64,000 nt of DNA from Escherichia phage AugustSocin, in the sequence record MZ501052; one strand, given 5' to 3'. Positions 1-64,000 of this stretch are shown here, piece after piece. The notes below the pieces were generated by a model. The model was not told the origin of the DNA. It did no database searches and was given only the letters and a program-made list of their open reading frames with translations. Positions within the stretch are counted from its first letter, which is position 1; every line of letters starts with the position of its first letter. Position numbers and translations under genes: made by a program.

Positions 1-894
1 TAAACGAAATGCTGGAAGACCATATATTTCTACTAATGGAACATAGTCCCAGACCTGAAACTTCATGCATTGTGCTTCTTTTTCAGAAATGGTTCCCTTT
101 AAAGATTTATTAGCGATTCCATTAGAAGTAGTACGTGATTCAGCTACTTCGGCGAATTCTTTAGCTTTACTAATTTCAGGATAAGCATCAAAAAGAAAAT
201 CTAGGCCTTCTGGTTCCTTTTTAACTTGCTCATGGTATACCAATTCGCCATCAATTAACACACCTTCTGGATGAATCTGGCGAGCTTCTGCAGTCATTTT
301 GATTAACTCTTCCTTGAGAAGATCTAATCCTAGATATTCATTACCAGCTCGTGATAAAAGACGAACATCATCTAATTCATCACCTCTGACTTCAGCAAAA
401 CAGCGAGCTCCATCAGCTTTTAGCTGTGCAAAGGCTGGAAATTTGATATTCTTATTAATGCCTTTTTCGTCATAAGAACTTGCTAGCATTTGAGGTTGTT
501 CAGGAATTAAACCTGGCCAAACTTTGTTTGCAATAGATACTGATGCACCGCATTCAAGGTCTCGCATCATCACCCGACGCAAAACTTCAACATCATCTTT
601 TTTACCGTCAGTAATATATCCAGTTAATTCCTCAATTGCCGCATTTCCAGTCAATTTCCGAGTAGCTAACGTGAATTCAATGAAGTCAAGCATATCGGTA
701 AGAGTCAACATTCCAAAACTCTGGGTAGTAATACCCGGTTTAGGCCATTTCTTGATATAATACTGTAACCCACGAGAATAAGTCAGACGATATACTCGTT
801 TAAGCAATTCATTATCTTTATTCTTTTCAAGAATTGCTTGCTTCTGCTTAGTTGAACCAATAGATGCTATTTCGTTCAGAATTTTAAGAATCAT
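1..894 (-). CDS. 30: DNA ligase gp30, N-terminal ~297 codons; gene continues beyond window start
   Basis: Reverse translation from ATG at ~894 gives MILKILNEIASIGSTKQKQAILEKNKDNELLKRVYRLTY... with adenylation motif KADGAR; frame open to position 1. Confidence 0.95.
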   Translation of the reverse strand, partial: MILKILNEIASIGSTKQKQAILEKNKDNELLKRVYRLTYSRGLQYYIKKWPKPGITTQSFGMLTLTDMLDFIEFTLATRKLTGNAAIEELTGYITDGKKDDVEVLRRVMMRDLECGASVSIANKVWPGLIPEQPQMLASSYDEKGINKNIKFPAFAQLKADGARCFAEVRGDELDDVRLLSRAGNEYLGLDLLKEELIKMTAEARQIHPEGVLIDGELVYHEQVKKEPEGLDFLFDAYPEISKAKEFAEVAESRTTSNGIANKSLKGTISEKEAQCMKFQVWDYVPLVEIYGLPAFRL

Positions 895-1160
895 TGTTCA
901 TCCTTTAGAGTTTGGTTTACAGCTCTATTATAAATCAATTCATCATTAAGCTCAGTCAAAGACCTGTGATACGTGGTTCTAACTTTATTTCCTTGCATCC
1001 AGTGCTTGACATAAATGAAACCTTGCTCTACACATTTTTTAAAAATTCGTTCGTCTTTTTGAGCTCGGAATTCTGGATTGCATCTAAAAAATTGATTTAC
1101 GTGACCGTAATCACGTGTAGTATTACCTTCATTTTCATAAATAGTGTGAACGACAAACAT
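891..1160 (-). CDS. hypothetical protein (T4 30.1 position)
   Basis: 89-aa ORF; stop overlaps gene 30 start (ATGA), start overlaps upstream ORF. Confidence 0.6.
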   Translation of the reverse strand: MFVVHTIYENEGNTTRDYGHVNQFFRCNPEFRAQKDERIFKKCVEQGFIYVKHWMQGNKVRTTYHRSLTELNDELIYNRAVNQTLKDEQ

Positions 1161-1996
1161 TAGAATGCTCCTTGGAAAATATTATCACCACTAGTAGGTC
1201 TATTATACAAATACTCTATGCCACCGGGTTTAATATAGTTCCATGTCTGAAACGGATGCGTCTGATATGGATGATATAGATTATAAGGATTAAATCCAGG
1301 AGTTCTCCAGGTAGTGTTCCAAGGAAAAGAATCGTTTTTAATCATCTTTTCAATTACATCTTTTATAGCTTTTTCACTATCAAAACTTTCTTTATTTTCA
1401 TTCGATGGAAAAAGCTTATTCTCTACATCATTCCATGTATAAACTCGCTGTGCAGTTTTTGGAATATTGTCACGCTCTCCTCGAGCCATCCAATAAACAG
1501 GAACATTTAATATTTCACTCGCATGATCGCAGTGGTGAGCGAGATCGTCAATATAACAAATTACGTTATATTTCTCTTTTGCCTTTTTGAACAACTCTTC
1601 TTTTGAAGAATCATGACCACACATCAATACTTCTGAGAAGGCACCAGGAAAAAGAGCATTCAAATTGAATTGACGATTCAGCAGAGCGTCAATAGAATCA
1701 CCCAGTGCTGTAACAGCTACAAAATTATAATCTTCTTTTAATTTGTTAATTACACACAGGGCATCTTTATATGGAGACAAATAGCGAATAAAATCTGAAC
1801 GATTATACTTTTCGATTAATTTAACACCAAGTTCTTCATCGCAATTAAAGAGCTTACCAGGAGAAATAAATTTTTCGTCCTGAATCATTTTTAAAATATG
1901 TTCCAACGGAAGATTATATTTTTGGGCAAAATAAGGAAGGCCTGATTGCCAGCTTAAACATACACCATCAATATCAGTCAAAATAGTAGGCTTCAT
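1160..1996 (-). CDS. HAD-like hydrolase family protein (T4 30.2 position)
   Basis: 278-aa ORF; N-terminal LTDIDGV motif typical of HAD phosphatases/nucleotidases. Confidence 0.65.
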   Translation of the reverse strand: MKPTILTDIDGVCLSWQSGLPYFAQKYNLPLEHILKMIQDEKFISPGKLFNCDEELGVKLIEKYNRSDFIRYLSPYKDALCVINKLKEDYNFVAVTALGDSIDALLNRQFNLNALFPGAFSEVLMCGHDSSKEELFKKAKEKYNVICYIDDLAHHCDHASEILNVPVYWMARGERDNIPKTAQRVYTWNDVENKLFPSNENKESFDSEKAIKDVIEKMIKNDSFPWNTTWRTPGFNPYNLYHPYQTHPFQTWNYIKPGGIEYLYNRPTSGDNIFQGAF

Positions 1997-2457
1997 AGAG
2001 AGTCTCTTAATAGGTTTAACACATCAATAAATTCAACTTCGGTTAGTATTGTATCATCTTTTGTTAGACCACTAGCCATGCTATGCTTCAAAATTTTTCC
2101 TTTTGAGGCTTGTAAGGCATCACGAAACCCCTTGTTTTGGATCGCTGCTTCAAAATATGCATTTGTATACAATTCTTTCCACGCTGGGGAGTATCTTGAA
2201 AATGGAACTCCGAGCCAGAAGAGGGTCCCACGGTCCGCAGCTCTTGCATAAGACCTTCCAGCTTGTTGGGCGGCAAGCCCGGATAACCCAAATATACGTC
2301 TTTGCTGCTCAACATTTTTCACCTTGCATCCTTGGAGGAATCCTTCAAGACCTCCGAATTGAATACCATCCATGACGAAAGGCCATTGGGCGAAATTACT
2401 TAATGCGCATGATGGCCATCTAAAATTGCTTCTAATCTCTAACTCAGACATTTTCAA
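1993..2457 (-). CDS. hypothetical protein (T4 30.3 position)
   Basis: 154-aa ORF, 4-nt overlap with neighbours. Confidence 0.6.
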   Translation of the reverse strand: MKMSELEIRSNFRWPSCALSNFAQWPFVMDGIQFGGLEGFLQGCKVKNVEQQRRIFGLSGLAAQQAGRSYARAADRGTLFWLGVPFSRYSPAWKELYTNAYFEAAIQNKGFRDALQASKGKILKHSMASGLTKDDTILTEVEFIDVLNLLRDSL

Positions 2458-2650
2458 TACTTATAATTTCAACATCAGCCCAATGACCATAGCAAGGAAG
2501 ACGAAATTCAACTGGCCAGTTAGGGTCCTTTTCTAATATAATAGACTTAACTTGTGGTTCTTCATGTTCATCAGTATATGGATTTTTATCTGTTACTTTA
2601 TATGTGACCTTAATGTATTGAATTCCAAAAATCTTATTAATTATATTCAT
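2444..2650 (-). CDS. hypothetical protein
   Basis: 68-aa ORF in operon-like tandem array. Confidence 0.5.
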   Translation of the reverse strand: MNIINKIFGIQYIKVTYKVTDKNPYTDEHEEPQVKSIILEKDPNWPVEFRLPCYGHWADVEIISIENV

Positions 2651-2844
2651 ACTAATTCCTTTAATCCGTAAATAGGAGACAATTCATCACCCATACGAAG
2701 GTCTTCATTTCCATCTACCCAGGAAACAATATAAGCCTCTTTTATTTGAACACCACTCCATTTAAATGGAGGTAGAACCTTAGAAATTAATCCAGGTATA
2801 CCAACTCCCTTTAATTCAACAGTTTGACCTAAAAAGAATTTCAT
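2647..2844 (-). CDS. hypothetical protein
   Basis: 65-aa ORF, overlapping stop/start with neighbours. Confidence 0.5.
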   Translation of the reverse strand: MKFFLGQTVELKGVGIPGLISKVLPPFKWSGVQIKEAYIVSWVDGNEDLRMGDELSPIYGLKELV

Positions 2845-3131
2845 TAGAACCTCATCTGAAAACCATGCGATTTAACATTACCGCCGCCAATATCAGAAAT
2901 ATTAATTTCACGCGCAATCGAAGGATCGATGTCAATTTCACGATTAAGTTTAGCGATAGCTAAAGTATCACGCCCATTTACAGTACGGAACTCTAAAGGA
3001 CAAACCACATCAACGTAATTTTTAATCGATTCACTGGTAGGTTGCAAATGAGCAGGAAGGTCTTTGGGCGCCTTTGAGAAAACCACTTCACAGAAATTTT
3101 TACGGGTATCAAAATAAGTAGTCATAAACAT
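2844..3131 (-). CDS. hypothetical protein
   Basis: 95-aa ORF preceded by GAGG ribosome-binding site. Confidence 0.55.
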   Translation of the reverse strand: MFMTTYFDTRKNFCEVVFSKAPKDLPAHLQPTSESIKNYVDVVCPLEFRTVNGRDTLAIAKLNREIDIDPSIAREINISDIGGGNVKSHGFQMRF

Positions 3132-3172
3132 AGTATTTTCCTCAGTAAGGGGCCGAAGCCCCTCATTTTATT

Positions 3173-3550
3173 TTAAATATCAAATTCATTAAGAACTACA
3201 TCAAAGATTGCTTCAAGATGCTCAGGTTTAGCTCTGTTACTCAGAATATGACGAATCCAAGTTTTAACCAAAAGCTTGCGATTATCACCATTCCAGCAAG
3301 GATGAGTCCCTAAATCGCGTTGACGAAAATCATCATCCAGAGCGATTTTAAAGTTGGAACCTTCCATTGTGATTGAAACCGTGATGCCATTTTCAAATCG
3401 CATATAAACGTAATTAGGAGTCATATACTGTTCAATTTCGCATACTGATCCATTTTGATGTTTCCAAAGGCAAATAGTATCAATAGAACCTGCAATACCA
3501 TTAGAAACATATTTACGTTCAAAGTTGATGTAGTTCATTTTATTCTCCAA
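3173..3550 (-). CDS. hypothetical protein
   Basis: 125-aa ORF downstream of an early promoter-like element. Confidence 0.6.
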   Translation of the reverse strand: MENKMNYINFERKYVSNGIAGSIDTICLWKHQNGSVCEIEQYMTPNYVYMRFENGITVSITMEGSNFKIALDDDFRQRDLGTHPCWNGDNRKLLVKTWIRHILSNRAKPEHLEAIFDVVLNEFDI

Positions 3551-3564
3551 GATGTTTAATTGCG

Positions 3565-3605
3565 GTACAGGTATATAATATCATATCCTGTACCAAAGTA
3601 AACAA
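3565..3605 (-). promoter_or_regulatory. early promoter with hairpin enclosing -10
   Basis: Minus-sense GTTTAC, then GGTACAGG...CCTGTACC inverted repeat around TATTATATAC. Confidence 0.5.
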
Positions 3606-3938
3606 TTATTTTACTACTTTCCAGTGTTGCATGTCAAGTTTACCGACTTTTTTCATCTTCTCAATTAAGCGTTCGGCACGTTGGCGAGCTGTAACATAAT
3701 GCCATTCGCCTAATTCATTTTGTTCAATTTTTCCAACGATTACTGTATTCAATTCATAAATCCAACCAGTAAAGAAATTATGAACTTGAATTGTAAAGGT
3801 GAAATCTGTTCCCATACCTTCTGTTGTTTCTACTTCAATAATATCACCTTCAACTGCCATTAAGAACCACATAGTTTCATCATATTTACCATTGAAGCAT
3901 TTAGTTTTAACTGCAGCGTTCAGATTAATCGTTTTCAT
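3606..3938 (-). CDS. hypothetical protein
   Basis: 110-aa ORF downstream of an early promoter-like element. Confidence 0.6.
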   Translation of the reverse strand: MKTINLNAAVKTKCFNGKYDETMWFLMAVEGDIIEVETTEGMGTDFTFTIQVHNFFTGWIYELNTVIVGKIEQNELGEWHYVTARQRAERLIEKMKKVGKLDMQHWKVVK

Positions 3939-3957
3939 TTTATTCTCCTTTGTTTGT

Positions 3958-3997
3958 GTAAAATAATACTATCACAAAGGAACCATACTGTAAACAA
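3958..3997 (-). promoter_or_regulatory. early promoter-like element
   Basis: Minus-sense GTTTAC, ~18-nt spacer, TAGTATTAT; CCTTTGT/ACAAAGG inverted repeat. Confidence 0.45.
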
Positions 3998-4018
3998 CTT
4001 TGTGCAATCTTTGGAAAA

Positions 4019-4045
4019 TAAAAAAGGACTCCCGAAGGAGTCCTC
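4019..4045 (-). terminator. intrinsic terminator
   Basis: Minus-sense GGACUCC-UUCG-GGAGUCC followed by UUUUU, immediately after the stop of the 4049..4225 ORF. Confidence 0.7.
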
Positions 4046-4048
4046 AAC

Positions 4049-4225
4049 TTATGCTTTCTGCTTACCAAAACGAGAAGCATCATCTCGAAGAACCGCACGT
4101 GCTCGGCGCATGATCTTCTCAACAGTTTGATTGATACGAGAGTTCGACCCACGCTTGTAGCCAGCGCGTTTAGAATCACCAACTTTCTTTTCAACTGCTT
4201 TCTTTGCTTTAACTTGTTTTGCCAT
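4049..4225 (-). CDS. small basic protein (track ORF 4049..4267 trimmed to internal Met MAKQVKAKK)
   Basis: Lys/Arg-rich 58-aa ORF with AAGAGA-type RBS before the internal ATG; followed by a terminator hairpin. Confidence 0.5.
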   Translation of the reverse strand: MAKQVKAKKAVEKKVGDSKRAGYKRGSNSRINQTVEKIMRRARAVLRDDASRFGKQKA

Positions 4226-4470
4226 TATAAATTCTCTTTTAAATGAAAATGCAGGACTTATTGGCATTGCCTGCGCAAGCCCTCAAGGGGAACATAGGTT
4301 TTTGGGTATTTAACGACCAGGATAACCATAAACCCGTCATCATTCACATTCAAGAGGTACACCATAAAACTGCCGGGGTCTTAAAACTATAATGATTCGC
4401 AAATCATTAATCAGACAGTTCGATGGCTCCTCGATTTTAGCTCACACTAAGGCAGTGAATCTCCAATAAA

Positions 4471-4719
4471 TTACTTCAATGTTACCACAAAGTGACGAAC
4501 TGCTTTTCGCGCAGCAGAAGCCAGAGGCTTAGCATACTTAAGTTCATCTTTTTCCTGAAGCTCAGCAGCTAATGCAGTTTGAGCAGGATTCAAATGTTTG
4601 AAATAACGCAGGATTTCAAGAGCTTCGGCTTCAACATCAATAGATGCGCCATAGTTTTCGTGACCATTATTCCATGCGTTTCGTTGCAGTTCAAGAGCGT
4701 GTTGTAATTGTTTAATCAT
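4471..4719 (-). CDS. rIII: lysis-inhibition accessory protein rIII
   Basis: 82-aa ORF immediately downstream of gene 31, matching T4 rIII size and position. Confidence 0.8.
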   Translation of the reverse strand: MIKQLQHALELQRNAWNNGHENYGASIDVEAEALEILRYFKHLNPAQTALAAELQEKDELKYAKPLASAARKAVRHFVVTLK

Positions 4720-4866
4720 TTAAAAATTCTCGTTAGAGATTAAAACTCGGTAGTCACGTTCTTCTGAATTTCATCTTCTTTCGACAGATCTCTCAGTTGT
4801 AGACTACCACGTAGAATTGTTCGGTTAACTTATTATTCCGACACCCAATTCATATTATTATTTATA

Positions 4867-5202
4867 TCACTTATAAAGACACGGAATAGCTTTATAGTGA
4901 CAAGTAACGAATTTTTGTTTAATTTCTTTTGGCTGCTTAAGACCCAGAGCTACAAAAGGATGCGGAACATTTCGAATTTGACCAACTGGAAGAGAAGTCA
5001 AATCACCGACTTCGCAGAAACCTTCAGGAACATCAGGACCAACAGAGTGAACTACACACAGTTCAGGAACTTCACCTTGGACACGTTTACCAATAATAAG
5101 TCCTGATTCTGTAACTTCTTCATCACCGGCTTGCGCAGGTTCAGAAACTAAAATAACATATTCACCGACAGCACGAATTGGTAGCTGTTGTACTTCAGAC
5201 AT
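4867..5202 (-). CDS. 31: co-chaperonin gp31 (GroES-like)
   Basis: 111-aa protein [30 protein letters not shown]..., same length and sequence pattern as T4 gp31. Confidence 0.95.
4869..4876 (-). promoter_or_regulatory. late promoter-like TATAAATA upstream of rIII
   Basis: Minus-sense TATAAATA in the 31-rIII intergenic region. Confidence 0.45.
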
Positions 5203-5227
5203 CGTTTTTCCTTTTTGTTAACAGATG

Positions 5228-5260
5228 AATTAATAATAACAAATAATTCTTAAAGCATTT
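5228..5260 (-). promoter_or_regulatory. middle (MotA-dependent) promoter-like element for gene 31
   Basis: Minus-sense AAATGCTTTAAG (MotA-box-like TGCTTTA) followed ~12 nt later by TATTAT. Confidence 0.45.
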
Positions 5261-5567
5261 ATTTACCAATAAATTGGAGTAAATGCTCAACTTTCATACC
5301 ATTAACAGAAATCAATTTGTCAATAGAAAAACCTCGCCATGCACCGAGTTCAACATCAAATATCGGAATCATATCAGTAGATTCTTTCCGAGTAGATTCA
5401 GTCAATTTACCGGTTTGCATAGTTGGCATAAAGTCAGCATCACGAGTGCCTTTCATAGTACGAATAGTACCATCAGACTTTTCAAAAACCACGTTTGAAA
5501 TACCCATGGACAATTTAGTTTTCAAAATTTCACGAATTGCTACTTTCTGTTCAGTTGTCAATTTCAT
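5259..5567 (-). CDS. hypothetical protein (T4 31.1 position)
   Basis: 102-aa ORF. Confidence 0.6.
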   Translation of the reverse strand: MKLTTEQKVAIREILKTKLSMGISNVVFEKSDGTIRTMKGTRDADFMPTMQTGKLTESTRKESTDMIPIFDVELGAWRGFSIDKLISVNGMKVEHLLQFIGK

Positions 5568-5804
5568 TTATTTACCTATTACAGTTTTAATATGGGTTGT
5601 TCCACGTTCTTTAAGAGTGGAAAGCAATTTTTGGCATTTTTCTAAATCAGATTTCCAACTATACGGTCTATCAATACAAACCCATTCTGACTTATAATAC
5701 TGCTTCCATTTAGAGAAAAAATATTTCTTATACTCTACAGCAAATGAAATGTTCTCGTTAGAATAAGAACTAATTGCTGTGAGCTGTACCAAACGAAATT
5801 TCAT
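5568..5804 (-). CDS. hypothetical protein (T4 31.2 position)
   Basis: 78-aa ORF; start overlaps cd stop. Confidence 0.55.
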   Translation of the reverse strand: MKFRLVQLTAISSYSNENISFAVEYKKYFFSKWKQYYKSEWVCIDRPYSWKSDLEKCQKLLSTLKERGTTHIKTVIGK

Positions 5805-6385
5805 TATTCACCACAGAATTCGTTGATATTTTCCCAATTTAACTTATTTAAGTTTTTCTTAGGAACATTAAACACTTCAATACCCGCATTTCGCAGAATA
5901 TCATCCCAGCCAGGTTTATTTTTATCGTATGTTTCGCAATAAACCAACTTTTTAATTCCAGATTGAGCTATCGCTTTTGCACAATCTGGGCAAGGAGAAA
6001 GTGTTACATACATAGTAGCACCTTCAATTGAAGAACCATTTCGCGCAGCAAACAAAATCGCATTTAGTTCAGCATGAATTTCATTTTTAGACGACCATTC
6101 AGAGTGAGCGCTACGGTGTTCTTTCGCCAAGACAAAGCGATCAGTTGAACCAAATGATACGCATTCAGGCTTATGGCCTTGAATGATAGTGTGTTTAGGC
6201 TTATTCAACAACCAACCTTGCTCAGCAGCATAATCACAACAGTTCACACCTCCTGCGGGTGAACCATTATATCCGGTAGAAATAATACGTCCATTCTTTT
6301 CAATTACTGCTCCTACCTTCCAGGAGCAACATTTTGATTCTTGTGATACTAAATATGCAATTTGAAGTACTGTACTCGCTTTCAT
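5804..6385 (-). CDS. cd: dCMP deaminase
   Basis: 193-aa ORF with zinc-binding HAELNAI and PCPDCA cytidine/dCMP deaminase motifs. Confidence 0.95.
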   Translation of the reverse strand: MKASTVLQIAYLVSQESKCCSWKVGAVIEKNGRIISTGYNGSPAGGVNCCDYAAEQGWLLNKPKHTIIQGHKPECVSFGSTDRFVLAKEHRSAHSEWSSKNEIHAELNAILFAARNGSSIEGATMYVTLSPCPDCAKAIAQSGIKKLVYCETYDKNKPGWDDILRNAGIEVFNVPKKNLNKLNWENINEFCGE

Positions 6386-6720
6386 TTCATAATCACCAGA
6401 TAAGCAGATTTAGCAGTTTCAACACGATAAATTTCGTGACGAAGTTTAGTTATACTTTTAATAACAGAACTAATTATATTCTGCCCATCTTTAAAGCGGT
6501 TTTTCTTATCAATAAAAATTGCGCCAACCATCTTTTTGTGAAGCTCAACTGGATACTTCGTCACAATAATAGCATCATATACAGAAGGATGAATACTATT
6601 TACTAGAGTGTCATTCATTAAAGTTATTCTAATGAACTGTGCTGTTTCAGAGTCAAGCGCTCTATGATCGCCAGTATCATTTTCAAGACAATTATCAATT
6701 ATATCAGTTAAATTCATCAT
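6382..6720 (-). CDS. hypothetical protein (cd.1 position)
   Basis: 112-aa ORF, 4-nt overlaps. Confidence 0.55.
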   Translation of the reverse strand: MMNLTDIIDNCLENDTGDHRALDSETAQFIRITLMNDTLVNSIHPSVYDAIIVTKYPVELHKKMVGAIFIDKKNRFKDGQNIISSVIKSITKLRHEIYRVETAKSAYLVIMK

Positions 6721-6953
6721 AGTACGCCATACACCCTTTGTGCTTCAACTAATCCATCAAAATCCAATTTGAGATGTGTTATTTGATCACCATCACCTGG
6801 ATTCACAATTACTAATACTGAACGAGGAGTTTCGGTAATAACACGAACCGATGTTTCAGGAAATCGTTCAGAAACCTTATTTACCAATTCCTGAGCAAAT
6901 AGTTTAACTTTTTCTTGGAATTCTTTAACAGTAATTGGTTTTTCACTTAGCAT
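6717..6953 (-). CDS. hypothetical protein (cd.2 position)
   Basis: 78-aa ORF. Confidence 0.55.
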   Translation of the reverse strand: MLSEKPITVKEFQEKVKLFAQELVNKVSERFPETSVRVITETPRSVLVIVNPGDGDQITHLKLDFDGLVEAQRVYGVL

Positions 6954-6974
6954 TTCAATTTCCTCATTTGTTTT

Positions 6975-7012
6975 GGTAGAGCTATAATATCACAACTCTA
7001 CCAAAAAGTAAA
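6975..7012 (-). promoter_or_regulatory. early promoter with hairpin enclosing -10
   Basis: Minus-sense GTTTAC; GGTAGAG...CTCTACC inverted repeat around TATTATAG. Confidence 0.5.
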
Positions 7013-7015
7013 CTA

Positions 7016-7297
7016 TTAAATTGCCTTGAATTCTGATGTCTGTGATTCAAAGCGAATATCGCCTTTGATGACTAGCTCAGCATCAAGACCAAATACGACA
7101 ATGATATGCGCGGAACCCGGATACAGCGTAATTGCAATAGAATCCACCTGGTCTGGAAGCAAAGTATTCAATACATGAGTCACTTGAGCATGAATTCGAA
7201 GCTCGGCTGCGTTATCAAGCTTTTCAAACATATTATTAGCGATAATTTGACTAAACACTACTTCTACGATTTTAGAATAAGTCGGAAACATATTCAC
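7016..7297 (-). CDS. hypothetical protein (cd.3 position)
   Basis: 93-aa ORF. Confidence 0.55.
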   Translation of the reverse strand: MNMFPTYSKIVEVVFSQIIANNMFEKLDNAAELRIHAQVTHVLNTLLPDQVDSIAITLYPGSAHIIVVFGLDAELVIKGDIRFESQTSEFKAI

Positions 7298-7486
7298 CTC
7301 ACATAATTTTCTTCAAGCCAATTAATAACATCCAACGCATTATCAAAAGTTGAACCATCTACTATTTCTTCTGTTTCATAATCAAGAATATCTAAGTCTA
7401 CTCTTCCATCAACAATAGGCCATAAACAAAATAGATATTTCTTTTCTTTTTCAATTTTATCACAAAGTTGATAAATCTTTTCTATG

Positions 7487-7494
<8 letters not shown>
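7294..7494 (-). CDS. hypothetical protein (cd.4 position)
   Basis: 66-aa ORF. Confidence 0.5.
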
Positions 7495-8884
<1,390 letters not shown>

Positions 8885-8888
<4 letters not shown>

Positions 8889-9115
8889 TTATTTTTCTCA
8901 ACCAATGATTGAATATAATCATGCAGGTCTTTAGATGCTTTACCCCACTTATTTTGATATTCATTTTTGAGATTAGCGCGTGATTGAGCTAATAAAACAT
9001 CATTAGTTGGAGGTAAAGATTCTAATCGTTGAATCTGTCGTCCATAAATCATTGCAGCCATCTCGGATTCATAAATTAATCCTTTTAGATGTTCAAATTG
9101 ATACCATGAAATCAT
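8885..9115 (-). CDS. hypothetical protein
   Basis: 76-aa ORF. Confidence 0.5.
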
Positions 9116-9411
9116 TTACATTTATCCTCTTTTAGCTCTTGACGATAATAACATATCATAGTTTTCTGGTCATGTACATATCGTTTTACATCATTAAGCC
9201 AAATACGAAATTCCTGAGAATCTTCAAATGGCATACCTACCCAAGCTTTACCATCAATAACTTTAACTTGCCAAGATAGTTTAGCTTCGTCATATGACTT
9301 TATTTGCACAGGCCAATTAGGATGAACTGTTTCTTTCTTTACTTCTAGAGGCTTTGTCGAACAACCAACTAGAAGACCAATAGATAATATTACTACAGAT
9401 AATTTAATCAT
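9112..9411 (-). CDS. outer-membrane spanin subunit (lipoprotein, Rz1-like)
   Basis: 99-aa ORF with lipoprotein signal MIKLSVVILSIGLLVGC (lipobox LVGC); directly downstream of a TM plus coiled-coil ORF. Confidence 0.65.
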   Translation of the reverse strand: MIKLSVVILSIGLLVGCSTKPLEVKKETVHPNWPVQIKSYDEAKLSWQVKVIDGKAWVGMPFEDSQEFRIWLNDVKRYVHDQKTMICYYRQELKEDKCK

Positions 9412-9761
9412 TTAGAAAGGTCCTGGATGTCTTCTGCGAACTTGTTGAAGGAGTTGTTGATTTGTTTTTCAACCAATCCTGGCTTACGAGCCACCACATC
9501 CGCCTTCTTTGCATCTTTGCGCAGTTTTTCATTTTCACGCTCAATAGCAGCAATCGCCTCACGATTTTTATTATTCATCGCATCAATATAATTATACTGA
9601 ATTCGCAAATTATTTAATGCTAAGGCGTTTTCATTGGCCGTTTTTGTAATTTCTACAACAGACGTTTCTAATCTTTCCACCTTATTTTTTAAAATAATAG
9701 ATGTTCCGCCAAATGCTATTACAAGTAATAGCAATCCAGCTGTAAAATTACTTACATGCAT
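9408..9761 (-). CDS. inner-membrane spanin subunit (Rz-like)
   Basis: 117-aa ORF with N-terminal TM helix GLLLLVIAFGGTSIIL followed by charged coiled-coil-like region; 4-nt overlap with lipoprotein ORF. Confidence 0.65.
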   Translation of the reverse strand: MHVSNFTAGLLLLVIAFGGTSIILKNKVERLETSVVEITKTANENALALNNLRIQYNYIDAMNNKNREAIAAIERENEKLRKDAKKADVVARKPGLVEKQINNSFNKFAEDIQDLSK

Positions 9762-10255
9762 AAAGTTTTAATAACCTCTATAATATCGTCTTGAGAAAGA
9801 CCGTTAATTAAAATGTGATGTTCAGCCGGAGATTTAGAAATTTTAAAGCACGCCGCAACATCTTCTGCCATATCCGATGCGCTACGATTTGGATTACTAA
9901 TTCCAAGACGATGCTTTCCTGTCAAAGGATTAACGATGATATAACATTTGCAGCTATTGATATGAACATTAGGTTGAGTCTGATTAATAAACACTTCACA
10001 ATCATACTTAGCGAGTTGATTTTCTAAAAAGACTTTCATCTCCTCAACCGCATCAGGAAGCATATCACGGGCTTGCTCAAGACGACGATTTCGATATTCT
10101 TTAATGGTCGTTTTCCGCTTGACTTGCTTAGCTAAATCTTTCTTAAGATCGGTGATATATCCAACTCGACGATTTCCTTTGAATACAGAAATCCCATCTG
10201 TAGTATCACCGTATGCTTCAACGACCATTTCAGTAGTAATAAGCTGCAAATCCAT
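9752..10255 (-). CDS. alc: Alc, inhibitor of host transcription elongation
   Basis: ~167-aa ORF between the pseT-proximal ORFs and rnlA, as in T4; preceded by early promoter-like element. Confidence 0.8.
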   Translation of the reverse strand: MDLQLITTEMVVEAYGDTTDGISVFKGNRRVGYITDLKKDLAKQVKRKTTIKEYRNRRLEQARDMLPDAVEEMKVFLENQLAKYDCEVFINQTQPNVHINSCKCYIIVNPLTGKHRLGISNPNRSASDMAEDVAACFKISKSPAEHHILINGLSQDDIIEVIKTLCM

Positions 10256-10279
10256 CATAAAGTCCTCATGTTATGTCAG

Positions 10280-10316
10280 TAAGACTACTATAACACAACA
10301 TGAGGGACTTGTAAAC
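10280..10316 (-). promoter_or_regulatory. early promoter-like element upstream of alc
   Basis: Minus-sense GTTTAC, spacer, TTATAGTAGT; CATGTT...AACATG inverted repeat. Confidence 0.45.
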
Positions 10317-10319
10317 AGC

Positions 10320-11907
<1,588 letters not shown>

Positions 11908-11914
11908 AATAAAA

Positions 11915-11928
11915 TGGGCCTTGCGGCC
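11915..11928 (-). other. intercistronic GC hairpin with GCAA tetraloop between nrdB and denA
   Basis: GGGCC-GCAA-GGCCC in the 28-nt gap before denA ATG. Confidence 0.45.
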
Positions 11929-11934
11929 CACTCC

Positions 11935-13113
11935 TTAAAAGTATTTTTTAAAACTCATCATAACTTTATCATCAACATCATTATCAATCTGTGCAACAAG
12001 ATAAGATGACAGTTCTACTTCTTGCGGCGCGGATTGAACATTATCAGAATTAAGGTATTCACGAATCCAAGGATATGGATGTTTAACCGGAGCATCGGTA
12101 ATCGGGCATGGAAGACCACACTGTTTCATACGAGATACAGTTAAGTAATCAATAAAGCTCCACATGCTATTTGTATTTAATCCAGGAACATCGCCATCTT
12201 TAAATAAATGAACTGCCCAATCTTTTTCTTGGCGGTTAACTTCCATGAAAATATCAACTGCTTCTTGTTCACACTCTTTGGCAATTTTAACCCATTCATC
12301 GCCATCAGTACCAGATTGAAGTTGACGAATAATATATTGTGTACCTTTAAGATGAAGCTGCTCATCACGTGCAATAAATTTCATAATCTTCGCATTACCT
12401 TCCATGATTTCCATGTTCTTATGGAAGTTGAAAGTACATGCAAAGGATACATAAAAACGAATAGCTTCCAGAGCATTGATAACGTGCAGACAGAGATAAA
12501 GCGACTTCATCAGGTCTCGTTTACATTCTTCCAAATGAGTGAGACTGTTTGAATATGCTTCTAAATCATATTCATTTTCAGCAAAATAACTAAAGTTTTC
12601 TTTGGCGTTTTCCCAAATACGTGTCTTGTCCAGAACATCATCATAATAACGACCAATAGATTCAGCACGTTTCATGATAGCTTTATCTAATACAATCTCA
12701 TCAAATACCCTTGACGGATCAGTATAAAGATTTCGCATAATATGAGTGTATGAACGACTGTGAATAGTTTCACTAAAAGTCCATGTAGCAACCCATGTAT
12801 CAAGGCTTGGGTCTGAAATCAATGACATAAGTACAGCAGACGGTGCACGACCCTGAATGCTATCCAGAAGTGATTGATACTTCAGATTATTAGTAAAAAT
12901 ATTCTGCTGATATTGAGGAAGCTTATTAAACTGTGCAGCATCCATCATTAAGTTTACTTCTTCAGGACGCCAGAAAAATGACAACTGCTTTTCGGTTAAA
13001 TCTTCAAAAACTTTATGACGTTGAATATCATAACGCGCAATACCAAGACCTGAACCAAAAAACATAGGTTCTTTTAAAACATCAACTGGATTTGTATTAA
13101 AAACTGTGCTCAT
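11935..13113 (-). CDS. nrdB: ribonucleotide reductase small subunit, uninterrupted
   Basis: 392-aa contiguous ORF with class Ia R2 features; no intron insertion. Confidence 0.95.
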   Translation of the reverse strand: MSTVFNTNPVDVLKEPMFFGSGLGIARYDIQRHKVFEDLTEKQLSFFWRPEEVNLMMDAAQFNKLPQYQQNIFTNNLKYQSLLDSIQGRAPSAVLMSLISDPSLDTWVATWTFSETIHSRSYTHIMRNLYTDPSRVFDEIVLDKAIMKRAESIGRYYDDVLDKTRIWENAKENFSYFAENEYDLEAYSNSLTHLEECKRDLMKSLYLCLHVINALEAIRFYVSFACTFNFHKNMEIMEGNAKIMKFIARDEQLHLKGTQYIIRQLQSGTDGDEWVKIAKECEQEAVDIFMEVNRQEKDWAVHLFKDGDVPGLNTNSMWSFIDYLTVSRMKQCGLPCPITDAPVKHPYPWIREYLNSDNVQSAPQEVELSSYLVAQIDNDVDDKVMMSFKKYF

Positions 13114-13164
13114 AAATTTTCCGCTTAGTTAATAGTTGGTGACTCGTCCGTGAGTCAAATTATA

Positions 13165-15429
13165 TCATAATTTACAGGATGAACAATCTTCAGCTTTTGG
13201 AGTTTCTATTTCATAATCATCAGTACCAGAACCGTCACGGGTATTATGATAATAGAAATTTTTTCCGCCAAAATACCAGAAATACAAAAGGTCATCAATC
13301 ATTATTGACATTGGAACCTTGCCTTTAGGGAAGATTTGGGGGTCATAGTATGTATTCGCCGAAGCTGATTGACAAACCCATTTCAGCATAATAGCTACCT
13401 GCGTAAGATAAGGTTTATTACCTTTCTTAGCTAATTTCCATGTATAATCATAAAGGTCTATGTTATGCTCAATATTGGGCACGACTTGATTAAAGGAGCC
13501 CTCTTTTGATTCTTTAACAGAGACTGGTCCACGTGGAGGCTCGATACCGTTTGTACTGTTAGAAACTTGGGAAGATGACTCACATGGCATAAGTGCTGAT
13601 AATGTGCTATTACGGATGCCAAAGAGCTTAAGGTCTTCCCGCAGCGACGACCAGTCACAAACGTATTTTGGAGCTGCGATTTGGTCAATCTTTTTATTGT
13701 ACCAGTCGATAGGTAATTCGCCTCGAGACCAACGAGTGTCTGAATAATATTCACAAGGTCCTTTTTCTTTGGCGAGTTTAATGGATGCTTTAATGAGTCC
13801 ATACTGTAATCTCTCAAATAGTTCATGTGTTAAATCGTTAGCATCTTCATAAGAAGCAAAGTTACTTGCCAACCAAGCTGCATAGTTAGTAACACCTACA
13901 CCGAGGTTACGACGCTTTTTAGCTTTTTCTGCTTCAGGAACTGGATATCCTTGGTAATCCAAAAGATTATCAAGAGCACGAACCTGGACTTCTGCCAATT
14001 CATTAATTTTATCTTGGTCTTGCCAGTCAAAATTATCCAGTACGAATGCAGAGAGAGTACACAATCCAATTTCAGCATCAGGACTATTCACATCATTTGT
14101 TGGAATAGCAATTTCACAGCACAAGTTACTCTGACGAATAGGTGCCTTTTCACGAATAAACGGAGTATAGTTATTCGTATTATCAATGAACTGTACATAA
14201 ATCCTTGCTGTTCCTGAGCGTTCAGTCATGAGCAATTCAAATAGTTCACGAGCTTTAATACGCTTTTTACGAATATTAGGGTCTTTTTCTGCGGCTTCAT
14301 ACAATTCACGGAAACGGTCTTGGTCTTTAAAATAAGAATAATAAAGCTCTCCGCCCATTTCATGGGGACTGAACAAAGTAATGTAATCGTTCTTTCCAAA
14401 ACGTTCCATCATCAAATCATTCAGTTGAACACCATAATCCATATGACGAATGCGGTTTTCTTCTACGCCTTTGTTATTTTTCAAAACAAGAAGATTTTCA
14501 ACTTCCAAATGCCAAATAGGATAATAAGCAGTAGCAGCGCCGCCACGAATTCCACCCTGTGAGCATGATTTAACAGCAGTCTGAAAATGTTTCCAAAAAG
14601 GAATAACACCAGTATGGCGTACTTCACCCATGCCAATCTTAGAACCTTCAGCACGAATCATACCAACGTTAATACCAATTCCAGCGCGTTTAGAGATATA
14701 TTCAACAATTGAAGCGGAAGCCTTATTGATAGACTTTAATGAATCACCTGCCTCAATAACAACGCATGAACTAAACTGCCGGGTTGGAGTACGGCAACCA
14801 GCCATAATAGGAGTTGGCAATGAAATCTGTCGAGTAGATACTGCTTCATAAAAACGGATAACGTGTTTTAATCTATCAACAGGTTCATCTTGATGCAATG
14901 CCATTCCAATAGTCATAAATGCAAACTGTGGAGTTTCATAAATTTGACCAGTGGTTTTATCTTTAACTAGATATTTTTCTTTTAATTGCATCGCCCCGGA
15001 ATAAGTAAATTCCATATCCCGCTCGTGCTTAATTTTTGATTCTAAAAATGTAATTTCTTCTGCAGAATATTTTGACAACAATTCAGGGTCGTATTTACCT
15101 TCATTTACACAGTAAGAAATATGGTCAATAAATGAACGTGGTTCATACTGCCCATAAACATGCTTACGAAGAGCAAACATTAAACAGCGTGCAGCTACAT
15201 ATTGATAATCAGGTTCTTCAACCGAAATAGAATTCGCAGCGGCCTTAATGACAATAGTCTGAATATCATCAGTTGTCATTCCATCACGGAGATAAGATTT
15301 AATATTTTCATATAATTCATAAGGATCTACTGATGTTCCTTCAGCTGCCCAAGATAAAACTTTAATAATTTTTTGTGGGTCAAAGCTCTGAGAAACACCA
15401 CTACTTTTGATAACATTAATTAATTGCAT
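13165..15429 (-). CDS. nrdA: ribonucleotide reductase large subunit
   Basis: 754-aa ORF, same length as T4 NrdA, adjacent to nrdB. Confidence 0.97.
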   Translation of the reverse strand: MQLINVIKSSGVSQSFDPQKIIKVLSWAAEGTSVDPYELYENIKSYLRDGMTTDDIQTIVIKAAANSISVEEPDYQYVAARCLMFALRKHVYGQYEPRSFIDHISYCVNEGKYDPELLSKYSAEEITFLESKIKHERDMEFTYSGAMQLKEKYLVKDKTTGQIYETPQFAFMTIGMALHQDEPVDRLKHVIRFYEAVSTRQISLPTPIMAGCRTPTRQFSSCVVIEAGDSLKSINKASASIVEYISKRAGIGINVGMIRAEGSKIGMGEVRHTGVIPFWKHFQTAVKSCSQGGIRGGAATAYYPIWHLEVENLLVLKNNKGVEENRIRHMDYGVQLNDLMMERFGKNDYITLFSPHEMGGELYYSYFKDQDRFRELYEAAEKDPNIRKKRIKARELFELLMTERSGTARIYVQFIDNTNNYTPFIREKAPIRQSNLCCEIAIPTNDVNSPDAEIGLCTLSAFVLDNFDWQDQDKINELAEVQVRALDNLLDYQGYPVPEAEKAKKRRNLGVGVTNYAAWLASNFASYEDANDLTHELFERLQYGLIKASIKLAKEKGPCEYYSDTRWSRGELPIDWYNKKIDQIAAPKYVCDWSSLREDLKLFGIRNSTLSALMPCESSSQVSNSTNGIEPPRGPVSVKESKEGSFNQVVPNIEHNIDLYDYTWKLAKKGNKPYLTQVAIMLKWVCQSASANTYYDPQIFPKGKVPMSIMIDDLLYFWYFGGKNFYYHNTRDGSGTDDYEIETPKAEDCSSCKL

Positions 15430-15746
15430 AAGTCCTCAACTTGAAAATCGTCTTTAAACAATCGGTTAACTATATGAGCTATTATATCACCATGACACGG
15501 CTTTGGTTTACATGTGCATCCTAGCCTCATTCCACGTAAAGGCTCTAAATGTGCTTTAGTTATTTCTCCGGATTTAATTCGACGTATAAAATCTTTTTTG
15601 AATAATTCAATGGCAGCCTCCCGGCTGCCAGCATCTTTACCGACGTAATTTCCCCAAAATGTACCACGGTGAATATTAACATCAAAGTCGGATTTATATT
15701 TATTCACTACCCGGCATAGACGGCCCGCGCGGTTGTAAGTGTTCAT
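15420..15746 (-). CDS. hypothetical protein (nrdA.1 position)
   Basis: 108-aa ORF with CxC...CH cluster near C-terminus. Confidence 0.6.
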
Positions 15747-15975
15747 ATTGTTCTTCCGTTAAAACAGTAATATCGTAGTAACAGTCAGAAGAAGTTTTAA
15801 CTGTGGAAATTTTATTATCAAAATACTCACGAGTCATTTTATGAGTATAATATTTTTTGCCATAAATGATAATAGGCTGATTTGGTCCTGGAACTTCTAA
15901 CTCACTTGGATTAGGAAGTGTAAAAAGAACTACACCAGAAGTATCTTTAAATCGTAAAATCATATATCCTCGCAA
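15700..15975 (-). CDS. hypothetical protein (nrdA.2 position)
   Basis: 91-aa ORF; 3' end overlaps next ORF by ~47 nt in another frame. Confidence 0.5.
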
Positions 15976-15983
15976 TAATAAAA

Positions 15984-16844
15984 TTACACCGCCATCTTTC
16001 CTTTAATAGGAGGATGTGATTCATAGTTGTTAAGAACAAAATTATGAGGCTTTGCAAATTGACTCAACCAAAATACCTGCGATTCTGTGTCCCATTCATC
16101 AAATTCATCTGGAAATTTTAATTGTAATTCGCATAAATCCATAGGTTCACGACATAAAATTTCTTTACATTGTTCTACGTGATTCATATAGATATGAGTA
16201 TTACCACCAGAAAATATCAAATCTCCCGGAATAAGATTACACATCTTAGCTACAATATGAACTAACGTAGCATATGATGCAATATTAAATGGAAGACCGA
16301 GGAAAACATCTACCGAACGTTGATACCACTGAAGGTCAAGGTATCCATTACGCACATTAAACTGATAGAACATATGACAAGGCGGTAATGCCATATATTT
16401 AAGTTCAGCTGGATTCCACGCAGAAACAATTTGACGCCTATCATTTGGCAGTTTTTTAATACGATCAACAACTTCTATAATTTGGTCTACACCGCCAAAA
16501 TCACGCCACTGTTTTCCATAAATTGGACCAAGTTCACCGCTATGGTATCCTAAATCTTTTGCTTGATTTTCGTAATTTTCATCCCAGACTGTTTTGCCTT
16601 GAATTAATGAATCATGTTGAATTAATCGTAAATCATTGACATTTGTGCTTCCTGATAAAAACCAAAGCAGCTCAGCAATGCAAGCTTTCCAGGCGAGCTT
16701 CTTAGTTGTTACCGCAGGAAAACCTTTAGTTAAATCCCAGCGCAATTTAGTACCGAACAAAGCAATTGTTCCTGTGCCTGTTCGGTCATCGGTTTCATAG
16801 CCATTTTCAAAAATGTCTTTAATTAAATCTTGGTATTGTTTCAT
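15984..16844 (-). CDS. td: thymidylate synthase, uninterrupted
   Basis: 286-aa contiguous ORF with active-site motif [11 protein letters not shown]; no group I intron. Confidence 0.97.
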
Positions 16845-16889
16845 TTAGTACCTTATATAAATTATAATACATTTTATGAAGCTAAATAA

Positions 16890-17249
16890 TCAATACGGTT
16901 TAGCATCAAATTTTCTCTCAATTTCAGGTGTGAAATATAATTCTTTGCCACGTTTGGAAAAGCGACCAATAATATGATAATTATTCTCATCAAACGTGAT
17001 ATTACCAATATCCATAGCTTTCAACCAAATATCGATATTTCTATCCAGCTTTATGTCAAAATTCCAATACGGAGAACTATTACCGAAAATACTGCAAGCG
17101 GATTCAGTGAAACAACTACTATAAATCTTGTCTTTAGGAACTACTAATTGATAGACGCCTTTAATAAACTGAGGACCTTGCCATTTTGGCTGTTTCGCGT
17201 CTTTTTCTAATAGAATAGGGTAATAATTAAAATTCATATTTTCCGCCAC
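16890..17249 (-). CDS. hypothetical protein inserted between frd and td
   Basis: 119-aa ORF with start 9 nt after frd stop. Confidence 0.6.
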   Translation of the reverse strand: MAENMNFNYYPILLEKDAKQPKWQGPQFIKGVYQLVVPKDKIYSSCFTESACSIFGNSSPYWNFDIKLDRNIDIWLKAMDIGNITFDENNYHIIGRFSKRGKELYFTPEIERKFDAKPY

Positions 17250-17257
17250 GCGTTATT

Positions 17258-18084
<827 letters not shown>

Positions 18085-18095
18085 ATTATCTCCTA

Positions 18096-18428
18096 TTAAA
18101 AAGGATCAGGAACATATCCGCTAGCTTTAATCATTTTAATTAACGTTAACATTCCTTTGTTAACTGCTCGTGAGATTTCATCAAAAACTTCATCACTAAA
18201 AAGTTCTAACACGCCCTTCTGAACTTTTAATTTACAGCCAACAATTTCTTCATCGCCTATAGTAAATTCATTACCACCAATTCCACCGAAAAACTTAATT
18301 ACACCAGTTAACTGTCTTCCACGAGAATATGGGTCGTGTGATAAAGTAATATGAGTCACCCCGGGTACAGTTTTAAATTGGCAGCGAATATTTACTTGTG
18401 AAATTCCAGTTACATGAATGTCAGACAT
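18096..18428 (-). CDS. hypothetical protein (frd.2 position)
   Basis: 110-aa ORF. Confidence 0.55.
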   Translation of the reverse strand: MSDIHVTGISQVNIRCQFKTVPGVTHITLSHDPYSRGRQLTGVIKFFGGIGGNEFTIGDEEIVGCKLKVQKGVLELFSDEVFDEISRAVNKGMLTLIKMIKASGYVPDPF

Positions 18429-18438
18429 AATATTTTCC

Positions 18439-18681
18439 TCAAATAGACTTTTTCACAATTTTCCAATCAGCTTTAAACTGATCGACGTCAGAATGATAAA
18501 TCCAGAATCCTGCGCTTTCTCCATCTTCATAAAGAGGACATCCATCGCATTCATCTTCCCATCCCATATCACGTAAAAGATGTTCAGCTTTTTCAACAAG
18601 TTCAGAATCTTTACCGATGATATTAAAATACCATTTACCTTTAACTTCTGAATCTTTGATGCTCTGGCGTTGTAATCTCAT
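18439..18681 (-). CDS. hypothetical protein (frd.3 position)
   Basis: 80-aa ORF downstream of early promoter-like element. Confidence 0.55.
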   Translation of the reverse strand: MRLQRQSIKDSEVKGKWYFNIIGKDSELVEKAEHLLRDMGWEDECDGCPLYEDGESAGFWIYHSDVDQFKADWKIVKKSI

Positions 18682-18699
18682 TTTATTCTCCTTAGTTGA

Positions 18700-18737
18700 T
18701 AGGGTAATAGTATCACACTACTACCCTTCTGTAAACT
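18700..18737 (-). promoter_or_regulatory. early promoter-like element
   Basis: Minus-sense GTTTAC overlapping the upstream ORF stop; -10-like GATACTATTAC. Confidence 0.4.
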
Positions 18738-19116
18738 ACTTTTTGAAAGTTTTTCGCAAAAGTTCAATGATTTCATCTACATTGTTTTCGTCAACAATGC
18801 AGTGAATTTTTGTTACGCCAGAAACCTTGTCTTTGACTTCATCTTCTTCAGAAGTCGGTTCTTTATACTCACGAAAACAATGAAATTCATCTTCGCAAAT
18901 TTCTAAAAGTCTATCTTTGAGGTAAAAATGCTTTCCATTTGCGCATTCAATGTGTTTTACTGCTTTATATCCATTAGCGACGGAAACTTCTTTAACTTCA
19001 AACCATCCGCCATTATCTCGAATAGCTTTAACGATTGATGAATTAGAACGTGGGCTATAATTAATAAATGTATCAATAAGTCTTGGAACAAGTTCATACT
19101 TTTTACCGGTATACAT
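18736..19116 (-). CDS. hypothetical protein
   Basis: 126-aa ORF. Confidence 0.55.
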   Translation of the reverse strand: MYTGKKYELVPRLIDTFINYSPRSNSSIVKAIRDNGGWFEVKEVSVANGYKAVKHIECANGKHFYLKDRLLEICEDEFHCFREYKEPTSEEDEVKDKVSGVTKIHCIVDENNVDEIIELLRKTFKK

Positions 19117-19159
19117 TACGTTTCCTCATTTTGATAGGGGCTTGATAGCCCCTTGATAA

Positions 19160-19390
19160 TTATTGTTCAATCAATCCCATGTAAAATTCTGCGTCTTCAG
19201 AATCCATGCCATCACAATATTCATTAGCCATAAAGCGGGTAAGGTCTTCAAGAGGACCTTCAATGACAATAGAAAAATTGCAATAATTGGGATCATCATG
19301 AATACTTGTGATACTAAGTTCAGGATAACGATTACGAATAATCTCTTCAATATATTCAAAATCAACGATGTCAATATCAACTTTAGCCAT
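19160..19390 (-). CDS. hypothetical protein (track ORF 19160..19516 trimmed to internal Met [11 protein letters not shown])
   Basis: GAGG RBS precedes the internal ATG; upstream part of track ORF covers a promoter and a terminator hairpin. Confidence 0.5.
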
Positions 19391-19424
19391 ATCATTTTCC
19401 TCTTTAATCATCAGCAGTATTGCC

Positions 19425-19463
19425 GATAGTTGTATAGTACCATAAAGCTTTATGCTTGTAAAC
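19425..19463 (-). promoter_or_regulatory. early promoter (PeSL-like)
   Basis: Minus-sense GTTTAC, palindromic spacer CATAAAGCTTTATG, GTACTATAC -10; shares flanks with copies at 36.7 and 40.3 kb. Confidence 0.5.
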
Positions 19464-19487
19464 TGTTTTGTGAAAAAATTTTTGAAA

Positions 19488-19514
19488 TAAAAAAAGGGGA
19501 CCTCTAGGGTCCCC
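19488..19514 (-). terminator. intrinsic terminator downstream of gene 32
   Basis: Minus-sense GGGGACC-cuaga-GGUCCCC followed by UUUUUUU. Confidence 0.7.
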
Positions 19515-19536
19515 AATTAATTAGTAATATAATCTA

Positions 19537-20445
19537 TTAAAGGTCATTCAAAAGGTCATCCAGGTCCGTGTCATCAGCACTAGATGAACTGCCAGAGCTT
19601 GAGCTCATAAAATCATCTTCAGTTTTTGTATTGAAGTCATCAACATTGAATGCATCCAAATCATCAGCAACTTTATCAGCTTTCTTAGCAGCAGTTGCTG
19701 CGGCACCGCCCATTACAGCAGTTCCCATAACTTGACCGAATTTAGTATTCAGTTCTTCAAACGATTTGAATTTATCTTTAGAAGTCATTTCAGAAAGGTC
19801 AACCATTTGTTCGAACAGTTCTTTCTGGAAAGATTCATCGTCAATGTTTGGAATCGCAGATTGATTCAGGAATTTAGATTCGTCGTAGTTACTAAAACCA
19901 GAAACTTGTTTAACTTTCAGTACAAAGTTAGCACCTTCCCACGGACAAGTTACATCAACCGGGGTTTCACCCATTTCAACATCAACCGCAATCATCGCGT
20001 TGATTTTATCCCAGATTTTCTTACCGAAGCGGTATTTAAATACTTTACCTTCATTTTCTGGAGCAGCTGGGTCTTTTACTACAAGAATGTTAGCCCAGTA
20101 AGAAGTTTTACGTTTAACAAGACCATACTCTTTATTGTCAGTGTTATACAAATCATTTTTACTGATGTACTGACATACTGGACAAGAATCGTAATCACCG
20201 TAGGTAGATGAGCATGTTTCGATATACCATTTACCATTTTTCTTGAAACCGTGATTTACAAGAAGTGCGAATGGTGCTTGTTCATCATTTTTAGACGGAA
20301 GAAAACGAATTACTGCTTGACCGTTACCCGCATTATCGAGTTTCAGTTTCCACTCGCCTTTATCTTCAGAAGAAAAACCACCTTTATTTCCAGCCAGTTT
20401 AGCCATTTGTGCAGCGAGTTCAGCAGTAGATTTACGTTTAAACAT
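19537..20445 (-). CDS. 32: single-stranded DNA-binding protein gp32
   Basis: 302-aa [53 protein letters not shown]..., acidic Ser/Asp-rich C-terminus. Confidence 0.97.
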
Positions 20446-20495
20446 TTTTATTTCCTTTTTAATTTAATTAACAGTTGGTGCTATGACACTTTACC
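20446..20495 (-). promoter_or_regulatory. gene 32 5' leader with AU-rich translational operator-like sequence
   Basis: mRNA sense ...UUAAAUUAAAAAGGAAAUAAAAAUG immediately upstream of gene 32 start, resembling the T4 gp32 autoregulatory site. Confidence 0.55.
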
Positions 20496-21130
20496 TCATA
20501 GCTGGCATAATTCACAATACTCTGGGTCTTCGAGAGGTATCCAACCTGAGTTGAAATACTTTACCATCGATTTAGCAGTTGTATCAGTTATATTTATATT
20601 ACCTTTAACTCTTCGCCATCCAGGAGTTTTACCGTACAGATTAGAGGATAATAATAACACATAATTCTCGTAAGCAATATGAGATAATTTCCAAGACTCT
20701 ATATTAGCTCGTGATGTTTTCCAAGGTCTAAAATCGTCACGGTTCATATAATTAGCCAATCTCATATGCTCTCTAACTTCCGGGTCTTTGGCTGGATGAG
20801 TTTCACCACTCACACCAAATCCGCCGCCAGCATATACCAGATTAAAATAGTCTGGATTATCTCTGGCATTTACTTCAAGTTGGTATTTTCGCTCTGCTTC
20901 AATAACATCCAAATCATCATCAATTTGAATTATTTTAACGCTCGGTTTTTGAAGCATTACCGCATTTAAAAATCTTTTTTGTTTGCACGAACTCCAGTAT
21001 TCCTTTCCGGAAGAGTCATATATTATTCCATTCTCAAATGAGCAATTTAATTTACTGCCGATATAGTATAGTACGGCGGAGTCTTATTTTTGACACGGTC
21101 TTCAAATGTAAACCAATATACTATATTCAT
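20496..21130 (-). pseudogene. possible frameshifted gene at the segG position (GIY-YIG-like remnant?) between genes 32 and 59
   Basis: 27-codon ORF (MNIVYWFTFEDRVKNKTPPYY...) coupled to gene 59 stop; the 153-aa track ORF frame is open a further 43 codons upstream with no start codon and contains LYYIGSKLN. Confidence 0.45.
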
Positions 21131-21131
21131 A

Positions 21132-21785
21132 TTAATACTTGCAAGATTTCACAGTTTCAATGAAAACACTTTTAGCTTTCTGTGAATCAATATTTAAAAT
21201 TTTTCTATAAGCCTTTAACTTTATAGAATAATTATTCCAGACTAAATTATCAGTCTGTTCATCATGTTTATCAATTAAATTTAAAAACGAATCAAGCAAG
21301 ATAAACGTCTCAAACGAAATTATGTTCGATTGCAGAAGTTTAAAAATATAACTTGATTGAACTTTTGGATTATATTCAAAAATTTCTTTAAAAGCAGAAA
21401 CTTCAACTTTTTTACTAAAATAATAAATATTGCGAATATCTTCTTCAAACTTAAATTTAATTTGCTTTAAGCGTCCGATATATTCACGATAAAACACAAG
21501 TGCATCAGCGTCAGAGATGTCACCAATCCAAGCATCTTGGTTAGCAACCAAATTACTTATAAAGATTAAAGCAAGTTCCTTTAATTTATATTTTTCTGAT
21601 AACTTCTGAAAAAAATACTTATCCCTTCGCTTTTGATAAGCGGCATCAGACACCCGCATGCACCAATTATACTTAATAACATCATACTTTCCATTCATAT
21701 GCTGTTTTATCATTAAGTATAATTTATAAACTGATTTACCATCAATGTATCTTTCACCACCAGCAGGCATGCGGAGTTTAATCAT
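21132..21785 (-). CDS. 59: helicase loader gp59
   Basis: 217-aa ORF MIKLRMPAGGERYIDGKSVYKLYLMIKQHMNGKYDVIKYNW..., T4 gp59 length and position. Confidence 0.93.
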   Translation of the reverse strand: MIKLRMPAGGERYIDGKSVYKLYLMIKQHMNGKYDVIKYNWCMRVSDAAYQKRRDKYFFQKLSEKYKLKELALIFISNLVANQDAWIGDISDADALVFYREYIGRLKQIKFKFEEDIRNIYYFSKKVEVSAFKEIFEYNPKVQSSYIFKLLQSNIISFETFILLDSFLNLIDKHDEQTDNLVWNNYSIKLKAYRKILNIDSQKAKSVFIETVKSCKY

Positions 21786-22120
21786 AGTAGAAAATCTAAT
21801 GTATTAGTTTTTTCACAACGAACAACAGAAGGACGTAAAAGATTTTCGTCAATGGCTTCTGACTGAATTTTTTCAATTATACCTGAAGGAATAAATTTAG
21901 CAAATTGAGTTTCAGGAATAGAGTTTTCTTCCAAGAATGCTGTCGTAGCTTCAAGATAACTCATTCCAAACTCTTCTACCATTTTTTCAATAATAAATCC
22001 ATTTTCTTGACGATCAAGAAGCTTTGCTATTTCATCCTTTTCTTTCTTAATTGAAAGTTCTTTTTCTGAAAGACCGGTCTCATCGACCGGACGAATATCA
22101 TTTAGAGAAAACTGTGTCAT
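21782..22120 (-). CDS. 33: late transcription co-activator gp33
   Basis: ~112 aa from MTQFSLNDIRPVD...; position between 59 and dsbA. Confidence 0.8.
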   Translation of the reverse strand: MTQFSLNDIRPVDETGLSEKELSIKKEKDEIAKLLDRQENGFIIEKMVEEFGMSYLEATTAFLEENSIPETQFAKFIPSGIIEKIQSEAIDENLLRPSVVRCEKTNTLDFLL

Positions 22121-22367
22121 AAAGTTCAACTACCTCTTCAGTTTCAGCTTCAAACACATCACGATTATCTTTATGATACAAAGCTAACAGACGATTAAAC
22201 ATCTTACCATCAACGCCAAGTTCATCTTTAGCACGAATTCGAATATCTTTAATCAATTCATTATAACCGGAAATTTTCAGTTTATGATCAGATGCTTCTT
22301 TAATAAATTTAGCCAAGTCTTCGCCATGGATAGCTTCATCAAATTCAACCATTTCTTTTTTAGCCAT
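22098..22367 (-). CDS. dsbA: dsDNA-binding protein DsbA
   Basis: 89-aa basic ORF between rnh and gene 33, T4 DsbA size. Confidence 0.75.
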   Translation of the reverse strand: MAKKEMVEFDEAIHGEDLAKFIKEASDHKLKISGYNELIKDIRIRAKDELGVDGKMFNRLLALYHKDNRDVFEAETEEVVELYDTVFSK

Positions 22368-22375
22368 TATTCACC

Positions 22376-23293
22376 TCAAAATTCATTAATGCTATTAGTT
22401 AATTTAGAAAGACCCGCTTTTACAAAATATGAATAAATTTTGCCACGCGGTGGTAATTTATATGAATTATAGTAATTCACAATGTTTGAAGCAATATTAT
22501 CAGGAATATAATCAAAATCAATTAGAACTAAATTTTCTTTATAACGATTATATTCAGATTCTGTGAGAAGCACCTTAGCTTGCTCACGGTCATTAGCAAT
22601 AGCTTCAACGATTGAAGTTTTCATTGAAGGAGTTCGTTCACCTTCAACTTTGGTAAACCAAAAGTCAGATCGTACTTTAACTGAAGCAACGTTATCCTTT
22701 TTATCGCCTTTAAGGATTTTAGTCATACAGTCAATTTCAGCAGAACCGCTTTTAATTTTAACCCATTTCTTATGCATCGGTGACCATTGCTTAACATTTG
22801 GGTATTTGTGAAGCTGTGTAAAGTCACCATCCGACGAAATGATTAAAATTTTATGTCCTTCTAAAGAGAACTTTTTAACAAGAACAGCAATGTGGTCATC
22901 TGCTTCATACTTATCGATATCCATAACAATGTATGGCATATAAGCTTTCAATTCATCTATAACTTTATGACTGGATTCAAAATAACCTTCCCAGTCCCAA
23001 GTAGATTCTTCTCGTGCTTTTCCACGGTTTTTCTTATAATAATACGCGAAATCACGACGCCAATATCCAGATTTCGCATTATCAATACACAGTACAATTT
23101 TAGTGTATCCAAGAGTTTTTGCTTTTTTGACATTAAACTTAATTGAGTTCAATATCAAATGACGAACCATTGATAAATTAATTTTTTCTTTATCTGGAAA
23201 GTTTACCAAAGCAGTTGAAAGCGCAATTTGACTAAAGTCAATAAAGCAAATTCCTTCTTTGTAATCTTCATCCAGCATCATTTCTAAATCCAT
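22376..23293 (-). CDS. rnh: RNase H (5'-3' exonuclease, FEN family)
   Basis: 305 aa from MDLEMMLDEDYKEG...; GAGG RBS before this ATG; track ORF starts 5 codons upstream. Confidence 0.9.
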   Translation of the reverse strand: MDLEMMLDEDYKEGICFIDFSQIALSTALVNFPDKEKINLSMVRHLILNSIKFNVKKAKTLGYTKIVLCIDNAKSGYWRRDFAYYYKKNRGKAREESTWDWEGYFESSHKVIDELKAYMPYIVMDIDKYEADDHIAVLVKKFSLEGHKILIISSDGDFTQLHKYPNVKQWSPMHKKWVKIKSGSAEIDCMTKILKGDKKDNVASVKVRSDFWFTKVEGERTPSMKTSIVEAIANDREQAKVLLTESEYNRYKENLVLIDFDYIPDNIASNIVNYYNSYKLPPRGKIYSYFVKAGLSKLTNSINEF

Positions 23294-23355
23294 ATGAACC
23301 TCGTTCAATTAGTGAGATTTCTATTATATACCATCCAAATCTTAAAGTAAACAAG

Positions 23356-23363
23356 TATAAATA
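23356..23363 (+). promoter_or_regulatory. late promoter TATAAATA for gene 34
   Basis: Exact TATAAATA about 35 nt upstream of gene 34 ATG. Confidence 0.7.
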
Positions 23364-23397
23364 CTTATTATTGAAAACACAATAGGAGCCCGGGAGA

Positions 23398-26300
23398 ATG
23401 GCCGAGATTAAAAGAAAGTTCAGAGCAGAAGATGGTCTGGACGCAGGTGGTGATAAAATAATCAACGTAGCTTTAGCTGATCGTACCGTAGGAACTGACG
23501 GTGTAAACGTTGATTACTTAATTCAAGAAAACACAGTTCAACAATATGATCCAACTCGTGGATATTTAAAAGATTTTGTAATCATTTATGATAACCGCTT
23601 TTGGGCTGCTATAAATGATATTCCAAAACCAGCAGGAGCTTTTAATAGCGTACGATGGAGAGCGTTACGTACTGATGCAAACTGGACAACTGTTTCGTCA
23701 GGACCTTATCAATTAAAATCAGGCGAATCGATTTCAGTTAACACCGCAGCGGGTAATGACATTACATTTACTTTGCCATCTTCTCCAATTGATGGTGATA
23801 CTATCGTTCTCCAAGATATTGGAGGAAAACCTGGAGTTAACCAGGTTTTAATTACAGCTCCGGTACAAAGCATTGTAAACTTTAGAGGTCAACAAGTACG
23901 CTCAGTACTAATGACTCATCCAAAATCACAGATAGTTTTAATTTTTAGTAATCGTCTGTGGCAAATGTATGTTGCTGATTATAGCAGAGAAGCGGCAGTT
24001 GTAACGCCAGCGAGTCTTTATCAAGCGCAATCAAACGATTTTATCGTGCGTAGATTTACTTCTGCTTCAGCAATTAATATTAAACTTCCAAGATTTGCTA
24101 ATCATGGCGATATTATTAATTTCGTTGATTTAGATAAACTGAATCCACTTTATCATACAATTGTTACTACATACGATGAAACGACTTCAGTACAAGAAGT
24201 TGGAACTCATTCCATTGAAGGCCGTACATCTATTGATGGTTTCTTAATGTTTGATGATAATGAGAAATTGTGGAGATTATTTGACGGGGATAGTAAAGCA
24301 CGTTTACGCATTATAACAACTAATTCAAACATCCGTCCAAATGAAGAAGTCATGGTATTTGGCGCGAATAATGGAACAACTCAAACGATTGAACTTCAGC
24401 TTCCAACTGATATTTCTATCGGTGATAATGTTAAGATTTCCATGAATTACATGAGAAAAGGACAAACAGTTAAAATCAAAGCTGCCGGTGAAGATAAAAT
24501 TGCTTCTTCAGTTCAATTGTTGCAATTTCCAAAACGTTCAGAATACCCACCTGAAACTAAATGGGTGACTGTTCAAGAATTAGTTTTTAATGGCGAAACC
24601 AATTATGTTCCAGTTTTACAGCTTGCTTATATCGAAGATTCCGATGGAAAATATTGGGTTGTACAGCAAAACGTTCCAACTGTAGAAAGAGTAGACTCTT
24701 TAAATAATTCTACTAGAGCAAGATTAGGTGTAATTGCATTAGCTACACAGGCTCAAGCTAATGCAGATTTAGAAAATTCTCCACAAAAAGAATTGGCAAT
24801 TACTCCAGAAACGTTAGCTAATCGTACTGCTACAGAAACTCGTAGAGGTATTGCAAGAATAGCAACAACTGCTCAAGTTAACCAGGATACTACATTCTCT
24901 TTTGCAGATGACCTTATCATCACTCCTAAAAAGCTGAATGAAAGAACTGCTACTGAAACTCGCAGAGGTGTTGCTGAAATTGCTACGCAGCAAGAAACTA
25001 ATGCAGGAACCGATGACACTACAATCATCACTCCTAAAAAGCTTCAAGCTCGTCAAGGTTCTGAATCATTATCTGGTATTGTAACTTTTGTATCTACTGC
25101 AGGTGCTACTCCAGCTTCTAGCCGCGAATTAAATGGTACGAATGTTTATAATAAAAACACTAATAACTTAGTTGTTTCACCTAAAGCCTTGGATCAGTAT
25201 AAAGCTACTCCAACACAGCAAGGTGCAGTAATTTTAGCAGTTGAAAGTGAAGTAATTGCTGGTCAAAGTCAAGAAGGATGGGCAAATGCGGTTGTAACGC
25301 CAGAAACGTTACATAAAAAGACATCAACTGATGGAAGAATTGGTTTAATTGAAATTGCTACGCAAAGTGAAGTTAATACAGGAACTGATTATACTCGTGC
25401 AGTCACTCCTAAAACTTTAAATGACCGTAGAGCAACTGAAAGTTTAAGTGGTATAGCTGAAATTGCTACACAAGTTGAATTCGACGCAGGCGTCGACGAT
25501 ACTCGTATCTCTACACCATTAAAAATTAAAACCAGATTTAATAGTACTGATCGTACTTCTGTTGTTGCTCTATCTGGATTAGTTGAATCAGGAACTCTCT
25601 GGGACCATTATACCCTTAATATTCTTGAAGCAAATGAGACACAACGTGGTACACTTCGTGTAGCTACACAGGTCGAAGCTGCTGCAGGAACATTAGATAA
25701 TGTTTTAATAACTCCTAAAAAGCTTTTAGGTACTAAATCTACTGAAGCGCAAGAAGGTGTTATTAAAGTTGCAACTCAGTCTGAAACTGTGGCTGGAACG
25801 TCAGCGAACACTGCTGTATCTCCAAAAAATTTAAAATGGATTGTACAGAGTGAACCTACCTGGGCAGCTACTACTGCGATAAGAGGTTTTGTTAAAACTT
25901 CATCTGGTTCAATTACATTTGTCGGTAATGATACAGTCGGTTCTACCCAAGATTTAGAACTGTATGAGAAAAATAGCTATGCAGTATCACCATATGAATT
26001 AAACCGTGTATTAGCAAATTATTTACCGTTAAAAGCAAAAGCTGCTGATAGTAATTTATTGGATGGTCTAGATTCATCTCAGTTCATTCGTAGGGATATT
26101 GCACAGACGGTTAATGGTTCACTAACCTTAACCCAACAAACGAATCTGAGTGCCCCTCTTGTATCATCTAGTACTGCTACGTTTGGTGGTTCAGTTACAG
26201 CAAATAGTGTACTAACGATTTCTAATACTGGAACAGCAACTCGATTGATTTTTGAGAAAGGACCTCAAACTGGAACAAACCCAGCCCAAACGATGACTGT

Positions 26301-27267
26301 TAGAGTGTGGGGAAATCAATTTAGTGGGGAATTAGATACAACACGTTCTACCGTATTTGAAGTTAGTGATGAAACATCTAGTCATTTTTATTCTCAGCGC
26401 AATAAAGCCGGAAATATAACATTTAATATCAACGGTACAGTAACACCGATAAATGTTAATGCTTCAGGAACATTGAATGCAAATGGCGTAGCAACATTTG
26501 GTAATTCAGTCACTGCAACTGGTGAAATTATTTCTCGAAGCGCAAATGCTTTCCGTGCTATTAACGGAAATTATGGTTTCATTGTTCGCAATGATGGATC
26601 AGTAACGAATTTTATGCTTACTGCATCGGGTGATCAGACTGGTGGATTTAATGGATTACGTCCTTTGGCTATTAATAATGCATCTGGTCAAGTAACGATT
26701 GGTGAAAGCTTAATCATCGCCAAAGGTGCTACTATAAATTCTGGTGGTTTAACTGTTAATTCGAGAATTCGTTCTCAAGGTACTAAAACTTCTGATTTAT
26801 ATACCCGTGCGCCAACATCTGATACTGTAGGATTCTGGTCAATTGATATTAATGATTCAGCTACTTATAACCAGTTCCCAGGTTATTTTAAAATGGTTGA
26901 AAAAACTAATGAAGTGACTGGTCTTCCATATTTAGAACGTGGCGAAGAAGTTAAATCTCCTGGTACACTGACTCAGTTTGGTAACACACTTGATTCGCTT
27001 TACCAAGATTGGATTACTTATCCAACAACTCCAGAAGCGCGTACCACTCGTTGGACCCGCACATGGCAGAAAACCAAAAATTCTTGGTCAAGTTTTGTTC
27101 AGGTATTTGATGGAGGTAACCCTCCTCAACCGTCTGATATCGGTGCTTTACCATCTGATAATGCTACAATGGGGAATCTTACTATTCGTGATTTCTTACG
27201 AATTGGTAATGTTCGCATTATTCCTGACCCAGTGAATAAAACTGTTAAATTTGAATGGGTTGAATAA
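23398..27267 (+). CDS. 34: long tail fibre proximal subunit gp34
   Basis: 1289-aa ORF (T4 gp34 length) with internal TP(K/E)KL...ATE...G..IAT repeats; first gene of 34-38 block. Confidence 0.97.
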   Translation: MAEIKRKFRAEDGLDAGGDKIINVALADRTVGTDGVNVDYLIQENTVQQYDPTRGYLKDFVIIYDNRFWAAINDIPKPAGAFNSVRWRALRTDANWTTVSSGPYQLKSGESISVNTAAGNDITFTLPSSPIDGDTIVLQDIGGKPGVNQVLITAPVQSIVNFRGQQVRSVLMTHPKSQIVLIFSNRLWQMYVADYSREAAVVTPASLYQAQSNDFIVRRFTSASAINIKLPRFANHGDIINFVDLDKLNPLYHTIVTTYDETTSVQEVGTHSIEGRTSIDGFLMFDDNEKLWRLFDGDSKARLRIITTNSNIRPNEEVMVFGANNGTTQTIELQLPTDISIGDNVKISMNYMRKGQTVKIKAAGEDKIASSVQLLQFPKRSEYPPETKWVTVQELVFNGETNYVPVLQLAYIEDSDGKYWVVQQNVPTVERVDSLNNSTRARLGVIALATQAQANADLENSPQKELAITPETLANRTATETRRGIARIATTAQVNQDTTFSFADDLIITPKKLNERTATETRRGVAEIATQQETNAGTDDTTIITPKKLQARQGSESLSGIVTFVSTAGATPASSRELNGTNVYNKNTNNLVVSPKALDQYKATPTQQGAVILAVESEVIAGQSQEGWANAVVTPETLHKKTSTDGRIGLIEIATQSEVNTGTDYTRAVTPKTLNDRRATESLSGIAEIATQVEFDAGVDDTRISTPLKIKTRFNSTDRTSVVALSGLVESGTLWDHYTLNILEANETQRGTLRVATQVEAAAGTLDNVLITPKKLLGTKSTEAQEGVIKVATQSETVAGTSANTAVSPKNLKWIVQSEPTWAATTAIRGFVKTSSGSITFVGNDTVGSTQDLELYEKNSYAVSPYELNRVLANYLPLKAKAADSNLLDGLDSSQFIRRDIAQTVNGSLTLTQQTNLSAPLVSSSTATFGGSVTANSVLTISNTGTATRLIFEKGPQTGTNPAQTMTVRVWGNQFSGELDTTRSTVFEVSDETSSHFYSQRNKAGNITFNINGTVTPINVNASGTLNANGVATFGNSVTATGEIISRSANAFRAINGNYGFIVRNDGSVTNFMLTASGDQTGGFNGLRPLAINNASGQVTIGESLIIAKGATINSGGLTVNSRIRSQGTKTSDLYTRAPTSDTVGFWSIDINDSATYNQFPGYFKMVEKTNEVTGLPYLERGEEVKSPGTLTQFGNTLDSLYQDWITYPTTPEARTTRWTRTWQKTKNSWSSFVQVFDGGNPPQPSDIGALPSDNATMGNLTIRDFLRIGNVRIIPDPVNKTVKFEWVE

Positions 27268-27275
27268 GAGGTATT

Positions 27276-28391
27276 ATGGAAAAATTTATGGCAGAGTTTG
27301 GACAAGGATATGTCCAAACGCCATTTTTATCGGAAAGCAATTCAGTAAGATATAAAATAAGTATAGCGGGTTCTTGCCCGCTTTCTACCGCAGGACCATA
27401 CGTTAAATTTCAGGATAATCCTGTAGGAAGTCAAACATTTAGTGCAGGTCTTCATTTAAGAGTTTTTGACCCTTCCACGGGAGCATTGGTTGATAGTAAG
27501 TCATATGTTTTTTCTACTTCAAATGATACAACATCTGCTGCTTTTGTTAGTTTCATGAATTCTTTTTCAAGCAATAGACTTGTTGCCATATTAACTAGCG
27601 GAAAGGTTAATTTTCCTCCTGAAGTAGTATCTTGGTTAAGAACGGCAGGAACATCTGCTTTTCCATCTGATTCTTTATTGTCAAGATTTGATGTATCATA
27701 TGCTGCCTTTTACACTTCTTCTAAAAGAGCTATCGCACTAGAGCATGTTAAACTGAGTAACAGAAAAAGCACAGATGACTATCAAACTATATTAGATGTA
27801 GTATTTGACAGTTTAGAAGATGTTGGAGCGACAGGATTTCCTAAAAGAACATATGAAAGCGTTGAGCAATTTATGTCAGCTGTTGATGGAACTAATAACG
27901 AAATTGCACGTCTACCTACAGCATCTGCAATAAGTAAACTTTCTGACTATAATTTAATTCCTGGAGATGTTCTTTATCTTAAAGCACAATTATATGCTGA
28001 TGCTGATTTACTTGCTCTTGGAACTACAAATATATCTATCCGTTTTTATAATGCATCAAATGGATATATTTCCTCGACACAAGCTGAGTTTACCGGACAA
28101 GCTGGGTCTTGGGAATTAAAAGAAGATTATGTAGTTGTTCCTGAAAATGCAGTAGGATTTACGATATACGCACAGAGAACTGCGCAAGCGGGACAAGGCG
28201 GTATGAGAAATTTAAGCTTTTCTGAAGTATCAAGAAATGGCGGCATTTCAAAACCCGCTGAATTTGGCGTCAATGGTATTCGAGTTAATTATGTCTGTGA
28301 ATCTGCTTCACCTCCAGATATAATGGTACTTCCTACGCAAGCATCGTCTAAAACTGGTAAAGTGTTTGGGCAAGAATTTAGAGAAGTATAA
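27276..28391 (+). CDS. 35: long tail fibre hinge connector gp35
   Basis: 371-aa ORF MEKFMAEFGQGYVQTPFLSESNSVRYKISIAG... immediately after gene 34. Confidence 0.93.
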   Translation: MEKFMAEFGQGYVQTPFLSESNSVRYKISIAGSCPLSTAGPYVKFQDNPVGSQTFSAGLHLRVFDPSTGALVDSKSYVFSTSNDTTSAAFVSFMNSFSSNRLVAILTSGKVNFPPEVVSWLRTAGTSAFPSDSLLSRFDVSYAAFYTSSKRAIALEHVKLSNRKSTDDYQTILDVVFDSLEDVGATGFPKRTYESVEQFMSAVDGTNNEIARLPTASAISKLSDYNLIPGDVLYLKAQLYADADLLALGTTNISIRFYNASNGYISSTQAEFTGQAGSWELKEDYVVVPENAVGFTIYAQRTAQAGQGGMRNLSFSEVSRNGGISKPAEFGVNGIRVNYVCESASPPDIMVLPTQASSKTGKVFGQEFREV

Positions 28392-28397
28392 ATTGAG

Positions 28398-28421
28398 GGA
28401 GCCTTCGGGTTCCCTTTTTCT
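28398..28421 (+). terminator. intrinsic terminator-like hairpin after gene 35
   Basis: GGGAGCC-UUCG-GGUUCCC stem-loop followed by UUUUUC. Confidence 0.55.
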
Positions 28422-28423
28422 TT

Positions 28424-28431
28424 ATAAATAC
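28424..28431 (+). promoter_or_regulatory. late promoter TATAAATA for genes 36-38
   Basis: Exact TATAAATA ~23 nt upstream of gene 36 ATG. Confidence 0.7.
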
Positions 28432-28453
28432 TATTAAAATAAAGGGGCATACA

Positions 28454-29110
28454 ATGGCTGATTTAAAAGTAGGTTCAACAACCGGAGGCTCTGTCATTTG
28501 GCATCAAGGAAATTTTCCATTGAATCCAGCCGGTGACGATGTACTCTATAAATCATTTAAAATATATTCAGAATATAATAAACCGCAAGCAACTGATAAC
28601 GATTTCGTTTCTAAAGCTAATGGTGGTACTTATTTAAATAAAGTAATTTTTAATAAAGGAATGACTGTTCCTGGTGCTGGGTCAGGTGACAACGGTATTT
28701 TTGCCGGTCCTGGTGATAATGCCACATATGATACTACAAATATGGATATTGTTTCATGGTATGGTATCGGCTTTAAATCATCACAAGGAGCAGCAGGTAG
28801 AACTGTAGTAATTAACACACGAAACGGAGATATTAGCTCAAAGGGTGTAATTGAAGCATCACAAATACGCGCAACTTCGTTATCACCAGTAAATAATTAT
28901 GACCTTACGAGAAAAGATTATGTTGATGGAGCTATAAATATTGTTACAACAAATGCAAACTCTAGAGTATTACGCTCTGGAGACACTATGACAGGAAATT
29001 TAACTGCGCCAAACCTTTTTTCACAGAATCCTGCATCTCAACCCTCGCATGTTCCGCGATTTGACCAAATCGTAATTAAGGATTCTGTTCAAGATTTCGG
29101 CTATTATTAA
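28454..29110 (+). CDS. 36: long tail fibre distal connector gp36
   Basis: 218-aa ORF between 35 and 37. Confidence 0.9.
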   Translation: MADLKVGSTTGGSVIWHQGNFPLNPAGDDVLYKSFKIYSEYNKPQATDNDFVSKANGGTYLNKVIFNKGMTVPGAGSGDNGIFAGPGDNATYDTTNMDIVSWYGIGFKSSQGAAGRTVVINTRNGDISSKGVIEASQIRATSLSPVNNYDLTRKDYVDGAINIVTTNANSRVLRSGDTMTGNLTAPNLFSQNPASQPSHVPRFDQIVIKDSVQDFGYY

Positions 29111-29118
29111 GAGGACTT

Positions 29119-32100
29119 ATGGCTACTTTAAAACAAATACAATTTAAAAGAAGCAAAACGGCAGGTCAACGTCCAGCTGCTTCAGTATTAGCCGAAGGTG
29201 AATTGGCTATAAACTTAAAAGACCGTGTACTTTTTACTAAAGATGACCAGGGAAATATTATTGATTTAGGTTTTGCTAAAGGCGGTAGTATTGACGGGAA
29301 TGTTATTCATAAAGGCAATTATAACCAAACTGGAGATTATACTTTAAACGGTACATTCACCCAGACTGGTAATTTTAATTTAACCGGTATTGCTCGAGTA
29401 ACTCGTGATATTATTGCTGCTGGGCAGATTATGACTGAAGGCGGAGAACTTATTACAAAAAGTTCAGGTACATCACATGTTCGTTTTCATGATTCAGCTG
29501 ACCGTGAACGTGGAATCATTTTTTCTCCTGCTAATGATGGATTAACTACACAAGTAATTAACATCAGAGTTCAAGATTACAAAGCCGGTTCAGAAAGCAC
29601 TTTCGCTTTTAATGGAAATGGTTTGTTTTCTTCCCCGGAAGTTTTTGGGTGGAAATCTGTATCAACTCCGGTAATTTATACCAATAAAGTTATCACCAAT
29701 AAAAAAGTTAAAGATGATTATGACATCTATTCGATGGCAGACAATGTTCCATTGTCTGAAAGCACTACTGCTATTAATCATCTACGTGTCATGCGCAATG
29801 CAGTCGGTTCTGGTATTTTCCATGAAGTTAAAGATAATGATGGAATAACTTGGTATAGTGGAGATGGATTAGATGCTTATCTGTGGTCATTTACCTGGAG
29901 CGGCGGAATTAAATCAAGTCACTCAATTTCCATCGGTTTAACACCCGGACCTAAGGATTACTCAATATTAGGACCGTCTAGTATCGCTTTAGGAGATAAT
30001 GATACTGGATTTAAATGGCATCAAGACGGATATTATTTCAGTGTTAACAATGGCACAAAAACGTTTTTATTTAGTCCAAGCGAAACAACTAGCCTAAGAA
30101 AATTTGTAGCTGGATATTCTACTAACGGAACCGATTTAACTACTCCTCCAACTGAAAATTATGCTCTTGCTACTGTAGTGACATACCATGATAATAACGC
30201 GTTTGGGGATGGTCAGACTCTTTTAGGATATTATCAAGGCGGTAACTATCATCATTATTTCCGCGGCAAGGGCACTACAAACATTAATACTCACGGCGGG
30301 TTGTTAGTTACTCCAGGCAATATTGACGTTATTGGTGGTTCTGTTAATATCGATGGTAGAAATAATGCTTCTACAGCGATGTTTAAAGGTAACACAACAG
30401 GTAGTAGTTCTGTGGATAACATGACAATTTCTGTGTGGGGTAATACATTTATTAATCCAAGCGAAGGCACCCGCAAAAATGTCATGGAAATTTCCGATGC
30501 AACTAGCTGGATGAGCTATATTCAAAGACTTACTACTGGTGAAGTAGAAATGAACGTTAACGGTTCATTTGAATCATCTGGTGTTACTGCTGGAAATAGA
30601 GGAGTTCACACAACAGGCGAAATTTCATCTGGAGCAATGAATGCGCTTCGCATTTGGAATGCAGATTATGGAGCCATTTTTAGACGTTCAGAAGGAAGTC
30701 TTCATATTATTCCAACTGCTTACGGTGAAGGCAAAAATGGTGATATCGGTCCACTTCGTCCATTTAGTATTGCTTTGGATACTGGTAAGGTTGTTATTCC
30801 AGATTTAGAATCAAGTTATAACACGTTTGCTGCAAATGGTTACATTAAATTTGCTGGTCATGGGGCTGGTGCCGGCGGTTATGATATTCAGTATTCACAA
30901 GCTGCTCCTATTTTCCAAGAAATCGATGATGCTGCTGTAAGCAAATATTATCCTATTGTTAAACAGAAGTTTTTAAACGGTAAAGCCGTTTGGTCTTTAG
31001 GTACTGAAATTAATTCAGGTACTTTTGTTTTACACCATTTAAAAGAAGATGGGACACAAGGACATACATCAAGATTTAATGCTGATGGTACAGTTAATTT
31101 CCCCGATAACGTTCAGGTCGGCGGCGGTGAAGCTACTATTGCTCGTAATGGTAATATTTTCTCAGATATTTGGAAATCGTTTACTTCTGCGGGAGAAACC
31201 ACAAATATTCGCGATGCAATAGCTACTCGTGTTTCTAAAGAAGGCGACACGATGACTGGTAAATTGACTTTATCAGCAGGCAATGATGCTCTCGTTTTAA
31301 CTGCAGGCACGGGCGCTTCATCGCACATCCGTAGTGATGTAGGTGGTACAAGTAATTGGTATATTGGTAAAGGCGGTGCCGACAATGGTCTAGGTTTTTA
31401 CAGTTATGTTACACAAGGCGGTGTATATATAACAAATAACGGAGAAATATCACTTTCTCCTCAAGGACAAGGAACATTTAATTTTAATAGAGACCGCCTC
31501 TATATAAACGGTACACAATGGACCGCACATCAAGCTGGTGACTGGGCTAACCAATGGCGTCAAGAAGCACCGGTATTTGTAGATTTTGGTAATGTCGGTA
31601 ATGATAGTTATTATCCTATTATTAAAGGAAAATCCGGTATTACTGATGAAGGATACATATCTGGTGTAGATTTTGGTATGCGACGCATTACTAATACATG
31701 GGCACAAGGTATTATCCGTGTAGGTAATCAGGAAAACGGTTCCGACCCACAAGCTATCTATGAATTTCACTCTAATGGTACTTTTTATGCTCCGAGCTTA
31801 CTTAAGAGCGGTAGAGTATCAGCTGGTGGTGGTGACCCTGCATGGGGCGGGCCGTGTATTGTACTTGGAGATAACGATACCGGTTTGCTTTGGGAAAACG
31901 ATGGTATTTTCAACGCATATGCAAACGGCCAAGGTGTGTTTAGTTTTAGACCTGGTTTAGCTCAGACATTCGGTGGTGTTAACTTCCACTGTAATGCAGG
32001 TATGTATGTTCGTGATAACATTGATGTTAACGACGTTTATATTCGTTCTGATATTCGTTGTAAGTCGGAAATTAAGCTTATTAAGAACGCTCAAGAGAAA

Positions 32101-32367
32101 TCTAAACTATTGGGCGGTTATACTTATCTGCTTAAAAACTCTGTTACAGACGAAGTTAAACCGTCCGCAGGTTTAATTGCTCAGGAAGTTCAAGAAGTAT
32201 TACCTGAACTTGTTTCTGAAGATAAAGAGACCGGACTGCTTCGTTTGAACTATAACGGTATTATTGGTTTAAATACAGCTGCAATAAACGAGCATACAGA
32301 TGAAATAAAGGAATTGAAATCTGAAATTGCCGAATTGAAAGCATTAATTAAATCATTGATAAAATAA
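29119..32367 (+). CDS. 37: long tail fibre distal subunit gp37 with C-terminal intramolecular-chaperone-like domain
   Basis: 1082-aa ORF; C-terminal ~110 aa (DVYIRSDIRCKSEIKLIK...LLRLNYNGIIGLNTAAINEHTDEIKELKSEIAELKALIK) resembles tail-fibre/tailspike self-cleaving chaperone domains. Confidence 0.93.
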   Translation: MATLKQIQFKRSKTAGQRPAASVLAEGELAINLKDRVLFTKDDQGNIIDLGFAKGGSIDGNVIHKGNYNQTGDYTLNGTFTQTGNFNLTGIARVTRDIIAAGQIMTEGGELITKSSGTSHVRFHDSADRERGIIFSPANDGLTTQVINIRVQDYKAGSESTFAFNGNGLFSSPEVFGWKSVSTPVIYTNKVITNKKVKDDYDIYSMADNVPLSESTTAINHLRVMRNAVGSGIFHEVKDNDGITWYSGDGLDAYLWSFTWSGGIKSSHSISIGLTPGPKDYSILGPSSIALGDNDTGFKWHQDGYYFSVNNGTKTFLFSPSETTSLRKFVAGYSTNGTDLTTPPTENYALATVVTYHDNNAFGDGQTLLGYYQGGNYHHYFRGKGTTNINTHGGLLVTPGNIDVIGGSVNIDGRNNASTAMFKGNTTGSSSVDNMTISVWGNTFINPSEGTRKNVMEISDATSWMSYIQRLTTGEVEMNVNGSFESSGVTAGNRGVHTTGEISSGAMNALRIWNADYGAIFRRSEGSLHIIPTAYGEGKNGDIGPLRPFSIALDTGKVVIPDLESSYNTFAANGYIKFAGHGAGAGGYDIQYSQAAPIFQEIDDAAVSKYYPIVKQKFLNGKAVWSLGTEINSGTFVLHHLKEDGTQGHTSRFNADGTVNFPDNVQVGGGEATIARNGNIFSDIWKSFTSAGETTNIRDAIATRVSKEGDTMTGKLTLSAGNDALVLTAGTGASSHIRSDVGGTSNWYIGKGGADNGLGFYSYVTQGGVYITNNGEISLSPQGQGTFNFNRDRLYINGTQWTAHQAGDWANQWRQEAPVFVDFGNVGNDSYYPIIKGKSGITDEGYISGVDFGMRRITNTWAQGIIRVGNQENGSDPQAIYEFHSNGTFYAPSLLKSGRVSAGGGDPAWGGPCIVLGDNDTGLLWENDGIFNAYANGQGVFSFRPGLAQTFGGVNFHCNAGMYVRDNIDVNDVYIRSDIRCKSEIKLIKNAQEKSKLLGGYTYLLKNSVTDEVKPSAGLIAQEVQEVLPELVSEDKETGLLRLNYNGIIGLNTAAINEHTDEIKELKSEIAELKALIKSLIK

Positions 32368-32372
32368 TAAAA

Positions 32373-32386
32373 GGGCCTTCGGGCCC
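32373..32386 (+). other. stable hairpin GGGCC-UUCG-GGCCC in the 37-38 intercistronic region
   Basis: Perfect 5-bp GC stem with UUCG tetraloop 12 nt before gene 38 ATG; no U-tract. Confidence 0.5.
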
Positions 32387-32397
32387 TGGAGGTTTAT

Positions 32398-33177
32398 ATG
32401 GCAGTAGTAGGAATCCCTGGTTGGATTGGGACTTCAGCCGTTGCTGAAACGGGACAAAGATGGATGACGGCTGCTTCAAGGGAACTTCGTTTAGGAAACC
32501 CTTCATGGATGTCCCAATTCGCGGGCCGTTCAAGAGAAATAATTCACACACTTGGAGAAGACCATAACTTCAATGGTCAATGGTTCCGTGACCGTTGTTT
32601 TGAGGCAGGTAGTGCACCTATAGTGTTTAATATCACCGGAAATTTGGTATCATATAGTAAAGATGTTCCATTATTCTTTATGTATGGCGATACGCCAAAT
32701 GAATATGTTACTTTGAATATTCATGGTGGGGTTCATATGTGGGGACGAGGTGGTAACGGTACTGTAAACGGAAACCCAGGCACAAATGGTGGCGATGTAA
32801 TCCAAAATGATATCGGCGGAAGACTTCGTATTTGGAACTATGGCGTTATTGCATCAGGCGGCGGCGGTGGTGGTGCAGTGTCATTACAGAATAGCTGGGC
32901 GCCAAATGCTACAGCAGGTGGCGGTGGCGGCAGACCATTTGGCCTCGGCGGAGGCGGCGTTAATTGGCCGGGTGGTAATGCTAGTTATGACGCCCCGGGC
33001 GGAGCCGGTTACACTTCCCAATTCGGCGGAGGCAATGGCGGTGATGCCGGAGGATGGGGCGGAGATGGATGGGGTAATCACTTATCTAGATCTGGCGGTG
33101 GTGCTCCTGGCAGAGCAGTATTCGGAAGTTCACCGTCATGGGGTGCTACAGGCACAATCTACGGCTCCTGGATTTAA
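32398..33177 (+). CDS. 38: tail fibre adhesin gp38 (T2-type, glycine-rich motifs)
   Basis: 259-aa ORF with poly-Gly blocks ([48 protein letters not shown]) separated by short variable segments. Confidence 0.9.
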
Positions 33178-33195
33178 ACGATAATACCTCTCAAT

Positions 33196-33203
33196 TATAA
33201 ATA
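33196..33203 (+). promoter_or_regulatory. late promoter TATAAATA for holin t
   Basis: Exact TATAAATA ~20 nt upstream of t ATG. Confidence 0.7.
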
Positions 33204-33222
33204 TTGATAAATGGGAGGTAAT

Positions 33223-33882
33223 ATGGCAGCACCAAAAGTATCATTTTCGCCTAGTGATATTTTATTTGGGTTGCTAGACCGCATTTTCAAAGATAACGCC
33301 TCTGGAAATATTCTTATTTCCAGAGTTGCTGTTGTAGTTCTTTTGTTCCTAATGGCACTAATATGGTACAAAGGGAATATTTTTATGGATTATTACGTGA
33401 GGTCGAAATATGATACTTACACAGAAGTAATTCAAAAAGAAAGAAATACACGATTTGAATCTGCGGCTTTAGAACAACTACAAATAGTCCACGTCACATC
33501 AAGGGCGGATTTTAGTTCGGTGTATTCTTTCAGACCTAAAAATCTAAATTATTTCGTCGACCTTATTGCGTATGAAGGTAAGTTACCTAGCACAGTAACT
33601 GAAAAATCTATGGGAGGATTTCCTGTCGATAAAACGACAGCAGAATATTCGGTCCATTTAAGTGGACTTCACTTTACTTCTAAAACAGATTTTGCTTTCT
33701 TACCTACCAAATCAAAAACTCCGGAACTGGCATATATGTATAGTTGTCCTTACTTCAATTTGGATAACATATATGCTGGAACTGTTTCTATGTATTGGTA
33801 TAAGGGGTCAGATGTGTTAAATGAAGAACGCTTGGCCGCAATATGCAACCAAGCTGCAAGGATATTAGGGCGGGCTAAATAA
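33223..33882 (+). CDS. t: holin / lysis inhibition sensor T
   Basis: 219 aa from MAAPKVSFSPSDILFGLLDRIFKDN... with one N-terminal TM segment; GGGAGG RBS before this ATG (track ORF starts 4 codons upstream). Confidence 0.93.
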   Translation: MAAPKVSFSPSDILFGLLDRIFKDNASGNILISRVAVVVLLFLMALIWYKGNIFMDYYVRSKYDTYTEVIQKERNTRFESAALEQLQIVHVTSRADFSSVYSFRPKNLNYFVDLIAYEGKLPSTVTEKSMGGFPVDKTTAEYSVHLSGLHFTSKTDFAFLPTKSKTPELAYMYSCPYFNLDNIYAGTVSMYWYKGSDVLNEERLAAICNQAARILGRAK

Positions 33883-34155
33883 TTAGTTGTTAGAATACAT
33901 CGTCAAATGGCGATAAATATTTTCAAAACCTTCATTGAATTCACTAATCAGTGTTTTCTTTTCTTCGGCAGTTAAATTTGTAATTAGTTTTCTGAACGAA
34001 TTCTGATTTAGCTGCCGACCATCTTTTTTAATTCCAATCTCATTCAAGAATCCGATGAAATTTGCTCGGTCTTCAACAATATCTTCCCTCGAGAATTTAA
34101 TCAAAATAGAAGCAATAGTAATAATTTCACGTACGATTTCAATGTCTTTATTCAT
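33883..34155 (-). CDS. asiA: anti-sigma70 factor AsiA
   Basis: 90-aa ORF MNKDIEIVREIITIASILIKFSREDIVEDRANFIGFLNEIG..., T4 AsiA length and sequence pattern. Confidence 0.93.
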   Translation of the reverse strand: MNKDIEIVREIITIASILIKFSREDIVEDRANFIGFLNEIGIKKDGRQLNQNSFRKLITNLTAEEKKTLISEFNEGFENIYRHLTMYSNN

Positions 34156-34201
34156 AACGTTTTATTCATTCCATTTGGTTGATATGGGTATAGTACCATT
34201 A

Positions 34202-34417
34202 TCAGTGTTGATTGTAAATGGCTTTTTCTACGCTTTTAACGTAATTGGTGTAGTCTTCCTGTTCGTACGAGTGTAAGGCTAAGAACAAAGCTAATAGTTC
34301 ATTATAGACTAAAGCCTCACGCTCACGTTCGGCCTCTATTACGTTCTGAAGATTATGACTCATATTGTTCCTTATAACTATCAATGTAGTCCTGTATGTC
34401 GAAGAATGACATTTCAT
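34202..34417 (-). CDS. hypothetical protein
   Basis: 71-aa ORF; 5' part overlaps the next ORF out of frame. Confidence 0.45.
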   Translation of the reverse strand: MKCHSSTYRTTLIVIRNNMSHNLQNVIEAEREREALVYNELLALFLALHSYEQEDYTNYVKSVEKAIYNQH

Positions 34418-34739
34418 ATTCTAGGGCATTAAGAGCCCGTTCTTCAGTATAGTCAGAACCAAAGACGATAGTGATTTCACCAGGCTTCATGTGATTGAAA
34501 TCAACACTAAAAGGAATACGAGAACATACTTCGTCTGCCATATCTGCAACAACACTACGATATACTTCTCGGTTAACCTGATAAAGCTCTGCAAGTTCTT
34601 CGCATCGAATAACAAGTTCAGTGGCAAGATTTTCTTTGATTTTAGTAAACATAGTCTTTACCCTTATGTTTTTGTTTGCGTTTAGATTGAAGTTCTGATT
34701 TCTTCTTGTCCTTATGAACAGAAGCCTTATTGAAATCAT
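34353..34739 (-). CDS. hypothetical protein
   Basis: 128-aa ORF in asiA-motA interval. Confidence 0.55.
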   Translation of the reverse strand: MISIRLLFIRTRRNQNFNLNANKNIRVKTMFTKIKENLATELVIRCEELAELYQVNREVYRSVVADMADEVCSRIPFSVDFNHMKPGEITIVFGSDYTEERALNALEYEMSFFDIQDYIDSYKEQYES

Positions 34740-34954
34740 GTTTTGCTACAAGATTGTTCATAATGATTTATAACCTCGTTTAAACATTTGTCTGTGAAAG
34801 AAAACTTTTTAGCCACAGAACATTCGATGATGTGTTCTTTCAAATCTTTAGAGTCAGTATATCCCATCTCAGTAATAAAGTGACGAATTAAAGCTTTATT
34901 CTTATCATTAACAGAATTAAAATAATCTGCTTTAGAATCAATTATTCTCATCAT
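34736..34954 (-). CDS. hypothetical protein
   Basis: 72-aa ORF. Confidence 0.5.
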   Translation of the reverse strand: MMRIIDSKADYFNSVNDKNKALIRHFITEMGYTDSKDLKEHIIECSVAKKFSFTDKCLNEVINHYEQSCSKT

Positions 34955-35219
34955 CTAATTTCCTTAACTGATATTGCAATGAGCTAATAATTTCTTCGTT
35001 CATTTTAATATACATGTCACGCAAGAAAGGTTTTAACCCTTCACGAATAATTGCTAATGTATCACCTTTACATAGATTGACCAAATAAGGATGATCTAAA
35101 GCATCCCAACCGGGCTGATTAGCATACATACCATAATTTTCTTCCATCATATGATTAAGACGTTTGATATCTTGGATACGTGATTCAATAGCATCTTTCT
35201 GGAGTTGTTTAATATTCAT
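34938..35219 (-). CDS. hypothetical protein (possibly the arn position)
   Basis: 93-aa acidic ORF in the interval where T4 carries arn; identity not verified. Confidence 0.45.
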   Translation of the reverse strand: MNIKQLQKDAIESRIQDIKRLNHMMEENYGMYANQPGWDALDHPYLVNLCKGDTLAIIREGLKPFLRDMYIKMNEEIISSLQYQLRKLDDENN

Positions 35220-35683
35220 TAATAAAGGTCCTCTGAATAAAGTTCTTTTTCACTACCACCACGTTCAATACGTACTTGTCCAGCGTAAGTTGCAATAATC
35301 ATTGCTTCTTCACGTGTCCAATAATTACTGTATTGGTCAATAAACCCTTGGTCATCATCACAAACTTGTTGAGTAACTAATTGAGGTTTAACTACATCTA
35401 AAACTTCTGCCATATCTTTAGAATAATGACGAGCACCAGGAATAACAAGAGTTCGTCCATCTTTTAATTTAAAACGGTTGGCTGCACAGACAATTCGTCG
35501 TTGATACTTTTGGTTTTCATCCCAATACGCAGTCTGCCAACATATTTCAGGAACTTCTTTCAGAACATCTTCTTCCGTATAATTAGTATAACCTGTTGAT
35601 TTAAATTTTTCGGCTAAACTCTCTGGAGTCTCACGAGATAATGCAACGTTTAGCATTTCAAGTCTTTCTTCAAATGTTTTCAT
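35219..35683 (-). CDS. hypothetical protein
   Basis: 154-aa ORF. Confidence 0.55.
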
Positions 35684-36009
35684 TTAAACCATCCTTTAAT
35701 ACGTTGCCACAAAGTTTTCTGTTGAGCTTTGTTAACACCAATTGAGCGAATAACTGGTTGAGATTCCTGGAATTCTTTATAATCGGCAAGGTAAATTTCG
35801 TAAGCTGCATCTGTAAAGGAACTTATCGCTGCCATGAAATTATTGCGAATACCTACTGGAGCATCTTTACTTTCACGAATAATCATGTATTTACCAGTCT
35901 TAATCTTTACGATACTTCCAAGATAAGCTCCATGGTACCAGATATCCCAACCTTCTTGAGTAGGTTCTGCACAACGACGAAGTTCATTGATAATTTCTAA
36001 CTTGTTCAT
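35680..36009 (-). CDS. hypothetical protein
   Basis: 109-aa ORF immediately downstream of motA. Confidence 0.55.
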
Positions 36010-36019
36010 TATTTATTCC

Positions 36020-36655
36020 TCACAGTTCAGATGCTACAGTGATTACTGCTTCAATGTTTTCTGCCGAGCGTTTAATGTCAAGATACACATTACCGTTTTT
36101 AGCGATTTTACATGACATTCCGATATCGGTAAATTTCTGAATATGATGTTCCATCATTTTGTATCCAAAAATTCGCATATTTCCATTGTTGTTAATTTCA
36201 AAATTACGAATTCCATGAGTACGTTTTTCTAAAATAGCAAGATAGTTACTGCGGTAAGTTTCAACCTTTTTAAGAACAAATCCATTTTCATCTAAAAGTT
36301 TTAACATGAGGTCTTTATCTTCTTCCATATCGGAAGTAATCTCACGAGCTTTACGAGTTGCTCGTTTTTTCAGTAGTTCCGGAGCATTTTCCTGCGCGTA
36401 TAAAGTTGCTGCATTTGAAATAATATCTTGAGCTTCACCAGTAATGATTAATCCATCACCAGATTTCTCTACCAGGCCTTTTTTAATCAATACACCAATA
36501 TTACTATTAACTACTGCATTACCTAAATCTGGATGCACCTCACGAACTTCTGCAGCTGTAATGAAATCTTTCTTAGCAATAGTAATTAAAATCGCAGCAG
36601 TTTTTTCATTCAGAACATCGTTAGAAGCTTTGATGATGTAAGTTACTTTAGACAT
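36020..36655 (-). CDS. motA: middle-transcription activator MotA
   Basis: 211-aa ORF MSKVTYIIKASNDVLNEKTAAILITIAKKDFITAAEVREV..., T4 MotA length. Confidence 0.93.
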   Translation of the reverse strand: MSKVTYIIKASNDVLNEKTAAILITIAKKDFITAAEVREVHPDLGNAVVNSNIGVLIKKGLVEKSGDGLIITGEAQDIISNAATLYAQENAPELLKKRATRKAREITSDMEEDKDLMLKLLDENGFVLKKVETYRSNYLAILEKRTHGIRNFEINNNGNMRIFGYKMMEHHIQKFTDIGMSCKIAKNGNVYLDIKRSAENIEAVITVASEL

Positions 36656-36687
36656 TTTCTAATCTCCGTAATTCTGTATCAGTAGTT

Positions 36688-36726
36688 GATAGTTGTATAG
36701 TACCACAGCATGCTTTGGTTGTAAAC
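36688..36726 (-). promoter_or_regulatory. early promoter (PeSL-like) upstream of motA
   Basis: Minus-sense GTTTAC, 17-nt spacer, GTACTATAC; 5' leader carries CAACTATCAACTACTG. Confidence 0.55.
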
Positions 36727-36751
36727 CGTTTTGTGAAAAAAAATTTTAAAA

Positions 36752-36779
36752 TAAAAAAGGGAGAGCCGAGGCTCTCCCT
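36752..36779 (-). terminator. intrinsic terminator after the small ORF downstream of gene 52
   Basis: Minus-sense GGGAGAGC-CUCG-GCUCUCCC followed by UUUUUU. Confidence 0.7.
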
Positions 36780-36784
36780 AAAAA

Positions 36785-36934
36785 TTACTGCATGACTGTG
36801 ATAACTGTCATGATAACACGTTGAATTCCGAACGCAAGAAGACCTCCTGCTACGGCTGGAACAACACCTAAACCCGCCAGTAAAATGCTACCGGATACTA
36901 ATGCAGCGCTTGTAATACCTATGAATGGACTCAT
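36785..36934 (-). CDS. small hydrophobic protein, translationally coupled to gene 52
   Basis: ~49-codon ORF MSPFIGITSAALVSGSILLAGLGVVPAVAGGLLAFGIQRV... with ATG overlapping gene 52 stop; below track size cutoff; followed by terminator. Confidence 0.5.
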   Translation of the reverse strand: MSPFIGITSAALVSGSILLAGLGVVPAVAGGLLAFGIQRVIMTVITVMQ

Positions 36935-38259
36935 TTGATTTCCTCTAAATCTTTGGTGTATTCTGTAACTACATCAGTAGTTTTCCAATATTCGTTTTCT
37001 TCTTTTTTAGCTTTAGCTTCTTCAGCAAGTTTCTTTGCTTCATCAGAAGTCATATGAAAAATATTCATTCCAACCAGTTTATCAACATAAGAAGAATACA
37101 TATCAATTTTAGAAAGTTCTTCGGTCAGTTCTTTGCGAGTTTTACCTTGCACAACAATTTCACCTGAAATTACTTTCTTAATGAAATGCGCCTTGGCAAA
37201 GGCTAAACGAAAAGCTGACTCAGTTTCTTTGATTTTGTTATCAATTCGTTTTTGGACATAAGTTTTACGAACTTCAACAAAGTCTTTAATTAAATCAACT
37301 ACGTTATCGTAAACTTGTAGTTTTCCTTTCTCATTAATAACCGTAATATTCTGAGAACGACGCTCAATCAACCCGAAGTCTTTCATAATTTTTGCGTGGC
37401 GTTCTTCTTCATTATCGCTCAAAGAATATTCTTTACGGAATTTAACTTTAAAGCCAAAACCATGCTCACCACAAGCATCATCCCATGTAATGAAGCCTTT
37501 ATCTTCAAGTGGGTCTAAGATTTTACTCACATAAGTTTCACGATCATACTTATACGGAATCTCAGTGATATGCATTTGAGTTCGTGAAGTAAACTTATAT
37601 GTTCCACGAATTTCATATTGCCCATCAATTTCAACGATTTCACCACGAAATTCTGGGAATTCTACCTTCGGTTTAGTTACTTTCTTTCCTTGAAGAGCTT
37701 GTAATACAGCTTTCTTGACAGAAGACACGCTATGAGGAAGAATGTAAGTTGCATAACCAGTTGCAATACCGGAAACACCATTAAGAAGAACAGTAGGAAT
37801 AATAGGCAAATAGAAAGCAGGCGGAATGTGTTCTTTATCTTGATGTACCGGAGCATATTCAGTATCTTTATATACGTTATAGAAATTTTTACTTACACGA
37901 GCAAAAATATAACGACTTGCCGCTGCTTTTTGAACGGTACGAGAACCAAAGTTTCCTTGACCATCTAACAGAGGAAAGTTATTGTTCCAAGTATTCGCCA
38001 TCAAAGCACCTGCATCTTGTGCAGAGTTTTCGCCATGATGATATCCAAGGTCCGCTACACCACCTGCAATAGAAGCGAGTTTGTGAAACTTATCTTTATT
38101 TCCTCGTGCCAAATCAAGAGCTCGAGCAATAACAAATCGTTGAACTGGCTTAAATCCATCAATCATATTTGGAATAGCACGATTTTCAACCGTGTACATA
38201 GCATAAGCCAATGCTTCATTATCAATGATACTTTTTAAATCGCGATTATTCAGTTGCAT
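36931..38259 (-). CDS. 52: DNA topoisomerase II medium subunit gp52
   Basis: 442-aa ORF (T4 gp52 length) MQLNNRDLKSIIDNEALAYAMYTVENRAIPNMIDGFKPVQRF... Confidence 0.95.
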   Translation of the reverse strand: MQLNNRDLKSIIDNEALAYAMYTVENRAIPNMIDGFKPVQRFVIARALDLARGNKDKFHKLASIAGGVADLGYHHGENSAQDAGALMANTWNNNFPLLDGQGNFGSRTVQKAAASRYIFARVSKNFYNVYKDTEYAPVHQDKEHIPPAFYLPIIPTVLLNGVSGIATGYATYILPHSVSSVKKAVLQALQGKKVTKPKVEFPEFRGEIVEIDGQYEIRGTYKFTSRTQMHITEIPYKYDRETYVSKILDPLEDKGFITWDDACGEHGFGFKVKFRKEYSLSDNEEERHAKIMKDFGLIERRSQNITVINEKGKLQVYDNVVDLIKDFVEVRKTYVQKRIDNKIKETESAFRLAFAKAHFIKKVISGEIVVQGKTRKELTEELSKIDMYSSYVDKLVGMNIFHMTSDEAKKLAEEAKAKKEENEYWKTTDVVTEYTKDLEEIK

Positions 38260-38263
38260 AAAT

Positions 38264-38404
38264 TTACCATACTAGTGAATGTAGTGCCATAATAACATCA
38301 GAAATGAAAAGCACGACTTGAATTAATCCGAACATTACTCCATAATATAGTGCTACTAATAAAGTAGCAAGGGCTAATGAATAGCCCAAGATTTTCTTAA
38401 TCAT
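38264..38404 (-). CDS. small hydrophobic peptide (~46 aa)
   Basis: MIKKILGYSLALATLLVALYYGVMFGLIQVV..., start overlaps previous stop; below track cutoff. Confidence 0.4.
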   Translation of the reverse strand: MIKKILGYSLALATLLVALYYGVMFGLIQVVLFISDVIMALHSLVW

Positions 38405-38558
38405 CTTTAATCATCTTAAGTAAGCCAACAGAAGTAGAAAGCACCCAGCCAATAAACAGAAAACTTAAGAATACTGAACCTGGGGTCCACACGCCTAAAA
38501 AGAAGCAAACCGAACAGACAATAGCCGTAATAAGTTCAATAAAAACCAGAATAACCAT
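38397..38558 (-). CDS. small membrane peptide (~53 aa), at the ac position
   Basis: MVILVFIELITAIVCSVCFFLGVWTPGSVF... with GAGG RBS, directly downstream of stp. Confidence 0.45.
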   Translation of the reverse strand: MVILVFIELITAIVCSVCFFLGVWTPGSVFLSFLFIGWVLSTSVGLLKMIKDD

Positions 38559-38565
38559 GTTTTCC

Positions 38566-38646
38566 TCACTGGCGTCCGAAGACGCCTTTGGTTTTAAGAT
38601 TGTTACGATAGAACTGCATCACATGTTCGTTATGGAAATTACTCAT
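38566..38646 (-). CDS. stp: Stp peptide (26 aa)
   Basis: 26-codon [29 protein letters not shown] with ATG overlapping ndd stop; matches remembered T4 Stp length and sequence. Confidence 0.8.
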
Positions 38647-39103
38647 TAGTATGCCTGTAAAACAAATTTAAAGTTATCAGCCAACATACGGTTCATTTCT
38701 TCAAGTGTTTGATACTCAGAATGATGATTACGAGTAAACGCTAAAGCTAACTGTCCTTTTCCAAATCCCGTCGTCAGAGGTTTCATCTTAGAAGCAGGCA
38801 GATAAAATACTGTGTATGGAACATTGTTATTTGCAATAGTACGTGCAAGCTGAGACCGACGTTGACGAATATGACTTAGAACCGCGCTGAATCCTTGCTT
38901 AGAACGCTGATTACCTACATAAAATCGTGCAGACACACATGGATTACTAAATGGACGACCATCTAATTTACTCACTAAAAGTAAAATCCAGGTTTAGATA
39001 AAATATCTTTGTGTGGAACTCCCAAAAACCACTCACCACCCTTGATTGTACCAATAACAGTAGCGCCCGCATTATTCAGATCAGTAACAGTCATATATTT
39101 CAT
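38646..39103 (-). pseudogene. ndd: ndd (nucleoid disruption) interrupted by an apparent -1 frameshift
   Basis: 42-codon [45 protein letters not shown] stops at 38975; the 109-codon frame resumes there without ATG (track start is GTG); 42+109=151 codons; shift lies in A4 run at 38977-38980. Confidence 0.6.
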
Positions 39104-39162
39104 ATTAATTTCCTCTAAAATTATTTTCTACTCCAAGGCCGCATGAATACACGGCCATTAAA

Positions 39163-39378
39163 TTAATCGTCGCAGTCGACGCTCAATTCCCAAAACTCTT
39201 CTACAGTATAAGTTTCAGTATCATTTTCAATACAGAAACGTTCATTACTGTTATTTGCTAAAGTAGCATTAACTGCCGGTTTCTCGCTAGTGCTCTTAAG
39301 AGGTGAAATACGAATTAACTGATCACCATTATCTAAACAGAAAATTTCACCAACTTTTACATCTTTAAAACTTTTCAT
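39163..39378 (-). CDS. hypothetical protein
   Basis: 71-aa acidic ORF with GAGGTG RBS. Confidence 0.5.
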   Translation of the reverse strand: MKSFKDVKVGEIFCLDNGDQLIRISPLKSTSEKPAVNATLANNSNERFCIENDTETYTVEEFWELSVDCDD

Positions 39379-39493
39379 AATTCACCTCAAGGAGTATAAA
39401 ATCCGAATGCAGTTGTTGACCATCCCATCCAATATGGAAAATTTGCACCAATGTAAAACATAAGAATATAAAACCAAATGTTTAGTAAATTCA

Positions 39494-39691
39494 TCATTTT
39501 ACACCATTCCAAATTGTTTCAACTACGGATTTTAAACCATTTTGATGAATATCCATTCCGACTACCGCCATCAAATAGATTCCAACTACAACTGAACCTA
39601 AGGCAAAAAACAGCATGAAAATGAATAAAGCCGGAAAAATATTATCAAAAAACCATTCAATAAATGTAAAAGCACTGCGTTTACGCTTCAT
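39494..39691 (-). CDS. small membrane protein (trimmed to MKRKRSAFT...)
   Basis: 65-aa ORF with two hydrophobic segments, GAGG RBS before internal ATG. Confidence 0.45.
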   Translation of the reverse strand: MKRKRSAFTFIEWFFDNIFPALFIFMLFFALGSVVVGIYLMAVVGMDIHQNGLKSVVETIWNGVK

Positions 39692-39698
39692 ATTTTCC

Positions 39699-39812
39699 TC
39701 ACATAAATCCAAAGTAAGCGTTTAATACATCAATCATTAAAACGATTGGGAATATACTCAAAACTATTAGTATTATAACTACATTCCATATAGCTTTAAC
39801 AATCTTTTTCAT
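39699..39812 (-). CDS. small membrane peptide (~37 aa)
   Basis: MKKIVKAIWNVVIILIVLSIFPIVLMIDVL... preceded by GGAGG RBS and early promoter-like element. Confidence 0.4.
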   Translation of the reverse strand: MKKIVKAIWNVVIILIVLSIFPIVLMIDVLNAYFGFM

Positions 39813-39832
39813 TTTCTGTTCCTCCGTAGTTG

Positions 39833-39870
39833 ATAGAGTAATAATACCACAGAGGAACAGTCTTGTAAAC
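39833..39870 (-). promoter_or_regulatory. early promoter-like element (GTTTAC -35, AT-rich -10)
   Basis: Minus-sense GTTTAC then ~17-nt spacer and TATTAT-like -10, upstream of ORF 39699..39812. Confidence 0.45.
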
Positions 39871-40054
39871 AACTTTTTAAAAATATTCGTAATAAATGTG
39901 AATACCAATCACTACTGCCGAAACTTGTGCAACCCACCACGCACAAGCAATAAGTACAGAATTAAAAATTTTCATAATAACCTCATCACAAAAGTAAATA
40001 TTAAACAAATTACTGGAATACTAATTAACCAAACAAAACACCACCATAGTGAAC

Positions 40055-40318
40055 TCATAGCTCAATCTCAGCGATTTTCATTTCATTACTATTAATAGCC
40101 GCTTTAAGACTATCTGAAAGAATTACATTCCAATGGTCATTCATATGACCACTAACTAAGCGTGTAATTTCTTCAGGAGTTGAAAAATAAGGCGTATCAG
40201 ACTCCCAATGCGATAGTCCCAAGCGAGCATAAATCATACCTTCATCATCGCTAGAATATTCAACTGACACAAACTCATCAGTTATTTTATGTTTAGCATA
40301 ATAAAATTTAAATTTCAT
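40055..40318 (-). CDS. hypothetical protein (trimmed to MKFKFYYAKHK...)
   Basis: 87-aa ORF with GGAGGAG RBS before the internal ATG. Confidence 0.5.
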   Translation of the reverse strand: MKFKFYYAKHKITDEFVSVEYSSDDEGMIYARLGLSHWESDTPYFSTPEEITRLVSGHMNDHWNVILSDSLKAAINSNEMKIAEIEL

Positions 40319-40337
40319 TTTCCGCTCCTCCGTAGTT

Positions 40338-40376
40338 GATAGTTGTATAGTACCACGGTCCTTGTGGTATGTAAAC
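40338..40376 (-). promoter_or_regulatory. early promoter with embedded hairpin (PeSL-like)
   Basis: Minus-sense GTTTAC, spacer containing inverted repeat TACCAC-ggtcctt-GTGGTA, then GTACTATAC -10; shared flanks with copies at 19.4, 36.7 and 48.5 kb. Confidence 0.55.
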
Positions 40377-40392
40377 CGTTTTGTGAAAATTT

Positions 40393-40950
40393 TTAAATGG
40401 AAAGATACCATCCGTTGTAGTTGCTTTTTCTTACAACTTTACGAAGGTCTTCTCTATCACCGATGAACTTCGGAGTGTACTGGATGACACCTGGATGAAT
40501 TTCTTTAGTGTTGAATATAATTATACAGTCCGCGACTTGATGATTTAGAATGGGCCCTAGATTTATTCCAGAACCATATGGATACTCTCCGCTGCATCCC
40601 GTTGTTACCGAAATCCAACGCGAGTCAGTTTGATGTGTCTTAACTTCTACACGGAGCCCACAGTATTTTGGATGTGCTAAAACATCCCATGCATATGTAT
40701 ATGGATCATTGACATCTTCTTGGCCTTTATTGACATATCCGCTTAGCCAATCTGCCACCACATACTCGGCATACACTGCGATACGGCATCTTTCGATAAC
40801 TTCTGCCTTATCCTGATTTGGGTTTTGTTTTAAAGAGTATCTCGCAGTATCAGCAATTTTGACCTTCATTTCACTGGTCAAATCACTGTTCGATAGGGTA
40901 AATGTCGGAATCTGAAATAGTCTCTGTAACCCCGGATTCGTTTTCTGCAT
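40393..40950 (-). CDS. denB: endonuclease IV
   Basis: 185-aa ORF (T4 DenB length) between the ndd cluster and rIIB. Confidence 0.85.
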   Translation of the reverse strand: MQKTNPGLQRLFQIPTFTLSNSDLTSEMKVKIADTARYSLKQNPNQDKAEVIERCRIAVYAEYVVADWLSGYVNKGQEDVNDPYTYAWDVLAHPKYCGLRVEVKTHQTDSRWISVTTGCSGEYPYGSGINLGPILNHQVADCIIIFNTKEIHPGVIQYTPKFIGDREDLRKVVRKSNYNGWYLSI

Positions 40951-41212
40951 TTAGACTTTCCTTTTTACCGCTGAGATAAGCGTTATATACTTTAAGAGTA
41001 CCATAATAAATTCGGTCATTTTCATCTAAAGACTCGAGGTCAAGTTCATCGAGCTCCTTTTTATCCATGACTATAACATCATTACAGTAAAGAAACCCAA
41101 GTTTTTCGTGACCAAACTCAAATTTATTACAGTACACAATATTAGCGTGATGATTTCCGTGCAGTTTAATCTCTTTTATGTCGGAATCGCCGATATTCAT
41201 ACAATAAATCAT
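40883..41212 (-). CDS. hypothetical protein (denB.1 position)
   Basis: 109-aa ORF; 3' end overlaps denB by ~68 nt. Confidence 0.5.
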   Translation of the reverse strand: MIYCMNIGDSDIKEIKLHGNHHANIVYCNKFEFGHEKLGFLYCNDVIVMDKKELDELDLESLDENDRIYYGTLKVYNAYLSGKKESLNAENESGVTETISDSDIYPIEQ

Positions 41213-41227
41213 AATTTTTCCTTAAAA

Positions 41228-41250
41228 CAAAAGGGCCGAAGCCCCTTATT
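41228..41250 (-). terminator. terminator-like hairpin
   Basis: Minus-sense AGGGGC-UUCG-GCCCU followed by UUUUGUUUU. Confidence 0.4.
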
Positions 41251-41445
41251 TTATTTGAATTGTGCAATTCTTTTCTCTAGACATTCAGCATAAGATTTCA
41301 TTGAGATGAACTGTGAAAGCAGCAGTTCTTGCTCAACTGCACTAACTGTTAGAAACTTTGTGCTTTCTAAAAATTTGCTCAGTGCATTAATTTTGAGCAT
41401 TAATTGATCGTATTCTTCTTTTACTCGTGCTTGATAACCTAACAT
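41251..41445 (-). CDS. hypothetical protein
   Basis: 64-aa ORF immediately downstream of rIIB. Confidence 0.5.
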   Translation of the reverse strand: MLGYQARVKEEYDQLMLKINALSKFLESTKFLTVSAVEQELLLSQFISMKSYAECLEKRIAQFK

Positions 41446-41473
41446 AATTTTCCTTAGTTAAGGGCCGAAGCCC

Positions 41474-42412
41474 TTATTTAAATTGTTCAGTAACGTCTTC
41501 AACTACTTCGTATTGACAGGTACGCATTTTAGCATCGTTGTAATCAATCGGAATTGATACTACATCACGAGGATGAACTTTAACTTTTACAACTCGACTA
41601 GTTGAACCACCAAAGTGACGAATATAAGATTTAGAACATACATGCAAACCGCGAGAACAAGTTTGTGTATCATCGTCATTTACGCGAGTACGCGGCATTT
41701 TAACTACTTTACCAGGACTGTTATCAAAAGTGTTTGAGTGACAATCAAAGTAATTGCTACGAACTACTTTCCAAGCATAGAAGTAACCATCTTCTGTAAT
41801 TTCAATATCGTTTGCTACCAAGAAATCAAAAAGTCGAGATACCGCTTTCTGGCTTGGGTTTTCCAGCAGATTTTCCAAGAACGGAAAATAAAATTCAAAG
41901 TTTTCGCCTTTTTCCATCGAATCAAGAATACGATCAACCAAACCAGACCGCAATTCAATATTTTGATAGAATAAGCTTCCACCTTCAATTCGAACATCGC
42001 CGGAAATATATTTTTCAACAGCGCGGCGAACATTAATTTTTTGTGCAGCTTCTTCCAGCTTATCCGCTACGAGCAGATTAAGAATTTCCTGGAAGTTTGA
42101 ATGAGTATTAGGTGTTGCATTATAAGTTACACCATCAACAGTAATCGAAATGAATTTTTTAGATGCATTCCAAATAATGTCAGATTTAGCAACTGGAGCA
42201 ATAACTGCATCGCTATTAACTTTAACTGTAATATCACCGCTAATAGTAATTTTAGAGTGTTTAGCTTCTTCAGCATTTTTCAAAACACGACGGATTGTAT
42301 CAACCGATACACCTTGCCAATCAGCCAATTCCTGCTGAGTATAATTACCGCTTGAATACAGTTTAACAATTTCAGCTTGTTCGTTTTTGGTCAGGCATTT
42401 AATATTGTACAT
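41474..42412 (-). CDS. rIIB: rIIB membrane-associated protein
   Basis: 312-aa ORF (T4 rIIB length) directly downstream of rIIA. Confidence 0.93.
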   Translation of the reverse strand: MYNIKCLTKNEQAEIVKLYSSGNYTQQELADWQGVSVDTIRRVLKNAEEAKHSKITISGDITVKVNSDAVIAPVAKSDIIWNASKKFISITVDGVTYNATPNTHSNFQEILNLLVADKLEEAAQKINVRRAVEKYISGDVRIEGGSLFYQNIELRSGLVDRILDSMEKGENFEFYFPFLENLLENPSQKAVSRLFDFLVANDIEITEDGYFYAWKVVRSNYFDCHSNTFDNSPGKVVKMPRTRVNDDDTQTCSRGLHVCSKSYIRHFGGSTSRVVKVKVHPRDVVSIPIDYNDAKMRTCQYEVVEDVTEQFK

Positions 42413-42423
42413 AATTTTCCTTA

Positions 42424-44601
42424 TTAGGCCGCAAGGGCCTTCATAGTTTTAGCGATTTGGGAGACTTCATCATCGCTTAAAGAGCTGCGATAACCGATGA
42501 AGTCGGAAACAATACGGAATTTCTTGGTAAACTCAGCAACCATTTTATCACTGTTTTTTGAAGCATTATTTGATAATACATCAAAAAGATTAGTTACTGT
42601 CCAGATGTCATGACCGATGGTATCTTTTCCACCATTAAAATATACACCGCGCAATGAACTAACTATATTAGCGAGTCGTGTATATTCTTCAGAAACTTCA
42701 TCGGTACTGAAGTACTTCATCATAAAATCTAGTTCAGGATGCTTGATAATTTTATCAATATATCGTTGAGCTGAACTTGAATAACCTACATACTTATCAT
42801 AATCTACATCATCAAAAGCATCTACATATAAATCACGCAAAGCTTCAAAAATACATTGGCACTGACCAAGCTCTTTTACCTTTTTCTGCAAAAGCGGACG
42901 AATAACATAAAATTCATTAATGCCAATAAGATTAGCCATACGAATCAAAATATTCATAGATGGATGACAAAGCGATGTAGTACCATCCATAGAGAAAATA
43001 TCAGAACGATGCATGTACGCTACATAACCAGTAATTTCATCTGCTTCTGACGTAAGTGTAAATAGTTCCTCTTTTTCCCATCGCCCATCTTTAATTTCAA
43101 ACTTAAATGCTGTAGCAGCTTTAGGACGAGGAGCTTTACTTTTAACTACCTTTGGAATATAGCTTTTAACTAAAGCTTCAATTTCTGACAAATAATGAAT
43201 GTTAACTTCATCACTTTCAAACATCGCCATAATATCAGGGAGTAAATCAATCTGCGATTCTACTTCTGGATTAATAAACAGAAGGCGTTCGTTGTGATGA
43301 ATATTCAAAGTGTTATTAAATTCACTATCATCTAACGCATGTGCTAATCCACGGACAATATTAACACGATTTTTAATATTATCAATAACGATATTAATTT
43401 TTGTTGCATTAATACCAAACAGACGATAACTTGATGCAACGGCTGAAGTTTCATGACTTTGCTTAATACGCTTCAGTCGAGGGTCAAGATTTACTTCATA
43501 CACCACGCCTGCATTGCATAACTTACTGTCAGGTTCAAACATGCTCTGCATCTTCTTATATGACAGATTTTTAGTCGTGAATTTGACTGAATTACTAATC
43601 ATATAATCTCGAGCAGAATAGCCCATTTTCATTAACTCGCGATACGTATGGCGAGGAGATGTAGATTCTTTAAATCGTTTTACATCTTCATTAAATGCTT
43701 TCTCACTGAGTTCTTTAACTCGTTCAATGATATTTTTACGAGTGCGATCATCTAGTGAAAGAGCCTCACGAGATGGAGCAATATCAAGTGAACCCATTGG
43801 AAACTTAATGTAATTCACTTCATTGCGGATGCTTAACCAGTTACGGTCTCTAATAACACCATCGATAGGATAAACAATACCGCCATAGATAGCATATAAT
43901 CCACCACGATCTGGCCAGTATCTTTCTGGATTTACGCCATAATAATCATCAAAATCCGGAAAATAATCAATTTCGCGGTCAAGACCATTAATGATAGCCA
44001 AATCTTTGAACGGTCGCATGATATAAGAAACTTCATAAGCAAAGTTTCTAAAGTCTTTTTCTTCAACTGGAACTACGATTTCAATACCAGTTTTATCATC
44101 TGGACCCATTTCTTTTACGAATGTAGGTTTAATCTGTGGGCCATCACCATCCATGTAAGCTACATAACCACGAATTTCACCTTTATGATACGAAGTAATA
44201 CTAAACGTATCAGTATAACTAAACGGAGATTTAGAACCTAAACCAAATCCGCCAATGAAATCGTTAGATTCAGCCTTAGATGAACTGAAGTATGAATTAT
44301 ACAGTCCAGGAGAATTATCATCACCCTGAATATCAAAATCACTCATACCCGGACCAAAATCTCGGCAAACAAATCGCGGGTCTAATCGTCCTGGAACTTG
44401 AATGATAAATTTTTCAGGATTTCCATTGAGAGCATGGGCATCAATCATGTTAGTAATCAATTCACGAACTACTGCGCGAATCTTGTTTGTATACAAATCA
44501 GATGACAGAATTTTAAATACTTTAGGAGACGCTGTGATGCTAAATGCTTTTGATTTAGAACCATTACCAAGAATTGTTTCTTTTTCAGTGGTGATAATCA
44601 T
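42424..44601 (-). CDS. rIIA: rIIA protein
   Basis: 725-aa ORF (T4 rIIA length) [56 protein letters not shown]... Confidence 0.95.
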
Positions 44602-44611
44602 AATTTCCTCA

Positions 44612-44815
44612 TTAATTCATATTACGCTTAATAACTTCAGCAACTTCTAGTAGTTCATCTTTAGTTGCGGTGTCGGATTGAATTTTATCTCTAATATCTT
44701 TAAAGCGGTTTTTAAATTCTTCGGCTTCTCCCATATCGAAAAAGCGTTGAATGATTCTATATTCTCGATGAACTGCTTTATCAAAAAGTTCTAAATTTAC
44801 TTTATATGATTTCAT
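44612..44815 (-). CDS. hypothetical protein (rIIA.1 position)
   Basis: 67-aa ORF. Confidence 0.55.
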
Positions 44816-44834
44816 TTCAATATCCTCATTTGCC

Positions 44835-44870
44835 CAATTAATTATACCACATCCTTGTGGTAAAGTAAAC
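44835..44870 (-). promoter_or_regulatory. early promoter with hairpin in spacer
   Basis: Minus-sense GTTTAC then TACCAC-aaggat-GTGGTA inverted repeat and AT-rich -10, upstream of rIIA.1. Confidence 0.5.
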
Positions 44871-46690
44871 TACTGGCTCATCCATTCTTTACGAAGGTCA
44901 GCATTATCTCCCATGAGCATTTCAAAAAGCTCTTTCCAGTTCTCAGGAAGTTTAACAACATCATATACTGGGTTTTGAATCATCTCACGATATTCAGATT
45001 TTTCCAAAGAGCCAAGTCCCTTAATATAACGGATGCTATGTTTAGGTAGAGCATCTTTGGCACTCTCATATTCAGCGACTGTATAAAACCATTCTTGTTT
45101 TTTACCGACCTGAGCGATGATTACAGGAGTTTTGACAAAGCGAATTCGTCCTTGCTCAAACAATTCTGGCCAATTACTAAAAAATCCGAGCAGAGAAGGA
45201 TAAATGCTTCCTAGACCATCATGGTCAGCATCAGTCATAATAGCAATATTATGATAATTCAAGTTTTCAGCTTTTTCACCGAGAACTAATCCAGTGATTG
45301 CGCAAATATCAAATAGTTCTTTGTTTTTAAGCATATCTGCATAAGACATACCCCAACTGTTGAGAACTTTACCGCGCAATGGATAACCACCATGAAGTTC
45401 TTTATCACGAACATCAATAAGATATCCGATAGCAGAATCACCCTCAGTCAAGAAAAGAGTAGTATCAGCATCTTTACCGCAAAGATTCGCTTTGATATGT
45501 TTATGAACCTTAGCTTTAGAAGCCTTTTTAGCTGCTTTAGTTTCTGCTGCTTTTTCTGCCGCCAATTTACGAGCCAAAGCAGCTTCAATAATTGGCATCA
45601 GAATTGCTTCATTATTCAAAATAGCACGTGAAATCTTTTTAGCATCAAGCTGAATATGACTACGGATTTCACCAAATGGAGAAGTCAAACGCTCTTTAGT
45701 TTGAGAATCAAATCGCATGTTTTTCATATCACGGACAAACATAACGATAGTCAAACATTCTTTAACGCGTGCTTTAGTCACATCAATTTTGAACTTACGT
45801 TTGATTTGTGGAATAAGGTCTTCACAAATATCATCCATAACACAGTCAATGTGATGGCCACCATTCTTAGTGTGAATGTTATTCACATAAGTTAATTGAC
45901 GAAAACCATCCGGTGAACGACCAACCGCAATAGAGCAATTTTCTTGTTCTTGAACGATAGCATGCTCATCATATTGGCGTGCATATTTCTTAAAATTGCC
46001 CTGAACCTTTTTACCATTAAAGGTAAATTGAATATCAGGATAAACTACTGCAAGTGTCTGGAGACGATCTAGTGTAATGTCAAGATAAACTTGGGACAGC
46101 TCATTAGTTTCAAATGACATAAAATCTGGAATGAAAGTAACACGAGTTCCTTTCCATTTTCCAGGAATAGTTTCCCAGGATTTATTTTCCATGCCATTTG
46201 AACAACGAACTACAATATTATTTTGACCATCGCCAGTTTCACCGACAAACATCACAGAAAAAATGTTAGTTAAACTAGAACCAACACCATTCATACCACC
46301 GGTGACACGTTCTTTATCATCACCAAAGTTACCACCCGCTTTTGGAATAGTCCAGGCAGCAACTGGACCAGGAATTTCTTCACCGGTAGGTGTTTTAACC
46401 ATCGCTTGTGGAATACCACGACCGTTATCTTCAACTGTTACTTGATTGTTTTTGATAGTAACATTAATTTTATTTGCGAATTTAAACTTAGTACGAATAC
46501 CTTCATCTACTGAGTTATCGATAATTTCATCAATAAGCTTAACAAGACCAGGTACATACTGAACACTTTCCCATTTACCAAACAGAAAGCGCTCATGCAT
46601 TTCATTAGCAGAAGAGCCAATATACATGCCGCTACGCTTTTTGATATGTTCAATATCGCTCAGAATTTTAATTTCATTCTTAATCATCAC
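44870..46690 (-). CDS. 39: DNA topoisomerase II large subunit, single uninterrupted ORF (39 and 60 equivalent fused)
   Basis: 606-aa ORF with GHKL ATPase and Toprim-like regions; no separate gene 60. Confidence 0.93.
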   Translation of the reverse strand: MMIKNEIKILSDIEHIKKRSGMYIGSSANEMHERFLFGKWESVQYVPGLVKLIDEIIDNSVDEGIRTKFKFANKINVTIKNNQVTVEDNGRGIPQAMVKTPTGEEIPGPVAAWTIPKAGGNFGDDKERVTGGMNGVGSSLTNIFSVMFVGETGDGQNNIVVRCSNGMENKSWETIPGKWKGTRVTFIPDFMSFETNELSQVYLDITLDRLQTLAVVYPDIQFTFNGKKVQGNFKKYARQYDEHAIVQEQENCSIAVGRSPDGFRQLTYVNNIHTKNGGHHIDCVMDDICEDLIPQIKRKFKIDVTKARVKECLTIVMFVRDMKNMRFDSQTKERLTSPFGEIRSHIQLDAKKISRAILNNEAILMPIIEAALARKLAAEKAAETKAAKKASKAKVHKHIKANLCGKDADTTLFLTEGDSAIGYLIDVRDKELHGGYPLRGKVLNSWGMSYADMLKNKELFDICAITGLVLGEKAENLNYHNIAIMTDADHDGLGSIYPSLLGFFSNWPELFEQGRIRFVKTPVIIAQVGKKQEWFYTVAEYESAKDALPKHSIRYIKGLGSLEKSEYREMIQNPVYDVVKLPENWKELFEMLMGDNADLRKEWMSQ

Positions 46691-46756
46691 TTATCCTCGT
46701 TTGGTTTCGGGAATATTATACTCCGGTAATCATAAAGCTAAAGGCCCGAAGGCCTT

Positions 46757-47026
46757 TTATTTAAAACGAATAGTTGAATCCTTAAAGAACAGCCCAGAAC
46801 ATACTGTTCCTTCTACTTTCTGCCCAGTAGGTCCAACAGCACGAAATCCAGTATGTTGGAAATCATTTTCAGAGCAACCGAACCAGTTATATCCAGTGAT
46901 TTCAATATTCGTAAAACCACTTGATGATAAAATTTTAGTTGCATTATCAGCATCAGTGCATCCTACTAAAGATACTGCTAATACTAATGCTGCGATAGAA
47001 CGATTAACATATTTCATAATTTTCAC
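46757..47026 (-). CDS. putative lipoprotein
   Basis: 89-aa ORF with signal peptide and lipobox MKIMKYVNRSIAALVLAVSLVGC. Confidence 0.6.
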   Translation of the reverse strand: MKIMKYVNRSIAALVLAVSLVGCTDADNATKILSSSGFTNIEITGYNWFGCSENDFQHTGFRAVGPTGQKVEGTVCSGLFFKDSTIRFK

Positions 47027-47394
47027 TTAAATTTAATGGCTTGAAGGAGACTAATAATTCTTAAACGGCTTCTTTCATCTTTAACTGTAAAAGAAAGAGG
47101 GTCGCCAGATTTCATAGTAATAGTGCATTCAAAATCAAAATCTTCTGTGACTTCTTCGAAGAAGTCAAATTCTTCATCATAAATTAGAACACTACTTTGC
47201 AGACTGTGGAGAGTTTTTCCAGCATTTCCAGATGCTGTACCAATCATTGTAACATTATGACCTTTCATATCTTCAACGATAAATTCGTTTGTCAATATTA
47301 CAGCATTAATAGAACTATTCCTATTACTAACAGAAAGTAGAAATTTCTGTTCTTCACCTTCACGAATACGATATTTCTTACCAATTTTAAACAT
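47023..47394 (-). CDS. hypothetical protein
   Basis: 123-aa ORF. Confidence 0.55.
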   Translation of the reverse strand: MFKIGKKYRIREGEEQKFLLSVSNRNSSINAVILTNEFIVEDMKGHNVTMIGTASGNAGKTLHSLQSSVLIYDEEFDFFEEVTEDFDFECTITMKSGDPLSFTVKDERSRLRIISLLQAIKFK

Positions 47395-47396
47395 AA

Positions 47397-47573
47397 TTAC
47401 CCTTTAAGTAAGTCGTAAAAACCACCATTCACATGCTTAGGAGCAGAAGGCCGACGAGTAGACAGACGATGACATTTAGGGCAAACATCATTTTCTCGTT
47501 CAGAAATCTTTTTAATTTTTTCATATTCATGCCCGCAATCTTCGGATTGGCATTTATAATCATACATTGGCAT
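47397..47573 (-). CDS. small zinc-ribbon protein (~58 aa)
   Basis: MPMYDYKCQSEDCGHEYEKIKKISERENDVCPKCHRLSTRRPSAPKHVNGGFYDLLKG; CX4C...CX2C pattern; tight spacing to neighbours; below track cutoff. Confidence 0.55.
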   Translation of the reverse strand: MPMYDYKCQSEDCGHEYEKIKKISERENDVCPKCHRLSTRRPSAPKHVNGGFYDLLKG

Positions 47574-47575
47574 AA

Positions 47576-48001
47576 TTATTCCTTAAAATGTGCTTTCAAC
47601 ATCTGATACAAGGACCATGCATGTTCATTATTTTCAATAGTAACTTTCATGACCGGGAATTCTGTGAAATCTTCTATTTGTTCTTGCTCTTTCTCTTCCT
47701 GCTCTTGCTCTTCGGCTGCCTGGTATGGATTTTCCACTTCATCAAAGAACACAGCTTCGCTCGTTGAAAGCCAGATAAAATCTTCATCCAAAATATCTTT
47801 ACCAGAAGATAACGCCAATTTTCCACTAGATGTCACAAGTTTAGTAGGACGACCAAGATAGTCAATATCTGTAACTCTAAAAGGTTCCATACCAAGACGA
47901 CGTGCATAAATTCCGTTTTCAGTATGGTCCTTGATAAAATCTTCTTGAGCTTGTTTATTTTTAAATTGATACCATTTATTAACTTCAAATTTAATAGCCA
48001 T
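47576..48001 (-). CDS. hypothetical protein
   Basis: 141-aa ORF with acidic [10 protein letters not shown] stretch. Confidence 0.55.
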
Positions 48002-48216
48002 TAATAAGTTTCCTTCCAGTAAGTTGTGCCATCTTCAGTAATTTCACGAAATACACCGTAAATTGGTTGTTTATCACCAACCTTTTCATACACATAAACC
48101 GAAGTCAAGTGAGTAAACTTAACGGTATGTTCTTTTTGAACTACTACCAAATCTGGATCGAATAGTACATCTTCAAATTCGTCATTAGTGCAATTCTGAA
48201 CAATTTTACGTTTCAT
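48001..48216 (-). CDS. hypothetical protein
   Basis: 71-aa ORF. Confidence 0.5.
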
Positions 48217-48229
48217 TACAATTTCCTCA

Positions 48230-48511
48230 TTAATTGAACAGTGGAGCGATGCGTTTCAGAAGAGTAGCAGCACCTTTAGCGAATTTTACATCATGAAAAA
48301 CAGTTTCTTCTTCCGTTACAACACGAGCTTTAATGTTTTCACAATCCCAATTTTTGCGAACAATCTTCAAAAGCTGCAGTAAATCTTTACATTCAGCAAT
48401 ATCGATAACACATCCACGAGAATCTTCCATTATCGCACGATAACCGTAAGCCATACCATAATCATTGAAAGATTGCTCGATGATAATTAAATTTTCCATT
48501 TTATTCTCCAA
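48230..48511 (-). CDS. hypothetical protein
   Basis: 93-aa ORF downstream of promoter/stem-loop element. Confidence 0.55.
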   Translation of the reverse strand: MENKMENLIIIEQSFNDYGMAYGYRAIMEDSRGCVIDIAECKDLLQLLKIVRKNWDCENIKARVVTEEETVFHDVKFAKGAATLLKRIAPLFN

Positions 48512-48514
48512 GTT

Positions 48515-48600
48515 GTTTTCTGTATCAGTAGTTGATATTGATATAGTACCATAATCAACTACTGATGTATATAGTTTTATGAAAAAATTTTAAACTTTAT
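48515..48600 (-). promoter_or_regulatory. promoter-like element with 12-bp inverted repeat (PeSL-like)
   Basis: TCAGTAGTTGAT...ATCAACTACTGA inverted repeat flanking an AT-rich -10-like sequence; GTTTAA -35-like hexamer; shares sequence with elements at 19.4, 36.7 and 40.3 kb. Confidence 0.45.
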
Positions 48601-49088
48601 GCATAGCGAGCTTTGCTATAGTGTTTAATCCAACTTTCAGGAATGACTTTGTATGTTCCTAAAAATACCGCGTTGTATAACTTAACGCCATCTTCTACCC
48701 ATTGATCAGTAATGTATGCACACATAGCGCGAGTACGGTTAACAACACCTTCCTCACCTTCAGTAAATTCAAACTCATAAGGAGCAACGAACTTAATAGC
48801 CTGACCGAGTTTCCACTTAAAGTCTACACCTACATGCGAAGTATCAATCGTTTCAATTCCTTTAGCAGGAACAGCTTTCAAAAACGCAGATTCAAGAAAT
48901 TTCGCACGAACATAGCCAAACTGAGGTTTAGACTTTCCATCTTTAGGAATGATACGCACTTTTACTTCAGAATCTTCATCTTTAACACCGTGTTTAAGCT
49001 GAATGCTTACAACTTCGACCAATTTTCCTGCCGCTTTAGAGCGGGATTTATCAGATACACGAGCTAATTCACCAATATTAATAATCAT
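48597..49088 (-). CDS. hypothetical protein, paralogue of next ORF (motB-like position)
   Basis: 163-aa ORF; C-terminal TDQWVEDGVKLYNAVFLGTYKVIPESW matches TDQWIEDGVELLNVVHAGEYSVVPRSA of ORF 49162..49599. Confidence 0.55.
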   Translation of the reverse strand: MIINIGELARVSDKSRSKAAGKLVEVVSIQLKHGVKDEDSEVKVRIIPKDGKSKPQFGYVRAKFLESAFLKAVPAKGIETIDTSHVGVDFKWKLGQAIKFVAPYEFEFTEGEEGVVNRTRAMCAYITDQWVEDGVKLYNAVFLGTYKVIPESWIKHYSKARYA

Positions 49089-49161
49089 AGTTATCTCTCA
49101 CTTGTTAAAAAGATTTTATACTCCACGGGACCATTATACTCTGGTCCCAAGAGTTTGTAAA

Positions 49162-49599
49162 CTAGCTTACACGAACATTAATCACTGCGCTGCGAGGAAC
49201 TACAGAGTACTCTCCAGCATGAACTACGTTCAGAAGTTCAACACCATCTTCAATCCACTGATCAGTCACCCATCCACCCACAGGATTCGCGAATGGACGA
49301 CGAATATAAACTGCCTTACACAGTAGATCAGTTGGATCTTCAGGTTTTTCAATTTCTGTCAATAGACTAAAATCTTTTTCATAAATAATAAGCGGTGATA
49401 CCATTCCATAATAGTTTCTAATTTCAATATACATCATACCGATAAGAATTCCGCTATTAACACTAATAACAGTAAAAGGATATCCGCCAGTTAAACCAAG
49501 AAGTTCACAAAACTTATTATGAACTGTATTAGACAGTACCGAAAAATTCTTAATTTCATCAAATTTTTTCAATTGATAAACAGCATTATTTTTAATCAT
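49162..49599 (-). CDS. hypothetical protein, paralogue of previous ORF
   Basis: 145-aa ORF sharing C-terminal motif with ORF 48597..49088. Confidence 0.55.
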   Translation of the reverse strand: MIKNNAVYQLKKFDEIKNFSVLSNTVHNKFCELLGLTGGYPFTVISVNSGILIGMMYIEIRNYYGMVSPLIIYEKDFSLLTEIEKPEDPTDLLCKAVYIRRPFANPVGGWVTDQWIEDGVELLNVVHAGEYSVVPRSAVINVRVS

Positions 49600-49609
49600 A
49601 ATTTTCTCT

Positions 49610-50152
49610 TTAATCTAAGGTAATAAAGCCTTTTAATTCGGCATGTGACTTGCGGAACATTACTTGATGCCCACCAATGATAACTTTATCTTCAGGTACT
49701 TCGTATACAGCGAGATAAAATCCTTTAGAAGCTAATTCTTCACGCTCTTCTCGTGTGAACCATCTCATCATATCATATTCACTAGCAAAAGCAAAATGAT
49801 AAAGAGCTATAAACCATCCTGGAATATAGTGATCTACGCCTACATATTCTTCTTTCTCAAAATTAGTATTAATTGCTATATTAGCATTTTTAACTAATAG
49901 TTTGTCTTCGTGCGGAAGAGGAATTCTTTTATTATCATTACTATGATGCATAAAATTAGGTCTGTCATAACCTACGTGTAATAACCACTCTTCGCTCCAT
50001 GAATCCATTATACTCCTGTACGGCGTTATTTGAACACAAAGATCTCGACGTATTGTTATAGCATCTTCATAATTAAGAATACTAAATGATGATTCAACAC
50101 GATAAATTTTCATTTTATTATCCTCAGTAGCTATGGTGTTATAATACCACAA
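49610..50152 (-). CDS. hypothetical protein
   Basis: 180-aa ORF downstream of early promoter-like element. Confidence 0.55.
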   Translation of the reverse strand: MWYYNTIATEDNKMKIYRVESSFSILNYEDAITIRRDLCVQITPYRSIMDSWSEEWLLHVGYDRPNFMHHSNDNKRIPLPHEDKLLVKNANIAINTNFEKEEYVGVDHYIPGWFIALYHFAFASEYDMMRWFTREEREELASKGFYLAVYEVPEDKVIIGGHQVMFRKSHAELKGFITLD

Positions 50153-50171
50153 CTAACCGAGGAAGTAAACA
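50133..50171 (-). promoter_or_regulatory. early promoter-like element
   Basis: Minus-sense GTTTAC, ~17-nt spacer, TATTATAAC -10-like. Confidence 0.45.
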
Positions 50172-50176
50172 ACTTT

Positions 50177-50860
50177 TTATCGTTTTGTTGGAAGAGATAG
50201 AGGATCGCACTCTTCCTCTGACGGAGCATCTTCAAGACCCATAGCATAGCGCAAAGCATACTTCATCATCAGGATGTCTTTCGCACAGTCATGAATAGAA
50301 TCATGTGCAACGAATCCATCTAAAGTTCCCTTTGGAAGAGGACATGTGGTCATATCACGAACAAGCAGAAGTGCTTCAATTCTGGTACGAATATCACGCT
50401 GATTCCAGAATTTACAAGGTTCTAACTTAAACGTATCAAGCTCATTCTCGGAAACGCCGTTAAGACGTTGAATATCGCGAATGAGATCGACTAAAATTGG
50501 AAAATCAAACGACATTCCACGGCACCAACCTTGAGATTTCCAAGGATCGATATTATGTGCATTGATGTAATCATTAAATTTTGCAATACCATCGATAGTG
50601 CTTACATCTTCATCTGATGGTGCAATATTTTTTCGAGCTTCAGGAGATTGATTCTTCCACCATTCGATAGTGCTTTTAGTAAAAAGACGATGTCCTTTTT
50701 GGCTTTTTAAATCAAACTTGATTTTAATGCCGCGTGAAACTAATTCATCAAATGTTTCAACTACTTCTGGATTAGGGTCAAAGGCAATAACAGCCAAATC
50801 AATAACAGCTGCCTTTTCACCGCTTCCCATTGTTTCAAAATCTATAATAAAATCAAACAT
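50177..50860 (-). CDS. dexA: exonuclease A
   Basis: 227-aa ORF (T4 DexA length) with DEDD-type N-terminal motif FIIDFETMG. Confidence 0.9.
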   Translation of the reverse strand: MFDFIIDFETMGSGEKAAVIDLAVIAFDPNPEVVETFDELVSRGIKIKFDLKSQKGHRLFTKSTIEWWKNQSPEARKNIAPSDEDVSTIDGIAKFNDYINAHNIDPWKSQGWCRGMSFDFPILVDLIRDIQRLNGVSENELDTFKLEPCKFWNQRDIRTRIEALLLVRDMTTCPLPKGTLDGFVAHDSIHDCAKDILMMKYALRYAMGLEDAPSEEECDPLSLPTKR

Positions 50861-51102
50861 TAAATTTTCCTCGCTAAATCGCGAATTTGGCCTACAGTAT
50901 AGTCTTGAATATAAACTTTATTAATAGGTTCATCAATAAATTTTGCCATAGATTCAATATCTTTTTGCATCTCTTCAAGACTGTATATTATCTTTAAAGC
51001 TTTTTCGCGAATAGTAATATTTTCAGGACCAGAATTTTTCTCAATGACAGCTTTAACATTTGTCATAAGAGATTTAAACTGACACCAACTTAATTCAATC
51101 AT
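50860..51102 (-). CDS. hypothetical protein (dexA.1 position)
   Basis: 80-aa ORF. Confidence 0.5.
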   Translation of the reverse strand: MIELSWCQFKSLMTNVKAVIEKNSGPENITIREKALKIIYSLEEMQKDIESMAKFIDEPINKVYIQDYTVGQIRDLARKI

Positions 51103-51355
51103 TAATAATCGCCTTATAAAGATAGCTAATTTCGCCTAAAATATAATCATTGATTGTAACAGTTTTCACTTCACCGCAAAAGAATTCTAACGCAATCAAA
51201 TCTCGTTCAATTTCTTCCAATTGAAGCATTAACTTGCCTGATTCAATTTTCACGTTTTTGCGATTTTTACTATAAGCTATTTCATAAATTTCGCTCACTT
51301 TATCTTGAAGCAGATAAAACTGGTCTTTAGTTATTTCCACGAATAGCTTCCTCAA
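51095..51355 (-). CDS. hypothetical protein (dexA.2 position)
   Basis: 86-aa ORF. Confidence 0.5.
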   Translation of the reverse strand: MRKLFVEITKDQFYLLQDKVSEIYEIAYSKNRKNVKIESGKLMLQLEEIERDLIALEFFCGEVKTVTINDYILGEISYLYKAIIND

Positions 51356-51587
51356 ATTTAATCAGCAGCTTACAGACACTTTCATCTAATGTAATTACCG
51401 TGTCTGTATTACTATGATATGATTGTTTTTCAATTCGTTTAATTGCTAGTATAGTATCACTTATAAGATTAAGTTTATAAAGGAGCTCAGCTCCTGTTAC
51501 CATAACACTGAGGTTATCTTGCTTATCAGTATGCTTCTTTATACCATCTATTAGACGATTTAAATATTTTGAATTGATGTTAATCAT
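51327..51587 (-). CDS. hypothetical protein
   Basis: 86-aa ORF directly downstream of dda. Confidence 0.5.
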   Translation of the reverse strand: MININSKYLNRLIDGIKKHTDKQDNLSVMVTGAELLYKLNLISDTILAIKRIEKQSYHSNTDTVITLDESVCKLLIKFEEAIRGNN

Positions 51588-51593
51588 ATATCC

Positions 51594-52913
51594 TCACACA
51601 TAAAACACATCATAACGACCACGAGTAACACCAACATAAAGAAGCTGCTGAGCTAGTTCAGCGTCTGCATAATGAATACAAGGCGTATAAATGAAAGCAC
51701 GGTCTACAGACATACCTTGAGCTTTATGGAATGTTGATGCAGGAAGTGCTTTCACTTTACTAAACTGTGATTTAGCATCCCAAAAATCACTCCATGGAGC
51801 TTTTCCGCCTTTGTTCCAATTTTTATAAGTTTCTGCCGTTTTACCTAAAAATAGGTTAAACTTATATAACTCTTCATCAGATGAAATTATTTTAATCTTT
51901 TCACGATAATATTCATCATCGCCGTAAGTTTCTACTGTTAAATCCCAATGACGAATTAAGTATTCTCCAGGAACACCACGAGCTTTAACAAACGTCGATG
52001 TATACTCTGCTTCTATAATACGAACTAATTGTCCGTTATTAAAAATAATTTCTGACACAGGCTTTCCATCAATTTTATATGTTTTAATTAATGGTTCCTG
52101 CATTACAATAATTTCACCGACAATAAAATCTTTATCAGTTTCAAAAATCTTTTTACGAATAATGCTATTTAACTTGTCAACAGATTTATTCGTAAATGCC
52201 ATTACGCGATTTTCAAACAAATCATCTAGTGATTTTACGATTGAAAAATAATTTACCATAAAATCGCGTAAAGCGGTATCACCTGTAAATCCACGTACTC
52301 CATGCCCGTCAACAATTTTATCATAAATCCACTTACCGTTACGAACGTCAGTAGCTACATCAATAATAGGAGCATTACTGCGTTTAACTTCAGTGAGTTC
52401 ACACTGATAAAAATCTTTATGTGTAAAGAATGGACTGATATAAGCAGTGTTTTCTCCTGGGTCAACAGGTCTAATTTGCTTATTATCCCCTATTCCAATT
52501 ATAGTACACCATGGCGGGATAGTTGAAAGTAGAATTTTGAATAGCTTTCTATCATACATTGACACTTCGTCGCAGATTAATACTCTGCATTTAGCTAAAT
52601 CCGGTACTTCTTTTTGTTCAAAAAGAACGTTTTCTTCATATGTTACTGGGTTAATTTTAAGAATACTGTGAATAGTACTCGCTTCTTTCCCTGATAGTTT
52701 TGAAAGAATCTTTTTAGCTGCATGTGTAGGAGCTGCTAAAATAATGCCAGTTTCGCCTGTAGATATTAAGGCTTCAATGATGAACTTGGTAAGAGTAGTC
52801 TTACCAGTACCGGCAGGTCCATTAATAGTCACATGATGTTTCTTTTCTTTGATAGCCCTCATAACAATGTTAAAGGCATTTTTCTGACCTTCGGTCAAAT
52901 CATCAAATGTCAT
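51594..52913 (-). CDS. dda: DNA helicase Dda (SF1B)
   Basis: 439-aa ORF MTFDDLTEGQKNAFNIVMRAIKEKKHHVTINGPAGTGKTT... with Walker A. Confidence 0.97.
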   Translation of the reverse strand: MTFDDLTEGQKNAFNIVMRAIKEKKHHVTINGPAGTGKTTLTKFIIEALISTGETGIILAAPTHAAKKILSKLSGKEASTIHSILKINPVTYEENVLFEQKEVPDLAKCRVLICDEVSMYDRKLFKILLSTIPPWCTIIGIGDNKQIRPVDPGENTAYISPFFTHKDFYQCELTEVKRSNAPIIDVATDVRNGKWIYDKIVDGHGVRGFTGDTALRDFMVNYFSIVKSLDDLFENRVMAFTNKSVDKLNSIIRKKIFETDKDFIVGEIIVMQEPLIKTYKIDGKPVSEIIFNNGQLVRIIEAEYTSTFVKARGVPGEYLIRHWDLTVETYGDDEYYREKIKIISSDEELYKFNLFLGKTAETYKNWNKGGKAPWSDFWDAKSQFSKVKALPASTFHKAQGMSVDRAFIYTPCIHYADAELAQQLLYVGVTRGRYDVFYV

Positions 52914-53221
52914 CGTAAATTCCCTGCAATTGGTATACTAACAATACGCCCAGTATCTAAAATTCGCCGATATAATCTTTGTGTGTCTACATCAGGCTTA
53001 ACATGTTTAACTTCTATTTTATTAAACCAAAACTTGCGTGGAGTCTCAACTAATCTCGGAATTCCCATACCTAAAGCTAGTCGATACTGCTCTTTAAGAG
53101 TAGTAAATACTTTATCAGCAATCTCCCTTTCAAAAAATACAGCAGGGCGATGTTCATCAAGCGGAACTGGCGCCGTAAATCCATCTTTATCTCTATAAAC
53201 TATCGCATATACATAAAACAT
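52910..53221 (-). CDS. hypothetical protein (dda.1 position)
   Basis: 103-aa ORF. Confidence 0.55.
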   Translation of the reverse strand: MFYVYAIVYRDKDGFTAPVPLDEHRPAVFFEREIADKVFTTLKEQYRLALGMGIPRLVETPRKFWFNKIEVKHVKPDVDTQRLYRRILDTGRIVSIPIAGNLR

Positions 53222-53222
53222 A

Positions 53223-53969
53223 TTATCCTCGGATAAGTTTAAAAATTGAACAATTTAGCGGGTATCCTCTTTTCAGTTTAAGTTTATCAATAAAAGACAA
53301 GTTTTGATACCGCTCTACACCTTGAATAATTTTATCACACATATCATATTGCATTTCTGCTTCTGACAACTTTTTCACAGTTTTCCAATCCGAGCCTTTA
53401 AGAAGAACGTTCAATTTAACAACTTCAGTTCCTTCTGCTATACGAGAACCATCAATACGAGCTTTGAGTGCTACAATCGTTAGCTTAACGTCAGAGGTCT
53501 GTTTTGATTTAGAAAGCTGAGAAATGTGCTCAATTCGGTTTTCACGTTTTTTCTGTATAGCTTTAATTTGATTATAAGTCTTTTTGATTTTAGCCCATTT
53601 CTTTTCATCTAAATTTAGTTTATAAACTTTTTTCGCAGATGAACGACCAATTCGCAAAGCAAATAAATCACGCTTTTCAATCAACTCTTCTAAAGTATAA
53701 TCAGAACGAAATGTATTGTACTTTTTCTTTACTGCAATAACATTCCCTTTAATGTATCCAACGTTATTATCAAAACGTTCTAATGATAATTTCTCTCCTT
53801 CAATACGATTATCAAAAGGTTCTCCTGAGTAAGCGCAAACTTTCTGATCTAAAATGTTCTTAATGTAATTGAAGTCTAAGTTAAAATCTTTAGAACGTCT
53901 TTTAGCAGATGCCTGAGTGTGCTCTAGACGACGTGTAATTTTACGAATTTGATTTTTAGACAGTTTCAT
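53223..53969 (-). CDS. srd: Srd-like protein (sigma-related)
   Basis: 248-aa basic ORF between dda.1 and modA, T4 srd position and size. Confidence 0.7.
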   Translation of the reverse strand: MKLSKNQIRKITRRLEHTQASAKRRSKDFNLDFNYIKNILDQKVCAYSGEPFDNRIEGEKLSLERFDNNVGYIKGNVIAVKKKYNTFRSDYTLEELIEKRDLFALRIGRSSAKKVYKLNLDEKKWAKIKKTYNQIKAIQKKRENRIEHISQLSKSKQTSDVKLTIVALKARIDGSRIAEGTEVVKLNVLLKGSDWKTVKKLSEAEMQYDMCDKIIQGVERYQNLSFIDKLKLKRGYPLNCSIFKLIRG

Positions 53970-53991
53970 ATTTTTCTCACGGACGGGTTAA

Positions 53992-54028
53992 CTACTTATA
54001 CTATAACATTTTACTTCAGCTTGTAAAC
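53992..54028 (-). promoter_or_regulatory. early promoter-like element upstream of srd
   Basis: Minus-sense GTTTAC, ~17-nt spacer, TATAGTATAAG -10 region. Confidence 0.45.
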
Positions 54029-54084
54029 AACTTTATGAAAAATGCTTTAAAACTTTCATGGTATAATGAATCTAAGTCCTTCCA

Positions 54085-54687
54085 TTATAGATTAAATCCT
54101 TCAAAATCAAGAGTATAGATAGTGTATGTTGAATACTTTTTATACTCGTATCTATCCGCAATTCTAAATACACTTCCAGCTGGTATCATTACTTCTTGTT
54201 CATCTGAAACTAATTCCATATTACGATAGCGATGGCTATCCGGAAACTTAAAACTCGGACTATATTCTTTACAACGTAAAGCTTTTATAGCATACTCCTG
54301 GAAATTAAACACCATAGGAGCTTTGAATTCAAAAATAACTTGTGTGTTGTATTCTAATCCAGAAGCAAAATGTAGAGCTATATTTTTATCATATGAAGCT
54401 GATACTACTTTATCAAATGTAATAATATCAATTCCTTGATTTAACACCTGTTTAGTCTCAACTGGAACACCTCTCCAAAGAGGTTTATCGTTTGGAACCA
54501 AACGAGATTTGACTATTTCATTTAACCAAGAATGATCGTCTGGTTTATTAGTAATACAATGAATTAAAAGTTCAATTTCAGATAAATTAAATCCTTCGGA
54601 AAGTAATTCTTCACGAATAGAAGCACGCACAGATGCATCCATTGATTTGATTTTAAAATCTTTTAATTGCATTGCTGAATATTTCAT
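54085..54687 (-). CDS. modA: ADP-ribosyltransferase ModA
   Basis: 200-aa ORF, first of two tandem paralogous ORFs, T4 ModA length and position. Confidence 0.8.
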   Translation of the reverse strand: MKYSAMQLKDFKIKSMDASVRASIREELLSEGFNLSEIELLIHCITNKPDDHSWLNEIVKSRLVPNDKPLWRGVPVETKQVLNQGIDIITFDKVVSASYDKNIALHFASGLEYNTQVIFEFKAPMVFNFQEYAIKALRCKEYSPSFKFPDSHRYRNMELVSDEQEVMIPAGSVFRIADRYEYKKYSTYTIYTLDFEGFNL

Positions 54688-55307
54688 TCAACTACCTCAA
54701 TATCATACACTTTAAATGTTCCAAATGAATCGTGTAATTTTTCTTTTGAAATAGAAGTTATTTTATACTTTCCAATTGGAATCATCCATTCCTGTTCACG
54801 CACAATCATCATTAAGTTATCAGTACGTTCTGAATCTAATCCATCAGTATCTTCATATGTATACTTAAACTCAGTATTAGGAGAAGAAAGTATAATATCG
54901 CTGATATGGTCAGAGTAATTAAAAGCTTTATCAGTTTTTAAACGAAGTATTGTTTCAGTGAAATATTCAGCGTAAGAAAAAGAACATGCTGTGAACAAAC
55001 TAGTAGTAAATGAATCTACTCTGTTCGTTGAAAACACTTCTCCAACTTGTAAATCTTTAATGAGTTCTTTTGTCGATTTTGATATACCACGATATAGCTG
55101 ATAAGGTGATTTAGTTAAATGCTTTTTAATGATTTTATTCAACTGCTGATGAAGAGCTTCATTCTTTTTGGCTTCCATACATTGCCAAAGAATTGACTGT
55201 TCAAAGTCAGTAAATTTTTCACAGACCTTTTTATACATATCATATTGAAAATCAACGCTTTCAGCTTTTATAGATAACTGTTCAACATCTGCAAGATTAA
55301 TAATCAT
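54684..55307 (-). CDS. modB: ADP-ribosyltransferase ModB
   Basis: 207-aa ORF, tandem with modA, T4 ModB length. Confidence 0.8.
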   Translation of the reverse strand: MIINLADVEQLSIKAESVDFQYDMYKKVCEKFTDFEQSILWQCMEAKKNEALHQQLNKIIKKHLTKSPYQLYRGISKSTKELIKDLQVGEVFSTNRVDSFTTSLFTACSFSYAEYFTETILRLKTDKAFNYSDHISDIILSSPNTEFKYTYEDTDGLDSERTDNLMMIVREQEWMIPIGKYKITSISKEKLHDSFGTFKVYDIEVVE

Positions 55308-55327
55308 GATAGCCTCCGTATACTTCA

Positions 55328-55363
55328 GAAGCTATCATATCATCGTTAGAAAGGAAAGTAAAC
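55328..55363 (-). promoter_or_regulatory. early promoter-like element upstream of modB
   Basis: Minus-sense GTTTAC, ~17-nt spacer, ATGATATGATAG -10 region. Confidence 0.4.
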
Positions 55364-55374
55364 AACTTTTTGAA

Positions 55375-55557
55375 TTATTTTGCCCAGGGAGCCCAGGGCG
55401 GAGGGTCAAGATGGTATGAAGCTAGTTCTTCTAGAAGAGCATCTGGGGCTTCAATTCCATAATTCTGTAATACTATACGGTACTCTTTCTTATAATCACT
55501 AGAATCATTCTGGATATTCGTAGAATGATTATCTTCTAACATCTCAAATAAATCCAT
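55375..55557 (-). CDS. hypothetical protein
   Basis: 60-aa acidic ORF. Confidence 0.45.
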   Translation of the reverse strand: MDLFEMLEDNHSTNIQNDSSDYKKEYRIVLQNYGIEAPDALLEELASYHLDPPPWAPWAK

Positions 55558-55565
55558 ATTAATTC

Positions 55566-56036
55566 CTAGCGATAAAAACCAAAGTGACGATTAGCTTCAG
55601 CAATCTTTCTTTCTTCTTCGGACATTCTCCAGCGTAGTCCAACGTCAAAATGAGCCCAGACCATCTTAACAAATGCGTTTATATCTTTAATATCTTCAAT
55701 AATGAATGTTTTACTTTTAAAAGGCTGACTCGCTAATTTAACTTTATCATCTTCAAACAGGTCAAAAAGACCATATTCATGAGCTCTTTTATAGCCTTTA
55801 ATAGTTAAAGCTTCAGAAGAAGAAAATGGTGAATCTGTATTTTGCAAAATATCTTCAGTATGCTTTATAATTAGAATAACATTTTCTGGATATTTTCTTT
55901 CTTTTATATCTTTAATTAAAATATCCGGATTTTCTGCTAAAGGAATAATCAATGAGCAATTTTTATCAAGCGTATTTACTGATTTACCTTCTTTAGACAT
56001 AAATTCTATTGAATAATGTTTTGCTACTTCAATCAT
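55566..56036 (-). CDS. hypothetical protein (mrh region)
   Basis: 156-aa ORF. Confidence 0.5.
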
Positions 56037-56189
56037 GTGATTTCCTTTTGCCTACTAATGGACCGTCGGGAATTTTGTTTTCCTGGATATACTTCTCATT
56101 TTCTTCCATCATTTTACTACCAATTTTAAGAAGCAAATCCATTGCTTCATTTGCTTTAGCTTTAGCCTCTTCTAACGTCATATCTTTGT

Positions 56190-56393
56190 TCATGATTTAT
56201 CACCATAGATGTCTCTCATCAATTTAAGCGCTGAGCGTTCTAATTTCTTTTCTTTCTCAGCACTAATCATTGATTTCATCCATTCTTCCGATTCATTCTG
56301 CATTTCTTTATTTGCTTGTTCAACCCAACCATCATCAATATACATTGAGTTTGGTCTATTGAACCATTCAAGAATCTTCTTCAGAACTTTCAT
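56190..56393 (-). CDS. hypothetical protein
   Basis: 67-aa ORF. Confidence 0.45.
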
Positions 56394-56865
56394 TTGTTTT
56401 ACCTAAAACAATAGTAGGAGCATCGTCAAATTCATGAATTTTTAGCAATTTTGGATTTAAATTATTCCATACATAATAAATGAAGTATGATAAAGCATCT
56501 TCACTCGCAATTATAAATTTATTTCCTTTATCTATTTTCCAGTCATATACTGAATCGTACGAATAAAAAGATAAAGGCTTATCATTATATTGTTCTGCGC
56601 TAACATTAATGTATTCGGATTTAGTAAATGCTTCAATTGCTCTAAACGGACTATTTGGAACAGTTTCAATAATACCAATCTTTTTAAGTTTTATTTCAGC
56701 ATCTTCTGGAACTGGCATTGAAACGAAATTTTCTACGAGATACATAGGATTACGATAACCCTTATCAATAATTACAGCTACAGTAATTGGAACATCTTTA
56801 GCAAATGACATGCTATTACTGCTAATATACATTTCAAACAAAATAGCTTCCATAATTTTCCTCAA
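56368..56865 (-). CDS. hypothetical protein
   Basis: 165-aa ORF. Confidence 0.5.
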
Positions 56866-57203
56866 TCACAAGATGTAGATGAACAACTAGAATCACAAGA
56901 ACTTCCACATGAATCGCCCGTCCATACATGAACAGGAACATTAGTATCATATGAATCAGAACTAGACTGTGTATTCTGTGTGTTAGATGATGTAGTAGGT
57001 ACTGACCAGCGCCAAGGATTTTTATAATATTCTTGGGCTTCTTCATAAGTCATAGTAACTGCTTCTACTGTTCCATCTCCCATATAAACATACTCAACTA
57101 CAGTTAAAGGGAGATAGTCATTTGAAATAGGAACTACACCTTCCCCAGGAGTTGTAGAGAAAAAATCCGTAAAGAAACTTTTAAACCAATTAAAGATAAA
57201 CAT
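56862..57203 (-). CDS. hypothetical protein with Cys/Ser-rich C-terminal tail
   Basis: 113-aa ORF ending ...[20 protein letters not shown]. Confidence 0.5.
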
Positions 57204-57409
57204 TACAAAAAGCCTCTTTTGAATTCAACTTGTTTATCGCCATAATCATATCGAATCTCTGCATTAAATTCGACAGAACCATCTGCGTACATCATAAATG
57301 AATGCACAACAACTTCTGTAGACCATGGTTGTAGTTCATATTTCTTCATTACATGCCGTGAAATGATAATATCTAAATCTTCATTTGGTTTAATCCAGCG
57401 ATTTAACAT
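57203..57409 (-). CDS. hypothetical protein
   Basis: 68-aa ORF downstream of early promoter-like element. Confidence 0.5.
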   Translation of the reverse strand: MLNRWIKPNEDLDIIISRHVMKKYELQPWSTEVVVHSFMMYADGSVEFNAEIRYDYGDKQVEFKRGFL

Positions 57410-57431
57410 AGTACTCTCCTCTATAAGATAA

Positions 57432-57465
57432 TTCTATTATACCATACTCATTTTGGAAAGTAAAC
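57432..57465 (-). promoter_or_regulatory. early promoter-like element
   Basis: Minus-sense GTTTAC, ~17-nt spacer, GGTATAATAG -10 region. Confidence 0.45.
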
Positions 57466-57471
57466 CGGTAA

Positions 57472-57500
57472 AATGAAAAAAAGGACTCCCTAGGGAGTCC
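57472..57500 (-). terminator. intrinsic terminator downstream of soc
   Basis: Minus-sense AGGACUCCC-UAGG-GAGUCCU hairpin followed by UUUUUUU. Confidence 0.7.
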
Positions 57501-57510
57501 TTGAATTATT

Positions 57511-57680
57511 AACCACCTATTTCTGTAGGCGTAAACATTGCAGCATTCTTAGTTTTCCAAGTTGCTGCATCGGAAACTACATCAGAATAAGCTGCTACCA
57601 CCTATTTCTGTAGGCGTAAACATTGCAGCATTCTTAGTTTTCCAAGTTGCTGCATCGGAAACTACATCAGAATAAGCTGC
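57511..57680. repeat. perfect tandem direct duplication, 2 x 85 bp, spanning the soc 3' end
   Basis: 57511-57595 and 57596-57680 are identical (ACCACCTATTTCTGTAGGCGTAAACATTGCAGC...AGAATAAGCTGCT). Confidence 0.8.
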
Positions 57681-57830
57681 TTTTTCTGACGGAAAGATTT
57701 GATAATGAGAATCTGCAATACGGTGTTCATTTGAATATACATCAAATGCTACAGAAACTTCCATACCTTTAACTTCTTTGCCTTCACCTGCTGGATGAGT
57801 AAAGGTCTTGATGTTAACGAAACCACCCAT
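57582..57830 (-). CDS. soc: small outer capsid protein Soc, C-terminus altered by the tandem duplication
   Basis: 82-aa ORF MGGFVNIKTF...FPSEKAAYSDVV...; a single repeat copy would end ...TEIGG (78 aa), current ORF ends ...TEIGGSSLF. Confidence 0.8.
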   Translation of the reverse strand: MGGFVNIKTFTHPAGEGKEVKGMEVSVAFDVYSNEHRIADSHYQIFPSEKAAYSDVVSDAATWKTKNAAMFTPTEIGGSSLF

Positions 57831-57862
57831 AATAAACTCCTTTATTGTTTAATTACAGGTGT

Positions 57863-57870
57863 ATTTATAA
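57863..57870 (-). promoter_or_regulatory. late promoter TATAAATA for soc
   Basis: Plus-strand TATTTATA (minus-sense TATAAATA) ~33 nt upstream of soc ATG. Confidence 0.65.
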
Positions 57871-58011
57871 CTTACAATTTAGCGGCTTTCCAGAGTTGTT
57901 CAATAATCTCTTGGTCTATTTCTTTAGTTATTTCATTACGTAATAAAGCAGTAAGGGCTTTCGCCCTTTTCTTATTCAACTTTTTGAGTTGACGTTTATT
58001 TAAACGAGACA

Positions 58012-58530
58012 TTAATAACCTCGGTCCTGACGAGCAAAGTTCTCGGCATTTTTCAGATAATAAAGTTTAAAGATTTCTTCTGCTGTAAGACCAAGACCTT
58101 GGAACATGTTCAGAACGAAATGGAGAATATCAATCATTTCAAACTTAATTTCCAGTTGGTCTTGTGGAGACAAATCAGTAATCAGAGTTTCACGACGTTC
58201 ACCATGCTGCGACTTCCAAGGTTTCCATACAGCAGATGCGTCTTTTTCACCATTACTCATACCACCAAGAGAAGTTAGAAGTTCACGGAATTCATCGTCA
58301 ATATAATCTTTCTGATTACGCAACCAATCAACAACTTCACCGGCAGTAGCCAAATCATCAGGATGACGATTATATTCAGGTTTATCTTTAGCTAAACGAA
58401 TCTGCAGAGATTTCTGCATGTCAAGCATTACCTGCAGCGGGTCTTTTTCATCACCGAGAATATCCCAATATTCATTTTGAGCTTTATCAACACCTTCGAT
58501 CAAATGAGCACATTCATTAAAGTGAGCCAT
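58012..58530 (-). CDS. 56: dCTP pyrophosphatase gp56 (MazG-like)
   Basis: ~172 aa from MAHFNECAHLIEGVDKAQNEYWDILGDEKDP...; track ORF starts 31 codons upstream at a hydrophobic Met. Confidence 0.9.
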   Translation of the reverse strand: MAHFNECAHLIEGVDKAQNEYWDILGDEKDPLQVMLDMQKSLQIRLAKDKPEYNRHPDDLATAGEVVDWLRNQKDYIDDEFRELLTSLGGMSNGEKDASAVWKPWKSQHGERRETLITDLSPQDQLEIKFEMIDILHFVLNMFQGLGLTAEEIFKLYYLKNAENFARQDRGY

Positions 58531-58601
58531 TATTTTTCCTTTCAATTCATGGGTTAGTAGATTAATTATACAATAAATATATAAAGCAATAAGGAGGACA
58601 T

Positions 58602-58802
58602 ATGGTACAAAAATTAATGGCACTTGTTAATGCCATCAAAGGTAATAAAAAGCGTATAGCTTTTACTATTTCTGCTATGGTAGGAATTTTACTCTGGAAC
58701 TTTATTTTATCACCTGTTGCAATTGCACATGGTATTAATATTCCAGTAGTTACTCTTGATACGTTCGTAGATTTAGCATTTGCTTTAGTTGGGTTAATTT
58801 AA
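58602..58802 (+). CDS. small membrane protein encoded on the opposite strand between genes 56 and 61
   Basis: 66-aa ORF with AAGGAGG 4 nt before ATG; two hydrophobic segments (FTISAMVGILLWNFILSPVAIA, VDLAFALVGLI); 3' end overlaps gene 61 stop. Confidence 0.55.
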   Translation: MVQKLMALVNAIKGNKKRIAFTISAMVGILLWNFILSPVAIAHGINIPVVTLDTFVDLAFALVGLI

Positions 58803-59827
58803 ATCTTAGCATATTTAGATAGCCGCATTTTAGCCATCAACCCCTGTGCAATATTATTTTTCATATATTCCATAATTTGTTCAGGGGTTGCACCTTCCTT
58901 TCTAATCATATCATTAACATCTTTTGATTTCCAGGGAGATTTATCCCAAAACATAACCCTTTCTCCTGCATCAACTAATTTAGTCATTCGCTTAATAGTG
59001 TCAGGATGACGAGGTTCATTATCTAAAACCCACACACGTCTATCTTTAAATGGAACAACTTCTAGGTCTAATTGACCACCCGTAATAGCTATACCATTTT
59101 CAATAAAAAGTGAATCTATAGGTCCTTCTAGAACATATACATCACCATCTTTAACTCGTTCGACTCCATAGATTTTTGTTGCCTCAGGATAAGCTTTGAT
59201 GGTGATATATTTTTGAGGAGCATCTTTCTTTAATGCACGTCCTTGAAAAGACTCAGCTTTTCCATTAGCATTATAAATTGGAATAACAAGACGAGGCTCA
59301 GGTATTTCCTTTTTATATGTTCCTGGTGCTATGCTATTAACTAATTTAGGCCATTCAGTTGTAAACCAAAGATATTTCCATTTATCCTTTGGAATACAAC
59401 GAGCTTTTACATATTTTATAATTGGATGGTCTTCCGCCAGTTTATCTAATCTAACACATGACGGAAGAGATTTAATTATTTTCTTCTCAGGTTGTTTAGG
59501 AAGTTCTTTAGGTTTTTCTACTGGACGACTTTTACCTTTTTCTTTTCTTATTTCAAAGATATACTCACGATATAAATCGGGTTCAAACTCCTTTAAATAT
59601 ATTCCGATTGGTGCATGATAGTTACAGTTATAACAATGAATATTTCCTTCATTATTATCACCATAATACCATCCACGAGCTTTATTCTGATCGGTTTTTG
59701 AATCTCCACAAACAGGGCATCTAAACCGCAATTTAAAAGTTGAACTATTATTTACTTGTGTGAATTTAGGTAAATGAGCTAATGCACGATACGCAAACTC
59801 ATTATCAATCCAAGGTATTGATGACAT
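58799..59827 (-). CDS. 61: DNA primase gp61
   Basis: 342-aa ORF with zinc ribbon CPVCGD...CYNC and Toprim-like EGPIDSL / DNEPRH motifs. Confidence 0.95.
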   Translation of the reverse strand: MSSIPWIDNEFAYRALAHLPKFTQVNNSSTFKLRFRCPVCGDSKTDQNKARGWYYGDNNEGNIHCYNCNYHAPIGIYLKEFEPDLYREYIFEIRKEKGKSRPVEKPKELPKQPEKKIIKSLPSCVRLDKLAEDHPIIKYVKARCIPKDKWKYLWFTTEWPKLVNSIAPGTYKKEIPEPRLVIPIYNANGKAESFQGRALKKDAPQKYITIKAYPEATKIYGVERVKDGDVYVLEGPIDSLFIENGIAITGGQLDLEVVPFKDRRVWVLDNEPRHPDTIKRMTKLVDAGERVMFWDKSPWKSKDVNDMIRKEGATPEQIMEYMKNNIAQGLMAKMRLSKYAKI

Positions 59828-59829
59828 TT

Positions 59830-59994
59830 TTACTCTTCTTTTTCTTTAGATTCCTCTTTCTTCTTTTTAGGAATCTGTTCAGGACCTTTATTTACTACAG
59901 CGCCCGACGTTGTTCCAGTAGAGATATTTTCAGGATTACCACCTGAATCTCCAGCTACCATATCTTCTTTAATAAATTCTTTATATGTTTTCAT
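59830..59994 (-). CDS. small acidic/basic ORF (~55 aa) between 61.1-like ORF and gene 61
   Basis: MKTYKEFIKEDMVAGDSGGNPENISTGTTSGAVVNKGPEQIPKKKKEESKEKEE; stop immediately before gene 61 ATG; below track cutoff. Confidence 0.4.
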   Translation of the reverse strand: MKTYKEFIKEDMVAGDSGGNPENISTGTTSGAVVNKGPEQIPKKKKEESKEKEE

Positions 59995-59995
59995 A

Positions 59996-60352
59996 TTAAC
60001 CTCTATTCATAAAAGCATTAAAAATTTGGTCATCAATAGATGGCACAGTAATATTTTCTGCATCATTTAGCAAATCATTAATTTCATCAGATAGCATAAC
60101 ACATGTGCCTTTATTTCCTGTAATTGTTACTGCACAATTACGAACGTTTTCTTTATCAAATTTTAGGTTAATATTTTCGTAGTGAAAATCCTTTAATGCC
60201 GAATATATCTTTAAAATGAAATTGTCTTTTACTACAATAAACCCAACCTCACTATTAAAACGTGGTTCATGGAAACTGTAATAAACCTTTTCATCTATAA
60301 AATCGTATGAAATTTTTTCCATTTTTAAATATGAAAATTCAGAACTATACAT
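59996..60352 (-). CDS. hypothetical protein (61.1 position), paralogue of C-terminal part of next ORF
   Basis: 118-aa ORF ending SIDDQIFNAFMNRG, shared with ORF 60354..60995. Confidence 0.55.
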   Translation of the reverse strand: MYSSEFSYLKMEKISYDFIDEKVYYSFHEPRFNSEVGFIVVKDNFILKIYSALKDFHYENINLKFDKENVRNCAVTITGNKGTCVMLSDEINDLLNDAENITVPSIDDQIFNAFMNRG

Positions 60353-60353
60353 A

Positions 60354-60995
60354 TTAACCTTTATTCATAAAAGCATTAAAAATTTGATCGTCAATAGAAA
60401 CATTTACTTTAGACTGTTTTTCTGATGGTAATTCATATCCACATATTACAATTTTGTGATCAATATCAAAATACACAGAAGCAATATGATTAATGATGTT
60501 TTCAGTAAAGTCTAAATCAACATCAATATCTTTTTGACCACAGCCCAAAGGATAAATAATGCGAGTAATTCGATTATCTTTAACAAATATTCCACCGACA
60601 TACTCTGTGCTGCGTTTAAAGTTTACACGTTTCCTAAATGAAAAATATTCAGGTTCTTTATGAGCCCGACTCATAGGACACAATGAGTAGCTAGAATAAG
60701 AGATGTCAAATCCTACACCTTCAATATGAGCCAACGCGTCATGATTAAACCAATTATAATCATATGCCAAATCCATTATATTGTAATATGTGAAAGGCAC
60801 CGGATTAACATCATGTGTTGTACCTTTAAAATCTGCCCAGGCAACGATTTCGTTATCTTTAACAATTACAAAAATTGTGTCAATAAGATATCCACGGTTA
60901 TTTTCATCAGGCGTTATATTATAACATTGTGCATCAGGAAATTTACCGTATTTAAACGGTGGATTTTTGTGCATATAATAAATCATATTATTCAC
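60354..60995 (-). CDS. hypothetical protein (61.2 position)
   Basis: 213-aa ORF; C-terminal ~80 aa (IFVKDNRITRIIY...SIDDQIFNAFMNKG) paralogous to ORF 59996..60352. Confidence 0.55.
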   Translation of the reverse strand: MNNMIYYMHKNPPFKYGKFPDAQCYNITPDENNRGYLIDTIFVIVKDNEIVAWADFKGTTHDVNPVPFTYYNIMDLAYDYNWFNHDALAHIEGVGFDISYSSYSLCPMSRAHKEPEYFSFRKRVNFKRSTEYVGGIFVKDNRITRIIYPLGCGQKDIDVDLDFTENIINHIASVYFDIDHKIVICGYELPSEKQSKVNVSIDDQIFNAFMNKG

Positions 60996-61281
60996 CTGTG
61001 ATTTCGGTTACGATATTTTTGTTATTAAAGTTTTTATCGCAATACAGAACATAATTATACTGCATTACACCACCAGACTTAAGTTGTTTTTGCACTTCAG
61101 CTTTCATTTTAGGACGATCGCGCTCAACAATATTCATAATATCCGCTTCAATTTGAGTTTCAACTTCAGTCTGATCTACAGTCATAGACCATTCACACAA
61201 GTCTTTATCATATCCTGCCATAGCAGGCTGAGCAGCACAAGAAGCCAAAGTAAAAATTGTAGCAAAAATAAATTTTTTCAT
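60988..61281 (-). CDS. putative lipoprotein (61.3 position)
   Basis: 97-aa ORF with signal peptide and lipobox MKKFIFATIFTLASC. Confidence 0.55.
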   Translation of the reverse strand: MKKFIFATIFTLASCAAQPAMAGYDKDLCEWSMTVDQTEVETQIEADIMNIVERDRPKMKAEVQKQLKSGGVMQYNYVLYCDKNFNNKNIVTEITGE

Positions 61282-61304
61282 GATAATCTCCTCAGTAGTT
61301 TATG

Positions 61305-61340
61305 TTTATATAGTATCTCAATTTCCAACAAAAGTAAACA
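61305..61340 (-). promoter_or_regulatory. early promoter-like element
   Basis: Minus-sense GTTTAC, ~17-nt spacer, GATACTATATAA -10 region. Confidence 0.45.
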
Positions 61341-61341
61341 G

Positions 61342-61599
61342 CTATTTTAAAACTTCTGCATAATCACATGTTACAAACTGTTTCTCTAGCTTAACGATCT
61401 TACGAAAATGCCTTTTACACTGACGAATCTGCCTCTTCGTAGGACGTACAACAAACTTGATAAATTCCACTCGACCAAATGGAGGGCTTTCTTCTGCTGG
61501 AATATCTAACACCAATTCCCATGTATCCGCAATAAGTGCTTTGAATTGAGTATTTTTCCTGACGTTATACGGAGTAGGTTTAAATAAAACAATATGCAT
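61342..61599 (-). CDS. hypothetical protein (61.4 position)
   Basis: 85-aa basic ORF. Confidence 0.5.
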   Translation of the reverse strand: MHIVLFKPTPYNVRKNTQFKALIADTWELVLDIPAEESPPFGRVEFIKFVVRPTKRQIRQCKRHFRKIVKLEKQFVTCDYAEVLK

Positions 61600-61600
61600 A

Positions 61601-61783
61601 TTATCCTCGGCAATCTACTTCACATACTTTCTTGTCATCAATGAAAGCTTTAACTAATGCTTTATTAACTTCAGCATATTGAGTAGTAGCCCATTGAACG
61701 TCATCTTTCATCATTGTGATTTCTTTAGTAAACATGTTTTCATTCTTAAACCACCCCATAAAAACTACCTTTACCAATTCCAT
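61601..61783 (-). CDS. dmd: Dmd-like protein (antitoxin against host RnlA/LsoA in T4)
   Basis: 60-aa ORF MELVKVVFMGWFKNENMFTKEITMMKDDVQWATTQYAEVNKALVKAFIDDKKVCEVDCRG directly downstream of gene 41; matches remembered T4 Dmd length and position. Confidence 0.7.
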   Translation of the reverse strand: MELVKVVFMGWFKNENMFTKEITMMKDDVQWATTQYAEVNKALVKAFIDDKKVCEVDCRG

Positions 61784-61805
61784 AACAATCTCCTCATTTA
61801 ACCAA

Positions 61806-61843
61806 CAAGACTACTATACCATAGTCTTGTCAGTTTGTAAACT
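61806..61843 (-). promoter_or_regulatory. early promoter with hairpin around -10
   Basis: Minus-sense GTTTAC then CAAGACTA-TGGTATAG-TAGTCTTG inverted repeat, upstream of dmd. Confidence 0.5.
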
Positions 61844-63269
61844 AAAATTTTAATTCATTTGCCAAAGCATCTAACTGAGCTCGAGTGGATTCATTTCTTT
61901 GATAGCGATTCTGTTCAGCCTGAATCTGTTGTGAACCTGCTACTTCACTCACTTCAGTTGGAGTAGAATCTTGTTCAATTTCTACCCATTTCTGATTTCC
62001 CTTTTGAACACCCATTAAAAACTTATTCCACTTATTCTTATCGCCATATCGTGATTTGATTTGCTTAATGAGTTGTTGTTCAGCAGCTGCTAGCTCCTCG
62101 GTTTCAATGACCGCAAGCATAAAATCAGCTGTTGCTGGAAGACCAGCAGATTCTGCAATATCGCTCATGTTAACATCGGAAGAGTCCCAAGCTTGTTTAC
62201 CGACCTGTGCTGCAGTCCAAAGAACAGTTTCGGTTTCAACAGCCAGAGCACGCAATTCCTCTGCAATAGCTTTAACAGTTGTGTAACTATTTTCTGAATA
62301 AACTCTGATGCGGCAAGATTTACAAATACCTAGATAGTCGACAATAATGATTGTTGGAACAAAATTCTTCTTGAGCTTCAATTCATTCAAGAGAGACCTG
62401 AATGTGTTAGCATCTGCCCCACCAGTGGGATACTGTTTAACGATTAAACGACCAAGAGTAGATTTCTCACGCCATTTTTCCATTTTTCCTTTATACTCAG
62501 CGTAAGAAATATGCCCATCATCAATGTCATCAAGAGAAACATCAAGCATATTAGCATCAATACGCTTAGCACAGACTTCTTCTGCCATTTCCATGGAAAT
62601 GTAAAGAACATTATGTCCGAGCTGTAAATAATCTGCTGCTAATGAACACAATCCTAATGATTTACCAACGTTAACGCCAGCCATTAAAACGTTCAGTGTT
62701 CCAGTCTCAGCTCCGCCTTTAGTAATTTTGTTTAGAATTCTGAGTTTAAATGGAACCTTACGAGCTTTATTCATATAAGATAGCCAACGTGCTTCGTAGT
62801 CATCCATCCAATCATGACCAACGTAACTATCAAATGAAATTGATAATGCTTGGCGCATGATGTCAGGAATAGCACCAACATCCGGCATTTTCTTATTTCG
62901 TTTTTCCGGAGGAAGTTCAGCATTAGTTTGAATTTCGATTATTTTAGACGTAGCATTAAACATCGCCCTTTGCTGAACATATTTTTCTGTTTCTTTTACT
63001 AACCAGCTGTGGTCTTCCGGAGAATCAGCTAGTTTTGAAATAAGTGTTTTTACACCAGAATATTCTGTTTCAGTAAATGAACTATTTTCTAATGCAACAT
63101 TTAACGCATTAATAGATGGAACGCTATGATACTCATTAACATGAGATTTAATTAATTTGAATGTATTTTTAGCTGGACCACTTTCAAAATATTCTGAATC
63201 CATATATGGCCAAACTTTTGAAAAATAAGCTTGATCAAATATGAGATGAGAAAGAATAATTTCTACCAC
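61842..63269 (-). CDS. 41: replicative DNA helicase gp41 (DnaB-like)
   Basis: 475-aa ORF (T4 gp41 length) with Walker A GVNVGKS. Confidence 0.97.
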   Translation of the reverse strand: MVEIILSHLIFDQAYFSKVWPYMDSEYFESGPAKNTFKLIKSHVNEYHSVPSINALNVALENSSFTETEYSGVKTLISKLADSPEDHSWLVKETEKYVQQRAMFNATSKIIEIQTNAELPPEKRNKKMPDVGAIPDIMRQALSISFDSYVGHDWMDDYEARWLSYMNKARKVPFKLRILNKITKGGAETGTLNVLMAGVNVGKSLGLCSLAADYLQLGHNVLYISMEMAEEVCAKRIDANMLDVSLDDIDDGHISYAEYKGKMEKWREKSTLGRLIVKQYPTGGADANTFRSLLNELKLKKNFVPTIIIVDYLGICKSCRIRVYSENSYTTVKAIAEELRALAVETETVLWTAAQVGKQAWDSSDVNMSDIAESAGLPATADFMLAVIETEELAAAEQQLIKQIKSRYGDKNKWNKFLMGVQKGNQKWVEIEQDSTPTEVSEVAGSQQIQAEQNRYQRNESTRAQLDALANELKF

Positions 63270-63278
63270 ACTTACTCC

Positions 63279-63641
63279 TTAAAAGAATTTAAATTTTTTC
63301 TTTGACCTTTTATTAAATGCATCTTGTAGTTGCATTGTAATACATTTTTCTACATGAGGAGCTAACTCAGCTTTTCTTTCTTGGTCAAGAACAGCAAAGT
63401 CCATTACAACCTTTCCATCAACCCAATCCAGTTTTGTTACATACACTATATGTGTAGAACCATCTTCTAGTTTAATGACAATCTCCTGGATAACATTTTC
63501 CATGGCAGATTTAATTATCTTAAGAGATTCATTAAAAAGACGTTCTTTTCTTTCTTCTTCCCCCTCCGAAGAGGGGGATTCATCGATAATTTCTAGATCT
63601 AAATCTAAATCATCTTTATTCATTAAATTCTTCCATATCAC
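63279..63641 (-). CDS. 40: gp40-like protein (head assembly accessory)
   Basis: 120-aa ORF between uvsX and gene 41; acidic N-terminus. Confidence 0.7.
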   Translation of the reverse strand: MIWKNLMNKDDLDLDLEIIDESPSSEGEEERKERLFNESLKIIKSAMENVIQEIVIKLEDGSTHIVYVTKLDWVDGKVVMDFAVLDQERKAELAPHVEKCITMQLQDAFNKRSKKKFKFF

Positions 63642-64000
63642 TTAACTGTTCGAGGTCAGTTTCTAAATCAGCAGCTGATTTACTTTTACTTTCTGGAGAT
63701 TTAAATTTTTCAACCTTTGAGTTAATCAATTCATCAACTTCAGCTTCAACAATTTCATTGCTATCAATAGCACCTAACTGATAAGCACGTTTAATAGCAT
63801 CTCGGAATGGTTGATGCTTAAATAAAGGACCCCAGAATGTAGTGCAGTTGGTATCTTTTGCACGCCAAGATTTTTCTTCGCGAATCATCTCACCGGTTTC
63901 TTCATCAAGAAATTCACGAGCATACCAACCGTTCTTAGGTTTTACCACGAATCCTAATTCTAGAGCCATATCTAACAATCCAGAATAAGGATCGATACCA
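63616..64000 (-). CDS. uvsX: recombinase UvsX, C-terminal part (gene begins beyond window end)
   Basis: Frame open to window edge; C-terminal sequence ...LELGFVVKPKNGWYAREFLDEETGEMIREEKSWRAKDTNCTTFWGPLFKH... with acidic tail. Confidence 0.9.
   Translation of the reverse strand, partial: GIDPYSGLLDMALELGFVVKPKNGWYAREFLDEETGEMIREEKSWRAKDTNCTTFWGPLFKHQPFRDAIKRAYQLGAIDSNEIVEAEVDELINSKVEKFKSPESKSKSAADLETDLEQLSDMEEFNE

Follow-up and report, generated by a model that had tools for sequence, protein, structure and literature searches.

In the reference genome of phage T4 (NC_000866.4) the DNA adenine methylase gene dam lies between genes 56 and 61, as the initial annotation of the present locus had stated. 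The 309 bp that separate dam from 61 in this record (17626..17934) are unannotated, and the gap holds an open reading frame (17738..17938); T4 encodes both dam and this small ORF. Elsewhere the ORF already has names, and most relatives have it annotated. The T4T record HM137666 annotates it as gene dam.1, ‘Dam.1 hypothetical protein’ (ADJ39749.1), the RB69 orthologue is RB69ORF029w (NP_861719.1), and the RB32 orthologue RB32ORF030w (YP_802972.1) is annotated as ‘similar to RB69ORF029w’. T4T is the T4D sequence from the Karam laboratory, and its source paper does not discuss dam.1 (PMC2993671). The ORF is not listed in the T4 entry X01416 of 1984 either. Because the RefSeq T4 record omits dam.1, T4 omics studies relying on RefSeq annotation would miss the gene; our literature search, conducted with dam.1, the orthologue names and the PHROG and extended to T4 small-protein, transcript-start and omics papers, returned no paper mentioning it. 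All 11 aligned members of the family match PHROG 2024, a family of unknown function. Altogether, dam.1 is a known and annotated, conserved hypothetical gene (dam.1/RB69ORF029w/PHROG 2024), to which we add here a conserved late-promoter box, a compact divergent promoter layout, a topology model and the observation that the gene is omitted from the reference T4 annotation.

The DNA analysed here, referred to below as the window, is a stretch of 64,000 nucleotides from Escherichia phage AugustSocin (MZ501052), a T4-like phage (Tequatrovirus). Its 56-61 region is ~96% identical to those of wV7, CAM-21, Sf23 and similar Tequatroviruses, and the features discussed are collected in Table 1. Gene 56, which forms the left boundary of the interval, starts with MAHFNECAHL in agreement with T4 gp56, and a longer, GTG-initiated version of the ORF extending to 58623 was for that reason dismissed as an artefact. 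The gap between gene 56 and gene 61 measures 265 bp, matching the ~270 bp given initially, and does not contain a methyltransferase ORF, as was also stated; tblastn with T4 Dam against the whole 64 kb window produced no match (best E=2.1). What the gap does contain is the 66-codon plus-strand ORF, preceded by an AAGGAGG site and convergent on gene 61, just as described from the first reading of the sequence. The stop codons of the two genes overlap by 4 nt (TTAA), and the GGAGG of the Shine-Dalgarno site is kept in all orthologues. The encoded protein is 97% identical to that of T4 dam.1, and the two ORFs agree in length (66 aa), in strand and in directly adjoining gene 61. The difference lies upstream: in T4 the dam cassette immediately precedes dam.1, whereas in the window the ORF faces gene 56 directly. 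The interval is a compact divergent control region with one real gene.

Table 1 Features of the 56-61 interval and of related loci in the window
Feature	Position	Strand	Evidence and remarks
Holin T	33223..33882		PHROG 860; canonical holin
Basic ORF, 46 aa (MSRLNKRQLKK...)	57872..58012	-	Between soc and gene 56
GC-rich hairpin	57953..57968		Within the 46-aa basic ORF
Gene 56 (dCTPase/dUTPase)	58012..58533	-	PHROG 173 nucleoside triphosphate pyrophosphohydrolase, E=1.9e-46; left interval boundary
MotA-type middle promoter of gene 56	MotA box TGCTTTA 58588..58582; -10 TATAAT 58570..58565	-	Sequence read directly; promoter function putative
Late-promoter box AATAAATA	58572..58579	+	T4 consensus TATAAATA with A at -13; 22 nt before the ATG; predicted transcription start near 58585
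Shine-Dalgarno AAGGAGG	58591..58597	+	4 nt before the dam.1 ATG
dam.1 ORF, 66 aa	58602..58802	+	Orthologue of T4T dam.1/RB69ORF029w/RB32ORF030w, PHROG 2024; predicted small inner-membrane protein
Terminator-like hairpin, 11 pairs + UUUUU	58614..58639	-	~160 nt downstream of gene 61; inside dam.1 codons 5-13
Gene 61 (DNA primase)	58799..59827	-	PHROG 47 DNA primase, E=7.9e-107; convergent with dam.1
61.1	59830..59994		
sp	60988..61281		In the early-gene region

The orientation of dam.1 sets it apart from its surroundings. We scanned the early region (33900..64000) for plus-strand ORFs of at least 35 aa that possess a Shine-Dalgarno site, excluding those covered by minus-strand ORFs of 60 aa or more, and dam.1 was the sole ORF to pass, which agrees with its initial description as the only well-supported plus-strand ORF of this minus-strand early region. 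Another plus-strand candidate, 59821..59946, was set aside, as it is situated opposite gene 61.1. On the other side of gene 56, in the place where T4 has the homing endonuclease segF, the window carries a 46-aa basic ORF, and the GC-rich hairpin within it has a terminator-like score on both strands.

The initial annotation had further proposed that the plus-strand ORF stands in this interval ‘instead’ of dam. This does not hold, as T4 has both. When T4 DNA is compared with the window, the two align at 58445..58570 and at 58591..58863, with ~900 extra bp (dam) in T4 in between; the insertion point of dam is thereby placed between the gene-56 promoter and the ribosome site of dam.1. A Dam at least 90% identical to that of T4 was detected in 182 records, and the dam.1 ORF at the same identity level in 502, so that the dam-less interval is the majority state. 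Going by these records, Dam is an accessory insert, or optional cassette, present in about a third of Tequatrovirus records, T4 included, and its absence from the window is therefore an ordinary polymorphism. The same slot is occupied by a homing/mobile endonuclease insert of ~650 bp in the Tequatroviruses G50, G4498 and 235Ecol030PP. As judged from the genomes compared, the slot is an insertion hot spot in which dam.1 represents the constant part, remaining next to gene 61 throughout the T4-like phages irrespective of dam.

The distribution of the gene is broad. With the window protein as the query, tblastn retrieved 696 phage records, 686 of them with at least 80% of the ORF length, and with a distant family member as the query it retrieved 945. 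In every locus inspected, from Tequatro-, Mosig-, Gapriver-, Kanagawa-, Jiaoda- and Gelderlandvirus (6-7 Tevenvirinae genera), dam.1 was found in the same place and orientation, i.e., on the plus strand between 56 (with or without inserts) and 61 and convergent on the latter (window, T4T, RB32, RB69, p000v, VR25, Q7622, CIP9, pKp20, Metamorpho and UTK0003). Pairwise Nei-Gojobori dN/dS values range from 0.1 to 0.4 for every informative pair, and dS is saturated when genera are compared; the variable columns are distributed over codon positions 1/2/3 as 43/20/56, and ~50% amino-acid identity is retained where synonymous sites are saturated. Since dam.1 overlaps other genes only in its last 4 nt, these figures reflect selection on the Dam.1 protein itself. 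Even the most distant members, with a protein identity of 21-33%, have W32, N33, P38, G44, P48 and G64 in common, which are invariant. On the strength of this comparison, dam.1 is demonstrably a real gene: conserved, syntenic and under purifying selection. One might still ask whether so short an ORF, absent from the classical T4 annotation (X01416, NC_000866), arose by chance in an A/T-rich spacer; conservation, synteny and purifying selection refute this, together with the strong Shine-Dalgarno site and the membership in a PHROG family, and leave it a negligible probability.

Some loci exhibit peculiarities of their own. In T6 (AP018814.1; locus L002, 2501..2503) ATT replaces the ATG of dam.1, and the annotators of the record start the protein at Met6; the ATT could be a weak start, could result in a shortened product or could be a sequencing difference. 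The Gaprivervirus VR25 (locus L004, 2495..2901) has a tandem pair of divergent paralogues, VR25_031 and VR25_032. Of these, VR25_032 is Kanagawavirus-like; as it lacks a late box, it is probably transcribed together with VR25_031.

The divergent control region comprises the 68 bp between the start codons of gene 56 and dam.1. On its minus strand the putative middle promoter of gene 56 has TATAAT 11 nt after TGCTTTA, and a like architecture upstream of gene 69/56 is annotated in the T4 entry X01416 as ‘mot-box of promoter P(M) 16.53’. The plus strand contains a late-promoter box that departs from the T4 consensus at position -13 (Table 1). Among T4 late sites, 32 of 50 are perfect and 9 of 50 have A(-13) (Geiduschek and Kassavetis, PMC2988020), and this position is poorly conserved among T4 relatives (Nolan et al., PMC1524935). 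The late box of dam.1 sits within the spacer of the gene-56 promoter, and the same 24 bp accommodate two promoter classes on opposite strands.

An (N)ATAAATA box was identified 12-24 nt before the ATG of dam.1 in 10 of the 11 loci (six genera), in contexts that are otherwise unalignable. It reads GATAAATA in T4, AATAAATA in Mosigvirus, CATAAATA in Gaprivervirus and Jiaodavirus, and both TATAAATA and CATAAATA in Kanagawavirus; the Gelderlandvirus orthologue deviates in having only ATTAAATA upstream. For gene scans we defined the box as ATAAATA at -48..-9 before the start. By this definition, among the 88 candidate genes of the window only gp34, gp36, holin t, soc and the dam.1 ORF are preceded by it, and across the 11 loci it was found before dam.1 in 10, before soc in 11, before 61.1 in 5 and before none of 68 other candidate genes. 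The spacing from box to ATG in dam.1 resembles that of the t and gene-36 promoters. Its recurrence in unalignable contexts and its restriction to five window genes and to none of the 68 others make the box more than an A/T-rich coincidence, although part of its composition in the window could be owed to the A/T-rich opposite-strand promoter in which it is embedded. At the level of genome comparison, the late box before dam.1 is both conserved and specific.

No sigma-70-like site was found on the plus strand in 58534..58601, and neither was a MotA-type or early-type promoter on the plus strand upstream of the ORF. From the specific late box and the lack of a sigma-70-like promoter we infer that dam.1 is transcribed late, in a gp55-dependent manner. 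Against this stands the HMM-based list of 31 RB69 late promoters of Nolan et al., which has no plus-strand site near 16.0 kb.

Additionally, two-strand counting over the window (128 kb) gave 8 occurrences of TATAAATA and 4 of AATAAATA, with a rough expectation from base composition of ~14 each; except at true late promoters, such words seem to be underrepresented. Another observation concerns 61.1 (54-56 aa): in Gapriver-, Kanagawa- and Jiaodavirus (loci L004, L005, L009, L010 and L020) the gene follows a TATAAATA or AATAAATA box, and in the window and in T4 it has no such box upstream. The pattern points to a late promoter of 61.1 that is confined to certain lineages.

A further signal is embedded in the dam.1 coding sequence, on the opposite strand. 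The terminator-like hairpin listed in Table 1 folds with -12.7 kcal/mol (z=-3.15), a TransTermHP terminator is annotated at the same place in the SA21RB record, and the hairpin likely serves as the terminator for the primase transcript. Gelderlandvirus possesses a similar strong hairpin, which Mosig-, Gapriver- and Kanagawavirus lack. Downstream of dam.1 no plus-strand terminator was found in the window, and a transcript from the late box would thus continue into gene 61 in antisense orientation. These features, along with the convergent 4-nt stop overlap seen in most genera inspected, would fit a situation in which the protein is incidental and the segment is kept for the gene-61 terminator, or in which a late antisense transcript lowers expression of the primase gene 61. 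However, the low dN/dS and the preponderance of third codon positions among the variable columns point to the protein as the selected entity, the six invariant residues and the amino-acid conservation would be left unexplained, and three genera (Mosig-, Gapriver- and Kanagawavirus) keep the protein without the hairpin. The latter fact led us to reject the minus-strand terminator as a general reason for conservation, and we consider an explanation through RNA or DNA signals very unlikely; an antisense role may exist as an added effect.

The product itself has the properties of a small membrane protein, as was initially claimed, namely a basic N-terminus, a hydrophobic helix and, in the RB69 orthologue, a single predicted transmembrane segment. 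Residues 1-18 of the window protein have a net charge of +5 (N-terminal charge is +1 to +7 across the 11 members), residues 19-42 are hydrophobic, and over the C-terminal 24 residues the net charge lies between 0 and -2 in the 11 members. Past R18 the protein lacks Lys and Arg, so trypsin would release this part as one hydrophobic peptide of ~48 residues, which makes standard tryptic proteomics ill-suited to its detection. The AF2 model computed from the single sequence (mean pLDDT 78) consists of helices 2-14, 16-42 and 52-64, and for RB69ORF029w one transmembrane segment at 21-41 and no signal peptide were predicted (Nolan et al. 2006). The initial annotation had counted two hydrophobic segments. 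By hydropathy both are present in Tequatro- and Mosigviruses, where the C-terminal segment equals the first in hydrophobicity, but as transmembrane helices only the first (~19-42, predicted N-in) is robust family-wide; across the family the second segment bears conserved Asp/Glu, His, Lys or Arg. As modelled, Dam.1 is most likely an N-in, C-out single-pass inner-membrane protein with an interfacial periplasmic helix, and, given the hydrophobic C-terminal segment of Tequatro- and Mosigviruses, a two-helix hairpin may be the alternative. The invariant residues are clustered at the predicted outer end of the transmembrane helix and in the following turn, a pattern more in keeping with a specific contact in the membrane or at its surface than with bulk membrane damage.

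Protein and profile searches connected the 66-aa product to PHROG 2024 only (E=1.4e-31; residues 2-66 aligned with positions 1-65 of the 65-position profile). This was the single PHROG match at E<=1, with no similarity to the Imm and Sp families, and Pfam-A gave no match at E<=10, type I toxin profiles (Hok, Ldr, TisB, Ibs and the like) included. In NCBIfam, the 11 members yielded P13 porin (0.025) and bunyavirus NSm (0.12), with one member each, both weak and irrelevant. The family profile against PDB sequences recovered only nicotinic-receptor TM4 and YejA helices at E>0.2, which were rejected as compositional. A phmmer search of 1.84 billion representatives returned, besides phage orthologues, three long repeat proteins: one PQQ-like β-propeller (‘LLWNYTTG..SSPAVANGVVY’ repeats), one with SH3-like repeats and one with a degenerate repeat; we rejected these as a repeat-amplified chance likeness to the ‘LLWNF..SPVAIAHG’ of Dam.1. 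Foldseek with the AF2 model against viral structures found family members only, and a helical model of 66 residues cannot support fold inference. Scanning IMG/VR with the family alignment identified 12 loci, none of them beyond the known genera.

These results bear on the function put forward in the initial annotation, that of a small membrane effector, for example in superinfection exclusion or toxin-like, here taken to be expressed early and possibly to fill the dam slot. Small size, hydrophobicity and predicted membrane targeting are in line with it, the early-gene region includes sp, and subtypes within the family and tandem paralogues in Gaprivervirus are often seen in arms-race proteins. 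The signal upstream of dam.1, however, is a late box unaccompanied by a plus-strand promoter of sigma-70 or MotA type, a poor fit to the early exclusion genes imm and sp. Neither the Pfam search, small toxin families included, nor the PHROG search provided a match that would point in this direction. Moreover, coexistence with dam in T4 means that dam.1 is no replacement, and as the gene is intact in ~700 genomes, any toxicity would need to be tolerated by the phage. We regard an early effector as unlikely.

Overall, the best explanation, to which we assign a probability of roughly 0.6, is that of a conserved late gene for a single-pass inner-membrane protein, Dam.1, which would act on a membrane partner, in an interval where dam is optional. 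In detail, the gene would be transcribed late by the gp55/gp33/gp45-RNA polymerase from ~58585, and its product would insert in the inner membrane with the basic N-terminus (1-18) in the cytoplasm and one transmembrane helix (~19-42). This arrangement would place W32-N33...P38...G44...P48 at the outer end of the helix, and the C-terminus would form a short amphipathic helix (52-64) on the periplasmic side. Dam.1 itself would be neither an enzyme nor a pore. The weakest step is the last one, the proposed binding of a membrane partner via the invariant motif, through which Dam.1 would take part in the late envelope programme, be it in lysis timing, in lysis inhibition or in late exclusion.

A more specific and quite speculative proposal, which we consider doubtful, is that Dam.1 is an overlooked component of the late envelope programme, whose W-N...P...G...P motif would bind holin T, antiholin RI or a host membrane protein and so tune lysis timing, lysis inhibition or late superinfection handling. 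If true, the omission of dam.1 from the reference T4 annotation would explain why such a component went unnoticed for 40 years. As a genomic feature, the ORF is real but ordinary. Its residual value is modest: an apparent late gene in an early region, with a protein distributed across 6-7 T4-like genera and missing from the RefSeq T4 record. For annotation, the lesson is that dam-less 56-61 intervals are common in Tequatrovirus and that the small plus-strand ORF next to the primase gene is a constant, already annotated element.

Comparison with known systems starts from lysis. T4-like phages lyse their hosts by means of holin, endolysin and spanin, and one could suspect in Dam.1 a second holin, a pinholin or an antiholin. 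The late box architecture is the same as in the promoter of the t holin, the proteins have 63-69 aa with one or two hydrophobic helices, the M1..K4..M6 start of Tequatrovirus proteins resembles a dual-start motif, and one orthologue is named ‘Holin’ in UniProt, a submitter's label with no evidence attached. Yet one robust transmembrane helix, small size and a late box are not specific to holins. The protein ends hydrophobic (...LAFALVGLI) and does not have a charged hydrophilic C-terminal tail, and only Tequatrovirus members possess M6, those of Mosig-, Gapriver-, Kanagawa-, Jiaoda- and Gelderlandvirus containing just one Met. No holin family of PHROG or Pfam was matched, and the window already encodes the canonical holin T. 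A holin-type function thus appears to us distinctly unlikely.

With regard to its expression, dam.1 has a counterpart in the classical T4 late genes embedded in early regions, such as soc, located 0.7 kb away. Like dam.1, soc is a short gene among early genes, with a strong Shine-Dalgarno site and a TATAAATA-type box 20-35 nt before its ATG. Unlike dam.1, which is on the opposite strand and encodes a predicted membrane protein, it is read from the early (minus) strand, and its product is a capsid decoration protein; its late promoter is annotated as P(L) 15.32 in X01416, and its late transcription is known from the literature, whereas that of dam.1 is our prediction.

At the protein level, holin T, antiholin RI, Imm and Sp are, as predicted for Dam.1, small inner-membrane or periplasmic proteins, and t shares its promoter class, but none of the four has a sequence relationship with it. 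T and RI possess a periplasmic globular domain and Dam.1 does not; Sp has a signal peptide and none is predicted for the RB69 orthologue of Dam.1; Imm has two transmembrane segments, Dam.1 one robust segment. Finally, protein E of phiX174 is a single-pass inhibitor that acts via a conserved transmembrane helix with an essential proline. There is no homology between E and Dam.1, but in the latter the invariant residues, proline included, are located in or just after the transmembrane helix and not in a soluble domain, a likeness that may serve as a lead.

Follow-up and report, generated by a model that had tools for sequence, protein, structure and literature searches.

On the minus strand of a Tequatrovirus genome, directly downstream of the spackle gene, adfA is followed by a gene for a single-domain relative, and we consider it likely that four properties of this locus belong together: the pairing of adfA with that relative, a family-wide C-terminal tail encoded by a 49-nt direct repeat, recombination at the repeated junction, and a division of labour in which the bodies would bind targets and the tail would dock. 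The evidence comes from the window (that is, the whole 64-kb stretch of DNA that was analysed) and from related phage genomes and metagenomic contigs. The feature is confirmed as a known anti-defence gene together with an uncharacterised single-domain paralog, and thus as a modest extension of a known family.

adfA and a single-domain relative behind spackle

A 1.6-kb query around the repeat matched 664 phage records and was 99% identical to Shigella phage Sf23; the window is Tequatrovirus DNA. The minus strand carries every gene between 58.8 and 63.3 kb and, following the annotations of Sf23, RB32 and T4T, the order of transcription is gene 41 helicase, dmd, 61.4 (tifA), sp, 61.2, the 118-aa ORF, 61.1 and gene 61 primase (Table 1). 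Both ends of this arrangement are constant, as sp is the fixed upstream neighbour and gene 61.1 is the fixed downstream neighbour of the last cassette, whichever body precedes it; in metagenomic contigs, PF25676 (T4_Spackle) likewise lies upstream of the tail-bearing cassettes.

Table 1. Genes and repeat copies at the adfA locus (positions in the window)
Feature	Position	Strand	Evidence or content
sp (spackle)	60988..61281	-	fixed upstream neighbour; Sf23 annotation
adfA (T4 gene 61.2), 210 aa	60354..60986	-	Pfam PF23813, phrog_3781, Sf23 annotation 'similar to T4 gp61.2'
Junction repeat copy 1	60350..60398	-	AdfA tail codons SIDDQIFNAFMNKG 60357-60398; TAA 60354-60356; spacer T; 118-aa ORF ATG 60350-60352
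118-aa single-domain AdfA-like paralog	59996..60352	-	PF23813 C-half, phrog_4122, AF2, dN/dS
Junction repeat copy 2	59992..60040	-	118-aa ORF tail codons SIDDQIFNAFMNRG 59999-60040; TAA 59996-59998; spacer T; 61.1 ATG 59992-59994
Gene 61.1, 54 aa	59830..59994	-	phrog_1823, E = 7e-34; Sf23, RB32, T4T annotations

The 210-aa ORF is adfA (anti-DarT factor A), as it matches the Pfam model PF23813 (AdfA) over positions 1-211 with 453 bits and E = 1.5e-136, the curated gathering threshold of this model being 27 bits. The original prediction had placed an ORF at 60354..60995; the gene is real, but the GTG start that these limits imply (213 aa) is less likely than the ATG at 60986 (210 aa), which we prefer because a single base separates it from the spackle stop codon and because Sf23 is annotated with this start. 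The AF2 model divides AdfA into two domains (residues ~2-95 and 113-181) that have the same secondary-structure order and are joined by a low-confidence linker. Mainly on the strength of this predicted order, AdfA may be a tandem of one small domain; an internal duplication is suggested by sequence at z = 2.4 (59 of 2,000 shuffles reach the score; hhalign probability 4%). The NCBIfam search gave no match, and the sole match in the PADLOC search was a chance-level one for AdfA (Cas13Cterm, E = 0.015).

The 118-aa protein is a single-domain relative of the C-terminal half of AdfA. It exceeds the PF23813 threshold (32.2 bits, E = 9.1e-8) over model positions 113-211 only, and has a PHROG family of its own (phrog_4122, E = 1.9e-72). 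The two-domain architecture of ~210 aa is therefore found in the longer ORF and not in this one-domain protein, in the AF2 model of which residues 8-99 (pLDDT ~90) form five strands, a helix, a strand and a helix, followed by the tail. The RB32 record already labels the gene 'similar to gp61.2', so the paralogy itself is not new.

How alike the two proteins are depends strongly on the tail. BLASTP aligns them at 34% identity over 106 residues (E = 3e-8), with about half or more of the score coming from the tail; once the 14 C-terminal residues are removed, local alignment yields a score of 49, compared with a mean of 27.8 for shuffled sequences (z = 4.0), and 9 of 2,000 shuffles reach that score. 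By hhalign, the 118-aa family matches the C-half of AdfA with 97.5% probability, and with 15.8% once the tail is left out (AdfA against the Dhakavirus 146-aa family gives 97.8%). The joint alignment of tail-bearing proteins is nevertheless collinear, and what remains outside the tail is a collinear block (EPxYFSF...VGxIxVKDNxI) accompanied by weaker matches; the bodies are ~30% identical and the tails are identical at 13 of 14 residues. Searched with Foldseek against a viral structure library, the 118-aa model found a 212-aa AdfA-like protein (E = 4.8e-5), a 157-aa protein of fPS-65 and a 145-aa protein of VR25 (16% identity, E = 1.4e-4). The order of elements in the AF2 models is alike in the 118-aa protein and in both AdfA domains, although the two models were built from one joint alignment, which may bias them towards each other.

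These results uphold the proposal of a domain common to both ORFs upstream of their ends, as the internal block (VGFIVVKDNFILKIY versus VGGIFVKDNRITRIIY) is present and structure prediction of both proteins supports a common domain. The proposed paralogy is likewise sustained by the Pfam match of the C-half (32.2 versus 27 bits), the hhalign probability of 97.5% and the Foldseek match to the 212-aa AdfA-like protein. The similarity does extend beyond a few residues, with the qualification that the tail carries most of it and the body alignment that remains is marginal by sequence.

For the function of the bodies, AdfA itself provides the guide. According to PMC11257639 and PMC11825919, AdfA is the product of T4 gene 61.2 and binds and neutralises the DarT1 ADP-ribosyltransferase toxin, and substitution R164H in RB69 AdfA switches on DarT1 binding (PMC11257639). 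The equivalent of this residue in the window AdfA is His167 (in TENIINHIAS). By analogy with this published case, in which the specificity residue 164 lies in a helix of the C-terminal domain, the divergent bodies may well be target-binding modules. At the His/Arg switch position the 118-aa protein aligns Asn72 and so is without the required His; it most likely binds a toxin or defence protein different from that bound by AdfA, and a stand-alone binding module of different specificity is our best inference for it. T2 lacking adfN fails to plate on DarTG1 cells (PMC11825919) and, as T2 carries only the 118-aa gene, the paralog alone appears not to neutralise that DarT1 at native levels, a negative result that is weak given that T4's own AdfA behaves likewise. 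T-even phages also stay resistant to DarTG2 by an unexplained route (PMC11825919), which suggests one candidate target for the 118-aa protein.

A conserved tail peptide encoded by the junction repeat

A duplicated gene junction of ~50 bp, ~90% identical around each stop codon, had been proposed from the window. The repeat finder returns it as a single 49-nt direct repeat with 46 of 49 positions identical (94%) and a spacing of 358 nt. Of the two intervals first given (59990-60042 and 60346-60398), the second is ~2 nt out of register, the offset being 358 rather than 356. A 37-nt core with one degenerate position has exactly two matches in the 64-kb window, and none of 100 shuffles matched. Read on the coding strand, each copy runs through 14 codons (SIDDQIFNAFMN-R/K-G), the stop TAA and a single T to the ATG of the following gene; the common C-terminus seen at the outset is accordingly real, both minus-strand ORFs closing in SIDDQIFNAFMN(R/K)G. 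The DNA repeat is thus simply the coding sequence of a tail peptide plus a coupling junction. The spackle stop codon followed by the T-ATG of adfA obeys the same stop/start grammar.

Both genes belong to a small family confined to T4-like phages. A genome has 0, 1 or 2 members, of varying type, directly behind its spackle gene, and each member ends in the nearly invariant consensus S(I/V)DDQIFNAFM(N/K)(R/K)G, after which come the stop, a single base and the next ATG. A degenerate DNA pattern for DDQIFNAFMN matched 13 viral contigs, and these yielded a third body type, a Dhakavirus family of 122-166 aa (phrog_8539) that has the same terminal peptide. Word-indexed homolog searches returned 5, 16 and 38 clusters, and an exhaustive profile search of 1.84 billion representatives returned only 8, with the tail present in all sequences examined; the family is genuinely small and lineage-restricted. 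The suggested search of other phages, together with contig look-ups, gives at least six tail-bearing subfamilies: AdfA (206-216 aa), the 118/119-aa type, the Dhakavirus type (122-148 aa), a type of 143-144 aa (P0057-P0059), and one type each of 119 aa (P0061) and 125 aa (P0062). Between subfamilies, the bodies are 16-35% identical and the tails all but invariant. Against PF23813, the Dhakavirus-type and other tail-bearing families stay below the 27-bit threshold with 16-26 bits, and these matches cover the tail alone or part of the C-half (for example, 22 bits over positions 131-211 for the 118-aa protein of metagenomic locus L026).

In the AF2 models the tail is a low-confidence helix (pLDDT 45-51 in the 118-aa protein and 49-66 in AdfA), although low values for an invariant segment may also reflect an alignment without covariation there. 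The linker before the tail varies in length by up to ~25 residues, and the predicted helix is amphipathic, its I, F, F and M side chains lining one face. The bodies diverge fast while the helix at their C-terminal end stays invariant on a flexible tether, as would be expected of a peptide that docks on a conserved partner; most likely, the tail either docks in this way or is needed in another way for every member to be active. A possible, if doubtful, extension of this idea is that S(I/V)DDQIFNAFM(N/K)RG acts as a portable docking tag that would link interchangeable, fast-evolving target-binding domains to one conserved phage or host partner, making the slot behind spackle a plug-and-play array of anti-defence adaptors in which the shared tag also serves as the recombination handle. 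A replisome or ssDNA-associated protein at the site of action of DarT is an example of such a partner.

Sequence comparisons place the tail apart from known clamp-binding peptides. The C-terminal epitopes by which T4 gp43, gp33 and gp55 bind the gp45 clamp (PMC2988020, PMC6212786) have a different motif from the tail, which reads IDDQIFNAFM. In a regular-expression scan, the gp45 clamp motif LDFL[FLY] (from PMC6212786) was absent from the tails, and it was located in gp33 (C-terminus TLDFLL, stop near 21782) and ligase (residues 190-204, loop GLDFLF) of this phage. Compared by eye, the tail fits neither the PIP box nor the beta-clamp motif QL[SD]LF, and a search of the PDB with a sequence profile found nothing (best E = 0.079). 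The published T4 deletion 61.2(del65-196) retains exactly the tail (DDQIFNAFMNRG), and its missing phenotype therefore says nothing about tail function.

The tail might instead be part of the fold or an oligomerisation helix, contacting the protein itself rather than a partner. Its predicted helical and amphipathic character would suit such a role, as would the pLDDT of ~66 reached by the tail helix of AdfA. We consider this unlikely, however, because a self-contact should co-vary with the body and the tail stays invariant while the bodies diverge to 16-35% identity; moreover, the linker varies by up to ~25 residues and none of the five models of the 118-aa protein places the tail confidently.

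The codons indicate selection at the level of the peptide. Among 29 tails there are 11 DNA haplotypes, with synonymous variants at 9 codons and with I/V and R/K as the only replacements; the two tail sequences of metagenomic locus L026 agree at ~76% of DNA positions (hand count) and encode the same peptide save for two replacements (I/V and one of N/E/S type). With synonymous codons free and the peptide kept, the constraint is on the tail peptide and not on the DNA. On this evidence, it is improbable that conservation of the repeat serves a nucleotide signal instead of the peptide, whether for initiation or coupling of translation, as a MotA-dependent middle promoter or as a structured RNA. 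Part of it does have such a role: the last tail codons give GAGG 6 nt before the next ATG, with stop and start 1 nt apart, and the last two codons, (A/C)GA GGT, very probably also act as the Shine-Dalgarno sequence for the gene that follows. The tracking of the downstream gene by the Lys/Arg codon and the enrichment of GAGGNTAATATG-like junctions (8 found versus 1.1 expected) also speak for a signal, but a ribosome-binding region accounts for at most the last 5-6 codons and not for all 14.

The promoter variant of this explanation starts from the T4 middle promoter pattern, a MotA box (a/t)(a/t)TGCTT(t/c)A located ~12 bp upstream of TAnnnT, and from the fit of both tails to TGCTT-N13-TAATAT. 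The formula is unspecific, however, as the loose pattern occurs at 22 sites where 14 are expected (2 of 100 shuffles reach 22), and a -10 element at this place would start transcription past the next ATG. The peptide is kept across genera while third positions change, including that of the GCT codon at the MotA-box core, where other genera have GCC or GCA. An RNA structure at this site was considered and rejected, since the sequence folds no better than shuffles (z = +1.6 and -0.9). Between 58700 and 61900, no terminator-like hairpin was found, and promoter-like sites were at chance level only.

Gain and loss of cassettes

The slot between spackle and gene 61.1 occurs in four natural arrangements. 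Both genes are present in the window, Sf23, RB32, RB68 and Sf21, adfA only in T4 and fPS-2, the 118-aa gene only in NBG2, pSs-1 and T2, and neither in SA20RB. Across phage records, the C-half of AdfA was found in 486 and the 118-aa body in 298; queries spanning the junctions divided the latter without remainder into 157 in which AdfA leads into the 118-aa gene and 141 in which sp does. The same slot in metagenomic contigs holds pairs of 145 + 119 aa and 143 + 118 aa, and a lone member of 125 aa.

The boundaries of these arrangements lie at the junction, and in the T4-type junction the AdfA body, a single tail and 61.1 follow one another exactly as in the two-gene form with one 358-nt repeat unit removed. 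Among the loci examined, the penultimate tail codon is AAA (Lys) in every AdfA tail that precedes a 118/119-aa ORF and AGA (Arg) in every Tequatrovirus tail that precedes 61.1. The R/K codon thus segregates with the downstream gene and not with the upstream body, which is the pattern expected of crossovers inside the tail. Within genomes, tail codons are shared more often than codon usage would predict (10 of 12 identical in the window, P ~0.03; 12 of 12 in RB32, P ~0.0003), an excess that hints at gene conversion or recent exchange in Tequatrovirus genomes. In the forms without AdfA, sp differs in its 3' allele and there is a spacer of 12 nt, ttagagg(t/c)ta(g/a)t, that resembles the last 12 nt of the tail; these arrangements are therefore not simple tail-to-tail crossovers, and the events behind them are older or more complex.

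Exchange of cassettes through the junction is, in our reading, well supported by these observations. Because each cassette has the same ~50 nt at its 3' end, in direct orientation, homologous recombination, which is very active in T-even phages, could produce a crossover between copies; this would add or remove whole cassettes in frame and leave translation of the next gene undisturbed. Such crossovers would give rise to the polymorphism of both genes, adfA only, the 118-aa gene only or neither, and would let the R/K codon travel with the downstream gene. Of the two processes that the original prediction had put forward, recombination at a repeated junction is accordingly favoured by the four arrangements with their boundaries at the junction and by the behaviour of the R/K codon.

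The other process, a module duplication, does not hold as a recent event: the bodies are too far apart (~30% identical), and the identity of the junction DNA mainly reflects a C-terminal peptide conserved across the family. A recent tandem duplication of part of adfA, with the junction repeat as its functionless leftover, might have been expected from two adjacent, collinear genes on the same strand with junction DNA 94% identical, the more so as T4 amplifies this region through short homologies (PMC9391042). A segmental duplication should, however, leave units that are nearly identical along their whole length, and only 49 nt are repeated here. Without the tail the bodies are barely significant, whereas the tails agree at 13 of 14 residues, and synonymous divergence is saturated in the bodies. 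The same tail also occurs, in different synonymous codons, on divergent Dhakavirus, Mosigvirus and metagenomic T4-like families, and the 118-aa gene stands alone in 141 genomes. We therefore regard a recent duplication as very improbable.

Nor is the 118-aa ORF credible as a decaying adfA fragment or a spurious ORF, for although it matches just half of the AdfA model and T4 does without it, its dN/dS is 0.28 against the Sf21 ortholog (76% identical; range 0.28-0.31), its length is kept across the 298 records and in orthologs of 45-76% identity, it has a confident AF2 body and its own PHROG family, and T2 has no other member of the family. The ORF is a real gene under purifying selection.

Relation to known systems

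The locus offers a clean natural example of a conserved coding end that doubles as a recombination handle for in-frame cassette exchange. Arbiol et al. are said to have described, in 2010, modular shuffling in hyperplastic regions of T4-type phages by way of promoter-early stem-loop cassettes. The present cassettes resemble those in that small, non-essential early genes are swapped between conserved genes and are bounded by repeats. They differ in the nature of the repeat, which here is the 3' coding end of the cassette together with the stop/start junction; an early promoter and stem-loop were not found at the cassette boundaries, there being no hairpin between 58700 and 61900 and no structure in the junction RNA.

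The same locus is known in T4 as the 'anti-TA island' (dmd, tifA/61.4 and adfA), in which short homologies recombine (Srikant et al. 2022, PMC9391042). The window has dmd, 61.4, adfA and also sp, and the process proposed here, too, is one in which recombination between short repeats adds or removes anti-defence genes. The events reported by Srikant et al. (PMC9391042) were laboratory amplifications of identical units at microhomologies of 2-10 bp, whereas here a peptide-coding repeat of 49 nt borders cassettes that have diverged, and the variants are alleles found in nature.

Few phage inhibitors of toxin-antitoxin defence have an identified target, and AdfA is among them. Compared with the protein of LeRoux et al. 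2022 (as cited in PMC11257639, PMC11825919 and PMC9391042), the 210-aa ORF is AdfA with the His allele at the equivalent of residue 164. The 118-aa ORF has the C-terminal domain and tail of AdfA and passes the Pfam threshold, and it differs in its single domain, in the Asn found at the specificity position and in a body that is ~30% identical. The AdfA papers cited here describe AdfA as a small protein without homology to known families, and neither a two-domain build nor a conserved tail nor the 118-aa paralog appears in them. T2 is stated to have no adfA homolog (PMC11257639, PMC11825919, PMC9391042), and our results suggest that single-domain relatives are common and include one in this phage, which the literature describes as being without adfA. 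The AdfA literature cited thus describes neither the tail nor the modular build nor how occupancy of the slot varies, and the advance is incremental rather than a new kind of system; beyond AdfA, the family provides concrete candidates for new anti-defence specificities.

Cassettes and a possible scar downstream of spackle

Other combinations of tail-bearing genes, that is, genes ending in the nearly invariant 14-residue C-terminal peptide of the AdfA family, occupy the slot downstream of spackle (sp) in three metagenomic T4-like contigs, in which stop-T-ATG or a short spacer comes after each cassette. In genomes without AdfA, the spacer 3' of sp is 12 nt long, reads ttagagg(t/c)ta(g/a)t and is similar to the 12 nt that close the tail (atagaggttaat); an earlier cassette loss may have left it as a scar.

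Features in the AugustSocin window and in the compared loci
Feature	Locus	Position	Strand	Remark
145- and 119-aa tail-bearing cassettes	L025, metagenomic T4-like contig	1075-1873		right after spackle
143- and 118-aa tail-bearing cassettes	L026, metagenomic T4-like contig	560-1349		right after spackle
lone 125-aa tail-bearing cassette	L024, metagenomic T4-like contig	3001-3378		right after spackle
12-nt spacer after sp	L004; L005	2154-2165; 1796-1807		genomes without AdfA
118-aa AdfA-like gene	L027, phage T2 (PV958097.1)	1251-1607		directly after sp
gene 61.2	L028, phage T4	1256-1882
AdfA residues 1-58	window	60813-60986	-	Mosigvirus-like N-terminal part
TGCTT-N13-TAATAT	window	59993-60017; 60351-60375	-	in both tail copies
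GAGGNTAATATG-type stop/start junctions	window	7289, 23291, 32389, 39973, 53219, 59992, 60350, 61597
ORF with gp45-binding loop motif LDFLF	window	190-204 (motif)	-	ORF already open at window start
gp33, 112 aa	window	about 21782-22120	-	C-terminal end TLDFLL
66-aa ORF	window	58602-58802	+	between genes 56 and 61

Junction signals and neighbouring genes

Both tail copies in the window match TGCTT-N13-TAATAT, a loose formula for T4 middle promoters. Such loose sites number 22 across the window (14 expected), the GCT codon of the tail is changed in other genera, and the fit is probably due to chance. The GAGGNTAATATG junction type (Shine-Dalgarno, TAA, one base, ATG) occurs 8 times against 1.1 expected, including at the dmd-to-61.4 junction, and is apparently a coupling grammar used generally in the AugustSocin genome. 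Elsewhere in the window, the LDFLF-bearing ORF is presumably DNA ligase gene 30, and the 66-aa plus-strand ORF, annotated as a predicted membrane protein in Sf23 and as dam.1 in T4T, has a 4-nt overlap with the 3' end of gene 61.

Mosaic AdfA and its relatives in other phages

On protein identity, AdfA of the window is a mosaic of a Mosigvirus-like start and a T4-type remainder: residues 1-58 share 86% identity with the Mosigvirus (RB69-like) protein versus 39% with the T4 type, whereas the part after residue 58 is 95% identical to the T4 type versus 79% to the Mosigvirus type, with the switch located at the conserved DVNPVPF block. When the model of the 118-aa paralog was compared with a viral structure library (BFVD), it matched A0A449C4E3 (E = 6.2e-5, 27% identity), a 157-aa protein of Yersinia phage fPS-65 that may represent either an additional subfamily or an AdfA that is truncated or split.

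The deletion published for T4 adfA, 61.2(del65-196) (PMC11257639 Table 1), spares residues 197-208 of the 208-aa protein, which are exactly DDQIFNAFMNRG; because the mutant retains these residues, its phenotypes leave the conserved tail untested. Although T2 is described in the literature as a phage that naturally has no adfA homolog (PMC11825919), it carries the 118-aa AdfA-like gene, adjoining sp.
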